From: Gemmatimonadota bacterium | GTDB lineage: Bacteria > Gemmatimonadota > Gemmatimonadetes > Gemmatimonadales > GWC2-71-9 | Assembly (NCBI GenBank): GCA_039586365.1 | Contig: JBDHKN010000025.1 | Location: 1-48,582 of the forward strand | Direction: 5' to 3' | DNA length: 48,582 bases | Shown: positions 1-48,582 of the stretch, piece after piece | Position numbering within the stretch: position 1 is the stretch's first letter | Layout: every line of letters begins with the position of its first letter | Made by a program: the position numbers and the translations under genes | Notes under the pieces: model-generated | The model's input: the letters and a program-made list of their open reading frames with translations, nothing else | What the model was told of the DNA's origin: nothing | The model's database searches: none

Positions 1-402
1 TACGGTTACCCTGATTCGATCGCGGCATACTTCAGCCAGGCGCCCGTGTTTCAAGTCGACACGAGCGATGGTGGCAACAGGAATCCTGACTGGTTGAGGG
101 ACGAGCTGAGGGAGAAGGAGATTCCCAGGGTGGTTCTCAGCTTTGCCAAGAAGGACGTCTTATTGAGTGGCATGTTGCAGGGTGAGAGTGAGATCGCTGG
201 CACACCTGCCATAGTCGATGCTCCGGTCGGGAACGGTCACGTCGTGCTGTTTGCGATTCATCCCTTCTGGCGTATGGAGACATTCGGCAGTCACGCCTTT
301 GTGTACAATACGATGCTCCACTGGAACGATCTGCGCGTAGGCTGGCCGAAGCGGTCGCAAGGTGAGGTGACGAGCGCCTCAGGCTACGAGGACGGTAGAT
401 GA
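1..402 (+). CDS. C-terminal fragment of M14-family zinc carboxypeptidase-like protein (5' truncated by window)
   Basis: Frame is open from base 1 (YGYPDSIAAYFSQAPVF...SGMLQGE...VDAPVGNGHVVLF). It aligns by eye with the C-terminus of the M14 protein at 36578-39382 (YGMDDRAIVTFSRSPVF...SGWAWGE...VEADVGDGMLYMF). Confidence 0.75.
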   Translation, partial: YGYPDSIAAYFSQAPVFQVDTSDGGNRNPDWLRDELREKEIPRVVLSFAKKDVLLSGMLQGESEIAGTPAIVDAPVGNGHVVLFAIHPFWRMETFGSHAFVYNTMLHWNDLRVGWPKRSQGEVTSASGYEDGR

Positions 403-440
403 GCGGATAGCTGCGCGCCAACAGCAGGATCACAAAACAT

Positions 441-479
441 ATGGGGCCGTTGGCTGCTGACTGCAATCAATGGCCCCAT
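441..479. terminator. Stem-loop between convergent genes, likely terminator
   Basis: ATGGGGCCGTTG...CAATGGCCCCAT inverted repeat; on the minus strand it is followed by ATGTTTTG. Confidence 0.55.
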
Positions 480-519
480 CTCGTCCGCCCGCTCCAGTGC
501 TGCTCCGGTGGTAGTCTTC

Positions 520-2088
520 CTATCTCGATGCCCCCGCCGCGCGCAGTTGAGTCAGTTCTGTTGGTTGCACCGATTTGAGATAAGCGTTGGGATCGTGGTG
601 CAGGGCGCCCTTTGGCAACCAATCCCACATTGGGCCCAGGTCGTTCTTTATCTTTTCCACGAAGAACCGCGGCAATTCGGCCGTTTCTCGCTCAAAGTAA
701 CGGCGGAACGGCCAATCGCTGTCGAGTCTCCGCCGGACCTCGGTGTAATACTTGATCCTGCCGAAGCCCTCCGACGATATCGCCCGCACCAGGTTCATCC
801 AGCGAGGGATCCTGGACTTGATCGCTCTATGTCTCCTGAAGATCGTGCGCCAGGAGAACGAGTACTTGCTCACGTCTATCACGCGATCGTAGAACTCCGA
901 CCAGGAATAGTGTCGGGGCTGCACGTTCATCGCGTGGTTGTTGTTCAGCAGGTGGAACGGGAACGGCAGAATACGATTGGCGCGCTGAAACTCGAGATTC
1001 AGTGGTGCCGCTTGGCCGAAACCAGACAGTAACGAATATGCGGGAAACGCACCGGGTGCCTGATCGAGGAACCGCTTTGTCAGTTCGAACGGCTCCGGTC
1101 CTCGATCGGTGTCAAGCCCAAGGACGAAGTTTACTTGTACGTACGGGATGTACCTAAGCACCATATTGATGTGTTCCGATACTTGCCGAACCTTGTCGAT
1201 CCCAAAGATGCTCACTGATTTGGACTTGTTCCCCAACTCATACCAGGACTCCACTCCCGGGAGTAGGGCCTTGAAACCGTTACGCCGGAGAACCTCGAGC
1301 CGTTGCTCCGAGAGCAAGGACAGACTGCTCTCTGCTATGAAATCGATTCTGTCTGGGGGCACCGCCTCCTCGATCGCATCCATGAAGTCGTTGAAGCGGA
1401 CCCCGAAGTTGGGATCGTGCCAGGCTACTCGCGGGCGTCGGAGTTTTGCCAGTAGAAATCGGAGATCCTCTCTGATTACCTCGTAGTCGAGGGGCTGGAA
1501 CGGTACCTCCGAATCAATGCAGAAACTGCAACTATACGGGCACCCAGTGCTGCCCAACATCGGGACAATCTTGATGAGAGGGGCCTTCTCCAGCGTAGGT
1601 TCCACGAACTTCCAGCGCTCACGGACTCCCGGCAAGTGAGTTGGATGAGCCTTGGCGGAGAGGTAGACGCCGTTCGGAACGTTTTGGGCGGGATCTACCA
1701 GGATATCTTGGATGAGGTTCCTGTCGGTGAATCCCAGAACGTAGTCGAAGTACTGCTGTGCATCTTGCGGATAGCACCGGGCGTGCGGTCCTCCCAGAAC
1801 CGTGACTGCCCCTTTTGCTCGAAACCGGTTACTCAGGGCATAGGCAAGCTGGGCTGCCTGGGTGAACGCTCCGATGAACACTACATCAACTCTGTCTGGT
1901 AGCTCGGCGGCCAGATCCTCGAGACCGGTGTAGCAGACGAGAGTGACTTCGTGCCCCTCTTGCTCGCACCATGTAGCGATGACCTGAGGCATGATGCTCG
2001 CGAGGTTGGCGTGCATTACACGGGCGTAAAGGGCTCGGGTTGGTGCTTTTGTGACGAGGTCGATGACACCGATGCGTAGCTTTGGCAA
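520..2088 (-). CDS. B12-binding domain radical SAM protein
   Basis: CxxxCxxC motif (GCPYSCSFC) and an N-terminal cobalamin-binding-like region (VFIGAFT...VLGGPHA). The likely start is TTG at 2088 after GGAG, not the ORF-track start at 2211. Confidence 0.85.
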   Translation of the reverse strand: MPKLRIGVIDLVTKAPTRALYARVMHANLASIMPQVIATWCEQEGHEVTLVCYTGLEDLAAELPDRVDVVFIGAFTQAAQLAYALSNRFRAKGAVTVLGGPHARCYPQDAQQYFDYVLGFTDRNLIQDILVDPAQNVPNGVYLSAKAHPTHLPGVRERWKFVEPTLEKAPLIKIVPMLGSTGCPYSCSFCIDSEVPFQPLDYEVIREDLRFLLAKLRRPRVAWHDPNFGVRFNDFMDAIEEAVPPDRIDFIAESSLSLLSEQRLEVLRRNGFKALLPGVESWYELGNKSKSVSIFGIDKVRQVSEHINMVLRYIPYVQVNFVLGLDTDRGPEPFELTKRFLDQAPGAFPAYSLLSGFGQAAPLNLEFQRANRILPFPFHLLNNNHAMNVQPRHYSWSEFYDRVIDVSKYSFSWRTIFRRHRAIKSRIPRWMNLVRAISSEGFGRIKYYTEVRRRLDSDWPFRRYFERETAELPRFFVEKIKNDLGPMWDWLPKGALHHDPNAYLKSVQPTELTQLRAAGASR

Positions 2089-2216
2089 ATGAGTCTCCGG
2101 CCGGGCGAGAGAAGTTACAGAAGATCTACCACGGACCCCAATCGCGCAAGTGTGTGCATGTCTACCGTCGCTGTCCCCGACCGGTAGATTAACCGGACCC
2201 CAATATCGCAAGGACC

Positions 2217-4052
2217 ATGACGTACAAGCCCATCGAAGACTACGGTATCATCGGAAACATGCACACTACAGCACTGGTGGGCGTGGACGGCTCGATCGAC
2301 TGGTACTGCCATCCTCATTTCGATTCTCCCAGTGTGTTTGGGGCGATCCTGGATCACGACAAGGGTGGTCACTTTCGAATCGGCCCAGTGCGACCCGACG
2401 CAACCCAAAGACAGTTCTATTGGCCTGACACCAATGTCTTGGTGACGCGCTTTCTCACGGTGGACGGTGTGGGACAGGTAGTTGACTACATGCCAGTCGG
2501 TGTGGGGGCGGATGAATCCGGGCACCACTGGCTGATAAGAAAGGTGCAGGTGGTTCGGGGTACCATGAGATTCCGCGCGGAGTGCCGCCCCGCGTTCGAC
2601 TACGCTCGTCAGGAACATGAGACTGTTCTCTCCGAGGAGGGAGCATGTTTTCACGGGCCTGAGTTGAGTTTGAGTCTGGTGTCGCGACTGCCGCTGCAGG
2701 TTGCCGGTAACGCAGCGGTGGCTGAGTTCACAGTGGAGGAGGGTCAGACCGCCATCCTCGCGCTCAGGGAGATCGAGGGGCGCGGTGCGCGTGGGGTGAT
2801 CCTTTCAGAAGCGGAAGAGTTCGATTTGTTCGAGAGAACGGTGCGGTACTGGCGCCATTGGCTCTCCAACTGCACCTACCAGGGTCGCTGGCGTGAGGCG
2901 GTGCAGCGGTCCGCATTGGCGCTCAAACTCCTCACCTTCGAACCCACCGGTGCCATCGTAGCGGCACCGACTTGCAGTCTGCCCGAGCAAGTGGGCGGGG
3001 AGAGGAACTGGGACTATCGCTACGCGTGGATTCGGGATGCTGCCTTCACTCTCTATGGATTCTTCCGAATCGGGTTCACCGATGAAGCCGCTAACTTCAT
3101 GCGGTTCCTTAAGCGGATCACTCAAGACCGGGATCCAGACCACCTGCTCCGCGTCATGTACAGCGTCGACGGTCACAGCAAGCTACACGAGGAGACCCTC
3201 AGTCATCTGGAGGGTTACCGGGGGTCGCAGCCGGTGCGGATCGGAAATGGGGCCCACGACCAATTGCAGCTCGATATCTACGGTGAGTTGATGGACTCGG
3301 TCTATCTGGACAACAAATACCGCACGCCAATCGCCTACGATCTATGGATCAAGCTGCGGGAAATGGTCGACTGGGTCTGCGACAACTGGAAGCGTAAGGA
3401 CGAGGGGATTTGGGAAGTGCGGGGTGGACGACAGCACTTCGTGTACTCCAAACTCATGTGTTGGGTTGCGGTCGATCGGGGACTCCGGCTGGCCATGAAG
3501 CGGTCCTTCCCCTGCAATCGTGACAAGTGGTACGCCACGCGCGACGAGATCTTTGAGGAGATAATCTCTCGCGGTTGGAGCGAGAATCGTGAGGCGTTTG
3601 TGCAGTACTTTGGGAGCGACGCGCTCGATGCGTCAAACCTCATGATGCCCCTGGTCTTCTATCTTTCGCCGAGCGACCCTCGGGTGCTCAAGACCATCGA
3701 CGCCATCTGCGATCCGCCGTCCCGCGGAGGGTTGTTGTCGAACAGTCTGGTCTACCGGTACAACGCCAGTGCCGGTGTGGACGGCCTGTCGGGTGACGAG
3801 GGTACGTTCAACATGTGCACGTTCTGGCTAGTTGAAGCCATCACCAGGGCTGGTGGGGTTGAGCCCAAACGACTCGACCAGGCGCGGCTCATGTTTGAAG
3901 AAATGCTGGGCTACGCCAACCATGTTGGGCTGTATGCAGAGGAGACTGGCAGTAGTGGGGAGGCCTTGGGCAATTTCCCGCAGGCATTTACACACCTATC
4001 GTTGATCAGTGCTGCGTTCAACCTCGATCGGGCGCTCGGAGGGGGCGACTAG
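2217..4052 (+). CDS. Glycoside hydrolase family 15 (trehalase/glucoamylase-like)
   Basis: [61 protein letters not shown] motifs; AAGGA SD. Confidence 0.95.
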
Positions 4053-4065
4053 GCCAAGTCTTCAT

Positions 4066-4803
4066 TCACCGGCTGCTCTCTCCTGCAGCTGCACTGTCAA
4101 CGAGCCAAAGCAGACTGCCTCTGGTGGGATTGACGAGTGCTGCTGGCAGGAGCCCGGTTTCCTGTCCTCCTATGGTGGCTCTCACTCTGGCCAGCGCCGG
4201 CGCCTTAGACCGACCTTGCACCATGAAGATCACATTCCCGGCTGCATTGATTGACTTTAGGGTGAGGGTAACCCGCTGGTGCGGTGGCAGCGGGCTCTCG
4301 GTAGGCACCACGTATCGCTCACCACCAGTCAGGTAGGGTGTGTCGGGGAAAAGTGAAGCCGTGTGTCCGTCTGCTCCCATACCGAGCAGAATGAGATCGA
4401 ACTTCGGCCCGCTGCCTTGGAAGAACGCCGCAATCTGCTCCGTGTAAAGCGTGGCAGCCTCTTCAGGAGGCAACTCGCCGCGCATACGGTGAACCGAATT
4501 CGGAGCGACCGGCACTCGGGAAATCAGTGTTTCACGAACCATGCTGTAGTTGCTAGCGGGATCATCGGGTGGGACACAACGTTCATCGCTCCAGAACAGG
4601 CTCACGCGCGACCAGTCAATTAGTGAACGGTAGCTGTCGCTGGCCAACAGAGAGTACAGCTCACGCGGTGTGTTCCCACCGGCCAATACAACGCTACAAT
4701 CGTTGCGCTCGGCGACGATCTTCCTGACGCTCCTGACCACCTCGCCCGCAGCCGCCCGGGCTATGGCACCTTCGTCAACTACCCGCCAGGTGGGTGCTGT
4801 CAT
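4066..4803 (-). CDS. pgl: 6-phosphogluconolactonase
   Basis: LAGGNTP, DERCVPPDDPASNY, LGMGADGHTASLFP, RVTLT; lies downstream of zwf. Confidence 0.95.
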   Translation of the reverse strand: MTAPTWRVVDEGAIARAAAGEVVRSVRKIVAERNDCSVVLAGGNTPRELYSLLASDSYRSLIDWSRVSLFWSDERCVPPDDPASNYSMVRETLISRVPVAPNSVHRMRGELPPEEAATLYTEQIAAFFQGSGPKFDLILLGMGADGHTASLFPDTPYLTGGERYVVPTESPLPPHQRVTLTLKSINAAGNVIFMVQGRSKAPALARVRATIGGQETGLLPAALVNPTRGSLLWLVDSAAAGESSR

Positions 4804-6277
4804 GGAAATCGGCGATGTTCAGAGCATTGAGCCACGTGTGACCGTGGCTGGCTAGAAGGTCTTCAGCCGGTTGCGGTCCCCAGCTGCCGGACTGGTACGT
4901 GTGCACGTCGACCTGTCCGTCAATCAACGGGGCGTAGAGTTCCCATGAAGCTTCGGTCTCGAGATTGTGAACGAAGAGGGTTTGATCTCCCGTCAGTACG
5001 TCTAGCAGGAGCGTTTGGTAGGCGTCAGGAATCGGCTCGAAGGCCTCTTTGTAAAGAAAGTGCAGCGGAATCGACTCCAATTCAAATGGTTCGCCGGGGA
5101 TCTTGACGTCAACACAGAGATGGAATCCTTCATCCGGTTGCAGTGTCAGGACCAGTACATTGGAGCGAGTCTCACGGACACCGACAGATTCGAACAAGCA
5201 CACCGGCGGTCGGCGGAAGGAAACGGCAATCTGAGTGAGCCTTTGAGCCATCCGCTTGCCGCTCCGGATGTAGAAAGGGACCCCCTGCCAACGCCACGTG
5301 TCGATTTCGAGTTTCACGGCGGCGAACGTCTCCGTGCGGGTGCCTGGGGGCACGCCGGTTTCCTCGCGGTACCCCGGTACCGGTTGATCGCCGATCTTTC
5401 CTGCAACATACTGACCGAATACGACGTCCTCGGGACGGATGGGCGCCACCGCTTGAAGTAGCTTGACCTTTTCGTATCTCACCGCCTCGGCACTGAACTC
5501 CCGCGGAACCTCCATCGCCACAAGCGACAATAGCTGTGTCGCGTGGTTCTGAACCATGTCCCGTAGGGCACCCGCCTGGTCGTAGTAGCCGGTGCGTTCT
5601 TCCACGCCGAGGCTCTCGGCCACGGTGATTTGAACGTTGGCGATCCGGTCACGATTCCATAGAGATTCGAAGATCGAGTTGGCAAAGCGAAATACCAGGA
5701 GATTCTGAACCGTCTCTTTCCCGAGGTAGTGATCGATACGGTAGATCTGAGACTCGTCGAAGAAGCGGTGCGCCAGACCATTCAACTCGCGAGCACTGGC
5801 GAGATCGTGTCCGAAGGGCTTCTCGATCACCAGTCGGGTCCAGCCGTCGCTGCTATGCAGTGCCGCCGTGCCCAGGCCGGTGATGGTTGGTGGGAATGCT
5901 GCGGGTGGTAACGCGAGGTAGAAGGTACGGTTGCCCGCCAAAGACCTTAGGTTGTCGATTTCATCGATCCGACTGGCGAGTCGTCTGTAATCGTCAACTT
6001 TGCCGTCACCGAGACGCTGGTAGTACAAGCAACTGTCGCACCACTGGCCGACATCCTTCTCGCTCAAGCCTCCATCTATGAGTGCTTGTCGCGCCCAGGC
6101 CCTGAAAGACTCGTCGTCGTACTCGCCGCGTCGGGAAACTCCGAGCAAGGCGTGGCGTTCACCCAGCAGGCCACGCTTTTGGAGCTGGCCGAGTGCTGGC
6201 AGCAGCTTGCGTTGCATCAGGTCTCCGGTCCCACCGAACACGACGAACAGGTGTGGGTCCACCTGCGACAACGACAC
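4775..6277 (-). CDS. zwf: Glucose-6-phosphate 1-dehydrogenase
   Basis: GGTGDL, EKPFG, RIDHYLGKE, DMVQNH, RWQGVPF motifs. Confidence 0.97.
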   Translation of the reverse strand: MSLSQVDPHLFVVFGGTGDLMQRKLLPALGQLQKRGLLGERHALLGVSRRGEYDDESFRAWARQALIDGGLSEKDVGQWCDSCLYYQRLGDGKVDDYRRLASRIDEIDNLRSLAGNRTFYLALPPAAFPPTITGLGTAALHSSDGWTRLVIEKPFGHDLASARELNGLAHRFFDESQIYRIDHYLGKETVQNLLVFRFANSIFESLWNRDRIANVQITVAESLGVEERTGYYDQAGALRDMVQNHATQLLSLVAMEVPREFSAEAVRYEKVKLLQAVAPIRPEDVVFGQYVAGKIGDQPVPGYREETGVPPGTRTETFAAVKLEIDTWRWQGVPFYIRSGKRMAQRLTQIAVSFRRPPVCLFESVGVRETRSNVLVLTLQPDEGFHLCVDVKIPGEPFELESIPLHFLYKEAFEPIPDAYQTLLLDVLTGDQTLFVHNLETEASWELYAPLIDGQVDVHTYQSGSWGPQPAEDLLASHGHTWLNALNIADFHDSTHLAGS

Positions 6278-7200
6278 TAGTCCCCCCGCTTCACGGCGTG
6301 GCCGCCGAACTGGTTTCTCATGGCGGCGAGCAGCCGATCGGCGTAAGACTCGTCGTCCCGTGAACGCAGCCGCTGAATCAGCGACAGGGCAGCCACGGGA
6401 GCCGGGACGTTCAGATCTATCGACTCGATGACCGTCCAGCGTCCTTCACCGGAGTCTTGCACGTAGGGAACGATGTCCTGCAGAGATTCAGGGTCCGCAA
6501 GCACTCTTGTCGTGAGGTCGAGCAGCCACGAACGCACCACGCTCCCGAACCGCCAGATCTCGGCAACTTGGTGGAGATCAAGCCCAAACTCGGTCTTGTG
6601 TTTGAGGATCGAAAAGCCTTCGGCATATGCTTGCATCATGCCATATTCGATCCCGTTGTGGATCATCTTCACGAAATGCCCCGCGCCGGTAGGTCCTACC
6701 CGCCCCCACCCGATCTTGGGACCGGGAGCCAACACCTTGAAGATCGGTGCCAAGTGTTCCACCGTTTCTTCGGGGCCACCGATCATGAGCGAATACCCCT
6801 CGGCGAGTCCCCACACGCCCCCGCTGGTGCCTACATCCATCAGATGGATTTTCCGTTCACCAAGTAGGGCTGCGCGACGAAGTGTGTCCCTGTAGTAGGA
6901 GTTGCCACCATCGAGAACCATGTCGCCCGCTGCCAGTTCTGGGAGCAGGCTTTCGATGGTCCGGTCCACCGGCTCGCCGGCAGGTACCATGAGCCATATG
7001 GCACGTGGCGGGCTCAGTCGACCGACCAGGGCTTTTACCGAGTCAGCGCCAATGGCCCCTTTGTTGACCATCCGATCGATTGCGTCGCGGTTGCTGTCAT
7101 ACACGACTAGTCGGTGGCTGCCCAGCAACAGGCGCTCGGTCATGTTAGCGCCCATCCGTCCCAAACCGATCATTCCGAGTTCCATCCGCTTCACTTTCAT
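6277..7200 (-). CDS. gnd: 6-phosphogluconate dehydrogenase, decarboxylating (short YqeC-like type)
   Basis: GLGRMG, DGGNS, DVGTSGGVWG, GHFVKMIHNGIEY, AMRNQFGGH; about 300 aa. Confidence 0.95.
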   Translation of the reverse strand: MKVKRMELGMIGLGRMGANMTERLLLGSHRLVVYDSNRDAIDRMVNKGAIGADSVKALVGRLSPPRAIWLMVPAGEPVDRTIESLLPELAAGDMVLDGGNSYYRDTLRRAALLGERKIHLMDVGTSGGVWGLAEGYSLMIGGPEETVEHLAPIFKVLAPGPKIGWGRVGPTGAGHFVKMIHNGIEYGMMQAYAEGFSILKHKTEFGLDLHQVAEIWRFGSVVRSWLLDLTTRVLADPESLQDIVPYVQDSGEGRWTVIESIDLNVPAPVAALSLIQRLRSRDDESYADRLLAAMRNQFGGHAVKRGD

Positions 7201-8876
7201 CCAAGAGCCTCCAGAAGCCGTGTTAGTCCAGCCGCAGCGTCCTCGCCCAGGTCCACTCGCAGGATGCGGCGTCCGCGCTGTTGCAGTGCTTGGTAGTCCC
7301 CCAGAGCCTGGGCTCCTATCAACATTCCAAACGTGTAATCTGTTTCCGGGACCGGGACGTCGTGGGCTGGGCGATCGACCAACTGGAGGAAGAGACCGGT
7401 GTTCGGTCCACCTTTGTGGAGTTGACCGGTCGAGTGAAGAAACCGTGGTCCATACCCGAGTGTGGTGGCCACTCCCAGCCGCTGTCCCAACACCTTCCGG
7501 ACCTCCTGGAGGCGCACAGTGGTTTCTTCGTTGGGAGCAAGGTATGCCTGAAGTGCCAAGTAGTCACCCGGCTCTGCCTGGGCCCATTTTTCCAGTTCCT
7601 CCCCAAGCTGCCTCGGGTCCGCGGTACTGACTGCGTGTTGCCCGCGAGGCTCTGCGGCGTCCGCTGCACCCTCCATTGCGCGCCGGGCGAGGTCCTTCGC
7701 AAGCTGGACATCGGGCTGATCGAAGGGGCGGATACCGAGTACTGCGCCGGCAACGGCGACGGCCATCTCCCAGCGGTACATCTCTTGTCCGAGGTCGAAT
7801 GAGTCCCGCAGATGTATCCGGACGACTGGATGCCCAGCCTGTTCGACGTCCGAGGCGAATCGTTCCACGTCGTCTGAGGCACCCTCAATGGTCAATGCGA
7901 CGAACAAACGATCCTGACTGAACTGGTGACGTGAAAGCCGAGGCTCGGACGCGACCGGCAGGATTCCTCTGCCACCCTTACCCGTACTCTCGGCGAGCAG
8001 CTGTTCAATCCAGTCCGGGAATGATGCGAGCTGCGGAGTAGCGAGGAATGTCACTTTGTCGATGCCCGAGAGTGCGAGGCCACCAAGTGCCGCGCCGAGT
8101 TCGAGGCCAGGGTTCGCGGCTGTCAAATCTGACGAAGCCGACGCTGCCGCGATGGTTCTCGCCCGCTCCAGCAATTGCCTAATATCTATGCCAATCAGCG
8201 CCGCCGGTACCAGACCGAACACCGAGAGGGCTGAGTAGCGCCCGCCAACATCAGGTGGAGCAGGGCAGACATTTCGGAAGCCCCGCTCCGTTGCCAGTTG
8301 CTCCAGTGGAGTCCCGGGGTCGGTTATGGCAATGAAGTGATCACCAGGTTTCTCGTCGACTCGCGCCACTCGGTCCCAGAAGGTGCGAAACAGAGACATG
8401 GTCTCGAGCGTTGTTCCCGATTTGCTCGATACCACGAACAGCGCTGTTGCGGGATCGATCTCCATTGTGGCTGCTGCCACAGCCGCCGGGTGCGTACTGT
8501 CTAAAACCAGCAGTTCGGGATACCCTGCTGCGCTGCCGAACGTCCGTGCAAATACTTCAGGAGCGAGACTGGAACCACCCATCCCGAGGAGGGTTACGTG
8601 GCGATAGCCACGCTGCTTGATCTCGTGCGCGATAGCTACGATACCGTCAACCTGTCCGTACATCACCTCGGGGAGGACCAACCAACCCAGTCGATCGGTC
8701 AATTCGGACACCTGCTCGGCGGACCAAACAGTCCGGTCCTTTTGCCATATCCTCTCGCATACGCGGCCGTCTCTCAATCCCTGGAGAACCTCGTCCACTT
8801 TTTGGTGGTGGGGTCCCAAGCCGAGACGCATGCGAGAATATCCCTCAATTGATGACATGCCGTATTGTGTGGCCAT
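7197..8876 (-). CDS. pgi: Glucose-6-phosphate isomerase (resembles the Pgi half of Tal/Pgi fusions)
   Basis: GMGGSSL, SKSGTTLET, VGGRYS, QLLAESTGK, FDQPDV, GPRFLHSTGQLHKGGP. Confidence 0.9.
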   Translation of the reverse strand: MATQYGMSSIEGYSRMRLGLGPHHQKVDEVLQGLRDGRVCERIWQKDRTVWSAEQVSELTDRLGWLVLPEVMYGQVDGIVAIAHEIKQRGYRHVTLLGMGGSSLAPEVFARTFGSAAGYPELLVLDSTHPAAVAAATMEIDPATALFVVSSKSGTTLETMSLFRTFWDRVARVDEKPGDHFIAITDPGTPLEQLATERGFRNVCPAPPDVGGRYSALSVFGLVPAALIGIDIRQLLERARTIAAASASSDLTAANPGLELGAALGGLALSGIDKVTFLATPQLASFPDWIEQLLAESTGKGGRGILPVASEPRLSRHQFSQDRLFVALTIEGASDDVERFASDVEQAGHPVVRIHLRDSFDLGQEMYRWEMAVAVAGAVLGIRPFDQPDVQLAKDLARRAMEGAADAAEPRGQHAVSTADPRQLGEELEKWAQAEPGDYLALQAYLAPNEETTVRLQEVRKVLGQRLGVATTLGYGPRFLHSTGQLHKGGPNTGLFLQLVDRPAHDVPVPETDYTFGMLIGAQALGDYQALQQRGRRILRVDLGEDAAAGLTRLLEALG

Positions 8877-9146
8877 GTTGACAGTATCTCCGGTTCTTCA
8901 TGCTACTGGTGGTGTCGCAGGTGGAGTCACCAGCGGTTACCCTTCAGCCCCTCACCAGAACAAGTAGATCTGACGGACGACCGACTGCAAGTGGACGGAG
9001 CAAACCGAAGGGCCGCCACCATCAAGGCGTCACCTCAGAAACCGGACTACCTGGAACCGGCGTATCCACCTCAATAGATTCTTTCCGCAACCGGGACCAA
9101 TCTACACTCGCAAGTCCCGATCGAACTGGTGAATCGGAGAACCTCC

Positions 9147-9650
9147 ATGCCCAAAAAAGCAGTCCAGACCGCACTCAACGCTCAGATCCAGATGGAGCTC
9201 GAGTCTGCCTACGTCTACCTGGCAATGGCAGCTTTCCTAGAGGAGCAAAATCTCCCGGGATTCGGCCATTGGATGCGGATGCAATTCCAGGAGGAAATGG
9301 CCCATGCGATGAAGATCTTCGATTACGTGCTCGACAGCGGCGGCCACGTCGAGCTCAAGGCAATCGGACAGCCGCCTGCCACCTTCAAGGGTCCCCTCGC
9401 GGTAATGAAGCAGGCGTTGAAGCATGAGCAGAAGGTCACTGCCTCCATCACCAAGCTCTACGAGCTTGCGTTGAAGGAAAAGGACTATCCGGCCCAGGTG
9501 CTGCTACAGTGGTTCATTGCCGAGCAATTGGAGGAAGAGAAGACGGTGGGTGACATTATCGCCCAACTGGACAGGGTTGGCGACAGTGGTGCCGGGTTGG
9601 AGATGATTGACCGTCAGCTCGCAGCGCGGACCGCGGAAGAGCAGGAGTAG
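9147..9650 (+). CDS. ftn: Non-heme ferritin
   Basis: ALNAQIQMELES..YLAMA, EEMAHAMK, HEQKVT, LQWFIAEQLEEE ferroxidase residues; GGAG SD before ATG 9147. Confidence 0.93.
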   Translation: MPKKAVQTALNAQIQMELESAYVYLAMAAFLEEQNLPGFGHWMRMQFQEEMAHAMKIFDYVLDSGGHVELKAIGQPPATFKGPLAVMKQALKHEQKVTASITKLYELALKEKDYPAQVLLQWFIAEQLEEEKTVGDIIAQLDRVGDSGAGLEMIDRQLAARTAEEQE

Positions 9651-9663
9651 AGCTGGTACCATA

Positions 9664-9688
9664 CCTGGCGCCGCCGGTCGGCGCCAGG
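9664..9688. terminator. Perfect 10-bp hairpin between convergent ferritin and CBS genes
   Basis: CCTGGCGCCG-CCGGT-CGGCGCCAGG; no clear U-tract. Confidence 0.55.
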
Positions 9689-9689
9689 C

Positions 9690-10124
9690 TCATCCCGCGG
9701 TAGTGATGTAGTCAGTGAGGTGCTCGATCGTGGTTTCGTGATCTTTGGCCTGATAGGCCAATATGTCACCACTCGTCACGATACCCACGATGCCATTCTC
9801 GTCAATCACCGGAACATGGCGGATTCTCTTGGCGGTCATTATTGCACTACAATCCTCGAGGGAGATGTGCGGCCTGCAGCTCACTACGGGTGCTGTCATC
9901 ACCTCTCGTAATGTTGTGGTCGCCGGGTCACGTTGTTCGGCGACAACTCGACGCATGACATCTCGTTCGGTGAAGATACCGATCATCTCCTCCCCATCGG
10001 TAACGATGACCCCACCGATCCCTTGATTGTTCATGAGGTTCGCGGCATTGAGGACGGAATCGGACGCGACCATGGATACAACGGTCGTGCCCTTGCGGCC
10101 CAAGACGGTCGCAACGGTAGCCAT
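9690..10124 (-). CDS. CBS domain pair protein
   Basis: GIFTERD, VMT, RIRHVPV, GIVTSGD; AAGGAG SD before ATG 10124. Confidence 0.92.
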   Translation of the reverse strand: MATVATVLGRKGTTVVSMVASDSVLNAANLMNNQGIGGVIVTDGEEMIGIFTERDVMRRVVAEQRDPATTTLREVMTAPVVSCRPHISLEDCSAIMTAKRIRHVPVIDENGIVGIVTSGDILAYQAKDHETTIEHLTDYITTAG

Positions 10125-10208
10125 GGTGTACTCCTTAACTTGAGGGCGAACCACCATACTACCTTGGGACTGCTTAAAACGCCAGCAAATATGGAGCCTA
10201 GTTAAGTA

Positions 10209-11495
10209 TTAGAGCAGTTGCGCAACGGCGCTAGCTGCTCGATCCACTTCCTCCATCGTGTTGTAGACATGAGGGGACAGCCGCACCCCGGCGAAGTCAC
10301 CTCCCATGGCAGCCCCGGCGACGGTGTGCTCCGAATAGAGCTTCTCAAAGGCTGCCCGCGGATCGGCGTCGGCTCGGGTGAACACAACCACGCCGGCGCT
10401 GAGATCCGGATCCGCAGGTGTGTGGAATCTGATGTCCGGCACCAAGTTGCGAAGCGCTTGCTTGAGGCCCGAAGCTAGCGCGCGTACCCGCTCTTCCACC
10501 CGGTCAGGACCGATCGTGTTGTGAAATCCGACGGCTGTTCCCATTGCAGCCACCGCTGCGTCGTCACGCTGACCCAGATTCTCGAACTTGCTGGCGCCGC
10601 GCTCCAACGCACCCTCCCATCCGACACCGACATCGCTGGGCCATAGATCGGCGATTCGATCCCGGCGGACGTACAGCAAGCCCACCTCCTTGGGTCCCAT
10701 CAGCCACTTGTGTGAGCTGCCTGTGTAGAAGTCGCATCCCATATGGTGGAGATCTACTATGATGGCCCCGAAGGTCTGAGCGCCGTCCACCAATGTCAGG
10801 ATGTCACGCTCCCGAGCCAACGAGCACAGTTGCTGGGCCGGCAGCCTGACGCCAGAGACGTTTGACACGTGGCTGAACGCCAGCACACGGGTATTGCGGC
10901 TCAGTACTTCGCGGAACGGTCGAATGAGATCTTCAGCGGTGCTCGGAGCTGCCGGCGTTGCAACCCGGTGCACTACGTAGCCGTAGCGCTGGGCTCTCAC
11001 ATCCCAAGCCACATTGTTGGTGGGGTGATTCTGGTCCCAGATGACCACTTCATCTCCCGGACCCAGTGTCAGCCCGTTTATCACCGCATTGTTGCCCTCG
11101 CTTGTGTTCCGAGTGAGGGCGATCTCATCCGAATCGGCCGCCAAGAATCTGGCCAACAGATCCCTTGCTGTCTCTCGCAGCTCAGCAAACTTGCCGCGGT
11201 TCTGGAACGAGGCGTCACTATCCACATCCCCGGTCAATGCAGTCACCGCGTTGATTACCGGATACGGTGAAGGGCACAGGTTCGCAGCGTTCATCATGAC
11301 CAGATTGTGTCGGAGCGGGAACTGCTCCTTCACCAGCTGCCAATAGTGTTCGTCCAGCGCACCTTGGGGAGGCGTGAGGATATGGGATGGCCTGCTGGGG
11401 ATCGATCGGATCACGGTTGCTGGAGGGACCAGCGCGGTGGCCGCGACGCCACCTGCCAACCCTTTGAGAAACGTCCGGCGATTCTGGGAATCCAT
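10209..11495 (-). CDS. Tat-signal class V PLP-dependent aminotransferase-fold enzyme (isopenicillin N epimerase/desulfurase-like)
   Basis: NRRTFLKG twin-arginine leader, RNTSEG, VDGAQ, SSHKWLMGP (PLP lysine), RLSPHVYN. Confidence 0.88.
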   Translation of the reverse strand: MDSQNRRTFLKGLAGGVAATALVPPATVIRSIPSRPSHILTPPQGALDEHYWQLVKEQFPLRHNLVMMNAANLCPSPYPVINAVTALTGDVDSDASFQNRGKFAELRETARDLLARFLAADSDEIALTRNTSEGNNAVINGLTLGPGDEVVIWDQNHPTNNVAWDVRAQRYGYVVHRVATPAAPSTAEDLIRPFREVLSRNTRVLAFSHVSNVSGVRLPAQQLCSLARERDILTLVDGAQTFGAIIVDLHHMGCDFYTGSSHKWLMGPKEVGLLYVRRDRIADLWPSDVGVGWEGALERGASKFENLGQRDDAAVAAMGTAVGFHNTIGPDRVEERVRALASGLKQALRNLVPDIRFHTPADPDLSAGVVVFTRADADPRAAFEKLYSEHTVAGAAMGGDFAGVRLSPHVYNTMEEVDRAASAVAQLL

Positions 11496-11656
11496 AGTTC
11501 ACTCCCGTAGTGTTACGACAAAAGATGACCGGAATGTGTTAAGATACGGGAGCGGCTGTGGTGGCGACAGCGGGAGGCCCGTGGCTGGGGGGGCGGGGTC
11601 AAGGATTGGGTGGGTTGGTTGCTAACCGCTTATCCTTTGGTGTCTTGGAAAGCGCC

Positions 11657-11672
11657 GTGAAGCTTTCTTCAC
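11657..11672. promoter_or_regulatory. Candidate operator palindrome upstream of the OFOR-Rnf operon
   Basis: GTGAAG-CTTT-CTTCAC lies immediately before TATACT (11674-11679). Confidence 0.3.
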
Positions 11673-11908
11673 ATATACTCTCCCGTCCCCTCCTCGGCCC
11701 AAAGGTAGTTATTATTCAATGTTTTGTTTTGGCCAGCCGCTTTTTCGGTGTGCCTGGACATGGCGGTCGGTGAACCCGATGCGGTTGGGCCGCCTGCTTG
11801 GCAGTGGGATCGCGGCAACAACGGTGACTGCAGGACTGGATGGGCGGCTGAGTGTGGATTGGTCAAGAAGCATCGCAACCAGGGCTTGATACGCCTTAAG
11901 GGCAAACA

Positions 11909-13834
11909 ATGACGACGACAAAACCTGCTCCAGCTGAGGAAGCACTGTCCGATAACAGAGCGAAGCGGAAGAAGCGGAAGGTCAAGACCGTTCGGGTGCC
12001 AGAGCACACCGTTGAGGTCGTTTCCGACTCTGGCGAAGGAGCTCAGAAGTGCGGTCAGATTTTCGGCCAGGTATCTGCGATGATGGGTAATGGGACCTGG
12101 ACCGTCGAGATCATTCCTGCAGAGATCCAGCCACCGCCGAGGACTCCACCCTCCGCGAGCGGCAACAGGATTAGGCTCGGCACGAAGTTGGTGTCCAACT
12201 GGGGAGATGGAGCCGACCTAGTGGTCGCCTTCAACGAACAGGTGTTGCTGCACCGGCACAGACTGGAGGGACTCAAGGAGGGCTGCACGATTCTCATCGA
12301 CAGCCAGTGGGAGAGTCATGAGGACGAGGACATCCGGAAACAATACGCCGAAGCAGTGGAGGAGATGTCCAGCCACAACTACCGTTACATCCCGTTCCCG
12401 TTGGAGGAGCAGTCAGCCACCATCGTCGAGAACCCCAAAAAGGGCAAGAATATGTTTGCCCTCGGTGTGCTTTCCTGGATCTACTCACGCGATCTCGACA
12501 GAATTCGGGATCTCATCGCCCGGTCGTTCAAGAAGAAGGCGAAGGAGATCACTGAGGCAAACGTGGCGCTGCTCGAAGCGGGTTACAAGTGGGCGGATGA
12601 GAACCTCGACTTCAAGGTCGAGGTTCCGACGGAACAGTCCACTGTGCCTCGGGTGGTGATGAACGGCAATCAGGCGATCGGGTTCGGTGCCATTGCGGCT
12701 GGGATGGAGCTCTGCTCGATGTATCCGATAACTCCTGCAACGTCAGCCTCACATCACCTGAGTGAGATCTTCCAGAAGTTCGGGGGAATCGTACATCAAG
12801 CCGAAGATGAGATTGCTGCCATCGGATTAGCGGTGGGTGCCTCGTTTGCCGGCAAGGTCGCGTTTACGATCACTTCGGGTCCTGGTTTGGCGCTGAAGAC
12901 TGAGTTCATCGGGCTCGCCGTGATGACCGAAGTGCCCTTAGTCATAGTCGACGTCCAGCGGGGCGGTCCCAGCACCGGCCTTCCAACCAAGATTGAGCAA
13001 GCCGACCTGCTGGCATCGATCTACGGGCAACCGGGGGACGCACCCCACGTGGTCATGGCCCCTGCCACCATGGAAGAGTGTTTCCTTTGCATGACGACGG
13101 CGCGCCGCATTGCCGAGGCGTTCCGGGTACCGGTGATGGTCCTGACGGACGCAAATCTTGCGACCGGCGTTCAACCGTTCCCTCGGCCGGATCTCAAAGC
13201 GGAGTGGCAAGCGGCCCCGCCCGATCTGAGCGCTGTACCCGATGGCACTCGGGCCTACGAGTGGGATCCGCAGCTGGGTACTTCGCAGCGGCTCATCCCC
13301 GGCATGCCCGGAGGAATGCACATCGCTACCGGTTTGTCTCATGACGAGAACAGCAAGATCGGATACAGCCCGGACGTACATGAGCGTGGCTGTCAGATGC
13401 GCGCCCGCAAGATGGCAGTGTTCCAGCAGACCCTGAAACAACCCGAGGTGCACGGTGCTGAATCGGGTGATCTGTTGGTGGTTGGCTGGGGCAGTACGTG
13501 GGGAGCCATCGAGGAGGCAGTGGATCGGGCCCGTGCAGAAGGCCTCTCCGTATCTTCGCTCCAACTGCGCATCCTCGCACCGATGGAACCTGGCCTCAAA
13601 GAGATCTTCAGCCGGTTCAAGAAGGTGATGACCGTAGAGATCAACTACAGTGACGATCCGTCCGATCCGTTCATCACAGACGAGAACCGGCGCCGAGGAC
13701 AATTGTGTTGGCTGCTCCGTGCTCAGACCCTGGTGGACGTGGACTGTTGGACACGGGTGCCGGGTGAGCCGCTCAAGCCGGGTCAGATCCATCAAGCTAT
13801 TCGTAGCCACATGCCGACTGGAGACAAAGCATGA
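11909..13834 (+). CDS. 2-oxoacid:ferredoxin oxidoreductase alpha subunit (gamma-alpha fusion)
   Basis: SDSGEG, PAEI, MNGNQA, YPITPAT, QAEDEIAA, TSGPG, QRGGPSTGLPT, VGWGST. Confidence 0.93.
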   Translation: MTTTKPAPAEEALSDNRAKRKKRKVKTVRVPEHTVEVVSDSGEGAQKCGQIFGQVSAMMGNGTWTVEIIPAEIQPPPRTPPSASGNRIRLGTKLVSNWGDGADLVVAFNEQVLLHRHRLEGLKEGCTILIDSQWESHEDEDIRKQYAEAVEEMSSHNYRYIPFPLEEQSATIVENPKKGKNMFALGVLSWIYSRDLDRIRDLIARSFKKKAKEITEANVALLEAGYKWADENLDFKVEVPTEQSTVPRVVMNGNQAIGFGAIAAGMELCSMYPITPATSASHHLSEIFQKFGGIVHQAEDEIAAIGLAVGASFAGKVAFTITSGPGLALKTEFIGLAVMTEVPLVIVDVQRGGPSTGLPTKIEQADLLASIYGQPGDAPHVVMAPATMEECFLCMTTARRIAEAFRVPVMVLTDANLATGVQPFPRPDLKAEWQAAPPDLSAVPDGTRAYEWDPQLGTSQRLIPGMPGGMHIATGLSHDENSKIGYSPDVHERGCQMRARKMAVFQQTLKQPEVHGAESGDLLVVGWGSTWGAIEEAVDRARAEGLSVSSLQLRILAPMEPGLKEIFSRFKKVMTVEINYSDDPSDPFITDENRRRGQLCWLLRAQTLVDVDCWTRVPGEPLKPGQIHQAIRSHMPTGDKA

Positions 13835-14787
13835 TTGACACTTCTTGCTCGCTGCTCGGTTGTAGCGTCGATGAGGACGAGCGTTATCTATCGATGGCCG
13901 ACTATGAGGGCGCTGTCGCTCGGTGGTGCTCTGGCTGTGGAGACCACGCGGTGCTCACTGCTGTGCAGCGACTGCTCGAGGCTGAGCAATTGGCTCCGGA
14001 GAGGACCGTGTTTGTATCGGGGATTGGTTGCTCGAGCCGGTTTCCTCACTACTTGAAGACGTATGGATTCCACGGACTGCACGGCCGTGCCTTGCCGGTT
14101 GCGACCGGGGTCAAGCTGCGTCGACCTGATCTCCATGTTTTCGCTGTGATGGGTGATGGTGACTGTACTTCTATCGGAGCGGCTCACTGGATCCACACGA
14201 TCAGGTACAACCCCAATATGGTCGCGTTGATGCTGGACAATGGGGTATACGGGCTCACCAAGAACCAAACCTCGCCCACTAGCCCGCGAGGCTTCCCGAG
14301 CAACACGCAACCGTTCGGCGCTGCACTGATGCCGTTGAACCCGATATCAACCACGCTCGGTGTGACCAACGCCTCGTACGTCGCGCAGACCGGCGATTGG
14401 GTTCCCGATCACCTTTACGAGACCATCGCAAAGGGATTCCGGCACAAGGGCTTCTCCTTCATACGTGTCCTGCAGCGGTGCCCGCAGTATACGACGGCTG
14501 TGTTTGAGGAAGCCGTGCGAAATCCTGATATGATCGAGTTGATGGTGCATCCGGATGGGATCAACGTGCCGGAGTTGGAGCAGGTTTACAAGAACCACGT
14601 ATACCACGATCCAGCTGATCTCGATAGGGGCCGCAGCCTCGCGGAGCCCGACGGGAAGATCCGGCTGGGTCTGTTCTACCAAAACGAGAGCCTGCCTCGG
14701 TACGAGGAAGTGCGGCAGCTACCATCTCGTACTGCCGAGGAGAAAATCGAGCTTCTGAATGCGGAGTTAGACCGCTATGCCGTCTGA
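13831..14787 (+). CDS. 2-oxoacid:ferredoxin oxidoreductase beta subunit
   Basis: WCSGCGD, SGIGCSSR, HGRALP, GDGD...DNGVYGLTK TPP motif, QRCP; ATGA overlap with alpha. Confidence 0.93.
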   Translation: MIDTSCSLLGCSVDEDERYLSMADYEGAVARWCSGCGDHAVLTAVQRLLEAEQLAPERTVFVSGIGCSSRFPHYLKTYGFHGLHGRALPVATGVKLRRPDLHVFAVMGDGDCTSIGAAHWIHTIRYNPNMVALMLDNGVYGLTKNQTSPTSPRGFPSNTQPFGAALMPLNPISTTLGVTNASYVAQTGDWVPDHLYETIAKGFRHKGFSFIRVLQRCPQYTTAVFEEAVRNPDMIELMVHPDGINVPELEQVYKNHVYHDPADLDRGRSLAEPDGKIRLGLFYQNESLPRYEEVRQLPSRTAEEKIELLNAELDRYAV

Positions 14788-15778
14788 CGAACGGATCGAT
14801 CAAGCACTGAAGGCGCTTTCGGGCCAGATGCAGGCCTTCCGTTCTGCGTTGGCCAATACCATAGACCAGATTCGCCGCTTCCAAGCAGAGCACGGCGCGG
14901 CGGCGGAGAGTAAGGCCGATAGGGTAGCCACAGAACTGGGGCCGTTTGCCGTGGGCAGGATCGATTTCGAGCGGTTTTCGGAGCTGTTCACCGACACGCT
15001 CAAACTCGATCGCCCAACTCTCGAGACCATCGATAAGGCACACAAGACTCTCACCGAGCTAGCTGCCAGAGGCGAGAAGCTCTTTCTGACTACTGTCGAG
15101 AGCGGCGGCAGCGTTAGGGATTCGGTGGCAAGGGCCCTCGAAGAGGTGGGCCGTGCATACGGTGCCGCACGGGTCTTCGAGCTGTCGAAGTTCGGACGCT
15201 TCCCTGACAACGAACACGCACGTTCTCTCGGATCCTTCCCGTTTCACCGGTGGAGCAGTGGTGAGCGTCGCATGGCTCCCCCGCTTGTGGTAGCGGTCGA
15301 TGGGACGGACCTCAGGGCGGCTGGGCTGGCGGACTTCATGGATGGGGCTCAAAAAATCGTCTTGGTTGTCAGCGGGGAAACGACCCCGGTTCCGCTGGTC
15401 AGGTTGATCATGCCGGGGACTTTCGTAGCGCAGATCGCCAGCAGCACCGACCTGGACCGTCTGGCAAATTGGGACGGCCCCGGTATCGTCGCGATCGTGC
15501 CGGATACCGCAGCCTGTTTTGTCCACGACCCGGGACGGGGCACTGCAGCGTGGGAGCGGCTCAAGATCACTCATATGCCCGAAGATCGGCGGCGCAAGCC
15601 AGTGGGTGGGGTGAGTGTGAAACAGCAGTCGGAAGAGTTGTTGCAGCTCAAGACCCTGGGTGCGGCTCGGGGTGCGGTTGAGGAACCAGCAGTAGCAGTT
15701 GCCGCAGGATCGACTGATCCTGTTGACAAGCTGGCAGCGTGGTTGCTCACACAGGCCGACCTCACGGACATCGAGTAG
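14777..15778 (+). CDS. Uncharacterised protein; degenerate (pseudo-enzyme) homolog of the PFOR TPP-binding domain
   Basis: Overlaps the beta stop. Residues 124-169 align ungapped with PFOR residues 1150-1195 (14/46 identical), with further collinear blocks. It lacks the GDG motif and has only one Cys. Confidence 0.75.
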   Translation: MPSDERIDQALKALSGQMQAFRSALANTIDQIRRFQAEHGAAAESKADRVATELGPFAVGRIDFERFSELFTDTLKLDRPTLETIDKAHKTLTELAARGEKLFLTTVESGGSVRDSVARALEEVGRAYGAARVFELSKFGRFPDNEHARSLGSFPFHRWSSGERRMAPPLVVAVDGTDLRAAGLADFMDGAQKIVLVVSGETTPVPLVRLIMPGTFVAQIASSTDLDRLANWDGPGIVAIVPDTAACFVHDPGRGTAAWERLKITHMPEDRRRKPVGGVSVKQQSEELLQLKTLGAARGAVEEPAVAVAAGSTDPVDKLAAWLLTQADLTDIE

Positions 15779-15788
15779 CGGTCTCAAT

Positions 15789-16640
15789 ATGGATGTGTCG
15801 ACGATCGTAGTATCGGTGGCGATCCTCGGTGGGGTCGGGCTCGTGTTCGGCGCTTTTATCTCTCTCGCAAACATGAAGCTCAAGGTATGGGAGGACCCGC
15901 GGATCGACGCCGTTGTTGAGTTGCTCCCAGGGACGAACTGCGGGGCTTGCGGCCAGGCGGGTTGCCGAGCCTTTGCCGAAGCCCTGGTCTCCGCCAAAGT
16001 AACGCCGGCTACGTGCACTGTAATGGGTCCTGATGACGTAGCAGATGTGGCTGAGTATCTGGGAGTTGACGCTGGTGAAGCCAACAGACGGGTGGCAAGG
16101 CTACTCTGTGCCGGCGGGTCCGATGTGGCGGTGCGGCAGGCCGAATATCGTGGTTTGCAGACCTGTAAGGCCGCTGTAGCGGTTTCGGGGGGTGGTAAGG
16201 GATGTAGGTGGGGGTGCCTCGGGTTGGACGACTGTGAAGTTGCATGTGACTTCGACGCCATCGTCATGAACGAAGTCGGCCTTCCAATCGTGATCCCGAG
16301 CAATTGCACTGCCTGTGGTGACTGCGTTGAGGCTTGCCCTCTGGATCTGTTCACTATAATGCCGCTCGAATACAAGCTCATCGTGCAGTGTAAGAACTTG
16401 TTGGAGGGGGATGAAGCGGAGGACGTTTGTAAGGTGGCGTGCACTGCGTGTGGTAGATGCGCTGCGGACGCAGCACCTGGATTGATCGAAATGGTAAACG
16501 GACTTGCGGTGATAGACTACAGTATGAACGCATTAGCCAGCCCTGACGCCATTGCGCGGTGTCCTACCGACGCGATTGTCTGGGTTGAGGGACCACAGTT
16601 CGCAGACAGGCCTGAGCTGGCAAGGAGCGCTACGGTATGA
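15789..16640 (+). CDS. rnfB: Rnf complex subunit B
   Basis: N-terminal TM anchor, LPGTNCGACGQAGC, LLCAGG, CRWGCLGLDDCEVAC, CTACGDCVEACP; start at ATG 15789 (MDVSTIVV). Confidence 0.92.
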   Translation: MDVSTIVVSVAILGGVGLVFGAFISLANMKLKVWEDPRIDAVVELLPGTNCGACGQAGCRAFAEALVSAKVTPATCTVMGPDDVADVAEYLGVDAGEANRRVARLLCAGGSDVAVRQAEYRGLQTCKAAVAVSGGGKGCRWGCLGLDDCEVACDFDAIVMNEVGLPIVIPSNCTACGDCVEACPLDLFTIMPLEYKLIVQCKNLLEGDEAEDVCKVACTACGRCAADAAPGLIEMVNGLAVIDYSMNALASPDAIARCPTDAIVWVEGPQFADRPELARSATV

Positions 16641-19600
16641 AACCCAAGAAGACAGACAACACACCTGCGGCCCCCAAGTACCCGGGTATTCGGACCGCAG
16701 TGGATGGCTCTCAAGCCGTCGTCGACATGGAGACTGCTGCGAGCGAAGCTGCTGGCGCCTACCCGATCACACCGTCCACTCAGATGGGTGAAGGCTGGGC
16801 GGCTGCAGTAGCAGCGGGTAAACGGAACGTGAACGGGCGCAAGCTCATCTTCTTCGAACCGGAAGGAGAGCACGCGGCCGCCGCTGTGACAGCCGGCATG
16901 TCGATGACGGGCCTCAGGTCTGCCAACTTTTCGAGCGGGCAGGGGATCGCATACATGCACGAATCCCTGTACCCAGCGGTCGGCAAGCGACTCACCTATG
17001 TCCTGAACATCGCCGCCCGTGCGATGACGAAGCACGCATTGAATGTGCACGCCGGGCACGACGATTATCACGCGGTGGACGACACGGGTTTCTTCCAGCT
17101 GTTCGCCAAGAACCCACAGGAGATAGCTGACCTCAACCTGATCGCGCACCGGATTGCCGAGTTGTCCCTGAATCCTGGCATCTGCGCACAAGACGGCTTC
17201 TTGACCAGCCACGTGATCGAGACCGTTGACATACCCGAGCGGGAGTTGGTGAAGGAGTACTTGGGCGATCCATCCGACATCATCGATTCACCTACGCCGG
17301 CTCAAAAGCTCGTCTTTGGCGAGAAACGCCGCCGCATTCCCGAGATGTTCGATCTGGACTACCCGGCCATGATAGGCGTGGTCCAGAACCAGGACTCGTA
17401 CAATCAGGGTGTTGCCGCCCAACGTCCGTTCTACTTCGACCACATCCAGCAACTCGCCGACAAGGCGCTCGAGGAATATGCGCAGCTGACCGGTCGTCGC
17501 TACCGCAGGGTGAACGGCTATCGGATGGATGATGCCGAGTACGTGATAGTCGGTCAGGGGTCAGTGGTATCCAACGCGGAAGTCGTGTGCGATTACCTGC
17601 GAGAGGTTCGTGGGATCAAGGTCGGAGTTCTGAACGTCACCATGTTCCGGCCGTTTCCAGCTGATCAGATCACCGCCACCCTGCGCGGGAGAAAGGGTGT
17701 GACCGTACTAGAGCGGACTGACCAGCCGTTGGCGGTCGACCTGCCGTTGCTCAAGGAGATCCGGGCTGCGATGGGCAAAGCTCTCGAGAACCATCGGGCC
17801 AAGGACCGAGTCCCATTCGCCGGAGTCACTGCCTGCGGTCCTGATGAGATCCCGGAGTTCTATTCCGGATGCTTCGGCCTCGGCAGTCGTGACATCCAGC
17901 CAGGTCAGCTCGTCTCTGCCGTTGAGAACATGTTGGATACAGGCAAAAAGCAGCGCCTGTTCTATCTGGGCATAGACTTCGTGAGGGCTGGTACGCAGCT
18001 GCCGAAGCTCCAGATCTGGCAAGAACAGCTACTGGAGAGCTATCCCCACCTCGCCGATCTCGCGCTTCCGTCGAAGGCTGATCTGAACTTGGCTCCAAAG
18101 GGCGCCATCGCAATCAGGATTCACTCAGTTGGTGGTTGGGGAGCGATCACGACGGGGAAGAACGTCGCGATGACTGCAGCCGACCTTATGGGCTTGTATA
18201 TCCAGGCGAACCCGAAATATGGATCCGAAAAGAAGGGACAACCGACGACGTTCTACGCGACCTTGGCAGAGGAACGGATCCGACTCAACGCAGAGTTGAA
18301 ACACGTGAACGTCGTGTTGTCGCCAGACCCCAACGTGTTCCGACATTCGAACCCGCTCGCCGGCATGGAACAGGATGGCGTATTCGTGATCCAGAGCGAC
18401 CTGCCGGAAACGGAGTTCTGGAACGGTCTCCCAACTACGGCACAGCGGTACATCAGGAAGCACAACATCAAGGTCTACCTGCTTGACGGTTTCAAGATCG
18501 CGATGGAGGAGGCTTCGGATCCTTCGCTGCGATACCGTATGCAGGGTGCGGCTTTCATGGGAGCGTTCTTTCACGTCGCGCCACTGATGGACCGGTACGA
18601 AGTCACCGAAGAGAAGCTGTTCGAAGGAATCCGTGGACAGCTCAACAAGAAGTTCGGACACCTCGGACAGCGTGTAGTCGAGGACAACGTGCGTGTGATC
18701 CGGCGCGGATTCGACGAGATCAGGGAGGTCGATCCATCGGTGTTCCCCGACCAGGACCAGGATGCTGGCAAACTGCCTCAGATGCCGGACGAGCTGGACG
18801 GTACGGGCTGGCGTGACGGCATTGGCAACCCCGGCCGGTTCTGGGAGCAGGTTTGTCACGTCTACAAGAGTGGAGATGACGGCATCGCCGATCCGTTTGC
18901 AGCCATCAGCGCAATACCGGCAGCGACGAGCACGATCCGTGACATGACCGACGTGCGGTTCGAGGTGCCGGAGTTCATCCCGGAGAACTGCACGGGCTGC
19001 GGTCAATGTTGGGTACAGTGTCCCGACACGGCAATACCGGGGTTGGTGACTGAGATCGACCAGGTCATCTACTCGGCTATCAATTCTGTATCGAATGGGA
19101 AGACCTATGATCGGTTGCGCCAGGTAGTCCCGCATATCGCAAGGGAGTCACGGCGCATCATGAAGGGCGTCGCGGTGAAGAACTTCGCCGACGTGATGTC
19201 GACTGCCTATCAGACTGTGAGTGGCAAGCTCAACTTGGATCCGGAACGCCGCTCGGAACTCGATGCGGAGTTCGCTCCGGTCTATTCCGCGCTTGCCGAG
19301 TTCCCGCTGGCCAAGACCGCACCGTTCTTCGATCTGCCAGAGGACCAGGAGAAGGGGACCGGAGGCCTACTGTCGATCACGGTGAATCCCGAGACCTGCA
19401 AGGGCTGCAATATCTGTGTTGATGTTTGCCCGGACAATGCGCTCATCACTGTCAAGCAGGATGAGCAGGCGGTTGACAAACTGCGTCGCAACTGGAAGCT
19501 CTGGAAGCAGCTGCCGGAGACGGATGACCGCTACATCAACGTGTCTAATATCGACGAAGGCATCGGCGTCCTGTCTTCGCTGCTGTTGAAGAAACACAAC

Positions 19601-21673
19601 TACAGGTCAATGCTCGGTGGAGACGGCTCGTGCATGGGCTGTGGCGAGAAGACTGTGATCCATCTGGTGCTCTCCGCGGTCAACGCCCTGATGATCCCGC
19701 GGGTGATGAAGTACGTCGACAAACTCGACGATTTGGTCGCTCAGCTCGACGCAAAAGCACGTGCGATTGTGGCGTCCGACGCTGACCTCGACTCGGTGAC
19801 CAAGAGCGACGGTGATGTTGCCATCCAGCTGGAGCAGTCCAAGCAGGAGCAGGTGGAGTTGATCAACTCGATCCTGCATGACCTCAAGGATCTGAGATGG
19901 CGCTACACCGAGGGGCCGAGTGGCAAGGGTCGCTCAACGCTCGGCATGACGAACGCTACCGGTTGTTCGTCCGTTTGGGGCAGTACCTATCCATACAACC
20001 CCTATCCGTTCCCGTGGACCAACCATCTGTTCCAGGATGCCCCATCGATCGCGATCGGCATCTTCGAGGGCCACATGCGCAAGATGGGGGATGGCTTCAA
20101 GGCTGTACGCCGAGCGGAGCTGTTACTCAAGGGCGAATATGACGCCGAAGTGCATGAGCCCTTCCTTGGCAACTTCGACTGGCGACAGTTCAACGACGAG
20201 GAGTTTGGCATGTGCCCGCCCATCTTCGCCGTTGGTGGTGACGGGGCCATGCTGGACATCGGTTTCCAAAACCTCTCCCGTCTGCTGGCGTCAGGCAAGC
20301 CTCTCAGGGTGATCGTGCTCGACACGCAGGTGTACTCCAACACTGGCGGTCAAGCGTGCACCAGTGGGTTTCTGGGGCAGATATCCGATATGGCGGCGTA
20401 TGGCAAAGGCCAACACGGTAAGGAGGAGATGCGTAAGGAGTTGGCGCTGATAGCGATGGCGCACGGCAGGGTCTTTGTTCTGCAGGGTAGCCAGGCAGCC
20501 GCGTCGCATCTGATCGAAGGCGTGTTGAGGGGTTTGCAGTCACGTACACCCGCGGTGTTCGCTCTGCACTGTCCCTGTCCGCCTGAGCACGGCTTGGGCG
20601 ACGACCAGGCGACACGCGCATCGAAGCTGGCCATGGAGAGTCGTGCCTACCCAATCCTGACCTACGACCCCAGCGCCGGGGAGTACATCTGCGATCAACT
20701 GAGCCTGGACGGCAACCCGGAAGTCGAAGATACGTGGCCCACTTACGAGTTGACCTACGTGGACGGCGAGGGGAATGAGCAGCGCATGGAGCTGCCTATA
20801 ACGATCGCCGACTGGGCTGCCACGGAGACTCGGTTCATCAAGCACTTCAAGAGGCTGAAGGGTGACGCGGATGAGGATGCCTTGGTGCCATTCCACCAGT
20901 TCATGGAACTCTCGGGCGAGGACAGAGAGGGTAAGACGCCCTTCATCTATCAGATCGACGACGACAAGAAGCTGACGCGTCTACTCGTATCACACGAGAT
21001 GGTCCTGCTCGCCGAAGATCGCTTGGAGGTTTGGTCCAAGCTAAAGCAGATGGCCGGCCTCGAGATTCCACCCACTGTCCGGGACACGGTCGAATCCGAG
21101 CTAGAAGAAGAGTTCAACAAGAAGACTGAGGCAATCCAAATCGAGTACTCGGCGAAGCTCGCCGAGTTGAAGGCCCGCTATCCTGCGATTGTGGCTCGGA
21201 AGTTGGCACAAGGATTGGTGCGGGCTGGCAACGGTCAGCAGACAGTTGCCGAGCTACTCGACAAGGTTCAAAGCATGCGCGGGTTAGCGCCGATCTCGGC
21301 GGACGTGACTGGAGTCGAAGGTGATTTTGCTGTCACCGGAGGGGGGGCGCCGGCAGCTGTTGCGGAGGCCCCTGCTGCGGTCGCTGCACCCGCGGTGGTT
21401 GCCGAGGAGGAAGAAGAAGGCCTCGCTATGGAGCCGTACATCGAGTCCGCTCGATGCACGACCTGTGACGAATGCACCAAGCTCAACAAGAAGATGTTTG
21501 CGTACAACGACAAGAAGCAGGCATACATCAAAGATGCCAAGGCCGGAACTTTCAAGCAGTTGGTGCAAGCGGCTGAGAAGTGTCCGGTTCGGATAATTCA
21601 TCCGGGAACACCGCTCAATCCGAAGGAGAAAGAACTGGAGAAGTGGTTGAAGCGGGCTGAGCCCTTCAACTGA
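16637..21673 (+). CDS. por: Large single-chain pyruvate:ferredoxin oxidoreductase with insertions and a fused C-terminal ferredoxin
   Basis: YPITPS, EGEHAA, AARAMT, YGSEKKG, two CxxCxxCxxxCP motifs, CMGCGE, NATGCSSVWG, GGDGAMLDIG...YSNTGGQ; C-terminal CTTCDEC...CP. Confidence 0.93.
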   Translation: MKPKKTDNTPAAPKYPGIRTAVDGSQAVVDMETAASEAAGAYPITPSTQMGEGWAAAVAAGKRNVNGRKLIFFEPEGEHAAAAVTAGMSMTGLRSANFSSGQGIAYMHESLYPAVGKRLTYVLNIAARAMTKHALNVHAGHDDYHAVDDTGFFQLFAKNPQEIADLNLIAHRIAELSLNPGICAQDGFLTSHVIETVDIPERELVKEYLGDPSDIIDSPTPAQKLVFGEKRRRIPEMFDLDYPAMIGVVQNQDSYNQGVAAQRPFYFDHIQQLADKALEEYAQLTGRRYRRVNGYRMDDAEYVIVGQGSVVSNAEVVCDYLREVRGIKVGVLNVTMFRPFPADQITATLRGRKGVTVLERTDQPLAVDLPLLKEIRAAMGKALENHRAKDRVPFAGVTACGPDEIPEFYSGCFGLGSRDIQPGQLVSAVENMLDTGKKQRLFYLGIDFVRAGTQLPKLQIWQEQLLESYPHLADLALPSKADLNLAPKGAIAIRIHSVGGWGAITTGKNVAMTAADLMGLYIQANPKYGSEKKGQPTTFYATLAEERIRLNAELKHVNVVLSPDPNVFRHSNPLAGMEQDGVFVIQSDLPETEFWNGLPTTAQRYIRKHNIKVYLLDGFKIAMEEASDPSLRYRMQGAAFMGAFFHVAPLMDRYEVTEEKLFEGIRGQLNKKFGHLGQRVVEDNVRVIRRGFDEIREVDPSVFPDQDQDAGKLPQMPDELDGTGWRDGIGNPGRFWEQVCHVYKSGDDGIADPFAAISAIPAATSTIRDMTDVRFEVPEFIPENCTGCGQCWVQCPDTAIPGLVTEIDQVIYSAINSVSNGKTYDRLRQVVPHIARESRRIMKGVAVKNFADVMSTAYQTVSGKLNLDPERRSELDAEFAPVYSALAEFPLAKTAPFFDLPEDQEKGTGGLLSITVNPETCKGCNICVDVCPDNALITVKQDEQAVDKLRRNWKLWKQLPETDDRYINVSNIDEGIGVLSSLLLKKHNYRSMLGGDGSCMGCGEKTVIHLVLSAVNALMIPRVMKYVDKLDDLVAQLDAKARAIVASDADLDSVTKSDGDVAIQLEQSKQEQVELINSILHDLKDLRWRYTEGPSGKGRSTLGMTNATGCSSVWGSTYPYNPYPFPWTNHLFQDAPSIAIGIFEGHMRKMGDGFKAVRRAELLLKGEYDAEVHEPFLGNFDWRQFNDEEFGMCPPIFAVGGDGAMLDIGFQNLSRLLASGKPLRVIVLDTQVYSNTGGQACTSGFLGQISDMAAYGKGQHGKEEMRKELALIAMAHGRVFVLQGSQAAASHLIEGVLRGLQSRTPAVFALHCPCPPEHGLGDDQATRASKLAMESRAYPILTYDPSAGEYICDQLSLDGNPEVEDTWPTYELTYVDGEGNEQRMELPITIADWAATETRFIKHFKRLKGDADEDALVPFHQFMELSGEDREGKTPFIYQIDDDKKLTRLLVSHEMVLLAEDRLEVWSKLKQMAGLEIPPTVRDTVESELEEEFNKKTEAIQIEYSAKLAELKARYPAIVARKLAQGLVRAGNGQQTVAELLDKVQSMRGLAPISADVTGVEGDFAVTGGGAPAAVAEAPAAVAAPAVVAEEEEEGLAMEPYIESARCTTCDECTKLNKKMFAYNDKKQAYIKDAKAGTFKQLVQAAEKCPVRIIHPGTPLNPKEKELEKWLKRAEPFN

Positions 21674-21676
21674 TCT

Positions 21677-23008
21677 GTGCGTCGGATGCTACATAAACTG
21701 ACGTTTCGGCACGGGGTCCACCCGCCCGAATTCAAGGAGTTGACTGCGGCGGTGGCGGTACGGCGCATGCCGTTCCCTGACGAGGTCATCCTGCCGCTCA
21801 GCCAGCACACGGGCAAACCGGCGAGGTTGCTGGTCGAGCCCGGTGATCGAGTAGAGCGTGGTGACAAGATCGCGGAATCGGACGGTTTCATTTCTGCGCC
21901 GGTGCACGCCTCTGCAACCGGAATAGTCGAGGAGATCGGTCTGTGGCCGCATCCGCTGGGTTCCTACTCGACGGCCGTACGCATCAAGGTAGAACCCTAC
22001 TCGGCGCAGGCACCGCGGCCTCGCATGGTCCCGGAGTGGGAGGGACTGTCGCCTGAGGAAGTACGTCAGGCAGTACAGAATGCTGGTGTGGTGGGGCTTG
22101 GTGGTGCGGCGTTCCCAACGCACGTGAAACTCACCCCGCCCAAAGACAAGAAGATCGATACAATCATCATTAACGGGTGCGAGTGCGAGCCGTACCTGAC
22201 AACCGATCATCGCACCATGGTCGAGTATCCCGAGCGCGTACACCAGGGGATCAGGATCATGATGCAGTGCCTGAGTGTGGATCGAACGATGATTGGAATC
22301 GAGAGGAACAAGCCGGACGCCATTGAGGCCATTCAGGCTACTCTGCCCACGGATCTAGATGTTACGGTACATCCGCTCACGGTGAAGTATCCGCAGGGTG
22401 CCGAGAAGATGTTGATAGAGGCTCTAGTCGGAAGGGAAGTGCCGTCCGGCAAACTGCCGCTCGATGCCGGCGTCATTGTGCAGAATGTGGCGTCGGTAGC
22501 CACTATTGCCGAGGTGTTCGAGACCGGCATGCCGCTCATCGAGCGTATCGTCACGGTGACCGGGCGCGGCATCAAACGTCCGTCCAACCTGATCGTACCG
22601 GTTGGCACGAAGCTGCGCGATCTACTGGATGCCTGCGGCGGTCTCAAAGAAGATGCGTTCGAGATCGTCTTCGGTGGTCCCATGATGGGGGCAGCTCAGG
22701 CCGACCTGGACACACCGATTCTCAAAGGGACCACCGGTGTGGTGGTGTTGGCAGAATCTGAAGTCAAAGCGAAGGAGTCGCACCCGTGCATCCGTTGCGG
22801 ACACTGCCTGGATGCGTGTCCTGTATTCCTTAATCCGCAGCTGCTGGGAAGCCTGGCTAAGGCGGAACGCTGGGAAGAAATGGAAGCCAACCACTTGATG
22901 GACTGCATGCTCTGTGGTTGTTGCTCATATACTTGTCCCTCCAACATTCCTCTGAGTCAGCTCTTCCAACTCGCAAAGGCGGCACTAAGAAGACGTAAAG
23001 CAGCGTGA
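21677..23008 (+). CDS. rnfC: Rnf complex subunit C
   Basis: GVHP, LSQHTG, GLGGAAFPTHVK, NGCECEPYLT.D, KYPQGAEK, GGPMMG, CIRCGHCLDACP, CMLCGCCSYTCP. Confidence 0.96.
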   Translation: MRRMLHKLTFRHGVHPPEFKELTAAVAVRRMPFPDEVILPLSQHTGKPARLLVEPGDRVERGDKIAESDGFISAPVHASATGIVEEIGLWPHPLGSYSTAVRIKVEPYSAQAPRPRMVPEWEGLSPEEVRQAVQNAGVVGLGGAAFPTHVKLTPPKDKKIDTIIINGCECEPYLTTDHRTMVEYPERVHQGIRIMMQCLSVDRTMIGIERNKPDAIEAIQATLPTDLDVTVHPLTVKYPQGAEKMLIEALVGREVPSGKLPLDAGVIVQNVASVATIAEVFETGMPLIERIVTVTGRGIKRPSNLIVPVGTKLRDLLDACGGLKEDAFEIVFGGPMMGAAQADLDTPILKGTTGVVVLAESEVKAKESHPCIRCGHCLDACPVFLNPQLLGSLAKAERWEEMEANHLMDCMLCGCCSYTCPSNIPLSQLFQLAKAALRRRKAA

Positions 23009-24009
23009 CAAAACCCGCATTCCTACTCACGGCTTCCCCACACTTGGGGGCCGGTGATTCAACGCCAACCATCATGTGGTCAGTGGTGGCGAGCTTGGTG
23101 CCGGTGGTCGGGGCTTCGGTCTACTACTTCGGGCCCAGTGCAGTGTTGGTGATCGGGGCAGCAACTCTGGGAGCAGTGCTCGCGGAACGCATCTTCGGAC
23201 CCAAAGGTGCCCTGAGAGACGGGTCGGCGACCATAACCGGGTTATTGCTTGGGCTGACTTTGCCACCGGGACTCCCGGTGTGGATGGCCTTCATCGGCGG
23301 CGCGTTCGGAATCGGATTCGGAAAGCTCATCTTTGGCGGCCTGGGCCAAAACATCTTCAATCCCGCGTTACTCGGTCGGGCGTTCCTCCAAGCTGCATTC
23401 CCGGTGGCGATGACGACGTGGCCAGCACTTGGGGGAAACTGGTGGAGCCTGCGAGGGGACAACTTGGCTCTGCCGCTCATGAGCCCGCAGGTCCCTGACG
23501 GACTGACAGGTGCCACTCCGCTGGGCCTAATGAAGTTCGAACAGGTGACCACTGAGTACGCCGATCTGATGATCGGCTCGATTGGTGGATCGTTGGGAGA
23601 GACATCCGGCGTAATAATCTTGCTCGCCGGCGCCTATCTTGCGTTGCGGAATCATCTCAACTGGCGGATCCCGGCAAGCATCCTGATGACGGTGGCAGTT
23701 GTGGCTGGGTTGATCCATCTGCTGAGTCCCGAACGGTACCCGACCGCCATGTTCATGCTGTTCTCAGGCGGCCTCATCCTGGGAGCCGTGTATATGGCCA
23801 CTGACATGGTGACCTCTCCCGTCACCAATCGCGGCTGCTGGGTCTTCGGTGTTGGAGTTGGGGCCGTCGTGGTGGTGATTCGTCTCTGGGGTGGCCTCCC
23901 AGAGGGCGTGATGTACGCGATCCTTCTCATGAATGCGATGGTTCCCTTCATCAATCGCGCAACACAGCCCCGTGTTTTCGGCACGGGCCTGAGAGAGGTT
24001 AGCACGTGA
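23005..24009 (+). CDS. rnfD: Rnf complex subunit D
   Basis: ASPH, FGGLGQNIFNPA, DGLTGATPL (FMN-Thr), GSLGETS, MATDMVTSP, PEGVMYAILLMN. Confidence 0.96.
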   Translation: MTKPAFLLTASPHLGAGDSTPTIMWSVVASLVPVVGASVYYFGPSAVLVIGAATLGAVLAERIFGPKGALRDGSATITGLLLGLTLPPGLPVWMAFIGGAFGIGFGKLIFGGLGQNIFNPALLGRAFLQAAFPVAMTTWPALGGNWWSLRGDNLALPLMSPQVPDGLTGATPLGLMKFEQVTTEYADLMIGSIGGSLGETSGVIILLAGAYLALRNHLNWRIPASILMTVAVVAGLIHLLSPERYPTAMFMLFSGGLILGAVYMATDMVTSPVTNRGCWVFGVGVGAVVVVIRLWGGLPEGVMYAILLMNAMVPFINRATQPRVFGTGLREVST

Positions 24010-24686
24010 GCGGCGAAGACCAGACGATCGGTTCCGAACCTGCTGTGCCGTCCGCTCAGCAAGAGGTCCCACCGTGGCGCCTAGTCTCCACGTTGGGTAC
24101 GGCCGGTGCATTAGCGGGATTCTTGATAGTGTTTGTGTTCGTTGCCACCGAACCGACTATCAAGGCGCACAAAGCGATGGTGCTACGTCAAGCGATCCAG
24201 GAGGTGCTCAAAGGACCCGCCAGTTTCGACACGCTTTTCGTATACGACGGAGCACTGACTGCAGAGCTTCCCGCCGGTCAAGATCCCGAGAGCATGGATC
24301 AGATCTACGTAGGGTACGGCGATGACGGTAGCCAGGTCGGATTCGCTATGGTTGCGGCAGAACCGGGGTTCCAAGATATCGTGCAGCTCATATTCGGGTA
24401 CGAAGCGGGGTCGCAACGTGTCATCGGAATGAAAGTACTTGAGAGCCTAGAGACACCAGGCTTGGGTGACAAGATCGAGAAAGACCAGAGTTTTGTGAGA
24501 GAGTTCGACGGAGTGACGTCGCCGTTAGTTGGTGTGAAGCCTGGCCGGGCTACTGGAGACGAACACGAAATAGACATGATTACCGGAGCCACGATCTCGT
24601 CGCGTGCTGTGATCAAGATCATCAACAACGCAATCGAACGCTACAGCCCCCTCATTGCAGCACACAACGGTGGAGGAGTACAATGA
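24006..24686 (+). CDS. rnfG: Rnf complex subunit G
   Basis: Single TM helix, ETPGLG, DMITGATISS (FMN-Thr). Confidence 0.93.
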   Translation: MSGEDQTIGSEPAVPSAQQEVPPWRLVSTLGTAGALAGFLIVFVFVATEPTIKAHKAMVLRQAIQEVLKGPASFDTLFVYDGALTAELPAGQDPESMDQIYVGYGDDGSQVGFAMVAAEPGFQDIVQLIFGYEAGSQRVIGMKVLESLETPGLGDKIEKDQSFVREFDGVTSPLVGVKPGRATGDEHEIDMITGATISSRAVIKIINNAIERYSPLIAAHNGGGVQ

Positions 24687-25339
24687 GAGCAACGACTCCC
24701 CACCAGGATTTCACGCGCGGCATCTGGCGGGAGAATCCGGTATTGATTCAGATGCTGGGTCTATGCCCTGCCTTGGCTGTCACCAATACAGTCGCCAACA
24801 GCATTGCAATGGGGCTGGCTACGTTCTTCGTCCTGATGGGGTCGAGCTTGTTGGTCTCTTTGTCCAAGCGCTTCATCCCTAATGAAGTGCGAATCTCGAC
24901 CTTCATCTTGATCATTGCCACATTCGTGACGGTTGCGGACATGAGTCTGGAAGCAATCGTGCCGGACATCCACAAGGCGCTCGGTGCGTTTATAGCACTG
25001 ATTGTGGTGAATTGCATGATACTGGGTCGGCAAGAAGCGTTCGCATCAAAGCGCCCGGTGGGACGCTCACTGCTCGATGCATTGGGCACGGGCATAGGGT
25101 TCATCATTGCGATGCTGATGATGGGTACCGTGCGAGAAGTCCTCGGTAACGGAACCATTCTGGGGTTCAGTATCTTCGGATCAAACTACGAACCCTGGGT
25201 GATCTTCATTCTTCCCCCGGGCGGGTTCTTCACGATTGGCTTCATTCTGCTCGGACTCAACTACGTTCAGAGCCGCAGGAAACCGAAGCAGCTCGTGGCT
25301 GAGCTGCCTGGCGCCGGAACGGCGGGGAGGGCTGCATGA
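24683..25339 (+). CDS. rnfE: Rnf complex subunit E
   Basis: ENPV..QMLGLCP.LAVT, LIVVNCMILGR, REVLG, LPPGGF. Confidence 0.95.
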   Translation: MRATTPHQDFTRGIWRENPVLIQMLGLCPALAVTNTVANSIAMGLATFFVLMGSSLLVSLSKRFIPNEVRISTFILIIATFVTVADMSLEAIVPDIHKALGAFIALIVVNCMILGRQEAFASKRPVGRSLLDALGTGIGFIIAMLMMGTVREVLGNGTILGFSIFGSNYEPWVIFILPPGGFFTIGFILLGLNYVQSRRKPKQLVAELPGAGTAGRAA

Positions 25340-25917
25340 CGGCAGAGCTACTCTGGATCCTGGTTTCCGCAATGGTGGTGAACAACTTCACCCTCTATTA
25401 CTTCCTTGGCCTTTGCCCGTTCATGGGGGTCTCGGGGAAGGTCGAAACCGCAGTCCGCATGGGTGCCGCCAACATCTTCGTGTTGACCATCACTTCTATC
25501 TCAGTATGGATCCTCAACACCTACATCCTGGCTGCTGCGCCCTACCTCCGATTGATCTCGTTCATCGTTGTCATTGCGTCGACTGTGCAGATCGTGGAGA
25601 TGGCGATCAAGAAGATCAGCCCCGCACTGTTCCGGGCGCTCGGCATCTATCTCCCTCTCATTACCACCAACTGCGCCATACTCGGGTACGCGCTGTTCAA
25701 CACGAACAGAGGATACGGGTTCTTCGAAGGACTGGCATTTGCGTGGGGAGCCGGGCTGGGATTGACGCTCGCGCTGGTGTTGATGGCGTCGATTCGGGAA
25801 AGCACGGAGTTGATCGAAGTGCCTGATGTAGTGAAGGGGAACGCGTTGGTCTTCCTCATAGCAGGGTGCCTGTCACTTGCGTTCATGGGGTTCGCCGGGC
25901 TCCTGAGCTCCACATGA
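25336..25917 (+). CDS. rnfA: Rnf complex subunit A
   Basis: NNF.L..FLGLCPFMGVS, LGIYLPLITTNCAILG, IRE, SLAFMGFAGL. Confidence 0.95.
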   Translation: MTAELLWILVSAMVVNNFTLYYFLGLCPFMGVSGKVETAVRMGAANIFVLTITSISVWILNTYILAAAPYLRLISFIVVIASTVQIVEMAIKKISPALFRALGIYLPLITTNCAILGYALFNTNRGYGFFEGLAFAWGAGLGLTLALVLMASIRESTELIEVPDVVKGNALVFLIAGCLSLAFMGFAGLLSST

Positions 25918-26093
25918 CCGAGCTGCTCGGCATTATCGGCGTCGCCGCCCTATTCGCAGCGTTCGGCCTATTGCGCCCGAGAATCCGGGAAAGCCACGGC
26001 TGTGACGGCTGCCCGAGCCACGAGGATACCACGGCATGTGGTACCTGTCCGGGAGTCGGTGGACCATCCGGGCCGGGTCCCCTAGAGTCATGA
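25914..26093 (+). CDS. 59-aa single-TM Cys-rich protein (NqrM/FeoB-associated-like)
   Basis: ATGA overlap with the rnfA stop; MTELLGIIGVAALFAAFGLL TM helix followed by CDGC-x8-CGTC. Confidence 0.75.
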   Translation: MTELLGIIGVAALFAAFGLLRPRIRESHGCDGCPSHEDTTACGTCPGVGGPSGPGPLES

Positions 26094-26296
26094 GATGAAC
26101 CGAGTAACCGCGCGACTACGGGTGCTGGCCAGGAAGTGAGGGTTGGGGAAGAACTGCAGGGCTTCGGCTTGCGCGTCTCGGCAAATTTCCTTTACTTGGA
26201 CTATAGACCACCACTTGAGTATTCCCCGTGGAGCGCACAGTATGACCCAGCTCTGGCTCCGCGCCGATCCGCCGCCATTTGCGCTCAGCCGCTGCG

Positions 26297-27118
26297 ATGT
26301 CTGACGTCCGTCCACCCGCGGTGGCAGGTCGATTTTATCCCGGGCATCCGGAAGAACTCCGTCGAATGGTCGAGGGGATGCTTGCCGACGCTGCGGGCGA
26401 ACCCGGCCCAGCGGTAGCTGCGATAGTTCCACATGCGGGATTGATCTACTCCGGTGCCTGCGCTGCCCGAGTCTTCAAGCGGATTCATTTGCCAGCCGTT
26501 GTAGTCATCCTGGCTCCCAATCACACCGGCTATGGGGATAACGTCGGTGGAGCCGCGGCTTGGGATCGTGGTGCTTACGGTACCCCACTCGGAACCCAGG
26601 ACGTGGCTGCCGAGTTCCTGTCCCGGTTGGAGGCGGAGTGTCCATTGGTAGCGCACGATGTTTCGGCTCATCTCTATGAGCACGCCGTGGAAGTGGAACT
26701 GCCTTTCATTACGTTGCTTGCACCAGATTCGGAAGTGGCACCGATTGTCTTAGCATGGGATGACTGGGGCAACTGTAAAGAACTGGCAGACGCCCTAGTC
26801 AGAGCCATATCCGCGTGGGAACAGGACGTTCTGGTGCTGGCATCATCTGATATGACCCACCACGAGCCAGCGGAAAGCGCAGCCTCCAAAGACCGAATGG
26901 CATTCGAAGCAGTGGAGCGCCTGGACGGGCGGGAGCTACTGGCTACGTGCCGCCGGGAAAGAGTATCGATGTGCGGCAGGGCCCCGGCAGCGGTGGTGTT
27001 GGAAACAGCTCGGCAACTCGGCGCCAAACGTGCCGAGCTGGTGGACTACCGTCACAGCGGCTGGGTCACGGGCGACGATTCGAGTGTGGTCGCATACGCG
27101 GGGGTGGTCATCAGCTGA
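26297..27118 (+). CDS. amrB: AmmeMemoRadiSam system protein B (MEMO1 family)
   Basis: RPPAVAGRFYP, PHAGLIYSG, PNH, EHAVEVELPF, SSDMTH, SMCG, VAYA. Confidence 0.93.
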   Translation: MSDVRPPAVAGRFYPGHPEELRRMVEGMLADAAGEPGPAVAAIVPHAGLIYSGACAARVFKRIHLPAVVVILAPNHTGYGDNVGGAAAWDRGAYGTPLGTQDVAAEFLSRLEAECPLVAHDVSAHLYEHAVEVELPFITLLAPDSEVAPIVLAWDDWGNCKELADALVRAISAWEQDVLVLASSDMTHHEPAESAASKDRMAFEAVERLDGRELLATCRRERVSMCGRAPAAVVLETARQLGAKRAELVDYRHSGWVTGDDSSVVAYAGVVIS

Positions 27119-27276
27119 GGACGGTGAGGAGTGGTGAATGACGGTGGAGAAGGGGAGATGGTGGATGCGAACCAAGTCATTCCCTCATCGTCCCCTGCTA
27201 TCCCTCCTTTCCTTCACTCACCTGCATTTCCAACGATCCTTCCATACCGCTGTAGCTCCTCACCGTTATCACCGCC
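27119..27276. repeat. Degenerate ~10-nt tandem repeats forming inverted purine-rich and pyrimidine-rich arms
   Basis: GGACGGTGAG/GAGTGGTGAA/TGACGGTGGA follow the amrB stop; ACGGTGAGGAG (27121-27131) is perfectly complementary to CTCCTCACCGT (27256-27266). Confidence 0.6.
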
Positions 27277-27320
27277 CGTCCGCTGTCCACGCCTCGCACC
27301 AATCCCTGAGCAGTGACTGT

Positions 27321-27343
27321 GGCCACGCGAGCACCGCGTGGTC
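27321..27343. terminator. Hairpin just downstream of korB
   Basis: GGCCACGCG-AGCAC-CGCGTGGTC. Confidence 0.4.
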
Positions 27344-27348
27344 TAAGG

Positions 27349-28377
27349 CTATCTCTTCACCGTCCAAGTCTGACCTTCTGTGAGCAATCTGCTCAGATCA
27401 CTCGGCACAGTTCCGGCGCCGAGAGCCTCTGCCTGAGCATGGACGGCTTCGGCGTATGTCGGTGCCGGATTGCAGTATAGCACGCCGAGTGCGACCGGGA
27501 ATTCGGGCGTATCGAGTGAAGCCAATAATGTTGCCAGATTGCGGTTCGTCTCGTCATGGACAAGGATGTCGTCAAGCGTGATCCCGTCTTCACCGACCGT
27601 GGCGACTTCGATCTCGAGACAGCCGGATTTCATGTGCAGACCGCGGTTCCCGTCCTGTCCGAACACGAGAGGCTTGCCGTGTTCCACATAGAGCTGCTTG
27701 TCTGCGGCCACATCTTTCGCGGTGAACCTGTCGAAGGTCCCGTCATTGAAGACGACGCAGTTTTGAAAGATCTCAACGAATGATGCGCCCCTGTGCGTGC
27801 GCGCTCGCTTGAGCGTTTCGACCAAGTGATGTTGCTCTCTGTCGACCGACCGCGCGACGAAGCGGGCACCAGCTCCCAGAGCGAACGCTGCCGGCGTGAC
27901 GGGTATCTCCACGGACCCGTGAGGTGTCGAGGGAGATCGCGTGCCCTGCCTGGATGTTGGCGAGTACTGTCCCTTGGTCAAGCCGTAGATCTCGTTGTTG
28001 AACAGCACGATCTGGAGGTCCACATTGCGGCGCAGGGCGTGCAAGGTATGATTGCCGCCGATGCTGAGACTGTCTCCGTCTCCTGTCATGATCCACACAT
28101 CCAATTGCGGGTTCGCCAACTTCACGCCAGTCGCAATCGGTGCGGCGCGCCCGTGGATCGTATGGAAGCCATAGGTGGACATGTAGTATGGGAATCGCGC
28201 GGCGCACCCGATGCCCGATACGAACACAGTGTCTTCTCTCCTGACTCCCAACTCTGCGAGGGCGCGCTGCACGCTCTTGAGGATAGCATAGTCACCACAC
28301 CCCGGACACCACCGTACCTCTTGGTCGGAGGCAAAGTCCTTTGGCTGGATCCTTTCCGTAGTGGTTGCAGTCGTCAT
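27349..28377 (-). CDS. korB: 2-oxoglutarate(2-oxoacid):ferredoxin oxidoreductase beta subunit
   Basis: SDQEVRWCPGCGD, SGIGCAARFPYY, HGRA, GDGD..SIGGNH, NNEIYGLTKGQYSPT, QNCV. Confidence 0.93.
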   Translation of the reverse strand: MTTATTTERIQPKDFASDQEVRWCPGCGDYAILKSVQRALAELGVRREDTVFVSGIGCAARFPYYMSTYGFHTIHGRAAPIATGVKLANPQLDVWIMTGDGDSLSIGGNHTLHALRRNVDLQIVLFNNEIYGLTKGQYSPTSRQGTRSPSTPHGSVEIPVTPAAFALGAGARFVARSVDREQHHLVETLKRARTHRGASFVEIFQNCVVFNDGTFDRFTAKDVAADKQLYVEHGKPLVFGQDGNRGLHMKSGCLEIEVATVGEDGITLDDILVHDETNRNLATLLASLDTPEFPVALGVLYCNPAPTYAEAVHAQAEALGAGTVPSDLSRLLTEGQTWTVKR

Positions 28378-28378
28378 A

Positions 28379-30259
28379 TCAACTCTCCAGAATGGACCGG
28401 ATTCCTTGTCCCACTTCGCGAACCTTGAAGGGCTTACCCGATACCTTCGGTAGTGCGACCGCCGGTACCAAGTAGGTACTGCGCAACATGGTTGCCAACT
28501 GGCCGGTGTTCATCTCCGGAACCAGGACGTGGTCGAAGCCCAGCAAAAGATCACCGAGGTTACGCGGAAACGGGTTGAGGTACCGCAGGTGGAGATGGGA
28601 TACCTGGTGTCCCTCATCGCGCGCCTCTTTGACTGCCTGCCGGATCGGCCCATAGGTGGAACCCCAACCGACAACAGCCAAGCTCCCGGTTTCACTGCCC
28701 AAGGTCACCCCCTGTTCCGGAATATCGTTGGCTATCCCGGCGACCTTCGCAGCGCGCACCTCAGTCATCTTCTGATGGTTTTCGGGATCGTACGAGATGT
28801 GACCGGTGTCATAATCCCGTTCCAGGCCTCCGATCCTGTGCTCGAGTCCCGGAGTGCCCGGCACGGCCCAAGGGCGCGCCAACCTTTCGGGATCTCTCAG
28901 GAATGGTTGGAAACCGTCTGGATCGGTGCGGAACTGGACGGGGAACTTGGGTAGCTCTTGCACATCTGGAATCCGCCAAGGTTCGGCCGCGTTAGACAGG
29001 TATCCGTCCGTCAGTATCATCACTGGTGTCATGTATTGGGTGGCCAGGCGTACAGCCTCAATGGCTACGTCGAAGCAGTCAGTCGACGTTGCAGCCGCGA
29101 GTACCGGCAATGGGGCGTCTCCGTTTCGGCCGTAGACAGCCTGGAATAGATCGGCTTGCTCCGTTTTGGTCGGCATGCCCGTGGATGGGCCTGCTCGCTG
29201 GGCATTCACAATGACGAGCGGTAGTTCGGTCGCTATCGCGAGGCCGATCGCTTCACCCTTCAGTGCGATCCCAGGGCCTGAACTCGACGTGACCCCCAGA
29301 GATCCTGCATAGGAAGCGCCGATTGCGGCGCATACGGCGGCAATTTCATCTTCCGCCTGGAAAGTGATGACCCCGTACTGCTTGAGTCCTGCCAGAGCGT
29401 GCAGTAGGGCAGATGCGGGGGTAATGGGATACGATCCCAGCATTAGATTCAGCCCCGCAGCACGTGCTCCTGCCACGAGACCCCACGCTAGTGTCTGGGT
29501 CCCGGTTGCAGTGCGGTGCAGCCCGGATTCGACATCAGCCTCCACGATGGAGTAACCCACCGCGTAGTTAGGCATTTCGGCCGTTTCACCGAAGGCGTGT
29601 CCAGCGTTCAGCGCCGCGATGTTGGCCTCAGCGATCTCGGGTCGGCTGGCGAACTTCTGCTTCAGCCAGTCGATGGTGACTTGCCGGTCCCTGTCGTACA
29701 TCCAAAGGGTCAGGCCTAGTGTCCACATGTTGCGGCTGCGAAGAGCCTCCTTGGCGCTCAGCCCGAGGTCCTTCACGGCCTCCTGAGTCATCTTGCCAAT
29801 GTCGAGGGGGATCACCTGGAACGGAGCTAGCGAGCCGTCCTCCAGCGGATTGGTCTCCAGGCCAGCCTTGGTGAGGTTGCGCTTGGTGAAGGCGCCGGCA
29901 TCGACGATTATCGTACCGCCTACCCGAAGGTCGTCCACGTTCACTTTGAGCGCCGCTGGATTCATGGCGACCAGAACATCCAGATCGTCTCCAACCGTGT
30001 TGATGTCGGTGATGCCGAAGTGGATCTGGAATGCAGAGACTCCGAAGGTGGTTCCCGCCGGGGCCCTGATCTCAGCAGGATAGTCCGGAAACGTCGCCAG
30101 GTCGTTACCCACCATCGCCGTCTCTTGGGTGAACTGTGATCCGGTGAACTGCATGCCGTCGCCTGAGTCACCCGCAAAACGGATGACGACGGTGTCGCGA
30201 ACCTCGCGAGGTAGCTTGCCATGCAACGGCGTTGCGCGGGCTCCTTTGTCGGAAGTCAT
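28379..30259 (-). CDS. korA: 2-oxoglutarate(2-oxoacid):ferredoxin oxidoreductase alpha subunit
   Basis: RFAGDSGDGMQ, PDYPAEIRAPAG, YPITPAS, QAEDEIAA, SGPG, QRAGPSTGMPT, EHRIGGLE, EMNTGQL. Confidence 0.93.
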   Translation of the reverse strand: MTSDKGARATPLHGKLPREVRDTVVIRFAGDSGDGMQFTGSQFTQETAMVGNDLATFPDYPAEIRAPAGTTFGVSAFQIHFGITDINTVGDDLDVLVAMNPAALKVNVDDLRVGGTIIVDAGAFTKRNLTKAGLETNPLEDGSLAPFQVIPLDIGKMTQEAVKDLGLSAKEALRSRNMWTLGLTLWMYDRDRQVTIDWLKQKFASRPEIAEANIAALNAGHAFGETAEMPNYAVGYSIVEADVESGLHRTATGTQTLAWGLVAGARAAGLNLMLGSYPITPASALLHALAGLKQYGVITFQAEDEIAAVCAAIGASYAGSLGVTSSSGPGIALKGEAIGLAIATELPLVIVNAQRAGPSTGMPTKTEQADLFQAVYGRNGDAPLPVLAAATSTDCFDVAIEAVRLATQYMTPVMILTDGYLSNAAEPWRIPDVQELPKFPVQFRTDPDGFQPFLRDPERLARPWAVPGTPGLEHRIGGLERDYDTGHISYDPENHQKMTEVRAAKVAGIANDIPEQGVTLGSETGSLAVVGWGSTYGPIRQAVKEARDEGHQVSHLHLRYLNPFPRNLGDLLLGFDHVLVPEMNTGQLATMLRSTYLVPAVALPKVSGKPFKVREVGQGIRSILES

Positions 30260-30579
30260 CCTGTGTCGAGAGTCTCCTAGCCGTTAAATGAGTAACGCCC
30301 CATTCCTGCCGGGGCGGCCTGGAGAAGCTTCCCGTAAAATATCAGGTTGTACCGCTTGCGGGAGGAGAGGCAGGGAGCGGATTCCAACTGTGCGCCAGGA
30401 CCGGTAGGACGGCAACCAATCCTTGCTCGTTCGGATAGTAATCACCTGCGGATGGGGCGAGGCAGGTACGAATTGGCTTGGCGACATACCGGTGCGCCAC
30501 TCCACGTTGTTGCACGTCGGAGCGGCGGTTACGTTCTTCTGACGTGACTCTGCGGGGTCTGAATGACCAAAGGAATAGC

Positions 30580-31784
30580 ATGACAATCAATGTAGACAGA
30601 TCACGAACCTCCTTCACCGGCGCACTATTCGGCGCAATTCTGCTGCTGGGTATCCCAGCAGCCTCCCCTGGTCAACAGCCCGACTTCCCTAGTGGCGTTG
30701 CTGATTCTTCGGTTAACGCAGCTATTGAGCGGTTTGCGGCGACGCTAGCGCAGGATGTGGAACAGGATGGGGTGGGTGGGATCACAGCCGCGGTTTTCAG
30801 AGGTAGCGATCTCATATGGGCCGCAGGGTTTGGCCAGGCTGACGTGGAGCACGGTGAGAGCGCAACCGTTGAGACCATATACCGCACCGGATCCATCTCC
30901 AAGACGTTCACGGCCGTACTGTTAATGGTGCTGGTCGACAGTGGAGTGGTCCAACTCGATGACAGGGTCATTGAATACCTGCCGGAGTTTTCAGGACTGC
31001 AGGGGCCAGGCCACCAGATCAGGTCCATTACACTACGCCAGCTTGCAAGCCACACTGCCGGCCTAGTGCGAGAGCCGGAACTGGATAATGCCGCTGCCGG
31101 ACCGATTGCTCATTGGAAAGTGAAGGTCTTGGCCTCAATTCCAACGACATCCCTCAGGACCGCGCCCGGTGAGCACTACTCCTATTCCAACATCGGATTC
31201 GGTATCCTGGGCTTGACTCTGTCCCGAGCCGCTGGAAGACCTTTCATGGATTTGGTCGATGAGTTGATTTTCCGGCCCCTCGGTATGGCAACCAGCACCT
31301 TCATCATCACCGCCGACCTGGAACCGCGGCTGGCCGTAGGATACGCCAATCGATCCGATGGGACTATTGATGCAGCCGGCCCGGCTCGAGAGCACGCCGG
31401 TCGAGGCTATAAGGTTCCAAATGGCGGAGTCTACTCGACAGTCGGAGACCTCGCACGATTCGGAGCGGGTTTGACTGGTGCTTCGACAGTCGGGTTGCTT
31501 TCGCAGCAGAGCAGGGAAGAGATGCAGCGGGTTCAGACGCCCGGGGGTTCCTCATCCCAATATGGACTTGGATTGTCCGTCCGCTCTGGCGACGATGGGC
31601 TGCTGTTGCTAGGCCACGGCGGCTCCGTGGCTGGCTACACTGCCCACATGCTGTTTGAGCCGGCGTCGAAACTGGGGGTGGTGCTGCTCTTCGGAATTAC
31701 GGTCGCGGCGCGACCAACCTGAGCCAGGCGGCTACCGAGTTCCTAACCGAAGCGGTCACAGCGGGCGAACCCCGCAGGCGCTGA
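30580..31784 (+). pseudogene. Secreted serine hydrolase (beta-lactamase class C-like) with a frameshift near the C-terminus
   Basis: Signal peptide, GSISK, YSN, HGG. The annotated frame stops at 31722; the natural-looking tail RNYGRGATNLSQAATEFL...* continues in the -1 frame from 31692 to TGA 31784. This could be a sequence error. Confidence 0.7.
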
Positions 31785-31875
31785 TCCGCTCTGCTGCTTG
31801 AGTTTGCCGGAACTGTCTGGGTGATAGGGAACGCAGTCAGCCATCGGGTTTGCCGTCCGGCTCTGCCTGTTTCCA

Positions 31876-31955
31876 CATGTGATGTTGATTGTCGTATAAT
31901 CGCTGTAAGTAATTGCAATTGAAAGTATTAAGATGTTGACATGAACCATCACATG
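31876..31955. repeat. 80-bp AT-rich dyad-symmetric element
   Basis: CATGTGATG...CATCACATG terminal inverted repeat centred exactly on the palindrome AATTGCAATT; 27/80 GC. Confidence 0.6.
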
Positions 31956-32001
31956 AAGCGTTGCGGCTTCTTGTTGGCACCCCATATTATCGTCGCAGGT
32001 A

Positions 32002-33165
32002 CTACTTTAGGCCAATGGAGTGTTTGGTCACCAAGTCCCAGTAGGTTGGGTAACCCCCGCTCGAGTACTCATCCGCGAAACTGGACACCGTCTGCATTAG
32101 CTGAGTGCTGCGGTAGCCAGGCATGTACTGAGGATGTACTCTCCCGAAGCCCCGGTTGAAGTAGCTGCGTATGATGACACTGCGGTCGTCCCGCGGGAGG
32201 CGCAGCATATTCTCGCTGAAGCGGTCGAAGCTGCCCTGTCGCATCAGGTAGAACTCCACGTTCGACGTGTATAATGCGGACAGCTTGAGGCCTCTCTCGG
32301 TCAAGAAGCTTCCGACGGCAGCCAACGCGTGTTCCCCGCCGAGATCTCCCACGACTGGAACCACCAAGTCTGTGTCTTCTAGCGACTTCACATACTGGAA
32401 GCTGGTCTCGCTGGCCAGGTAACTGGTCAGCTGACCGGAGAGGTCCTGCTCCAGCAGTAGTTGCTCCAGGGTGGGGTAGTCCGGCAGAGGGGGCCTGTTG
32501 AAGCTGTGGAAGCGGAGGCCCAGGCCCGCCTCAACGTATGCCCGATGAAACCGGCGTATCGTAGCAGAGTCCCCCTCGCTGAGCGGTAGGCCGAAGCTGC
32601 TGACGCTGTTCCATATAGCGTCGCCGATAGCTGTATTACGCTCTGCGTCAGCTGGGGGGCCGTCCACGTGAGCCACCAGAGCATCGATTGGTTGATCGCC
32701 CCAAGCGGCTGGGTTGTCGGGCAGTGGGCGTCCCAGCCACAGGCTGAGGTACTCGATGCGGTTTTGCGAAAGTGCGAATAGGGCTTTGAACAGCAAGTGC
32801 TGTAGCAGATTGTCTCGCCTGATGTCGATGATGAACGCGATCGCTGGTCGGACCTGAGCGATATACGAGAAGTTCTGGTCTGGCCCGACTCCGATATAGG
32901 CACCACCGCGCACGCCTAGCCGTTCCAGCTCTCCCATTACGTGGAGATAGGAGCGTTCGTTTGAGATGAGATTGTCGGTATCGAAATAGCCGGCTGGCTC
33001 TGAAAGCCGCTCGATGAGTGCGGCAAAGCTCTTCGAGTCTTGCCGGCCCCGTGCGTCAACCGATTGCCTAGTGGCGGGGTCCTGTTCCCGAGCAGATTGA
33101 CCGCTGCAGGCCCACACACCCACGGTGAGAAAGGCCGCTAGTGGATGGATGAATCTCCTAGGCAT
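32002..33165 (-). CDS. Uncharacterised lipoprotein
   Basis: Long ORF with lipobox VWAC; motif-like segments YFDTDNLISNE, YIGVGPDQNFSYI, DIRRDN, VVGDLGG, YTSNVEFYL. Confidence 0.8.
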   Translation of the reverse strand: MPRRFIHPLAAFLTVGVWACSGQSAREQDPATRQSVDARGRQDSKSFAALIERLSEPAGYFDTDNLISNERSYLHVMGELERLGVRGGAYIGVGPDQNFSYIAQVRPAIAFIIDIRRDNLLQHLLFKALFALSQNRIEYLSLWLGRPLPDNPAAWGDQPIDALVAHVDGPPADAERNTAIGDAIWNSVSSFGLPLSEGDSATIRRFHRAYVEAGLGLRFHSFNRPPLPDYPTLEQLLLEQDLSGQLTSYLASETSFQYVKSLEDTDLVVPVVGDLGGEHALAAVGSFLTERGLKLSALYTSNVEFYLMRQGSFDRFSENMLRLPRDDRSVIIRSYFNRGFGRVHPQYMPGYRSTQLMQTVSSFADEYSSGGYPTYWDLVTKHSIGLK

Positions 33166-33240
33166 GACGTGGTCCCATCGATCCGTCCGAAGGTGGCCCG
33201 TGGCCAGTTACTTGGTTTGCACGTCTGCCTGCACCTCCAC

Positions 33241-33275
33241 CCTTTACTGGCCGTTACCGCCCTTTACCGCCCTTC
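33241..33275 (-). repeat. Decamer tandem repeat
   Basis: CCTTTACTGG CCGTTACCGC CCTTTACCGC CCTTC abuts the stop codon of the lyase gene. Confidence 0.65.
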
Positions 33276-34430
33276 TTACTCGAGCGCCTGCGCGAAGTCC
33301 GCGACAATGTCATCCGTGTGCTCGATCCCGACGGATACACGGATGAGCCCGTCCGAGATCCCAACGCGTGCGCGCTCCTCCGGGCTGAGTCCCGAGTGGG
33401 AAGTAGTGGCGGGTCGGGTGAGCAGTGTCTCGACGCCACCTAAGCTGGGAGCAATGATAGGTAGCCGGGTCTTGCCCATGAATCGTTCGGCGGCGTCCAC
33501 CGCACCTCGGACCTCGAAGCTCAACATCCCGCCGAATCCGTCGAACATCTCGCTTGCGACCGCATGCCCCGGATGACGGGGGAGTCCAGGGTAGTTGACC
33601 TGCCTGACTGCGGGATGGTCTTGCAGGAACGATGCGATGGCGTGAGCGCTTTTGTTCTGATAATCGACGCGGACGGCGAGGGTCTTCACCCCCCGGTGCA
33701 GCAGGAAGCAAGCGTGTGGGTCCAGGGTCCCGCCCAGGTGGTTGAGCCGGTGTGTGATCTCTCTGATCAAGTCAGCGCGCCCTATCACGGCGCCGGCCAC
33801 CAGGTCAGAGTGCCCATTTAGGTACTTGGTGCAGCTGTGAAAGGAGAGGTCGAAGCTCCATTCGGCCGGCCGGAAATTGACAGGACTGGCGAAGGTGTTG
33901 TCGATCAGGGTGATGAGACCGTGTGCCTTGGCGAACTCGACCACAGCCGTGAGGTTCGGTACGTCCATCAGCGGATTCGCGATCGTCTCGACGTACATGA
34001 GCTTCGTGTTGGACCGCACCAAGGGCTCCCAGGAGCCCGGATCGCTGGCGTCAAAGAAATCGTAAGAGATCCCGAAGTCACCCAGATCCTTGGTTACGAG
34101 ATCGTGAGTCCCACCGTAGAGGCAATTCTGAGCGAGTAGGTGGTCTCCCGCGGATAGAATCGTCAGCAGCGTCGTCGATATGGCTGCCATGCCACTGGAC
34201 GTGACCAGCGCATCTTCGGCGTTCTCCAGTGCTGCGAGTTTTCGATGCAGCGCGATGTGGTTCGGAGTGTTGTTCAACCGGATGTATTTGATGTCGTGGT
34301 AACTCTTCTCACCCTTGTACTCGAACATGGCCGACTGGAAGATCGGCATGGCGACCGCGCCGGCGATGCGTGGATCGGGTTCTCCGGCATGAACCAGTTT
34401 GGTCCGGATGTTATTGGACTCGACAGTCAT
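33276..34430 (-). CDS. Cys/Met metabolism PLP enzyme (cystathionine gamma-lyase/synthase or methionine gamma-lyase family)
   Basis: YIRLNNTPN, SSGMAAI, LYGGT, ETIANP, DNTFASP, SCTKYLNGHSD, SLGGVETL, IRVSVGIE. Confidence 0.92.
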   Translation of the reverse strand: MTVESNNIRTKLVHAGEPDPRIAGAVAMPIFQSAMFEYKGEKSYHDIKYIRLNNTPNHIALHRKLAALENAEDALVTSSGMAAISTTLLTILSAGDHLLAQNCLYGGTHDLVTKDLGDFGISYDFFDASDPGSWEPLVRSNTKLMYVETIANPLMDVPNLTAVVEFAKAHGLITLIDNTFASPVNFRPAEWSFDLSFHSCTKYLNGHSDLVAGAVIGRADLIREITHRLNHLGGTLDPHACFLLHRGVKTLAVRVDYQNKSAHAIASFLQDHPAVRQVNYPGLPRHPGHAVASEMFDGFGGMLSFEVRGAVDAAERFMGKTRLPIIAPSLGGVETLLTRPATTSHSGLSPEERARVGISDGLIRVSVGIEHTDDIVADFAQALE

Positions 34431-34600
34431 CAACGGGTTTCCTTGAGGCGAATGGGGTGGCATGCGGGATTCGAGAGACCGCAATCTAATCGATCTGGCG
34501 TGCCTCTGTGAGCGAGCCGTAATAGGCTGCCAGTACGACTATTGGCAGATTACCTTGAATCAGCGCGATCCCACATTGGTGGCAACCCAGGGAGCTCTCC

Positions 34601-35656
34601 ATGACTTGGCGTGGTGTGATCGAGGAATACCGCAAACGGCTCCCGATCGAGCCCGAGCTGGAAGCGATCACACTACTGGAAGGCAACACACCTCTCGTTG
34701 AGGCGGGCAGACTCGCGACGAGAATAGAGTTCGACGGGCGACTCTACCTCAAGTGTGAAGGGCTCAATCCCACAGGCTCGTTCAAAGACCGGGGCATGAC
34801 GGTGGCGATTTCGGCCGCCGCTCACACCGGCGTTGAGACCGTCATCTGTGCGTCCACCGGCAACACATCTGCTTCGGCAGCCGCGTACGCAGCCAGGGCA
34901 GGGATGAGGGCTTTCGTCGTAGTACCCGAAGGCAGGATCGCTCTGGGGAAGCTCAGCCAAGCGGTGGTACACGGCGCGACAGTGGTTTCGATTGCGGGGG
35001 GGTTCGATGAAGCGCTGCAGATCGTCGCTGAGATTGCCAACCAGTCTGACGTTGTGGTGGTGAATTCCATCAACCCGTATAGGCTGCAAGGACAGAAAAC
35101 TGCTGCGTTTGAGATTTGTGACGTTCTAGGAGGGGCGCCGACCTATCATTTCCTCCCGGTGGGAAACGCAGGCAATATCACAGCCTACTGGATGGGTTAT
35201 CGTGAGTATCGCGACACGGGAGTGACTAACTCTGCACCCCGCATGATGGGATTTCAGGCCGAGGGAGCCGCCCCCATAGTTTTGGGGCAGGTTGTGGGCA
35301 AGCCGACGACCGTAGCCAGCGCCATCCGAATAGGGAATCCGGCCAGTTGGCGGAGCGCGGAAGCTGCCAGAGACGAATCGGGCGGTGTTATCGGTTCCGT
35401 GACAGACCGTGAGATCCTCGATTCATATCGGTTGCTGGCGACAACTGTAGGGGCCTTTGCCGAACCTGCCTCTGCCGCATCGATTGCGGGGCTCAGGAGG
35501 CTGGTGATTGAAGGCCGCATCGAGCAGGGAGCGGTCGTTGTCTGTACGCTCACTGGCCACGGGCTGAAGGACCCGGCTACCGCCACCGATGAGTCACCTC
35601 CGGCCATCAAGACTCGCGCCGATGCAGACGAGGTGAGGAGGGTACTGGACATCTGA
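34601..35656 (+). CDS. thrC: Threonine synthase
   Basis: EGNTPL, EGLNPTGSFKDRG, CASTGNTSAS, NSINPYRLQGQKT, PVGNAGN, EPASA, TGHGLKDP. Confidence 0.95.
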   Translation: MTWRGVIEEYRKRLPIEPELEAITLLEGNTPLVEAGRLATRIEFDGRLYLKCEGLNPTGSFKDRGMTVAISAAAHTGVETVICASTGNTSASAAAYAARAGMRAFVVVPEGRIALGKLSQAVVHGATVVSIAGGFDEALQIVAEIANQSDVVVVNSINPYRLQGQKTAAFEICDVLGGAPTYHFLPVGNAGNITAYWMGYREYRDTGVTNSAPRMMGFQAEGAAPIVLGQVVGKPTTVASAIRIGNPASWRSAEAARDESGGVIGSVTDREILDSYRLLATTVGAFAEPASAASIAGLRRLVIEGRIEQGAVVVCTLTGHGLKDPATATDESPPAIKTRADADEVRRVLDI

Positions 35657-35672
35657 GCGATTGAGGAGTGTG

Positions 35673-36476
35673 ATGAAACTCGCCGTGTGTGAAGCGTCCG
35701 CCGGTATGGTGCCAGGTGACGCAGGCTGGAAAAGATTGGTCGAGTGTGCCAAGAAACTCAAAGCTGACATTCTCCTGCTGAACGAGATGCCGTTTGGTCG
35801 ATGGGTGTCGGCTGGACCTGAGCCAGACGTGGACCAGCTGGATGAATGCCACAAGCTGCATGACGCTGGGTTCGAGCATCTCGCCGAGTTGGGTGCGAGA
35901 GCTGTGTTGGGGACCAGACCCACGTTTGAGCGCCAAAGAAGCGTTAATATGGCGTTCATCTGGACGAGGGAGTCCGGGTTCAGGGCTGTTCACACGAAGC
36001 AATTCTTCCCCGACGAGGAGGGGTACTACGAGGCGCGCTGGTTTGAGCGCGGAGACTTGAGGTTCCAGCAGGCCGAGTTCCAAGGCCTGCAAGTGGGATT
36101 CCTCACTTGCACGGACGTGATGTTCCCCGAGTGGGCGAGATACTATGGTCGCCGCGGTGCTCACCTGATAGCCGTTCCCCGCGCGACTCCGCGCCCGTCT
36201 TTGGAACGGTGGAAGACCGTGATGGCAGCTTCGGCGATCATATCGGGCTGCTATGTCGCGAGTTCCAACCGCAACGGTGTGGACAGCCACGGTCAGGAGT
36301 TTGGTGGCAGGGGATGGATCTTCGGCCCCGCGGGCGATTTGATTGCTGAGACATCTGAGAAGCAACCAGTTGTCGCCGCAGAAATCGACTTGAGCCTGGT
36401 TGAGCAGGCCAAGGTCGGATATCCGAGTTATGTGAGAGAGCTGCCAGTGGCAGAAATCGTGGGTCTGTTGCAGTAA
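35673..36476 (+). CDS. Carbon-nitrogen hydrolase (nitrilase superfamily amidase)
   Basis: Triad E (LLNEMP), K (HTKQFFP), C (LTCTDVMFPE); GAGGAG SD before ATG 35673. Confidence 0.9.
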   Translation: MKLAVCEASAGMVPGDAGWKRLVECAKKLKADILLLNEMPFGRWVSAGPEPDVDQLDECHKLHDAGFEHLAELGARAVLGTRPTFERQRSVNMAFIWTRESGFRAVHTKQFFPDEEGYYEARWFERGDLRFQQAEFQGLQVGFLTCTDVMFPEWARYYGRRGAHLIAVPRATPRPSLERWKTVMAASAIISGCYVASSNRNGVDSHGQEFGGRGWIFGPAGDLIAETSEKQPVVAAEIDLSLVEQAKVGYPSYVRELPVAEIVGLLQ

Positions 36477-36528
36477 CGGCAAGGACAGTAGGGAGAGGAC
36501 GTGAAGTCCTTTCCCCATTGCCCTGCCG
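36477..36528. terminator. Long imperfect hairpin between convergent genes
   Basis: CGGCAAGGACAGTAGGGAGAGGAC-GTGAA-GTCCTTTCCCCATTGCCCTGCCG. Confidence 0.55.
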
Positions 36529-36577
36529 CCACCTCTTAGATACTCAATCCTGGCTCATAGAGCCCGGCTGGAGGCAA

Positions 36578-39382
36578 TCAGTTGACGGTTGCCTCGTTGG
36601 CGGTTGCCAAGGAGATCCCATTGAACACGAGCTTGAAGGTGCCGTGCGGCTGAGCACGGAAGAGGACTTCAGGTCCGAACATGTACAGCATGCCGTCACC
36701 CACGTCAGCCTCGACGGCGGCTAGACCGTCCTTCACGTGCTCTTCGCCCCACGCCCAACCGCTCCTGAGTGGGGTCTCGGAATCGTACCAAGCCACTCTG
36801 CGCACACCCTGAGCCTCAGCCCCCGCTTCGAGCCGGAACACTGGGCTCCGACTGAAGGTCACGATGGCGCGGTCGTCCATACCATAGGCGATGGGTCTGG
36901 TGTTGTCGACTCGTGCCTCCAACAACGATCCCGGAATGAAGTAATCCTCGTTGCGGAGCGCCCGGTCATTCTCATCGACGAGGTGGTTGCCGATGGGCAG
37001 ATCGAGATGCGTCGCGAGGTTGCCAGACGTGCCGATCGTTATGATGGTTCCGCCTTCCTCGAGGAACTGCTTCAGGTGAGGCACTGTCACGTCCGGTGTT
37101 ACTCTCCCAACGCGGTCCTGATACTCCTCGGGAACATCGGCGGCTGCCTCTTCCCGTCCGTATCTGCCCTCCTCGCCACCGGGGCCCATCGCCGGGATCG
37201 CTCCAGTCGGGAAGATCAAGACGTCGAAATTCCTCTTCAGGTTGCCCGCATCGAGCCTTGGTGGGTAGATCACCTCGAACGGGAACTCGAACTGCTCCAT
37301 TAGCCACCGAGTCCAGCCAGACGGCATCGATCCACCGTACTGATCCCACAACCCCACGCGTACCTGCCGCACCTGGAGCCCCTCGGTCCGGGGCATCGAT
37401 GACACACCTTCGAAGCTGATGCCCAGGTCCGACGCCAGTTGCTGCAGTCTCCCCTGGGTGCCGCCACCGGACCGGATGTACATTGTGCCGGCGGGGTACT
37501 CCTTTCCGTTCGCCGCCACTGGCTGCGTCAGCCAGTATACCCTATCGCCACTCTTCAGAAGCCGGTTCATGGCGACGAACGCATCGTTGGGCTCATGGCT
37601 CAGCAGGAAGCCTCGCGCCCCTTGCGCGTTGGAAACCGCACCGGCCGGCACTTCAGCAAACCCTTCCACCTTCTCAAATGGTCCGGTGAAGCCGTCGAGT
37701 ATTCTGTCGAACTCGACACCCATCTGGAACGCCAGGGTCCAGCCTGTGACGTCGTAGGGAGCGATCGGTGGACCACCCGGGTAGGCGAAGTCGTTGGGAT
37801 GATCCTGCGGCTCGAACATGCTCATGACGTGCGGTCTGAATGCCTGTGCGCTCATCACGACAAACGAGCCCGCTGGGTAGGTCTTGCTGCCGACCCGGAA
37901 CTCGGCGGTCGCCCGATGAACCGTCACCCCGCTCTTGATGAGCGTATTGACGAACTTCGCCGCAGTCGGAAAGTCCGCTTGGTCAGAGGGCAAGATGAAG
38001 CCTCGCGGGTCGCGCTCTGCCGAGTCGTGCAGTACTCGGTCGTACAGCTCAGATGGCACACCCCGCCTGCCACGCCCCGCATCTACCTCTCGGCCGGCCG
38101 CAGCGGCCTCGAGTGCCTCGATCCTCTTCGGGTGGATCGTCCAATGGTCTTGGCTGCCGCGCTCGATGGAGTTCCGACCCATCAAGTAGATGTTGTAGAG
38201 CAGGTTCTCGCGATTCCGGGAAGCGTAGTCCAGCACGGCACGGTTGGCGGTCACCGAGTAGTCGATGGACTGCCGGAAATGCCACTCCTGCGGTCTGATC
38301 GGATACGGCAAGTCGTTGTGGGCCAACTGGCGACCCGGAATCAACGGGATCTCCATCGGCGTCGGGTTCCCGATGATCTCCGTCAGTAACCCGACCATGT
38401 TGTGCCAATAGGGCGTCGTTCTCTGACCGCCATTCCACCACGTCGAGTAGCTCGCGCCGGACCTGCTCGTGGCGCCCGGCTTGTCTTCGGCGATGAATCG
38501 ACGGTGCATGGCCGATCCGACACCGTCGATGGTCATGATGACGAGCGGATCGAGGTCGTAGTTGAACGGATCGCGGAACGGCGGGGCAAACAGCACGGTG
38601 CCGGCGGGGCCGGATTGGTGGTGGTTGTACATGATCTGTGGATACCACTCCCGATACAGAATCCGACTCATGCTCTGTGTTTCGGGCATGTTGTTCATGT
38701 ACGCGTCGCGGTTGTTGTCGTGCCCCACGTACCAGTGATACAGCCGCGGGAGCCCTGACGTGGTCCGATCCTCAGGGTTGTCGTGCCGCATGTACCAGTT
38801 GGCGACCAGCTCCATTCCGTCCGGATTGGCCTCGACAGCCAAGATGATGACGTCATCCAGGAAGCGCATAGTCTCCGCGTCGTTGAGGCTGACGAGCTGG
38901 TAGACGGTCTCGACGATTTGATTTGCCCCTACGACTTCGGTGGCATGGAGGCCACCATCGAGCCATACGACCGCCTTGCCCTCTTGAGCGAGCTGCCGGG
39001 CTTCCTGCTCGCTCACTCCCTCCGCAAGCGCCAGTCGCCGCGCGATGTCTTTGTAGCGTGCGAGGTTTCGGTGGTTCTCAGGGGATGTGATGATGCACAT
39101 TAGCTGGCTGCGTCCCTCGGCGGTCATGCCTATCTCTTCCACGACCATCCGGGGAGATTCATCGGCCAACTTGCGCCAGTACGACTCAGCTTGTGTGTAG
39201 GTGGCGAGATGATAGTCGTCGCCGATGTTGAAGCCGAAATGCTCCTTGGGAGTCGTCACCTGAGCTTGGACTCGGGCCGAGACTGCCGCCATCACGAACA
39301 GCGCGGCCAATCCGGTAAGCACCCGGAGTACTGTCAGCGCAGCCAGACGACGTGTGGAACGAAGACGGGTGAACCTGTCCAT
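36578..39382 (-). CDS. Secreted M14-family zinc carboxypeptidase
   Basis: Signal peptide (VQAQ), HATE (HxxE), NPDG, DNNRD, NHHQ; C-terminal glutamine-amidotransferase-like domain (SGWTRW). Confidence 0.9.
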   Translation of the reverse strand: MDRFTRLRSTRRLAALTVLRVLTGLAALFVMAAVSARVQAQVTTPKEHFGFNIGDDYHLATYTQAESYWRKLADESPRMVVEEIGMTAEGRSQLMCIITSPENHRNLARYKDIARRLALAEGVSEQEARQLAQEGKAVVWLDGGLHATEVVGANQIVETVYQLVSLNDAETMRFLDDVIILAVEANPDGMELVANWYMRHDNPEDRTTSGLPRLYHWYVGHDNNRDAYMNNMPETQSMSRILYREWYPQIMYNHHQSGPAGTVLFAPPFRDPFNYDLDPLVIMTIDGVGSAMHRRFIAEDKPGATSRSGASYSTWWNGGQRTTPYWHNMVGLLTEIIGNPTPMEIPLIPGRQLAHNDLPYPIRPQEWHFRQSIDYSVTANRAVLDYASRNRENLLYNIYLMGRNSIERGSQDHWTIHPKRIEALEAAAAGREVDAGRGRRGVPSELYDRVLHDSAERDPRGFILPSDQADFPTAAKFVNTLIKSGVTVHRATAEFRVGSKTYPAGSFVVMSAQAFRPHVMSMFEPQDHPNDFAYPGGPPIAPYDVTGWTLAFQMGVEFDRILDGFTGPFEKVEGFAEVPAGAVSNAQGARGFLLSHEPNDAFVAMNRLLKSGDRVYWLTQPVAANGKEYPAGTMYIRSGGGTQGRLQQLASDLGISFEGVSSMPRTEGLQVRQVRVGLWDQYGGSMPSGWTRWLMEQFEFPFEVIYPPRLDAGNLKRNFDVLIFPTGAIPAMGPGGEEGRYGREEAAADVPEEYQDRVGRVTPDVTVPHLKQFLEEGGTIITIGTSGNLATHLDLPIGNHLVDENDRALRNEDYFIPGSLLEARVDNTRPIAYGMDDRAIVTFSRSPVFRLEAGAEAQGVRRVAWYDSETPLRSGWAWGEEHVKDGLAAVEADVGDGMLYMFGPEVLFRAQPHGTFKLVFNGISLATANEATVN

Positions 39383-39590
39383 GCGAACACCACCTTGCGT
39401 TGTTAGAGTTGATGTATGCGGCGGGAGATCTCAAAATGCTGCCGCCCGTAGATTAGTGCTGCAGAGTAAGAAATGCCAGCGTACCCGGCCGCTGTCATCG
39501 GGCCGAGTGAGCTGCGTTCTGCTGGCGTGAGCCGCGGCCCTCACGGGTTTCTTGCAGGTATTCGCGGTACTGCGTTCGAAGGGATCTCGA

Positions 39591-41885
39591 TCACCCTCTC
39601 GGCTTCAGCACTAACCGGTGTGCTACGTGTTCTTCCACGGCCTCGCGCGAGAATGCCAGCGGGAAATACTGGCCTTCAGCCCATAGTTCTAGCAGGTCTC
39701 CGTAGTGAGGGCTGCCAGGCTGCCCCGACTGCCCTGGTACGCTCGTGACTACCGAGTTGTCCCAGTTCGACAGATCGACGACCTCACGGAACGATGCGCC
39801 TGATTGACCTGTCACGTTGACGGTGGTTCGGTCTCCCCCACGCTCCACGGTTGGCAGGTCGAAAGCGGCGGTCACCGGGTGCCGGAACAGCGTCCGATGC
39901 ATTGCGCCCCAGCGCCACTCTGACCAATCCGTCCCCTGCCACTGTTCTAGGCTGTCAACAGCTAGGGTCAGCGCCGCTTGAACCAGGGAATCACGGCTGT
40001 CCTGCGCTGTCCCGGAACCGATTGCCCTGGTGTCGAACGCCGCTTGCCACGCCTTGAACAGAGCGGCCTCAGGACTGTCACGTCCCAGCTCCGCGCTCCA
40101 ATTGGCCAGCATCTGTCGCGCCCGCTCCACCTTCTCGCTCTCTCCCGTCCAGCCTTGGAAGCTGGTCACGGCCTCGGCCGCGCTTGGTGAGTGGACGTCG
40201 TGTTGTAGCCGTTCGAAGTCGGCGATCGTGAATCCACCACTGTCACTCAGTACGTCGTCGAGACGGTGGAAGCGAATCGGCGAAGACCAGTTGTAGCCCA
40301 ACGGGGGCGTGTATCCGCTCGGCATGATGTTGTGGTTTGCCGTTGTGATATAGCCGCGGGCAGGATTGTACTCTCTGGGCAATTCGCTCATCGGGCGGAA
40401 GCCACGCCATTCGTAATTCCCCGTGCCGGGTGCCGGTAGTCGTCCCACCCAACCACAACAACGTATTGGCGTCAGACCCGCTGCCTGCCACCCGATATCT
40501 CCGTCCACATCCGCATAAACCATGTTCTCGGACGGTACCAGCCAATGATCCATCGCCGCGAGAAACTCGTCCCAGTTCTGGGCCTGGTCCAGACGCAGTG
40601 AGCCAAGGTATCCTGCCGTCCCTGGCTCGGCCAACACCGATTTGAATGCGTAGGCCAGGTTGTGGGCGGTGTCTTCGTAGACGATGGGACCGTTTCGGCT
40701 GAATTTGAGCTCCACGACGCGTGGTCCCTCTCCCTTGACCCAAATTGTGTCGATCTCGACTTCGAGTGCCTCCCAGCTGTTCCCCCTGCGCACCTGGTCT
40801 GGCACAGCCGGATTCAGTTCTTCGACGAAGATGTCCTGTTGATCTATGCCTACTATGGTCAATCCCCAGGCGATCCGCTCGTTGTGTCCGATCGCCACTC
40901 CGGGTAGGGCAGGTTCGCCCGATCCTATGACGTTCCAACCCGGCCCGTTGAGATGCACCAGGTATCTCAGCGACGGAAGCATGATGCTCCGATGCGGATC
41001 GTTGGCGAGAATGGGCATACCAGTAGCGGTCATTGCTCCCGACACCGCCCAGTTGTTGCTGCCGGCGAGCGACTGCGCCGTATCAGGGCGGCGGGTCAGG
41101 TCGGAATACTCGTCCAGGACCGGAATCCGGGGCAGGGCCGCATACCCCGCACTGAGAATCTCGTCGACTTCAGTGGGAATGGTCGCGACATCCAGTCCTC
41201 GTGGTACTCGAAGCCTGTGCCACGGGTCCGGTGCATCGCGTTGGTTTGCCGCATTGACTCCAATCTCTGCTACAGAGCGGGCGAGCCGGATCTCGTTCCG
41301 GGCGTTACGGGTCATTGGCAGACCGGCCATCCGAAGCAGGGGGACTTCAGGGCTCCACGGTGCGGCAGTCACGCCGGTCAACTTGAATTCGACGGGCGGA
41401 TTATCGACGGTGTGCTCAATGAAGGCATTGATGCCCTTGGTGAACGCGGTGATGATAGTCCTGGCATCCGGATGATAACTCGCCCACTCTGCTTCCATGT
41501 CGCCCCGGTACCTCAGCAAACGGGCTAACCGGTCCCGCTCGAATGCCTGTGGTCCGGCAATCTCAGCGAGACGTCCCTCACCCACACGCCGCCAGAGCTC
41601 GAGCTGCCACAGCCGGTCCTGCGCCGCGACGAAACCCTGTGCGAAGAACAGATCCTCGACGGTATTGGCGTATATGTGGGCTATCCCCCATTCATCTCTG
41701 AGGATTTCGACCTCCTGCTCAAGGCCGGCGAGTCGGATCTCACCCTGTATCTGGGCTAGCGAAGTTCGCGCTAGCCGGTCGAGTCTGTTCGAAAGCGAAC
41801 CACAAGATCCAGTGGTAAGGGCCACGGCTAGGATCAGAACGGTGCCCAGGGGCTTCTGTAGTTGGAATGCGCGGCTTGGAGTCAT
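39591..41885 (-). CDS. Penicillin acylase family Ntn-hydrolase (probable lipoprotein)
   Basis: RDEWGIAHIYA, AQDRLWQ, GSNNW (nucleophile Ser), ANDPH, TANH, GQSG; lipobox TGSC. Confidence 0.92.
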   Translation of the reverse strand: MTPSRAFQLQKPLGTVLILAVALTTGSCGSLSNRLDRLARTSLAQIQGEIRLAGLEQEVEILRDEWGIAHIYANTVEDLFFAQGFVAAQDRLWQLELWRRVGEGRLAEIAGPQAFERDRLARLLRYRGDMEAEWASYHPDARTIITAFTKGINAFIEHTVDNPPVEFKLTGVTAAPWSPEVPLLRMAGLPMTRNARNEIRLARSVAEIGVNAANQRDAPDPWHRLRVPRGLDVATIPTEVDEILSAGYAALPRIPVLDEYSDLTRRPDTAQSLAGSNNWAVSGAMTATGMPILANDPHRSIMLPSLRYLVHLNGPGWNVIGSGEPALPGVAIGHNERIAWGLTIVGIDQQDIFVEELNPAVPDQVRRGNSWEALEVEIDTIWVKGEGPRVVELKFSRNGPIVYEDTAHNLAYAFKSVLAEPGTAGYLGSLRLDQAQNWDEFLAAMDHWLVPSENMVYADVDGDIGWQAAGLTPIRCCGWVGRLPAPGTGNYEWRGFRPMSELPREYNPARGYITTANHNIMPSGYTPPLGYNWSSPIRFHRLDDVLSDSGGFTIADFERLQHDVHSPSAAEAVTSFQGWTGESEKVERARQMLANWSAELGRDSPEAALFKAWQAAFDTRAIGSGTAQDSRDSLVQAALTLAVDSLEQWQGTDWSEWRWGAMHRTLFRHPVTAAFDLPTVERGGDRTTVNVTGQSGASFREVVDLSNWDNSVVTSVPGQSGQPGSPHYGDLLELWAEGQYFPLAFSREAVEEHVAHRLVLKPRG

Positions 41886-41975
41886 TGATTTGGCCTGACA
41901 GGATTGAGAGGAGAGATACGATCTTGCGTGCAGGGGGTCAAGGTGGGTAACAGCTCAGCTGTCGGCTATAGTTGA

Positions 41976-42004
41976 TTGACTCCCAACAAACCGCCGCGTA
42001 CGCT
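41976..42004 (+). promoter_or_regulatory. Sigma70-type promoter for the serine hydrolase/S9 genes
   Basis: TTGACT-N17-TACGCT. Confidence 0.55.
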
Positions 42005-42129
42005 TAACCAACTGTTGAGTTGTGCGACTCCGATGACTCCCGTCCGGAGGTCCCTGTGCACAGAAGCACCCGGCCCAAGCGGTCTTTCGCTCCGACGGCG
42101 TGGCGGGTCGTCGTGGCTAGGAGGCAACC

Positions 42130-43593
42130 GTGAGAATCGGTTTGCGGGGCGCAGTGAACCGTAGGTTGAAGTGGGCTGGTGCCCTCTGGCTATCCGGATT
42201 AGCAACCATCGCCGCCTCCGCCGGTGTCAGCGCTCAGAAGATCAGCCAGACTGCCCGCGTGGACAGTGTCTTCGCCACATATGACAACACGCGCTCACCG
42301 GGGTGCGCCGTTGGCGTCTTCCGCAACGGCAACTTCGTTTTGAAGCGCGGCTACGGCATGGCGAATCTCGAACACGGGGTCCCACTGACAGCGAAGAGTG
42401 TCTTCCGGATCGGATCGACTTCGAAGCAGTTCACTGCGGCCGCCATTGTTCTGTTGGCTCAAGAGCATAAGCTGTCGCTCGATGACGACATTCGATTGTA
42501 CTTGCCCCGGATGCCGTCATACCCGCAGTCCATTACGATTCGACACTTGCTGCATCACACCAGTGGAGTACGTGATTACTTGGGGTTGATGTGGTTAGCC
42601 GGGAGGCGCGACGACGATTTCTACACCGATGAAGACGTCGTCACGATGCTCGCGCGGCAACGGGAGCTGAATTTCCCGCCCGGTGACCAGTTTCTCTACA
42701 GCAACTCCGGATATTTCTTACTCTCACAGATTGTGAAGAGCGTGAGTGGCAAGACGCTGAGAGAATATGCCGACGAGAACATCTTCGAACCACTCGCCAT
42801 GATCCACACGCATTTCCACGACGACCACACTCAGATTGTGCCGAATCGGGCGACCGGTTACGCACCGGCTGACAACGGTGGCTTTCAAATCAGTATGACG
42901 ACATTGGGGATGATCGGCGACGGTGGCGTGTTCACATCAATTGAAGACTTGCGGTCTTGGGACCGGCTGTTCTACGATACCACTGCCGTCGCTCCACCCT
43001 TCCAGCGTTCCCAAGAGTTCTGGAGCACCATGCTCACCCCCGGTGTCCTGAACGACGGTGACACCCTGGACTATGCTCTAGGTCTGAGACACGGTAACTA
43101 CCGTGGAGTCCGGACGATCAGCCACGGCGGAGCCTTCGTTGGCTTTCGCGCCGAGATGCTGTGGTTCCCGGATGAACGGATGACCATCGTTTGCCTCTGC
43201 AATCTCAGCGCGACGAATCCGAGTCAGCTCGCTCAACGCGTGGCCGACATATACCTGGAGGATCGACTGGCTCCACTGGCCGATTCTGGCGGCATGGTGA
43301 ATGACAGGGCGCGAGATGCGGCGCCGATCCACATTGAGATGTCTGATCCGGAGGGCTACACCGGGACGTACTACAGCGAAGAACTGGATGTGGCCTATGT
43401 CGTCCGTCTGTCTGGCGACTCGCTCCTCCTCGAGGTGGGGAATGATCTCGACGGGGTGCTGCTGCAAGACGCGGAGGACGTCTTGCACCGGAACGGAATT
43501 CGGCTTCGCATGCAGCGTGACCAAAGAAGTCGCGTTGCGGGTTTCCTACTCGATGCGGGGCGGGTGAAGAACCTGAGGTTTGTTAGGCAATAG
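42130..43593 (+). CDS. Secreted serine hydrolase (beta-lactamase/D-aminopeptidase-like)
   Basis: AGGAGG SD, signal peptide, GSTSKQF, HHTSGVRD, YSNSGY, HGG. Confidence 0.92.
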   Translation: MRIGLRGAVNRRLKWAGALWLSGLATIAASAGVSAQKISQTARVDSVFATYDNTRSPGCAVGVFRNGNFVLKRGYGMANLEHGVPLTAKSVFRIGSTSKQFTAAAIVLLAQEHKLSLDDDIRLYLPRMPSYPQSITIRHLLHHTSGVRDYLGLMWLAGRRDDDFYTDEDVVTMLARQRELNFPPGDQFLYSNSGYFLLSQIVKSVSGKTLREYADENIFEPLAMIHTHFHDDHTQIVPNRATGYAPADNGGFQISMTTLGMIGDGGVFTSIEDLRSWDRLFYDTTAVAPPFQRSQEFWSTMLTPGVLNDGDTLDYALGLRHGNYRGVRTISHGGAFVGFRAEMLWFPDERMTIVCLCNLSATNPSQLAQRVADIYLEDRLAPLADSGGMVNDRARDAAPIHIEMSDPEGYTGTYYSEELDVAYVVRLSGDSLLLEVGNDLDGVLLQDAEDVLHRNGIRLRMQRDQRSRVAGFLLDAGRVKNLRFVRQ

Positions 43594-43700
43594 CTGGGCA
43601 TCAAGTTCACCCACGGGTTCCTAAACGCGAAGGGCCCGTCGCTGCCCAGTTGATCCTTCGTGGGTGACACGAGGTGAACTCTTCAACAGCGGAGATGGAG

Positions 43701-45746
43701 ATGTCAAAGCACCGATACCTGAGGGGCATCGCACTGTGTGCAATAGTATTGGCCGGTATCGGAACGCCGACGGTTCAGGCGCAAGAGGAACAAGCGGTTC
43801 CCGCTGACCGTTGGACTCCCGAACTCAGCATGAAGTACAAGACCGTCCAGCAAACGGCAATGTCTCCCGACGGCCAACTGATCGCGTACGTAGTCAGAGA
43901 GGCGCTGCTTGAAGGAGAGAAGTCAGAGTACTTGAGTCAGATCTGGGTCGTCTCGGCTGATGGTCAAACCAATGTGCAGTACACTCACGGCGAACACTCG
44001 GCCAGCAGTCCAGCCTTCTCACCGGATGGCGAGTATCTGTCGTTTACATCCTCTCGGTCGGGGGAGAACCAGGTTTGGCTGCTGCGAGTGCGCGGCGGGG
44101 AAGCAGTGCAGTTGACCGAAGCGGATCCGGGTGTCGCTAGCTACCGCTGGTCGCCGGATGGTTCGACCATAGCCTACACGATGCGAGATCCCGACACCGA
44201 AGAGGACCAGAAGAAGAAGGAGGAGAAGCTGGACGTAATCCTGGTAGACCAGAACTTCAAGTACAACCATCTCTATACGATAGCGGTCGCCAAGAACGAT
44301 AGCGGCAGACACGAGACCCAACGACTCACCGCCGGCCATTTTCACGTTAGCTCTTTTGACTGGTCTCCCGATGGAACGACCATCGTTTTTGCCCATCAGC
44401 CCGATCCTCGGATAAACACCGGTGGAATTCACGTGGACATCGCCACGGTTCCAGCGGACAGTGGCGCAGTGACACACCTGGTGACATGGCCCGGTGCTGA
44501 TCGCAATCCTGTCTACTCACCCGATGGCAGGTGGGTAGCTTTTATCTCCCATGGTGGGTCGCCGCAAAGAGTGGGCTTGGGGGACGTATACCTGATACTG
44601 GCTGGAGGCGGAGAACCTCGCAAGCTTGCCGATACGCCTGACAGAAGTGCAGCCATGCTTGGTTGGTCCGGAGACGGCAGCAGTGTACTGGTCAGTGAGG
44701 CAGGTAGAACCTCCCGGCAGGTCTTGGCGCTTCCCACAGACGGTGGAGAGGTGCGGCCGGTAGCGCTGGGCCGAGGGGTGATCACTAGTGTTTCGTTTGA
44801 TCGGGCAGTTGAGCAGATGGCCTTCACGTATCAAGAGCCAGAGTTGCCGGTCGACGTGTACTTGTCGCCAGTCCGTCGCTTCAGCATGCGTAAGCTGACG
44901 GACCTCAACAGCGATGTTCCCCGACCGGCAATGGGGCAGACAGAATTGATCAGCTGGACATCGCGGGACGGTCTGGAGATCGAGGGGCTGCTAACCTACC
45001 CGGTGGATTATCGATCTGGACGGGCATATCCCCTCATTCTCAATGTGCACGGCGGCCCAGCAGGTGTGTTTTCACAGTCGTTCACGGGTGCTGCGGCAAG
45101 CTACATGCTGCAGTATTTTGCCCAAGACGGCTATGCGATACTGCGGCCGAACCCGCGCGGCAGTACAGGCTACGGTAAGGAATTTCGCTACGCAAACGTC
45201 AAGGATTGGGGTTACGGTGACTACGACGATCTCATGGCCGGGGTCGACAAAGTCATCGATATGGGTGTTGCCCATAGTGACAGTCTTGTCGTGATGGGGT
45301 GGAGCTACGGTGGCTACATGACTTCGTGGGTGGTCACCAGGACCGATCGGTTCAAGGCCGCCAGCATGGGTGCGGGACTCCCCAACTTGATCAGCATGGT
45401 GTCCACGACCGACATCCCGGACTACCTCGTGTCGCACTTTGGTGGTGAGTTCTGGGAGGACTACGAGACGTATGAAAAGCACTCGGCCATCTACCGAATC
45501 GCCAATGTGGCTACCCCCACACAGGTGATTCATGGAGCCAACGACCTGCGGGTGCCGTTCACCCAGGGGCAGGAGTTCTACGTCGCGCTCTCTCGTCTCG
45601 GTGTGCCAACCGAGATGGTTGTGTATCCGCGGACACCTCATGGGCCACGGGAACCGAAGTTTGTAATGGACGTCTCAAAACGCATAATGCGGTGGTTTGA
45701 CGAACACTTGAGGAAGAGATCGAGGAACACCACAGACACCACCTAG
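43701..45746 (+). CDS. Secreted S9 prolyl oligopeptidase/acylaminoacyl peptidase
   Basis: SPDG propeller repeats, HGGP, NPRGSTGYG, GWSYGG, DLRVP, PHG. Confidence 0.94.
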   Translation: MSKHRYLRGIALCAIVLAGIGTPTVQAQEEQAVPADRWTPELSMKYKTVQQTAMSPDGQLIAYVVREALLEGEKSEYLSQIWVVSADGQTNVQYTHGEHSASSPAFSPDGEYLSFTSSRSGENQVWLLRVRGGEAVQLTEADPGVASYRWSPDGSTIAYTMRDPDTEEDQKKKEEKLDVILVDQNFKYNHLYTIAVAKNDSGRHETQRLTAGHFHVSSFDWSPDGTTIVFAHQPDPRINTGGIHVDIATVPADSGAVTHLVTWPGADRNPVYSPDGRWVAFISHGGSPQRVGLGDVYLILAGGGEPRKLADTPDRSAAMLGWSGDGSSVLVSEAGRTSRQVLALPTDGGEVRPVALGRGVITSVSFDRAVEQMAFTYQEPELPVDVYLSPVRRFSMRKLTDLNSDVPRPAMGQTELISWTSRDGLEIEGLLTYPVDYRSGRAYPLILNVHGGPAGVFSQSFTGAAASYMLQYFAQDGYAILRPNPRGSTGYGKEFRYANVKDWGYGDYDDLMAGVDKVIDMGVAHSDSLVVMGWSYGGYMTSWVVTRTDRFKAASMGAGLPNLISMVSTTDIPDYLVSHFGGEFWEDYETYEKHSAIYRIANVATPTQVIHGANDLRVPFTQGQEFYVALSRLGVPTEMVVYPRTPHGPREPKFVMDVSKRIMRWFDEHLRKRSRNTTDTT

Positions 45747-45795
45747 CTAGGAAGACGAGCAGGCCGCTGATCGCGGCGCAGATCCCGATCCTGTC

Positions 45796-45924
45796 GTGTT
45801 CCGAGGTGAGCTGGTCGGCTCCTACGCAGTCAGGAAGGGCCTGCGGTGTCCGACCTCGGGGCACTCCTCGCGGTGGAGCCGCCCTGGAAAGATGGGGAGA
45901 TCTACCAAACCCCGCAGGCCCTTC
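45796..45924. other. Intergenic region with interleaved inverted repeats (candidate structured RNA)
   Basis: 13-bp perfect IR 45834-45846/45912-45924; 12-bp IR with two G-U pairs 45796-45807/45853-45864; 7-bp IR 45816-45822/45875-45881. Confidence 0.4.
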
Positions 45925-46065
45925 GTCCGCTGACGGTGCAGTCGCGGGTCACCTGTCTCCTCTGTTCAACTAGTTGTTCTGCAAGCAGTTACAACCAGCG
46001 ACATCACATTTTATACTAACAGCGGCGCGGCCCAGCAACTTGCGCGTCTCAGGCGAATGTAGTAT

Positions 46066-46085
46066 TGTATCGTAAGACCGATACA
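46066..46085. promoter_or_regulatory. Probable YtrA/GntR autoregulatory operator overlapping the promoter
   Basis: TGTATCG-N6-CGATACA, 5 nt before the gntR ATG; overlaps TTGCGC-N17-TATTGT (46040-46068). Confidence 0.7.
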
Positions 46086-46090
46086 CTAAA

Positions 46091-46489
46091 ATGTTTACAC
46101 AGCTCGATCCCCGCAGTCCCGTCCCGCTGTACGACCAGATCGCCACGCGCATCAGGGTGGCCGTTGCTGCCGGAGAGCTTCGCTCAGGTGACGCACTTCC
46201 ATCCGTCCGCCAGCTCGCGGGCCGGTTGCGGGTCAATCCCGCAACGGTGGTGCAGGCATATCGAGAGCTGGAGTCTGACGGGTTCGTCGAAATGCGTCAG
46301 GGGGCTGGAACATTCGTCTGCGGGGTGGATTCTGCGGTGCGGGCGGCCGAAAGAGCAGAACAGGCGCAACGATTGGTGCGCGGATTGTTGGCCGACGCGG
46401 CCAGGCTCGGCCTGGAGAAGACGGAGATCATTACTGCGGTGCGACAGGAACTGGGGGGCGACAACTCAGCCCCAGGGCTGAGCAGGTGA
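46091..46489 (+). CDS. GntR family regulator, YtrA subfamily
   Basis: PLYDQI, LPSVRQLA...VNPATV..AYRELE..G..GAGTFV; short C-terminus; followed by an ABC ATPase. Confidence 0.95.
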   Translation: MFTQLDPRSPVPLYDQIATRIRVAVAAGELRSGDALPSVRQLAGRLRVNPATVVQAYRELESDGFVEMRQGAGTFVCGVDSAVRAAERAEQAQRLVRGLLADAARLGLEKTEIITAVRQELGGDNSAPGLSR

Positions 46490-46535
46490 CGATACCGCCA
46501 GGGATCATGACTCGGGACCTCAATCCGAGGCTGCA

Positions 46536-47444
46536 ATGAACAACGCGATCGAAGTCCGTGGGCTAGGCTATCGGGTGAAGTCGTTTGAGATCAGCGATTT
46601 CGCTCTCACGGTACCCGCCGGTTCGGTGTATGGCTTTCTGGGTCCCAATGGAGCGGGCAAGACTACCACGATTCAGCTGCTGCTCGGACAGAGGCGCGCC
46701 GCGCGTGGACAGATGACTGTGTTGGGGGGCTCGATGCCTGAGGATGCCGCGCGACTGCTCCAAAAGTTGGGATACGTGCCTGAGCGCCCCCACATCTACC
46801 CCAGTCTCACGGTCGCCGAAGGCTTGAGGTATCACGCCGCTTTCTATCCTGCCTGGGACTCGCAACGAGCCGTCGAGCTGTTGCACCGGTTCTCTCTCGA
46901 GGGAGGTCAACGCATCGGAGGACTATCGAAGGGTGAGACCGGCAAGCTGATGGTGCTGCTGGCGCTGGCCCAGCGCCCTGAGCTACTCGTGCTCGACGAA
47001 CCGACCGACGGACTCGATCCTGTTGTGCGCCGTGACGTCATCGCCGCGCTGCTGGACTACGTGTCACGCCACAGCGCGACCGTGTTCATTTCGAGTCACC
47101 TGGTGCACGAACTGGAACGGATCTGCGACTGGGTAGGCTTGATGGACAGGGGGCGGCTGGTGGCCGAGATGCCCATGCAGAATTTCAAGAACGGCATTAA
47201 GCGGTTACGGGTAACGGAAGCACCTGCCGCAGTGGAGGAGACGCCGTTTGTGCTGTTGTCTCGCGAGTCGGCAGGTGTGGGAAGCACGGGGGAGGTCTGG
47301 GTGGTTCGGGGTTGGCAACCACCCATGCAGGAGTACTTCACTGCGATCGGTGCGATCCTACGAGAGGTAGTGGATCTGGATCTCGAAGAGGGCTTCGTGG
47401 AACTGCTCCGAACGTTTCGCGGGCCTCACTCGAAGGAGGCTTGA
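46536..47444 (+). CDS. ABC transporter ATP-binding protein (YtrB/ABC-2 type)
   Basis: GPNGAGKT, LSKGE, LDEPTDGLD, SSH. Confidence 0.95.
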   Translation: MNNAIEVRGLGYRVKSFEISDFALTVPAGSVYGFLGPNGAGKTTTIQLLLGQRRAARGQMTVLGGSMPEDAARLLQKLGYVPERPHIYPSLTVAEGLRYHAAFYPAWDSQRAVELLHRFSLEGGQRIGGLSKGETGKLMVLLALAQRPELLVLDEPTDGLDPVVRRDVIAALLDYVSRHSATVFISSHLVHELERICDWVGLMDRGRLVAEMPMQNFKNGIKRLRVTEAPAAVEETPFVLLSRESAGVGSTGEVWVVRGWQPPMQEYFTAIGAILREVVDLDLEEGFVELLRTFRGPHSKEA

Positions 47445-47447
47445 GTC

Positions 47448-48104
47448 GTGTTCACAGCGATCCTCTTCACTCAGTGGAAGTGGTCCCGGCTCCTGATAGC
47501 AGCGGGTTTCGTCGCGGCCTTTACCCTGCCGATCCTCACGGTCCAGGGTCTCGGATTCACTGACCCGACCGTATGGGTCGCGAGGGATATCTTACGCACG
47601 GCCGAGTCGCGCAGCGTCTGGTATGCGGTGCTCGCTGCGGGCATTGGCCTGTTGCTCGCGACCAGTGTGTGGTCAGCGGACCATGGGGGGGACCACGTGT
47701 ACGCGTTGTCGCTCCCGGTTGCGCGGTGGCGGTTGGTGGTGCTGCGGTTCGCCGCGGGAGGTGTTCTGCTGCTCGTCCCGGTGGCAGCCTTCTGGGCCGG
47801 GGCTCTCCTGGCCAGCGCTGCGCTGTCACTACCCTACGGTCTACACGCATATCCCACCGCGCTCGCGCTCCGTTTTGGCCTCGCAACCGTGGTAGCCTAT
47901 GCGGTCTTCTTCGCCATCTCGTCTGGGACGACCAGAGCCGCAGGCATGGTCTTGGCGATAGTAGGCGGTTTAGTGGTGGTCCGGGTGCTGCTGCACGGTG
48001 CCAACGTCGATATCGACTTCCTCCAAGACCTGTTCGGTCGGGCCGTATCCTGGCCCGGTCCATTCGGAGTCTTCGCAGGAAGATGGGCGCTGATCGGTGT
48101 CTAG
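47448..48104 (+). CDS. Multi-pass membrane protein, probable ABC-2 permease
   Basis: 5-6 hydrophobic segments, YALSLPVAR loop motif; follows the ATPase. Confidence 0.75.
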   Translation: MFTAILFTQWKWSRLLIAAGFVAAFTLPILTVQGLGFTDPTVWVARDILRTAESRSVWYAVLAAGIGLLLATSVWSADHGGDHVYALSLPVARWRLVVLRFAAGGVLLLVPVAAFWAGALLASAALSLPYGLHAYPTALALRFGLATVVAYAVFFAISSGTTRAAGMVLAIVGGLVVVRVLLHGANVDIDFLQDLFGRAVSWPGPFGVFAGRWALIGV

Positions 48105-48582
48105 CGGTCCCGTGGGAGCAGACTCAGTGACGGACGTGCGGGGTGACGGGACGTCGCCACACCGTGTTGCGTCCTATGTACTCGTGGGACTGTGCACGCT
48201 TGTAACCGTCGGGCACGCTCAGGCACCAACGGTAGCTGACTACCGGATGCGCGTCACCCAGTTGTCGCGTATCTGGGAGGCAGCCAAAGCGGCCGAGGAC
48301 AGTGTGAGAGGTGTCACGGGACAACTCGACACCATCCAACTAGGCAGCCTAACCGTGGTATTGGCGGCGAGTCAGCGAGCGGTCGCCCAGGCGGCGGCGC
48401 AGCGTGCCTGGGATGGGCTCGATTCCGCCCTTGGCAGCGATACGGACCTGCTAACTGGCAAGACGTTCTACACGCGACTCGCTGCGACGCACGTTCCGAT
48501 CTCCGACTCGAGCGTGAGTCTGGTATTGATGGATGCACCGGGAGTCGAGCAGCTACGCTGGAACCTCCTGAGGCGCGTGATG
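48097..48582 (+). CDS. Hypothetical exported protein, 3' truncated (not in ORF track)
   Basis: GTG overlaps the previous stop; the frame is open to the window end (162 codons); hydrophobic YVLVGLCTLVTVGHA-QAP signal-like segment. Confidence 0.65.
   Translation, partial: MSSGPVGADSVTDVRGDGTSPHRVASYVLVGLCTLVTVGHAQAPTVADYRMRVTQLSRIWEAAKAAEDSVRGVTGQLDTIQLGSLTVVLAASQRAVAQAAAQRAWDGLDSALGSDTDLLTGKTFYTRLAATHVPISDSSVSLVLMDAPGVEQLRWNLLRRVM

What the first reader, a model, noticed from the sequence alone, without database searches (positions are those of the whole stretch)
14777..15778. Hypothetical ORF appears to be a catalytically dead copy of the PFOR TPP-binding domain (pseudo-subunit)
Seen by manual alignment: ORF VGRAYGAARVFELSKFGRFPDNEHARSLGSFPFHRWSSGERRMAPP versus PFOR MGDGFKAVRRAELLLKGEYDAEVHEPFLGNFDWRQFNDEEFGMCPP gives 14/46 identities ungapped, plus four aromatic swaps. 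Further collinear blocks are PGTFVAQ/HGRVFVLQ, DGPGIVAIVP/RTPAVFALHCP and FVHDPGRGTAAWERLKITHMPE/LTYDPSAGEYICDQLSLDGNPE. The GGDG...N TPP/Mg motif is replaced by AVDGTDL, and the Fe-S cysteines are absent (one Cys in total). The helical N-terminus may match the PFOR-specific insert. Established: single-chain PFORs are dimers with the TPP domain at the interface. Inference: a structural adaptor that breaks the symmetry and links PFOR to the alpha/beta OFOR or to RnfB.
Basis: partly seen in the sequence, partly recalled or inferred. Interest (0 to 1): 0.9.

Follow-up and report, generated by a model that had tools for sequence, protein, structure and literature searches.

The report
Dead PFOR domain in Rnf operon
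This conserved gene encodes a shrunken copy of the thiamine-binding domain of the neighbouring pyruvate-oxidising enzyme with its cofactor-binding motifs gone, and it likely serves as a structural subunit that couples a second 2-oxoacid-oxidising enzyme (KorAB) to the Rnf ion pump.

Summary
Confirmed. The 333-aa ORF (X) is a paralogue of the C-terminal third of the operon's 1678-aa PFOR. The quoted 14/46 block is borderline alone (5 of 100 shuffles reach it). Family evidence settles it: relatives in the same gene slot bridge X (HH probability 97.9) and PFOR 1011-1530 (probability 100), and an AlphaFold model ranks PFOR domain VI first (Z 8.3, moderate). The GDG site, the NTGG loop and all cluster cysteines are missing across the family, yet X is under purifying selection and sits between korB and rnfB in every testable locus.

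X tracks KorAB, not PFOR: PFOR-Rnf operons lacking korAB lack X. Slot-mates run from 1379 to 333 aa, all without catalytic motifs, and each operon keeps one tethered ferredoxin, on X or on PFOR. Best reading (0.6): X is a non-catalytic subunit that holds KorAB on a PFOR scaffold wired to Rnf. Binding is untested; the complex predictor was unavailable. Eight literature searches found no description. This scan already noted the same family and operon on other DNA (e1-5316222, e1-4865837).

The parts
14777..15778 (+). X: 333-aa cofactor-less paralogue of long-PFOR domain VI (the finding)
   Evidence: no Pfam match at its cut-off and no NCBIfam match
14789..15085 (+). X aa 5-103: helical hairpin, counterpart of the long-PFOR insert (about aa 1003-1091)
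   Evidence: helices in both models; homology through intermediates; not significant directly
15146..15283 (+). X aa 124-169: best-conserved block, counterpart of PFOR 1150-1195 (G125, W159, E163, R164, PP)
15293..15313 (+). X aa 173-179: eroded TPP/Mg motif (AVDGTDL against GGDGAML)
15719..15754 (+). X aa 315-326: conserved terminal helix on a low-confidence Ala/Pro linker; candidate docking element (inferred)
   Evidence: L319, A320, W322, L323, L324 at 90% or more in 150 rows; pLDDT under 50 at 299-312
11909..13834 (+). korA-type 2-oxoacid:ferredoxin oxidoreductase alpha subunit (domains III-I-II), motifs intact
   Evidence: TIGR03710 above cut-off; YPITP in 51 of 51; nearest solved chain 6n2n_A, E 3.8e-84
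13831..14787 (+). korB-type beta subunit with GDGD and cluster cysteines; overlaps the X start by 11 nt
15789..16640 (+). rnfB
   Evidence: TIGR01944 above cut-off
16637..21673 (+). long single-chain PFOR, 1678 aa, with YPITP, E76, CMGC, GGDG, NTGG and CPCP present; parent of X
19667..21226 (+). PFOR aa 1011-1530: region paralogous to the X family
21434..21670 (+). PFOR aa 1600-1678: ferredoxin domain behind an Ala/Glu-rich linker
   Evidence: PF13370 above cut-off at 1603-1655
21677..25917 (+). rnfC, rnfD, rnfG, rnfE, rnfA
   Evidence: rnfC, D, E above cut-off; rnfG and rnfA just under

Best explanation
X is a shrunken duplicate of the long PFOR's C-terminal third that lacks the TPP, Mg and Fe-S motifs, and it likely acts as a non-catalytic subunit that holds KorAB on the long PFOR so that KorAB's electrons would reach Rnf. 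Shown: homology, motif loss, purifying selection, fixed gene slot, co-occurrence with the operon-type korB, and one tethered ferredoxin per operon. Inferred step 1: the long PFOR gene duplicated once, giving a PFOR/X pair that kept the old self-contacts; X would pack on PFOR through the helical hairpin (5-103), the 113-165 insert and the terminal helix (315-326). Inferred step 2: X would offer the surface that recruits KorAB. Inferred step 3: KorAB has no ferredoxin domain V of its own, so the ferredoxin tethered to PFOR (aa 1600-1678) would carry electrons between KorB's cluster and RnfB. Oxidation of 2-oxoacids would then drive ion pumping, or the ion gradient would drive carboxylation; direction and KorAB's substrate are untested.
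For: Homology: the X profile ranks the long PFOR first among non-self hits in 20,272 genome frames (E 3.5e-5); a PFOR 985-1480 profile scores 117 of 257 X-family rows above 10 bits, against 0 of 257 reversed and 0 of 257 shuffled. Three slot-mates (two of 494 aa, one piece of a 1282-aa protein) bridge X (probability 97.9, E 3.5e-13) and PFOR 1011-1530 (probability 100, E 4e-48). Fold: Foldseek ranks 1-7 are PFORs (best E 6e-3); VIA ranks 1-5 are PFOR residues about 809-1171 (Z 8.1-8.3, rmsd 6.8-7.6, 188-196 aligned); the order of helices and strands matches the PFOR 990-1560 model. Motif loss: CxxC in 0 of 257, GDG at the site in 0 of 257. Selection: dN/dS at most 0.46 in 67 of 68 close pairs, not independent. 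Slot: korB upstream in 150 of 150 testable loci, rnfB downstream in 149 of 149; 11-nt korB overlap in 69 of 70. Partner logic: in 301 genomes of the own phylum X is in 52 and the operon-type korB in 51, all 51 with X. In a second sample of 151 genomes all 11 with that korB have an X form beside it (G599 by coordinates only), while 3 PFOR-Rnf operons without it have no X; the same holds in Persicobacter. Ferredoxin: 7 X forms carry a C-terminal CxxCxxC domain and the 6 complete PFOR partners lack it; short X forms lack it and their PFOR has it. A stand-alone PFOR without X, korAB or rnf lost the hairpin tip and everything after aa 1521 (one genome). Yan et al. (PMC5020499, passages): alpha/beta OFORs lack domain V and have an open pocket for an external ferredoxin.
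Against: No physical interaction is shown. X lacks domains I and II, main parts of the OFOR dimer interface (PMC5020499, passages), so the geometry of a PFOR-X-KorAB assembly is unresolved. Co-occurrence with korB also fits an assembly factor or a KorAB regulator, and it can arise from one inherited gene block. The fold scores are moderate: in the wide search PFOR is first at Z 7.7 with helical bundles at 7.1, and no Foldseek hit reaches E 0.001. A second alpha/beta OFOR pair in this window (27349-30259) has no X beside it, so such enzymes do not need X in general. The tree is a quick one with long branches.
Confidence: 0.6

Rival explanations
1. X is a transient assembly or protection factor: it binds apo-KorB or apo-PFOR domain VI as a surrogate partner while TPP and the Fe-S cluster are loaded, or shields them from oxygen, and is absent from the working complex.
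For: 11-nt overlap with korB in 69 of 70 loci; presence tracks korB; the host also has a conventional 2-oxoglutarate dehydrogenase E1, which suggests a partly aerobic life.
Against: Longer X forms carry a conserved tethered ferredoxin exactly when the PFOR partner has lost its own, which points to a standing role in electron transfer for the family. A second alpha/beta OFOR in the window has no X.
Confidence: 0.15
2. X is a pseudo-beta subunit of KorAB itself (alpha2-beta-X), silencing or tuning one of the two active sites without needing the long PFOR.
For: Gene position and co-occurrence follow korB; the fold is the beta-subunit fold.
Against: X derives from the long PFOR, not from KorB: profile against KorB E 0.04; pairwise score reached by 156 of 300 shuffles. 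Its best-conserved block is an insert shared with the long PFOR. X was found without the long PFOR in only 1 of 52 genomes, where the gene lies near a contig end.
Confidence: 0.13
3. X is an accessory subunit of Rnf (like cofactor-less RnfH or NqrA) that docks the long PFOR on RnfB, independent of KorAB.
For: rnfB follows X in 149 of 149 testable loci; cofactor-less subunits are known in Rnf and Nqr (PMC12174285, PMC4014512, passages).
Against: Long PFOR-Rnf operons exist without X in 4 cases examined, all also without operon korAB.
Confidence: 0.07
4. X has gained a ligand-binding or catalytic role of its own, for example sensing a phosphorylated metabolite through the remnant DG.
For: D175 in 170 of 257 and D178 in 232 of 257 rows; R164 and Q219 invariant and H250 near-invariant in 150 rows.
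Against: Most conserved positions align with conserved positions of the PFOR framework; the loops that close the TPP site are deleted.
Confidence: 0.05

Closest known systems
Domain VI of single-chain PFOR (Desulfovibrio africanus 1B0P/2C3Y; Moorella thermoacetica 6CIN/6CIO)
   Same: Top fold match in three searches, spanning chain residues about 809-1171; same order of core strands and helices as the operon's own domain VI.
   Different: X is a separate 333-aa chain with no GDG site, no NTGG loop and no cluster cysteines; it has a helical hairpin that solved PFORs lack (91 residues against 8 at that place); identity to the solved chains is 9-13%.
Beta subunits of alpha/beta OFORs (Sulfolobus tokodaii 5B46/5B48, Magnetococcus marinus OGOR 6N2N) and oxalate oxidoreductase beta (5EXE)
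   Same: Stand-alone domain VI chain encoded next to an alpha subunit; 5exe_F Z 7.0.
   Different: Those carry TPP, Mg and a [4Fe-4S] cluster; here KorB fills that role and X is an extra chain from a different parent.
NqrA and RnfH (cofactor-less subunits of Nqr and Rnf)
   Same: Works-like precedent: NqrA is an RnfC homologue that lost its cofactors and is proposed to keep a structural role (PMC4014512, PMC12174285, passages).
   Different: No sequence relation found (no NCBIfam match at E 0.01); X comes from a thiamine enzyme.
Epsilon subunit of five-subunit PFORs (Aquifex, Hydrogenobacter)
   Same: Extra subunit of unknown role in an OFOR operon (PMC13768988, section 3).
   Different: The review says epsilon matches none of the seven PFOR domains, whereas X is domain VI-derived. 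Not compared by sequence here.
Rnf complex, rnfBCDGEA gene order
   Same: All six genes present in that order.
   Different: A 1678-aa PFOR lies between rnfB and rnfC, and korAB plus X lie in front.

Membership tests
PFOR domain VI / OFOR beta (TPP diphosphate-binding domain) | Common descent from domain VI | tested here: met
PFOR domain VI / OFOR beta (TPP diphosphate-binding domain) | Domain VI fold | tested here: met
   Ranked first, with moderate scores (Z 8.3, rmsd 6.9, 196 aligned); matching element order. The structure scores alone would be inconclusive.
PFOR domain VI / OFOR beta (TPP diphosphate-binding domain) | GDG motif for Mg/diphosphate | tested here: not met
   0 of 257 rows have GDG at positions 170-182; only a shifted DG remains
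PFOR domain VI / OFOR beta (TPP diphosphate-binding domain) | DTQVYSNTGG loop (second Mg ligand and substrate Asn; the role of the Thr is recalled, Asn996 is from PMC5020499) | tested here: not met
   Deleted in the profile alignment; Gly at the T1230-aligned column in 229 of 257
PFOR domain VI / OFOR beta (TPP diphosphate-binding domain) | Four cysteines of the proximal [4Fe-4S] cluster | tested here: not met
   CxxC in 0 of 257; 78 rows have no Cys; the best Cys column holds 83 of 257
PFOR domain VI / OFOR beta (TPP diphosphate-binding domain) | Match to PF02775 (TPP_enzyme_C) | tested here: not met
   No hit at E up to 1
Pseudoenzyme subunit | Intact gene under purifying selection | tested here: met
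   dN/dS at most 0.46 in 67 of 68 pairs; 477 representatives at 50% identity
Pseudoenzyme subunit | No catalytic activity or cofactor binding in vitro | not testable with these tools
   Inferred from motif loss only
Pseudoenzyme subunit | Stable binding to an active partner | not tested
Rnf/Nqr accessory subunits (RnfH, NqrA) | Sequence match to their family models | tested here: not met
   No NCBIfam family at E up to 0.01
Five-subunit PFOR epsilon subunit | Sequence homology to epsilon | not tested
   No epsilon sequence was fetched

The most novel reading that the evidence does not exclude
KorAB, X, the long PFOR and Rnf form one membrane-bound supercomplex, a 2-oxoacid:NAD+ oxidoreductase that pumps ions without free ferredoxin. 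Its core is a PFOR/X heterodimer from one gene duplication, carrying exactly one swinging ferredoxin arm that sits on either chain. Across lineages the pair runs from two full-size dead scaffolds to an active PFOR plus this 333-aa minimal adaptor.
Probability: 0.45. Interest if true: 0.87.

Novelty: new variant of a known kind. Interest (0 to 1): 0.7.

Why it matters
Rnf is thought to take electrons from soluble ferredoxin, and solved OFORs are symmetric dimers of identical cores (PMC13768988, section 3). A dead PFOR paralogue that fixes KorAB onto a PFOR-Rnf unit would be a hard-wired route for conserving energy from pyruvate and other 2-oxoacids, or for driving their synthesis from CO2, in Gemmatimonadota and several other phyla. 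The graded series of X forms is also a clear natural record of an enzyme turning into a scaffold. It is testable: the whole operon is on plasmid 1 of the cultured Gemmatirosa kalamazoonensis KBS708, and X is a small protein with no predicted cofactor.

Tried and rejected
Library searches found nothing for X: Pfam (only DUF6674 at E 0.18), NCBIfam, PDB by sequence profile (0 hits at E 10), ESM Atlas (no usable hit). The 494-aa family profile also found no real PDB hit, and one 494-aa and one 843-aa form had no Pfam hit at 1e-5. A search for fused forms of 642-2000 aa found none among 8000 candidates (weak evidence, and it missed the long X forms found later). Origin from KorB or KorA was rejected. 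A decaying pseudogene was rejected. The direct test of the N-terminal hairpin against the PFOR insert was not significant. Complex prediction of X with PFOR 990-1560 could not be run (tool not available): no verdict. Inter-protein covariation (APC-corrected mutual information, 50-129 paired loci) did not separate the positive controls (KorA-KorB, RnfC-RnfD) from negative ones, so it says nothing. No RNA holder was listed. The promoter scan found 0 sigma-70-like sites (5.1 expected) and no excess of terminators: uninformative. The careful tree did not finish; only the quick tree is used. A script slip read the wrong GGDG of PFOR (994); one search corrects it (1200-1203; GGDG in 48 of 50). The 'PFOR-like' and korAB(3) genes co-regulated in Endoriftia (PMC11636981, passages) may or may not be this operon; not checked.

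Full report
Setting. The ORF (here X) lies on the + strand at 14777-15778 and encodes 333 aa. It is the third gene of a tightly packed run: korA-type alpha subunit, korB-type beta subunit, X, rnfB, a 1678-aa single-chain PFOR, then rnfC, D, G, E, A. X has no Pfam match at a cut-off and no NCBIfam match. It has 202 relatives in the word-based search and 477 representatives at 50% identity. Of the best 80 of 178 genome loci, 71 are titled Gemmatimonadota; the rest are Rokubacteria (2), Planctomycetota (2), Acidobacteriota, Myxococcaceae, Acidimicrobiia and two unnamed bacteria.

The observation. The 14 of 46 identities, four aromatic swaps, single Cys and collinear blocks are all as described. 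Taken alone the match is borderline: 5 of 100 shuffles reach 14/46 against the full PFOR, and 1 of 300 reach the local alignment score. BLASTP gives E 0.002.

Homology from families. I built a profile from 257 rows (the query and the 256 of 267 fetched proteins that are 300-380 aa long). Among 20,272 open frames of the host genome its best non-self hit is the long PFOR (E 3.5e-5). In reverse, a profile of PFOR 985-1480 scores 117 of 257 X rows above 10 bits (best 32), against 0 of 257 reversed and 0 of 257 shuffled rows. Profile against profile aligns X 120-272 with PFOR 1146-1365 (probability 45.5, E 2e-4); KorB gives E 0.04 and KorA 0.35. The gaps fall exactly on the DTQVYSNTGGQ loop and on the CPCP segment with its following helix.

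Intermediates settle it. A sample of 151 genomes from the phylum of locus L078 (titled Myxococcaceae) held two proteins of 494 aa in the same slot between korB and rnfB. They match PFOR 1142-1528 at E 4e-30 and the X profile at E 7e-17. A three-row profile of such intermediates matches X at probability 97.9 (E 3.5e-13), including the N-terminal helices, and PFOR 1011-1530 at probability 100 (E 4e-48). This 494-aa form is itself a family (156 hits; names include Deltaproteobacteria, Myxococcales, Opitutaceae, Puniceicoccaceae and a planctomycete).

Fold. The AlphaFold2 model has mean pLDDT 86.2. Foldseek ranks PFORs 1-7 (best E 6e-3; none at 0.001) and oxalate oxidoreductase beta at 10. VIA-align on those candidates puts PFOR residues about 809-1171 at ranks 1-5 (Z 8.1-8.3, rmsd 6.8-7.6, 188-196 aligned). 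The wide search over 48,161 chains also ranks PFOR first, but only at Z 7.7 against 7.1 for a helical bundle. These scores are moderate and serve as support, not proof. A model of PFOR 990-1560 shows the same order of elements as X: long helix, second helix, strand, long helix, two short helices, then the alpha/beta core. That model finds PFOR at E 2e-13.

Dead, but kept. No X row has CxxC and none has GDG at the site (0 of 257 each). A shifted DG remains (D175 in 170, G176 in 251), preceded by Val/Leu/Ile in 244. In 114 members of the 494-aa family GGDG, NTGG and CxxC are each absent. By contrast KorA, KorB and 48 of 50 long PFORs in these loci keep their motifs. X is under purifying selection: dN/dS is at most 0.46 in 67 of 68 close pairs, the exception having dS 0.004; the pairs are not independent. 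Inactivity is inferred from this, not measured.

Gene context. Over 160 loci (80 of 178 genome and 80 of 305 metagenome matches; a few are the same contig), korB is directly upstream in 150 of 150 testable cases, rnfB downstream in 149 of 149, korA in 120 of 121 and the long PFOR in 112 of 113. korB overlaps the X start by 11 nt in 69 of 70 genome loci where both ends aligned.

Which partner does X follow? In 301 genomes of the host's phylum, X is in 52, the long-PFOR insert at E below 1e-40 in 53 (51 shared), and the operon-type korB at E below 1e-100 in 51, all with X. In the second sample, 11 of 151 genomes have that korB and all 11 have an X form beside it (G599 by coordinates only). Three further genomes there have rnfB-long PFOR-rnfCDGEA with unrelated genes upstream, no X, and only generic beta subunits elsewhere. 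Persicobacter psychrovividus pPP1 likewise has long PFOR and rnf genes with no korAB or X in the 25 kb read. So PFOR-Rnf runs without X, but korAB in this operon was not seen without it. These genomes are related and partly incomplete, so this is a pattern, not a statistical test.

A graded series and a one-ferredoxin rule. Open frames in the X slot measure 1379, 1282, 1270, 843, 843, 765 and 669 aa (all with a C-terminal CxxCxxC ferredoxin), 494 and 333 aa (without). None has YPITP, GGDGA or NTGG. Where X carries the ferredoxin, the downstream PFOR is itself dead and lacks it (6 of 6 complete cases) while keeping the two domain V motifs. Where X is short, the PFOR has the ferredoxin. In a quick tree of 47 rows all X forms fall on one side and all PFOR forms on the other (SH-aLRT 96), which fits one duplication; long branches could also cause this. 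One complete genome has a stand-alone PFOR, 62% identical, with no X, korAB or rnf nearby; it lacks the hairpin tip (about 1037-1066) and all after 1521.

Mechanism. I take the conserved job of the operon to be connecting KorAB to Rnf. Alpha/beta OFORs lack domain V and leave a pocket for an external ferredoxin (PMC5020499, passages). The single tethered ferredoxin would fill it and pass electrons to RnfB. X would be the part of the duplicated scaffold still needed once the PFOR chain holds the ferredoxin: it would pair with PFOR through inherited contacts and recruit KorAB. The weak point is geometry: domains I, II and VI all build the OFOR dimer interface (PMC5020499, passages), and X has only VI. 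The host also has a standard 2-oxoglutarate dehydrogenase E1, so KorAB-Rnf is an additional route. I could not test binding; covariation had no power. Confidence: homology about 0.97, cofactor-less about 0.9, the adaptor role 0.6.

Literature. Eight full-text searches gave no paper describing X or this operon. I read passages of PMC6315080, PMC11636981, PMC12174285, PMC5020499, PMC12337175, PMC4014512 and bioRxiv 10.64898/2026.01.22.701106, and passages plus sections 2 and 3 of the 2026 PFOR review PMC13768988. Those two sections list one-, two-, four- and five-subunit PFORs and no domain VI pseudo-subunit. I saw no supplements, and most subscription papers are outside the library, so a mention in a genome paper's tables cannot be excluded. 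The nearest conceptual precedent is NqrA, a cofactor-less RnfC homologue (PMC4014512, PMC12174285). Earlier notes of this scan report the same family and operon in other genomes; I had the intermediates before reading them.

Verdict. Real, conserved and apparently undescribed in print: a new variant of a known kind (pseudoenzyme subunit, in an OFOR-Rnf module). Interest 0.7.

Noticed in passing
L047:2779-7716 and L056:6574-11334: In two Rokubacteria loci with a 333-aa-type X, the long PFOR itself has lost YPITP, GGDG and NTGG (L056 also CMGC) but keeps three CxxCxxC motifs: an apparently separate, recent decay of PFOR into an electron wire.
   Followed up: partly
L110, L111, L112, L113, L117, L201, L202: Operons with two dead PFOR paralogues flanking rnfB, leaving KorAB as the only chain with catalytic motifs.
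   Followed up: yes
L086:9114-13760 (-): Stand-alone PFOR, 62% identical to the window's, outside any rnf operon, lacking the hairpin tip and the C-terminal ferredoxin.
   Followed up: partly
window 27349-30259 (-): A second alpha/beta 2-oxoacid:ferredoxin oxidoreductase pair (626 and 342 aa), pointing towards the operon's end, with no X beside it.
   Followed up: no
window 26279-27118 (+): AmmeMemoRadiSam system protein B (TIGR04336 above cut-off) just after rnfA; no significant match to it was reported in the 80 genome loci.
   Followed up: no
L199 (NZ_CP007129.1): The full operon is on the 1.1-Mb plasmid 1 of Gemmatirosa kalamazoonensis, with a gap of about 1.2 kb between rnfG and rnfE.
   Followed up: partly
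L064 and L066, about 4000-6500: A second, divergent korAB pair (34% and 49% identity) lies directly upstream of the operon's korA.
   Followed up: no
L087, L088, L089, L115, L116, L118: Another long PFOR subfamily (about 1570-1620 aa frames, 31-42% identity, no C-terminal ferredoxin in the four checked) with no rnf gene match in the stretches read.
   Followed up: no
L108:13064-14104 (-): A gene that looks like an ApbE flavin transferase (recalled from its sequence, not searched) precedes rnfB in an operon without korAB or X.
   Followed up: no
window 9129-11495: Ferritin-like gene (+), CBS-domain gene (-) and a class V aminotransferase with a Tat-like leader (-) lie upstream of the operon.
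   Followed up: no
G000:C20:39648-40622: A second RnfC-like match (31% identity, E 9e-33) elsewhere in the genome.
   Followed up: no
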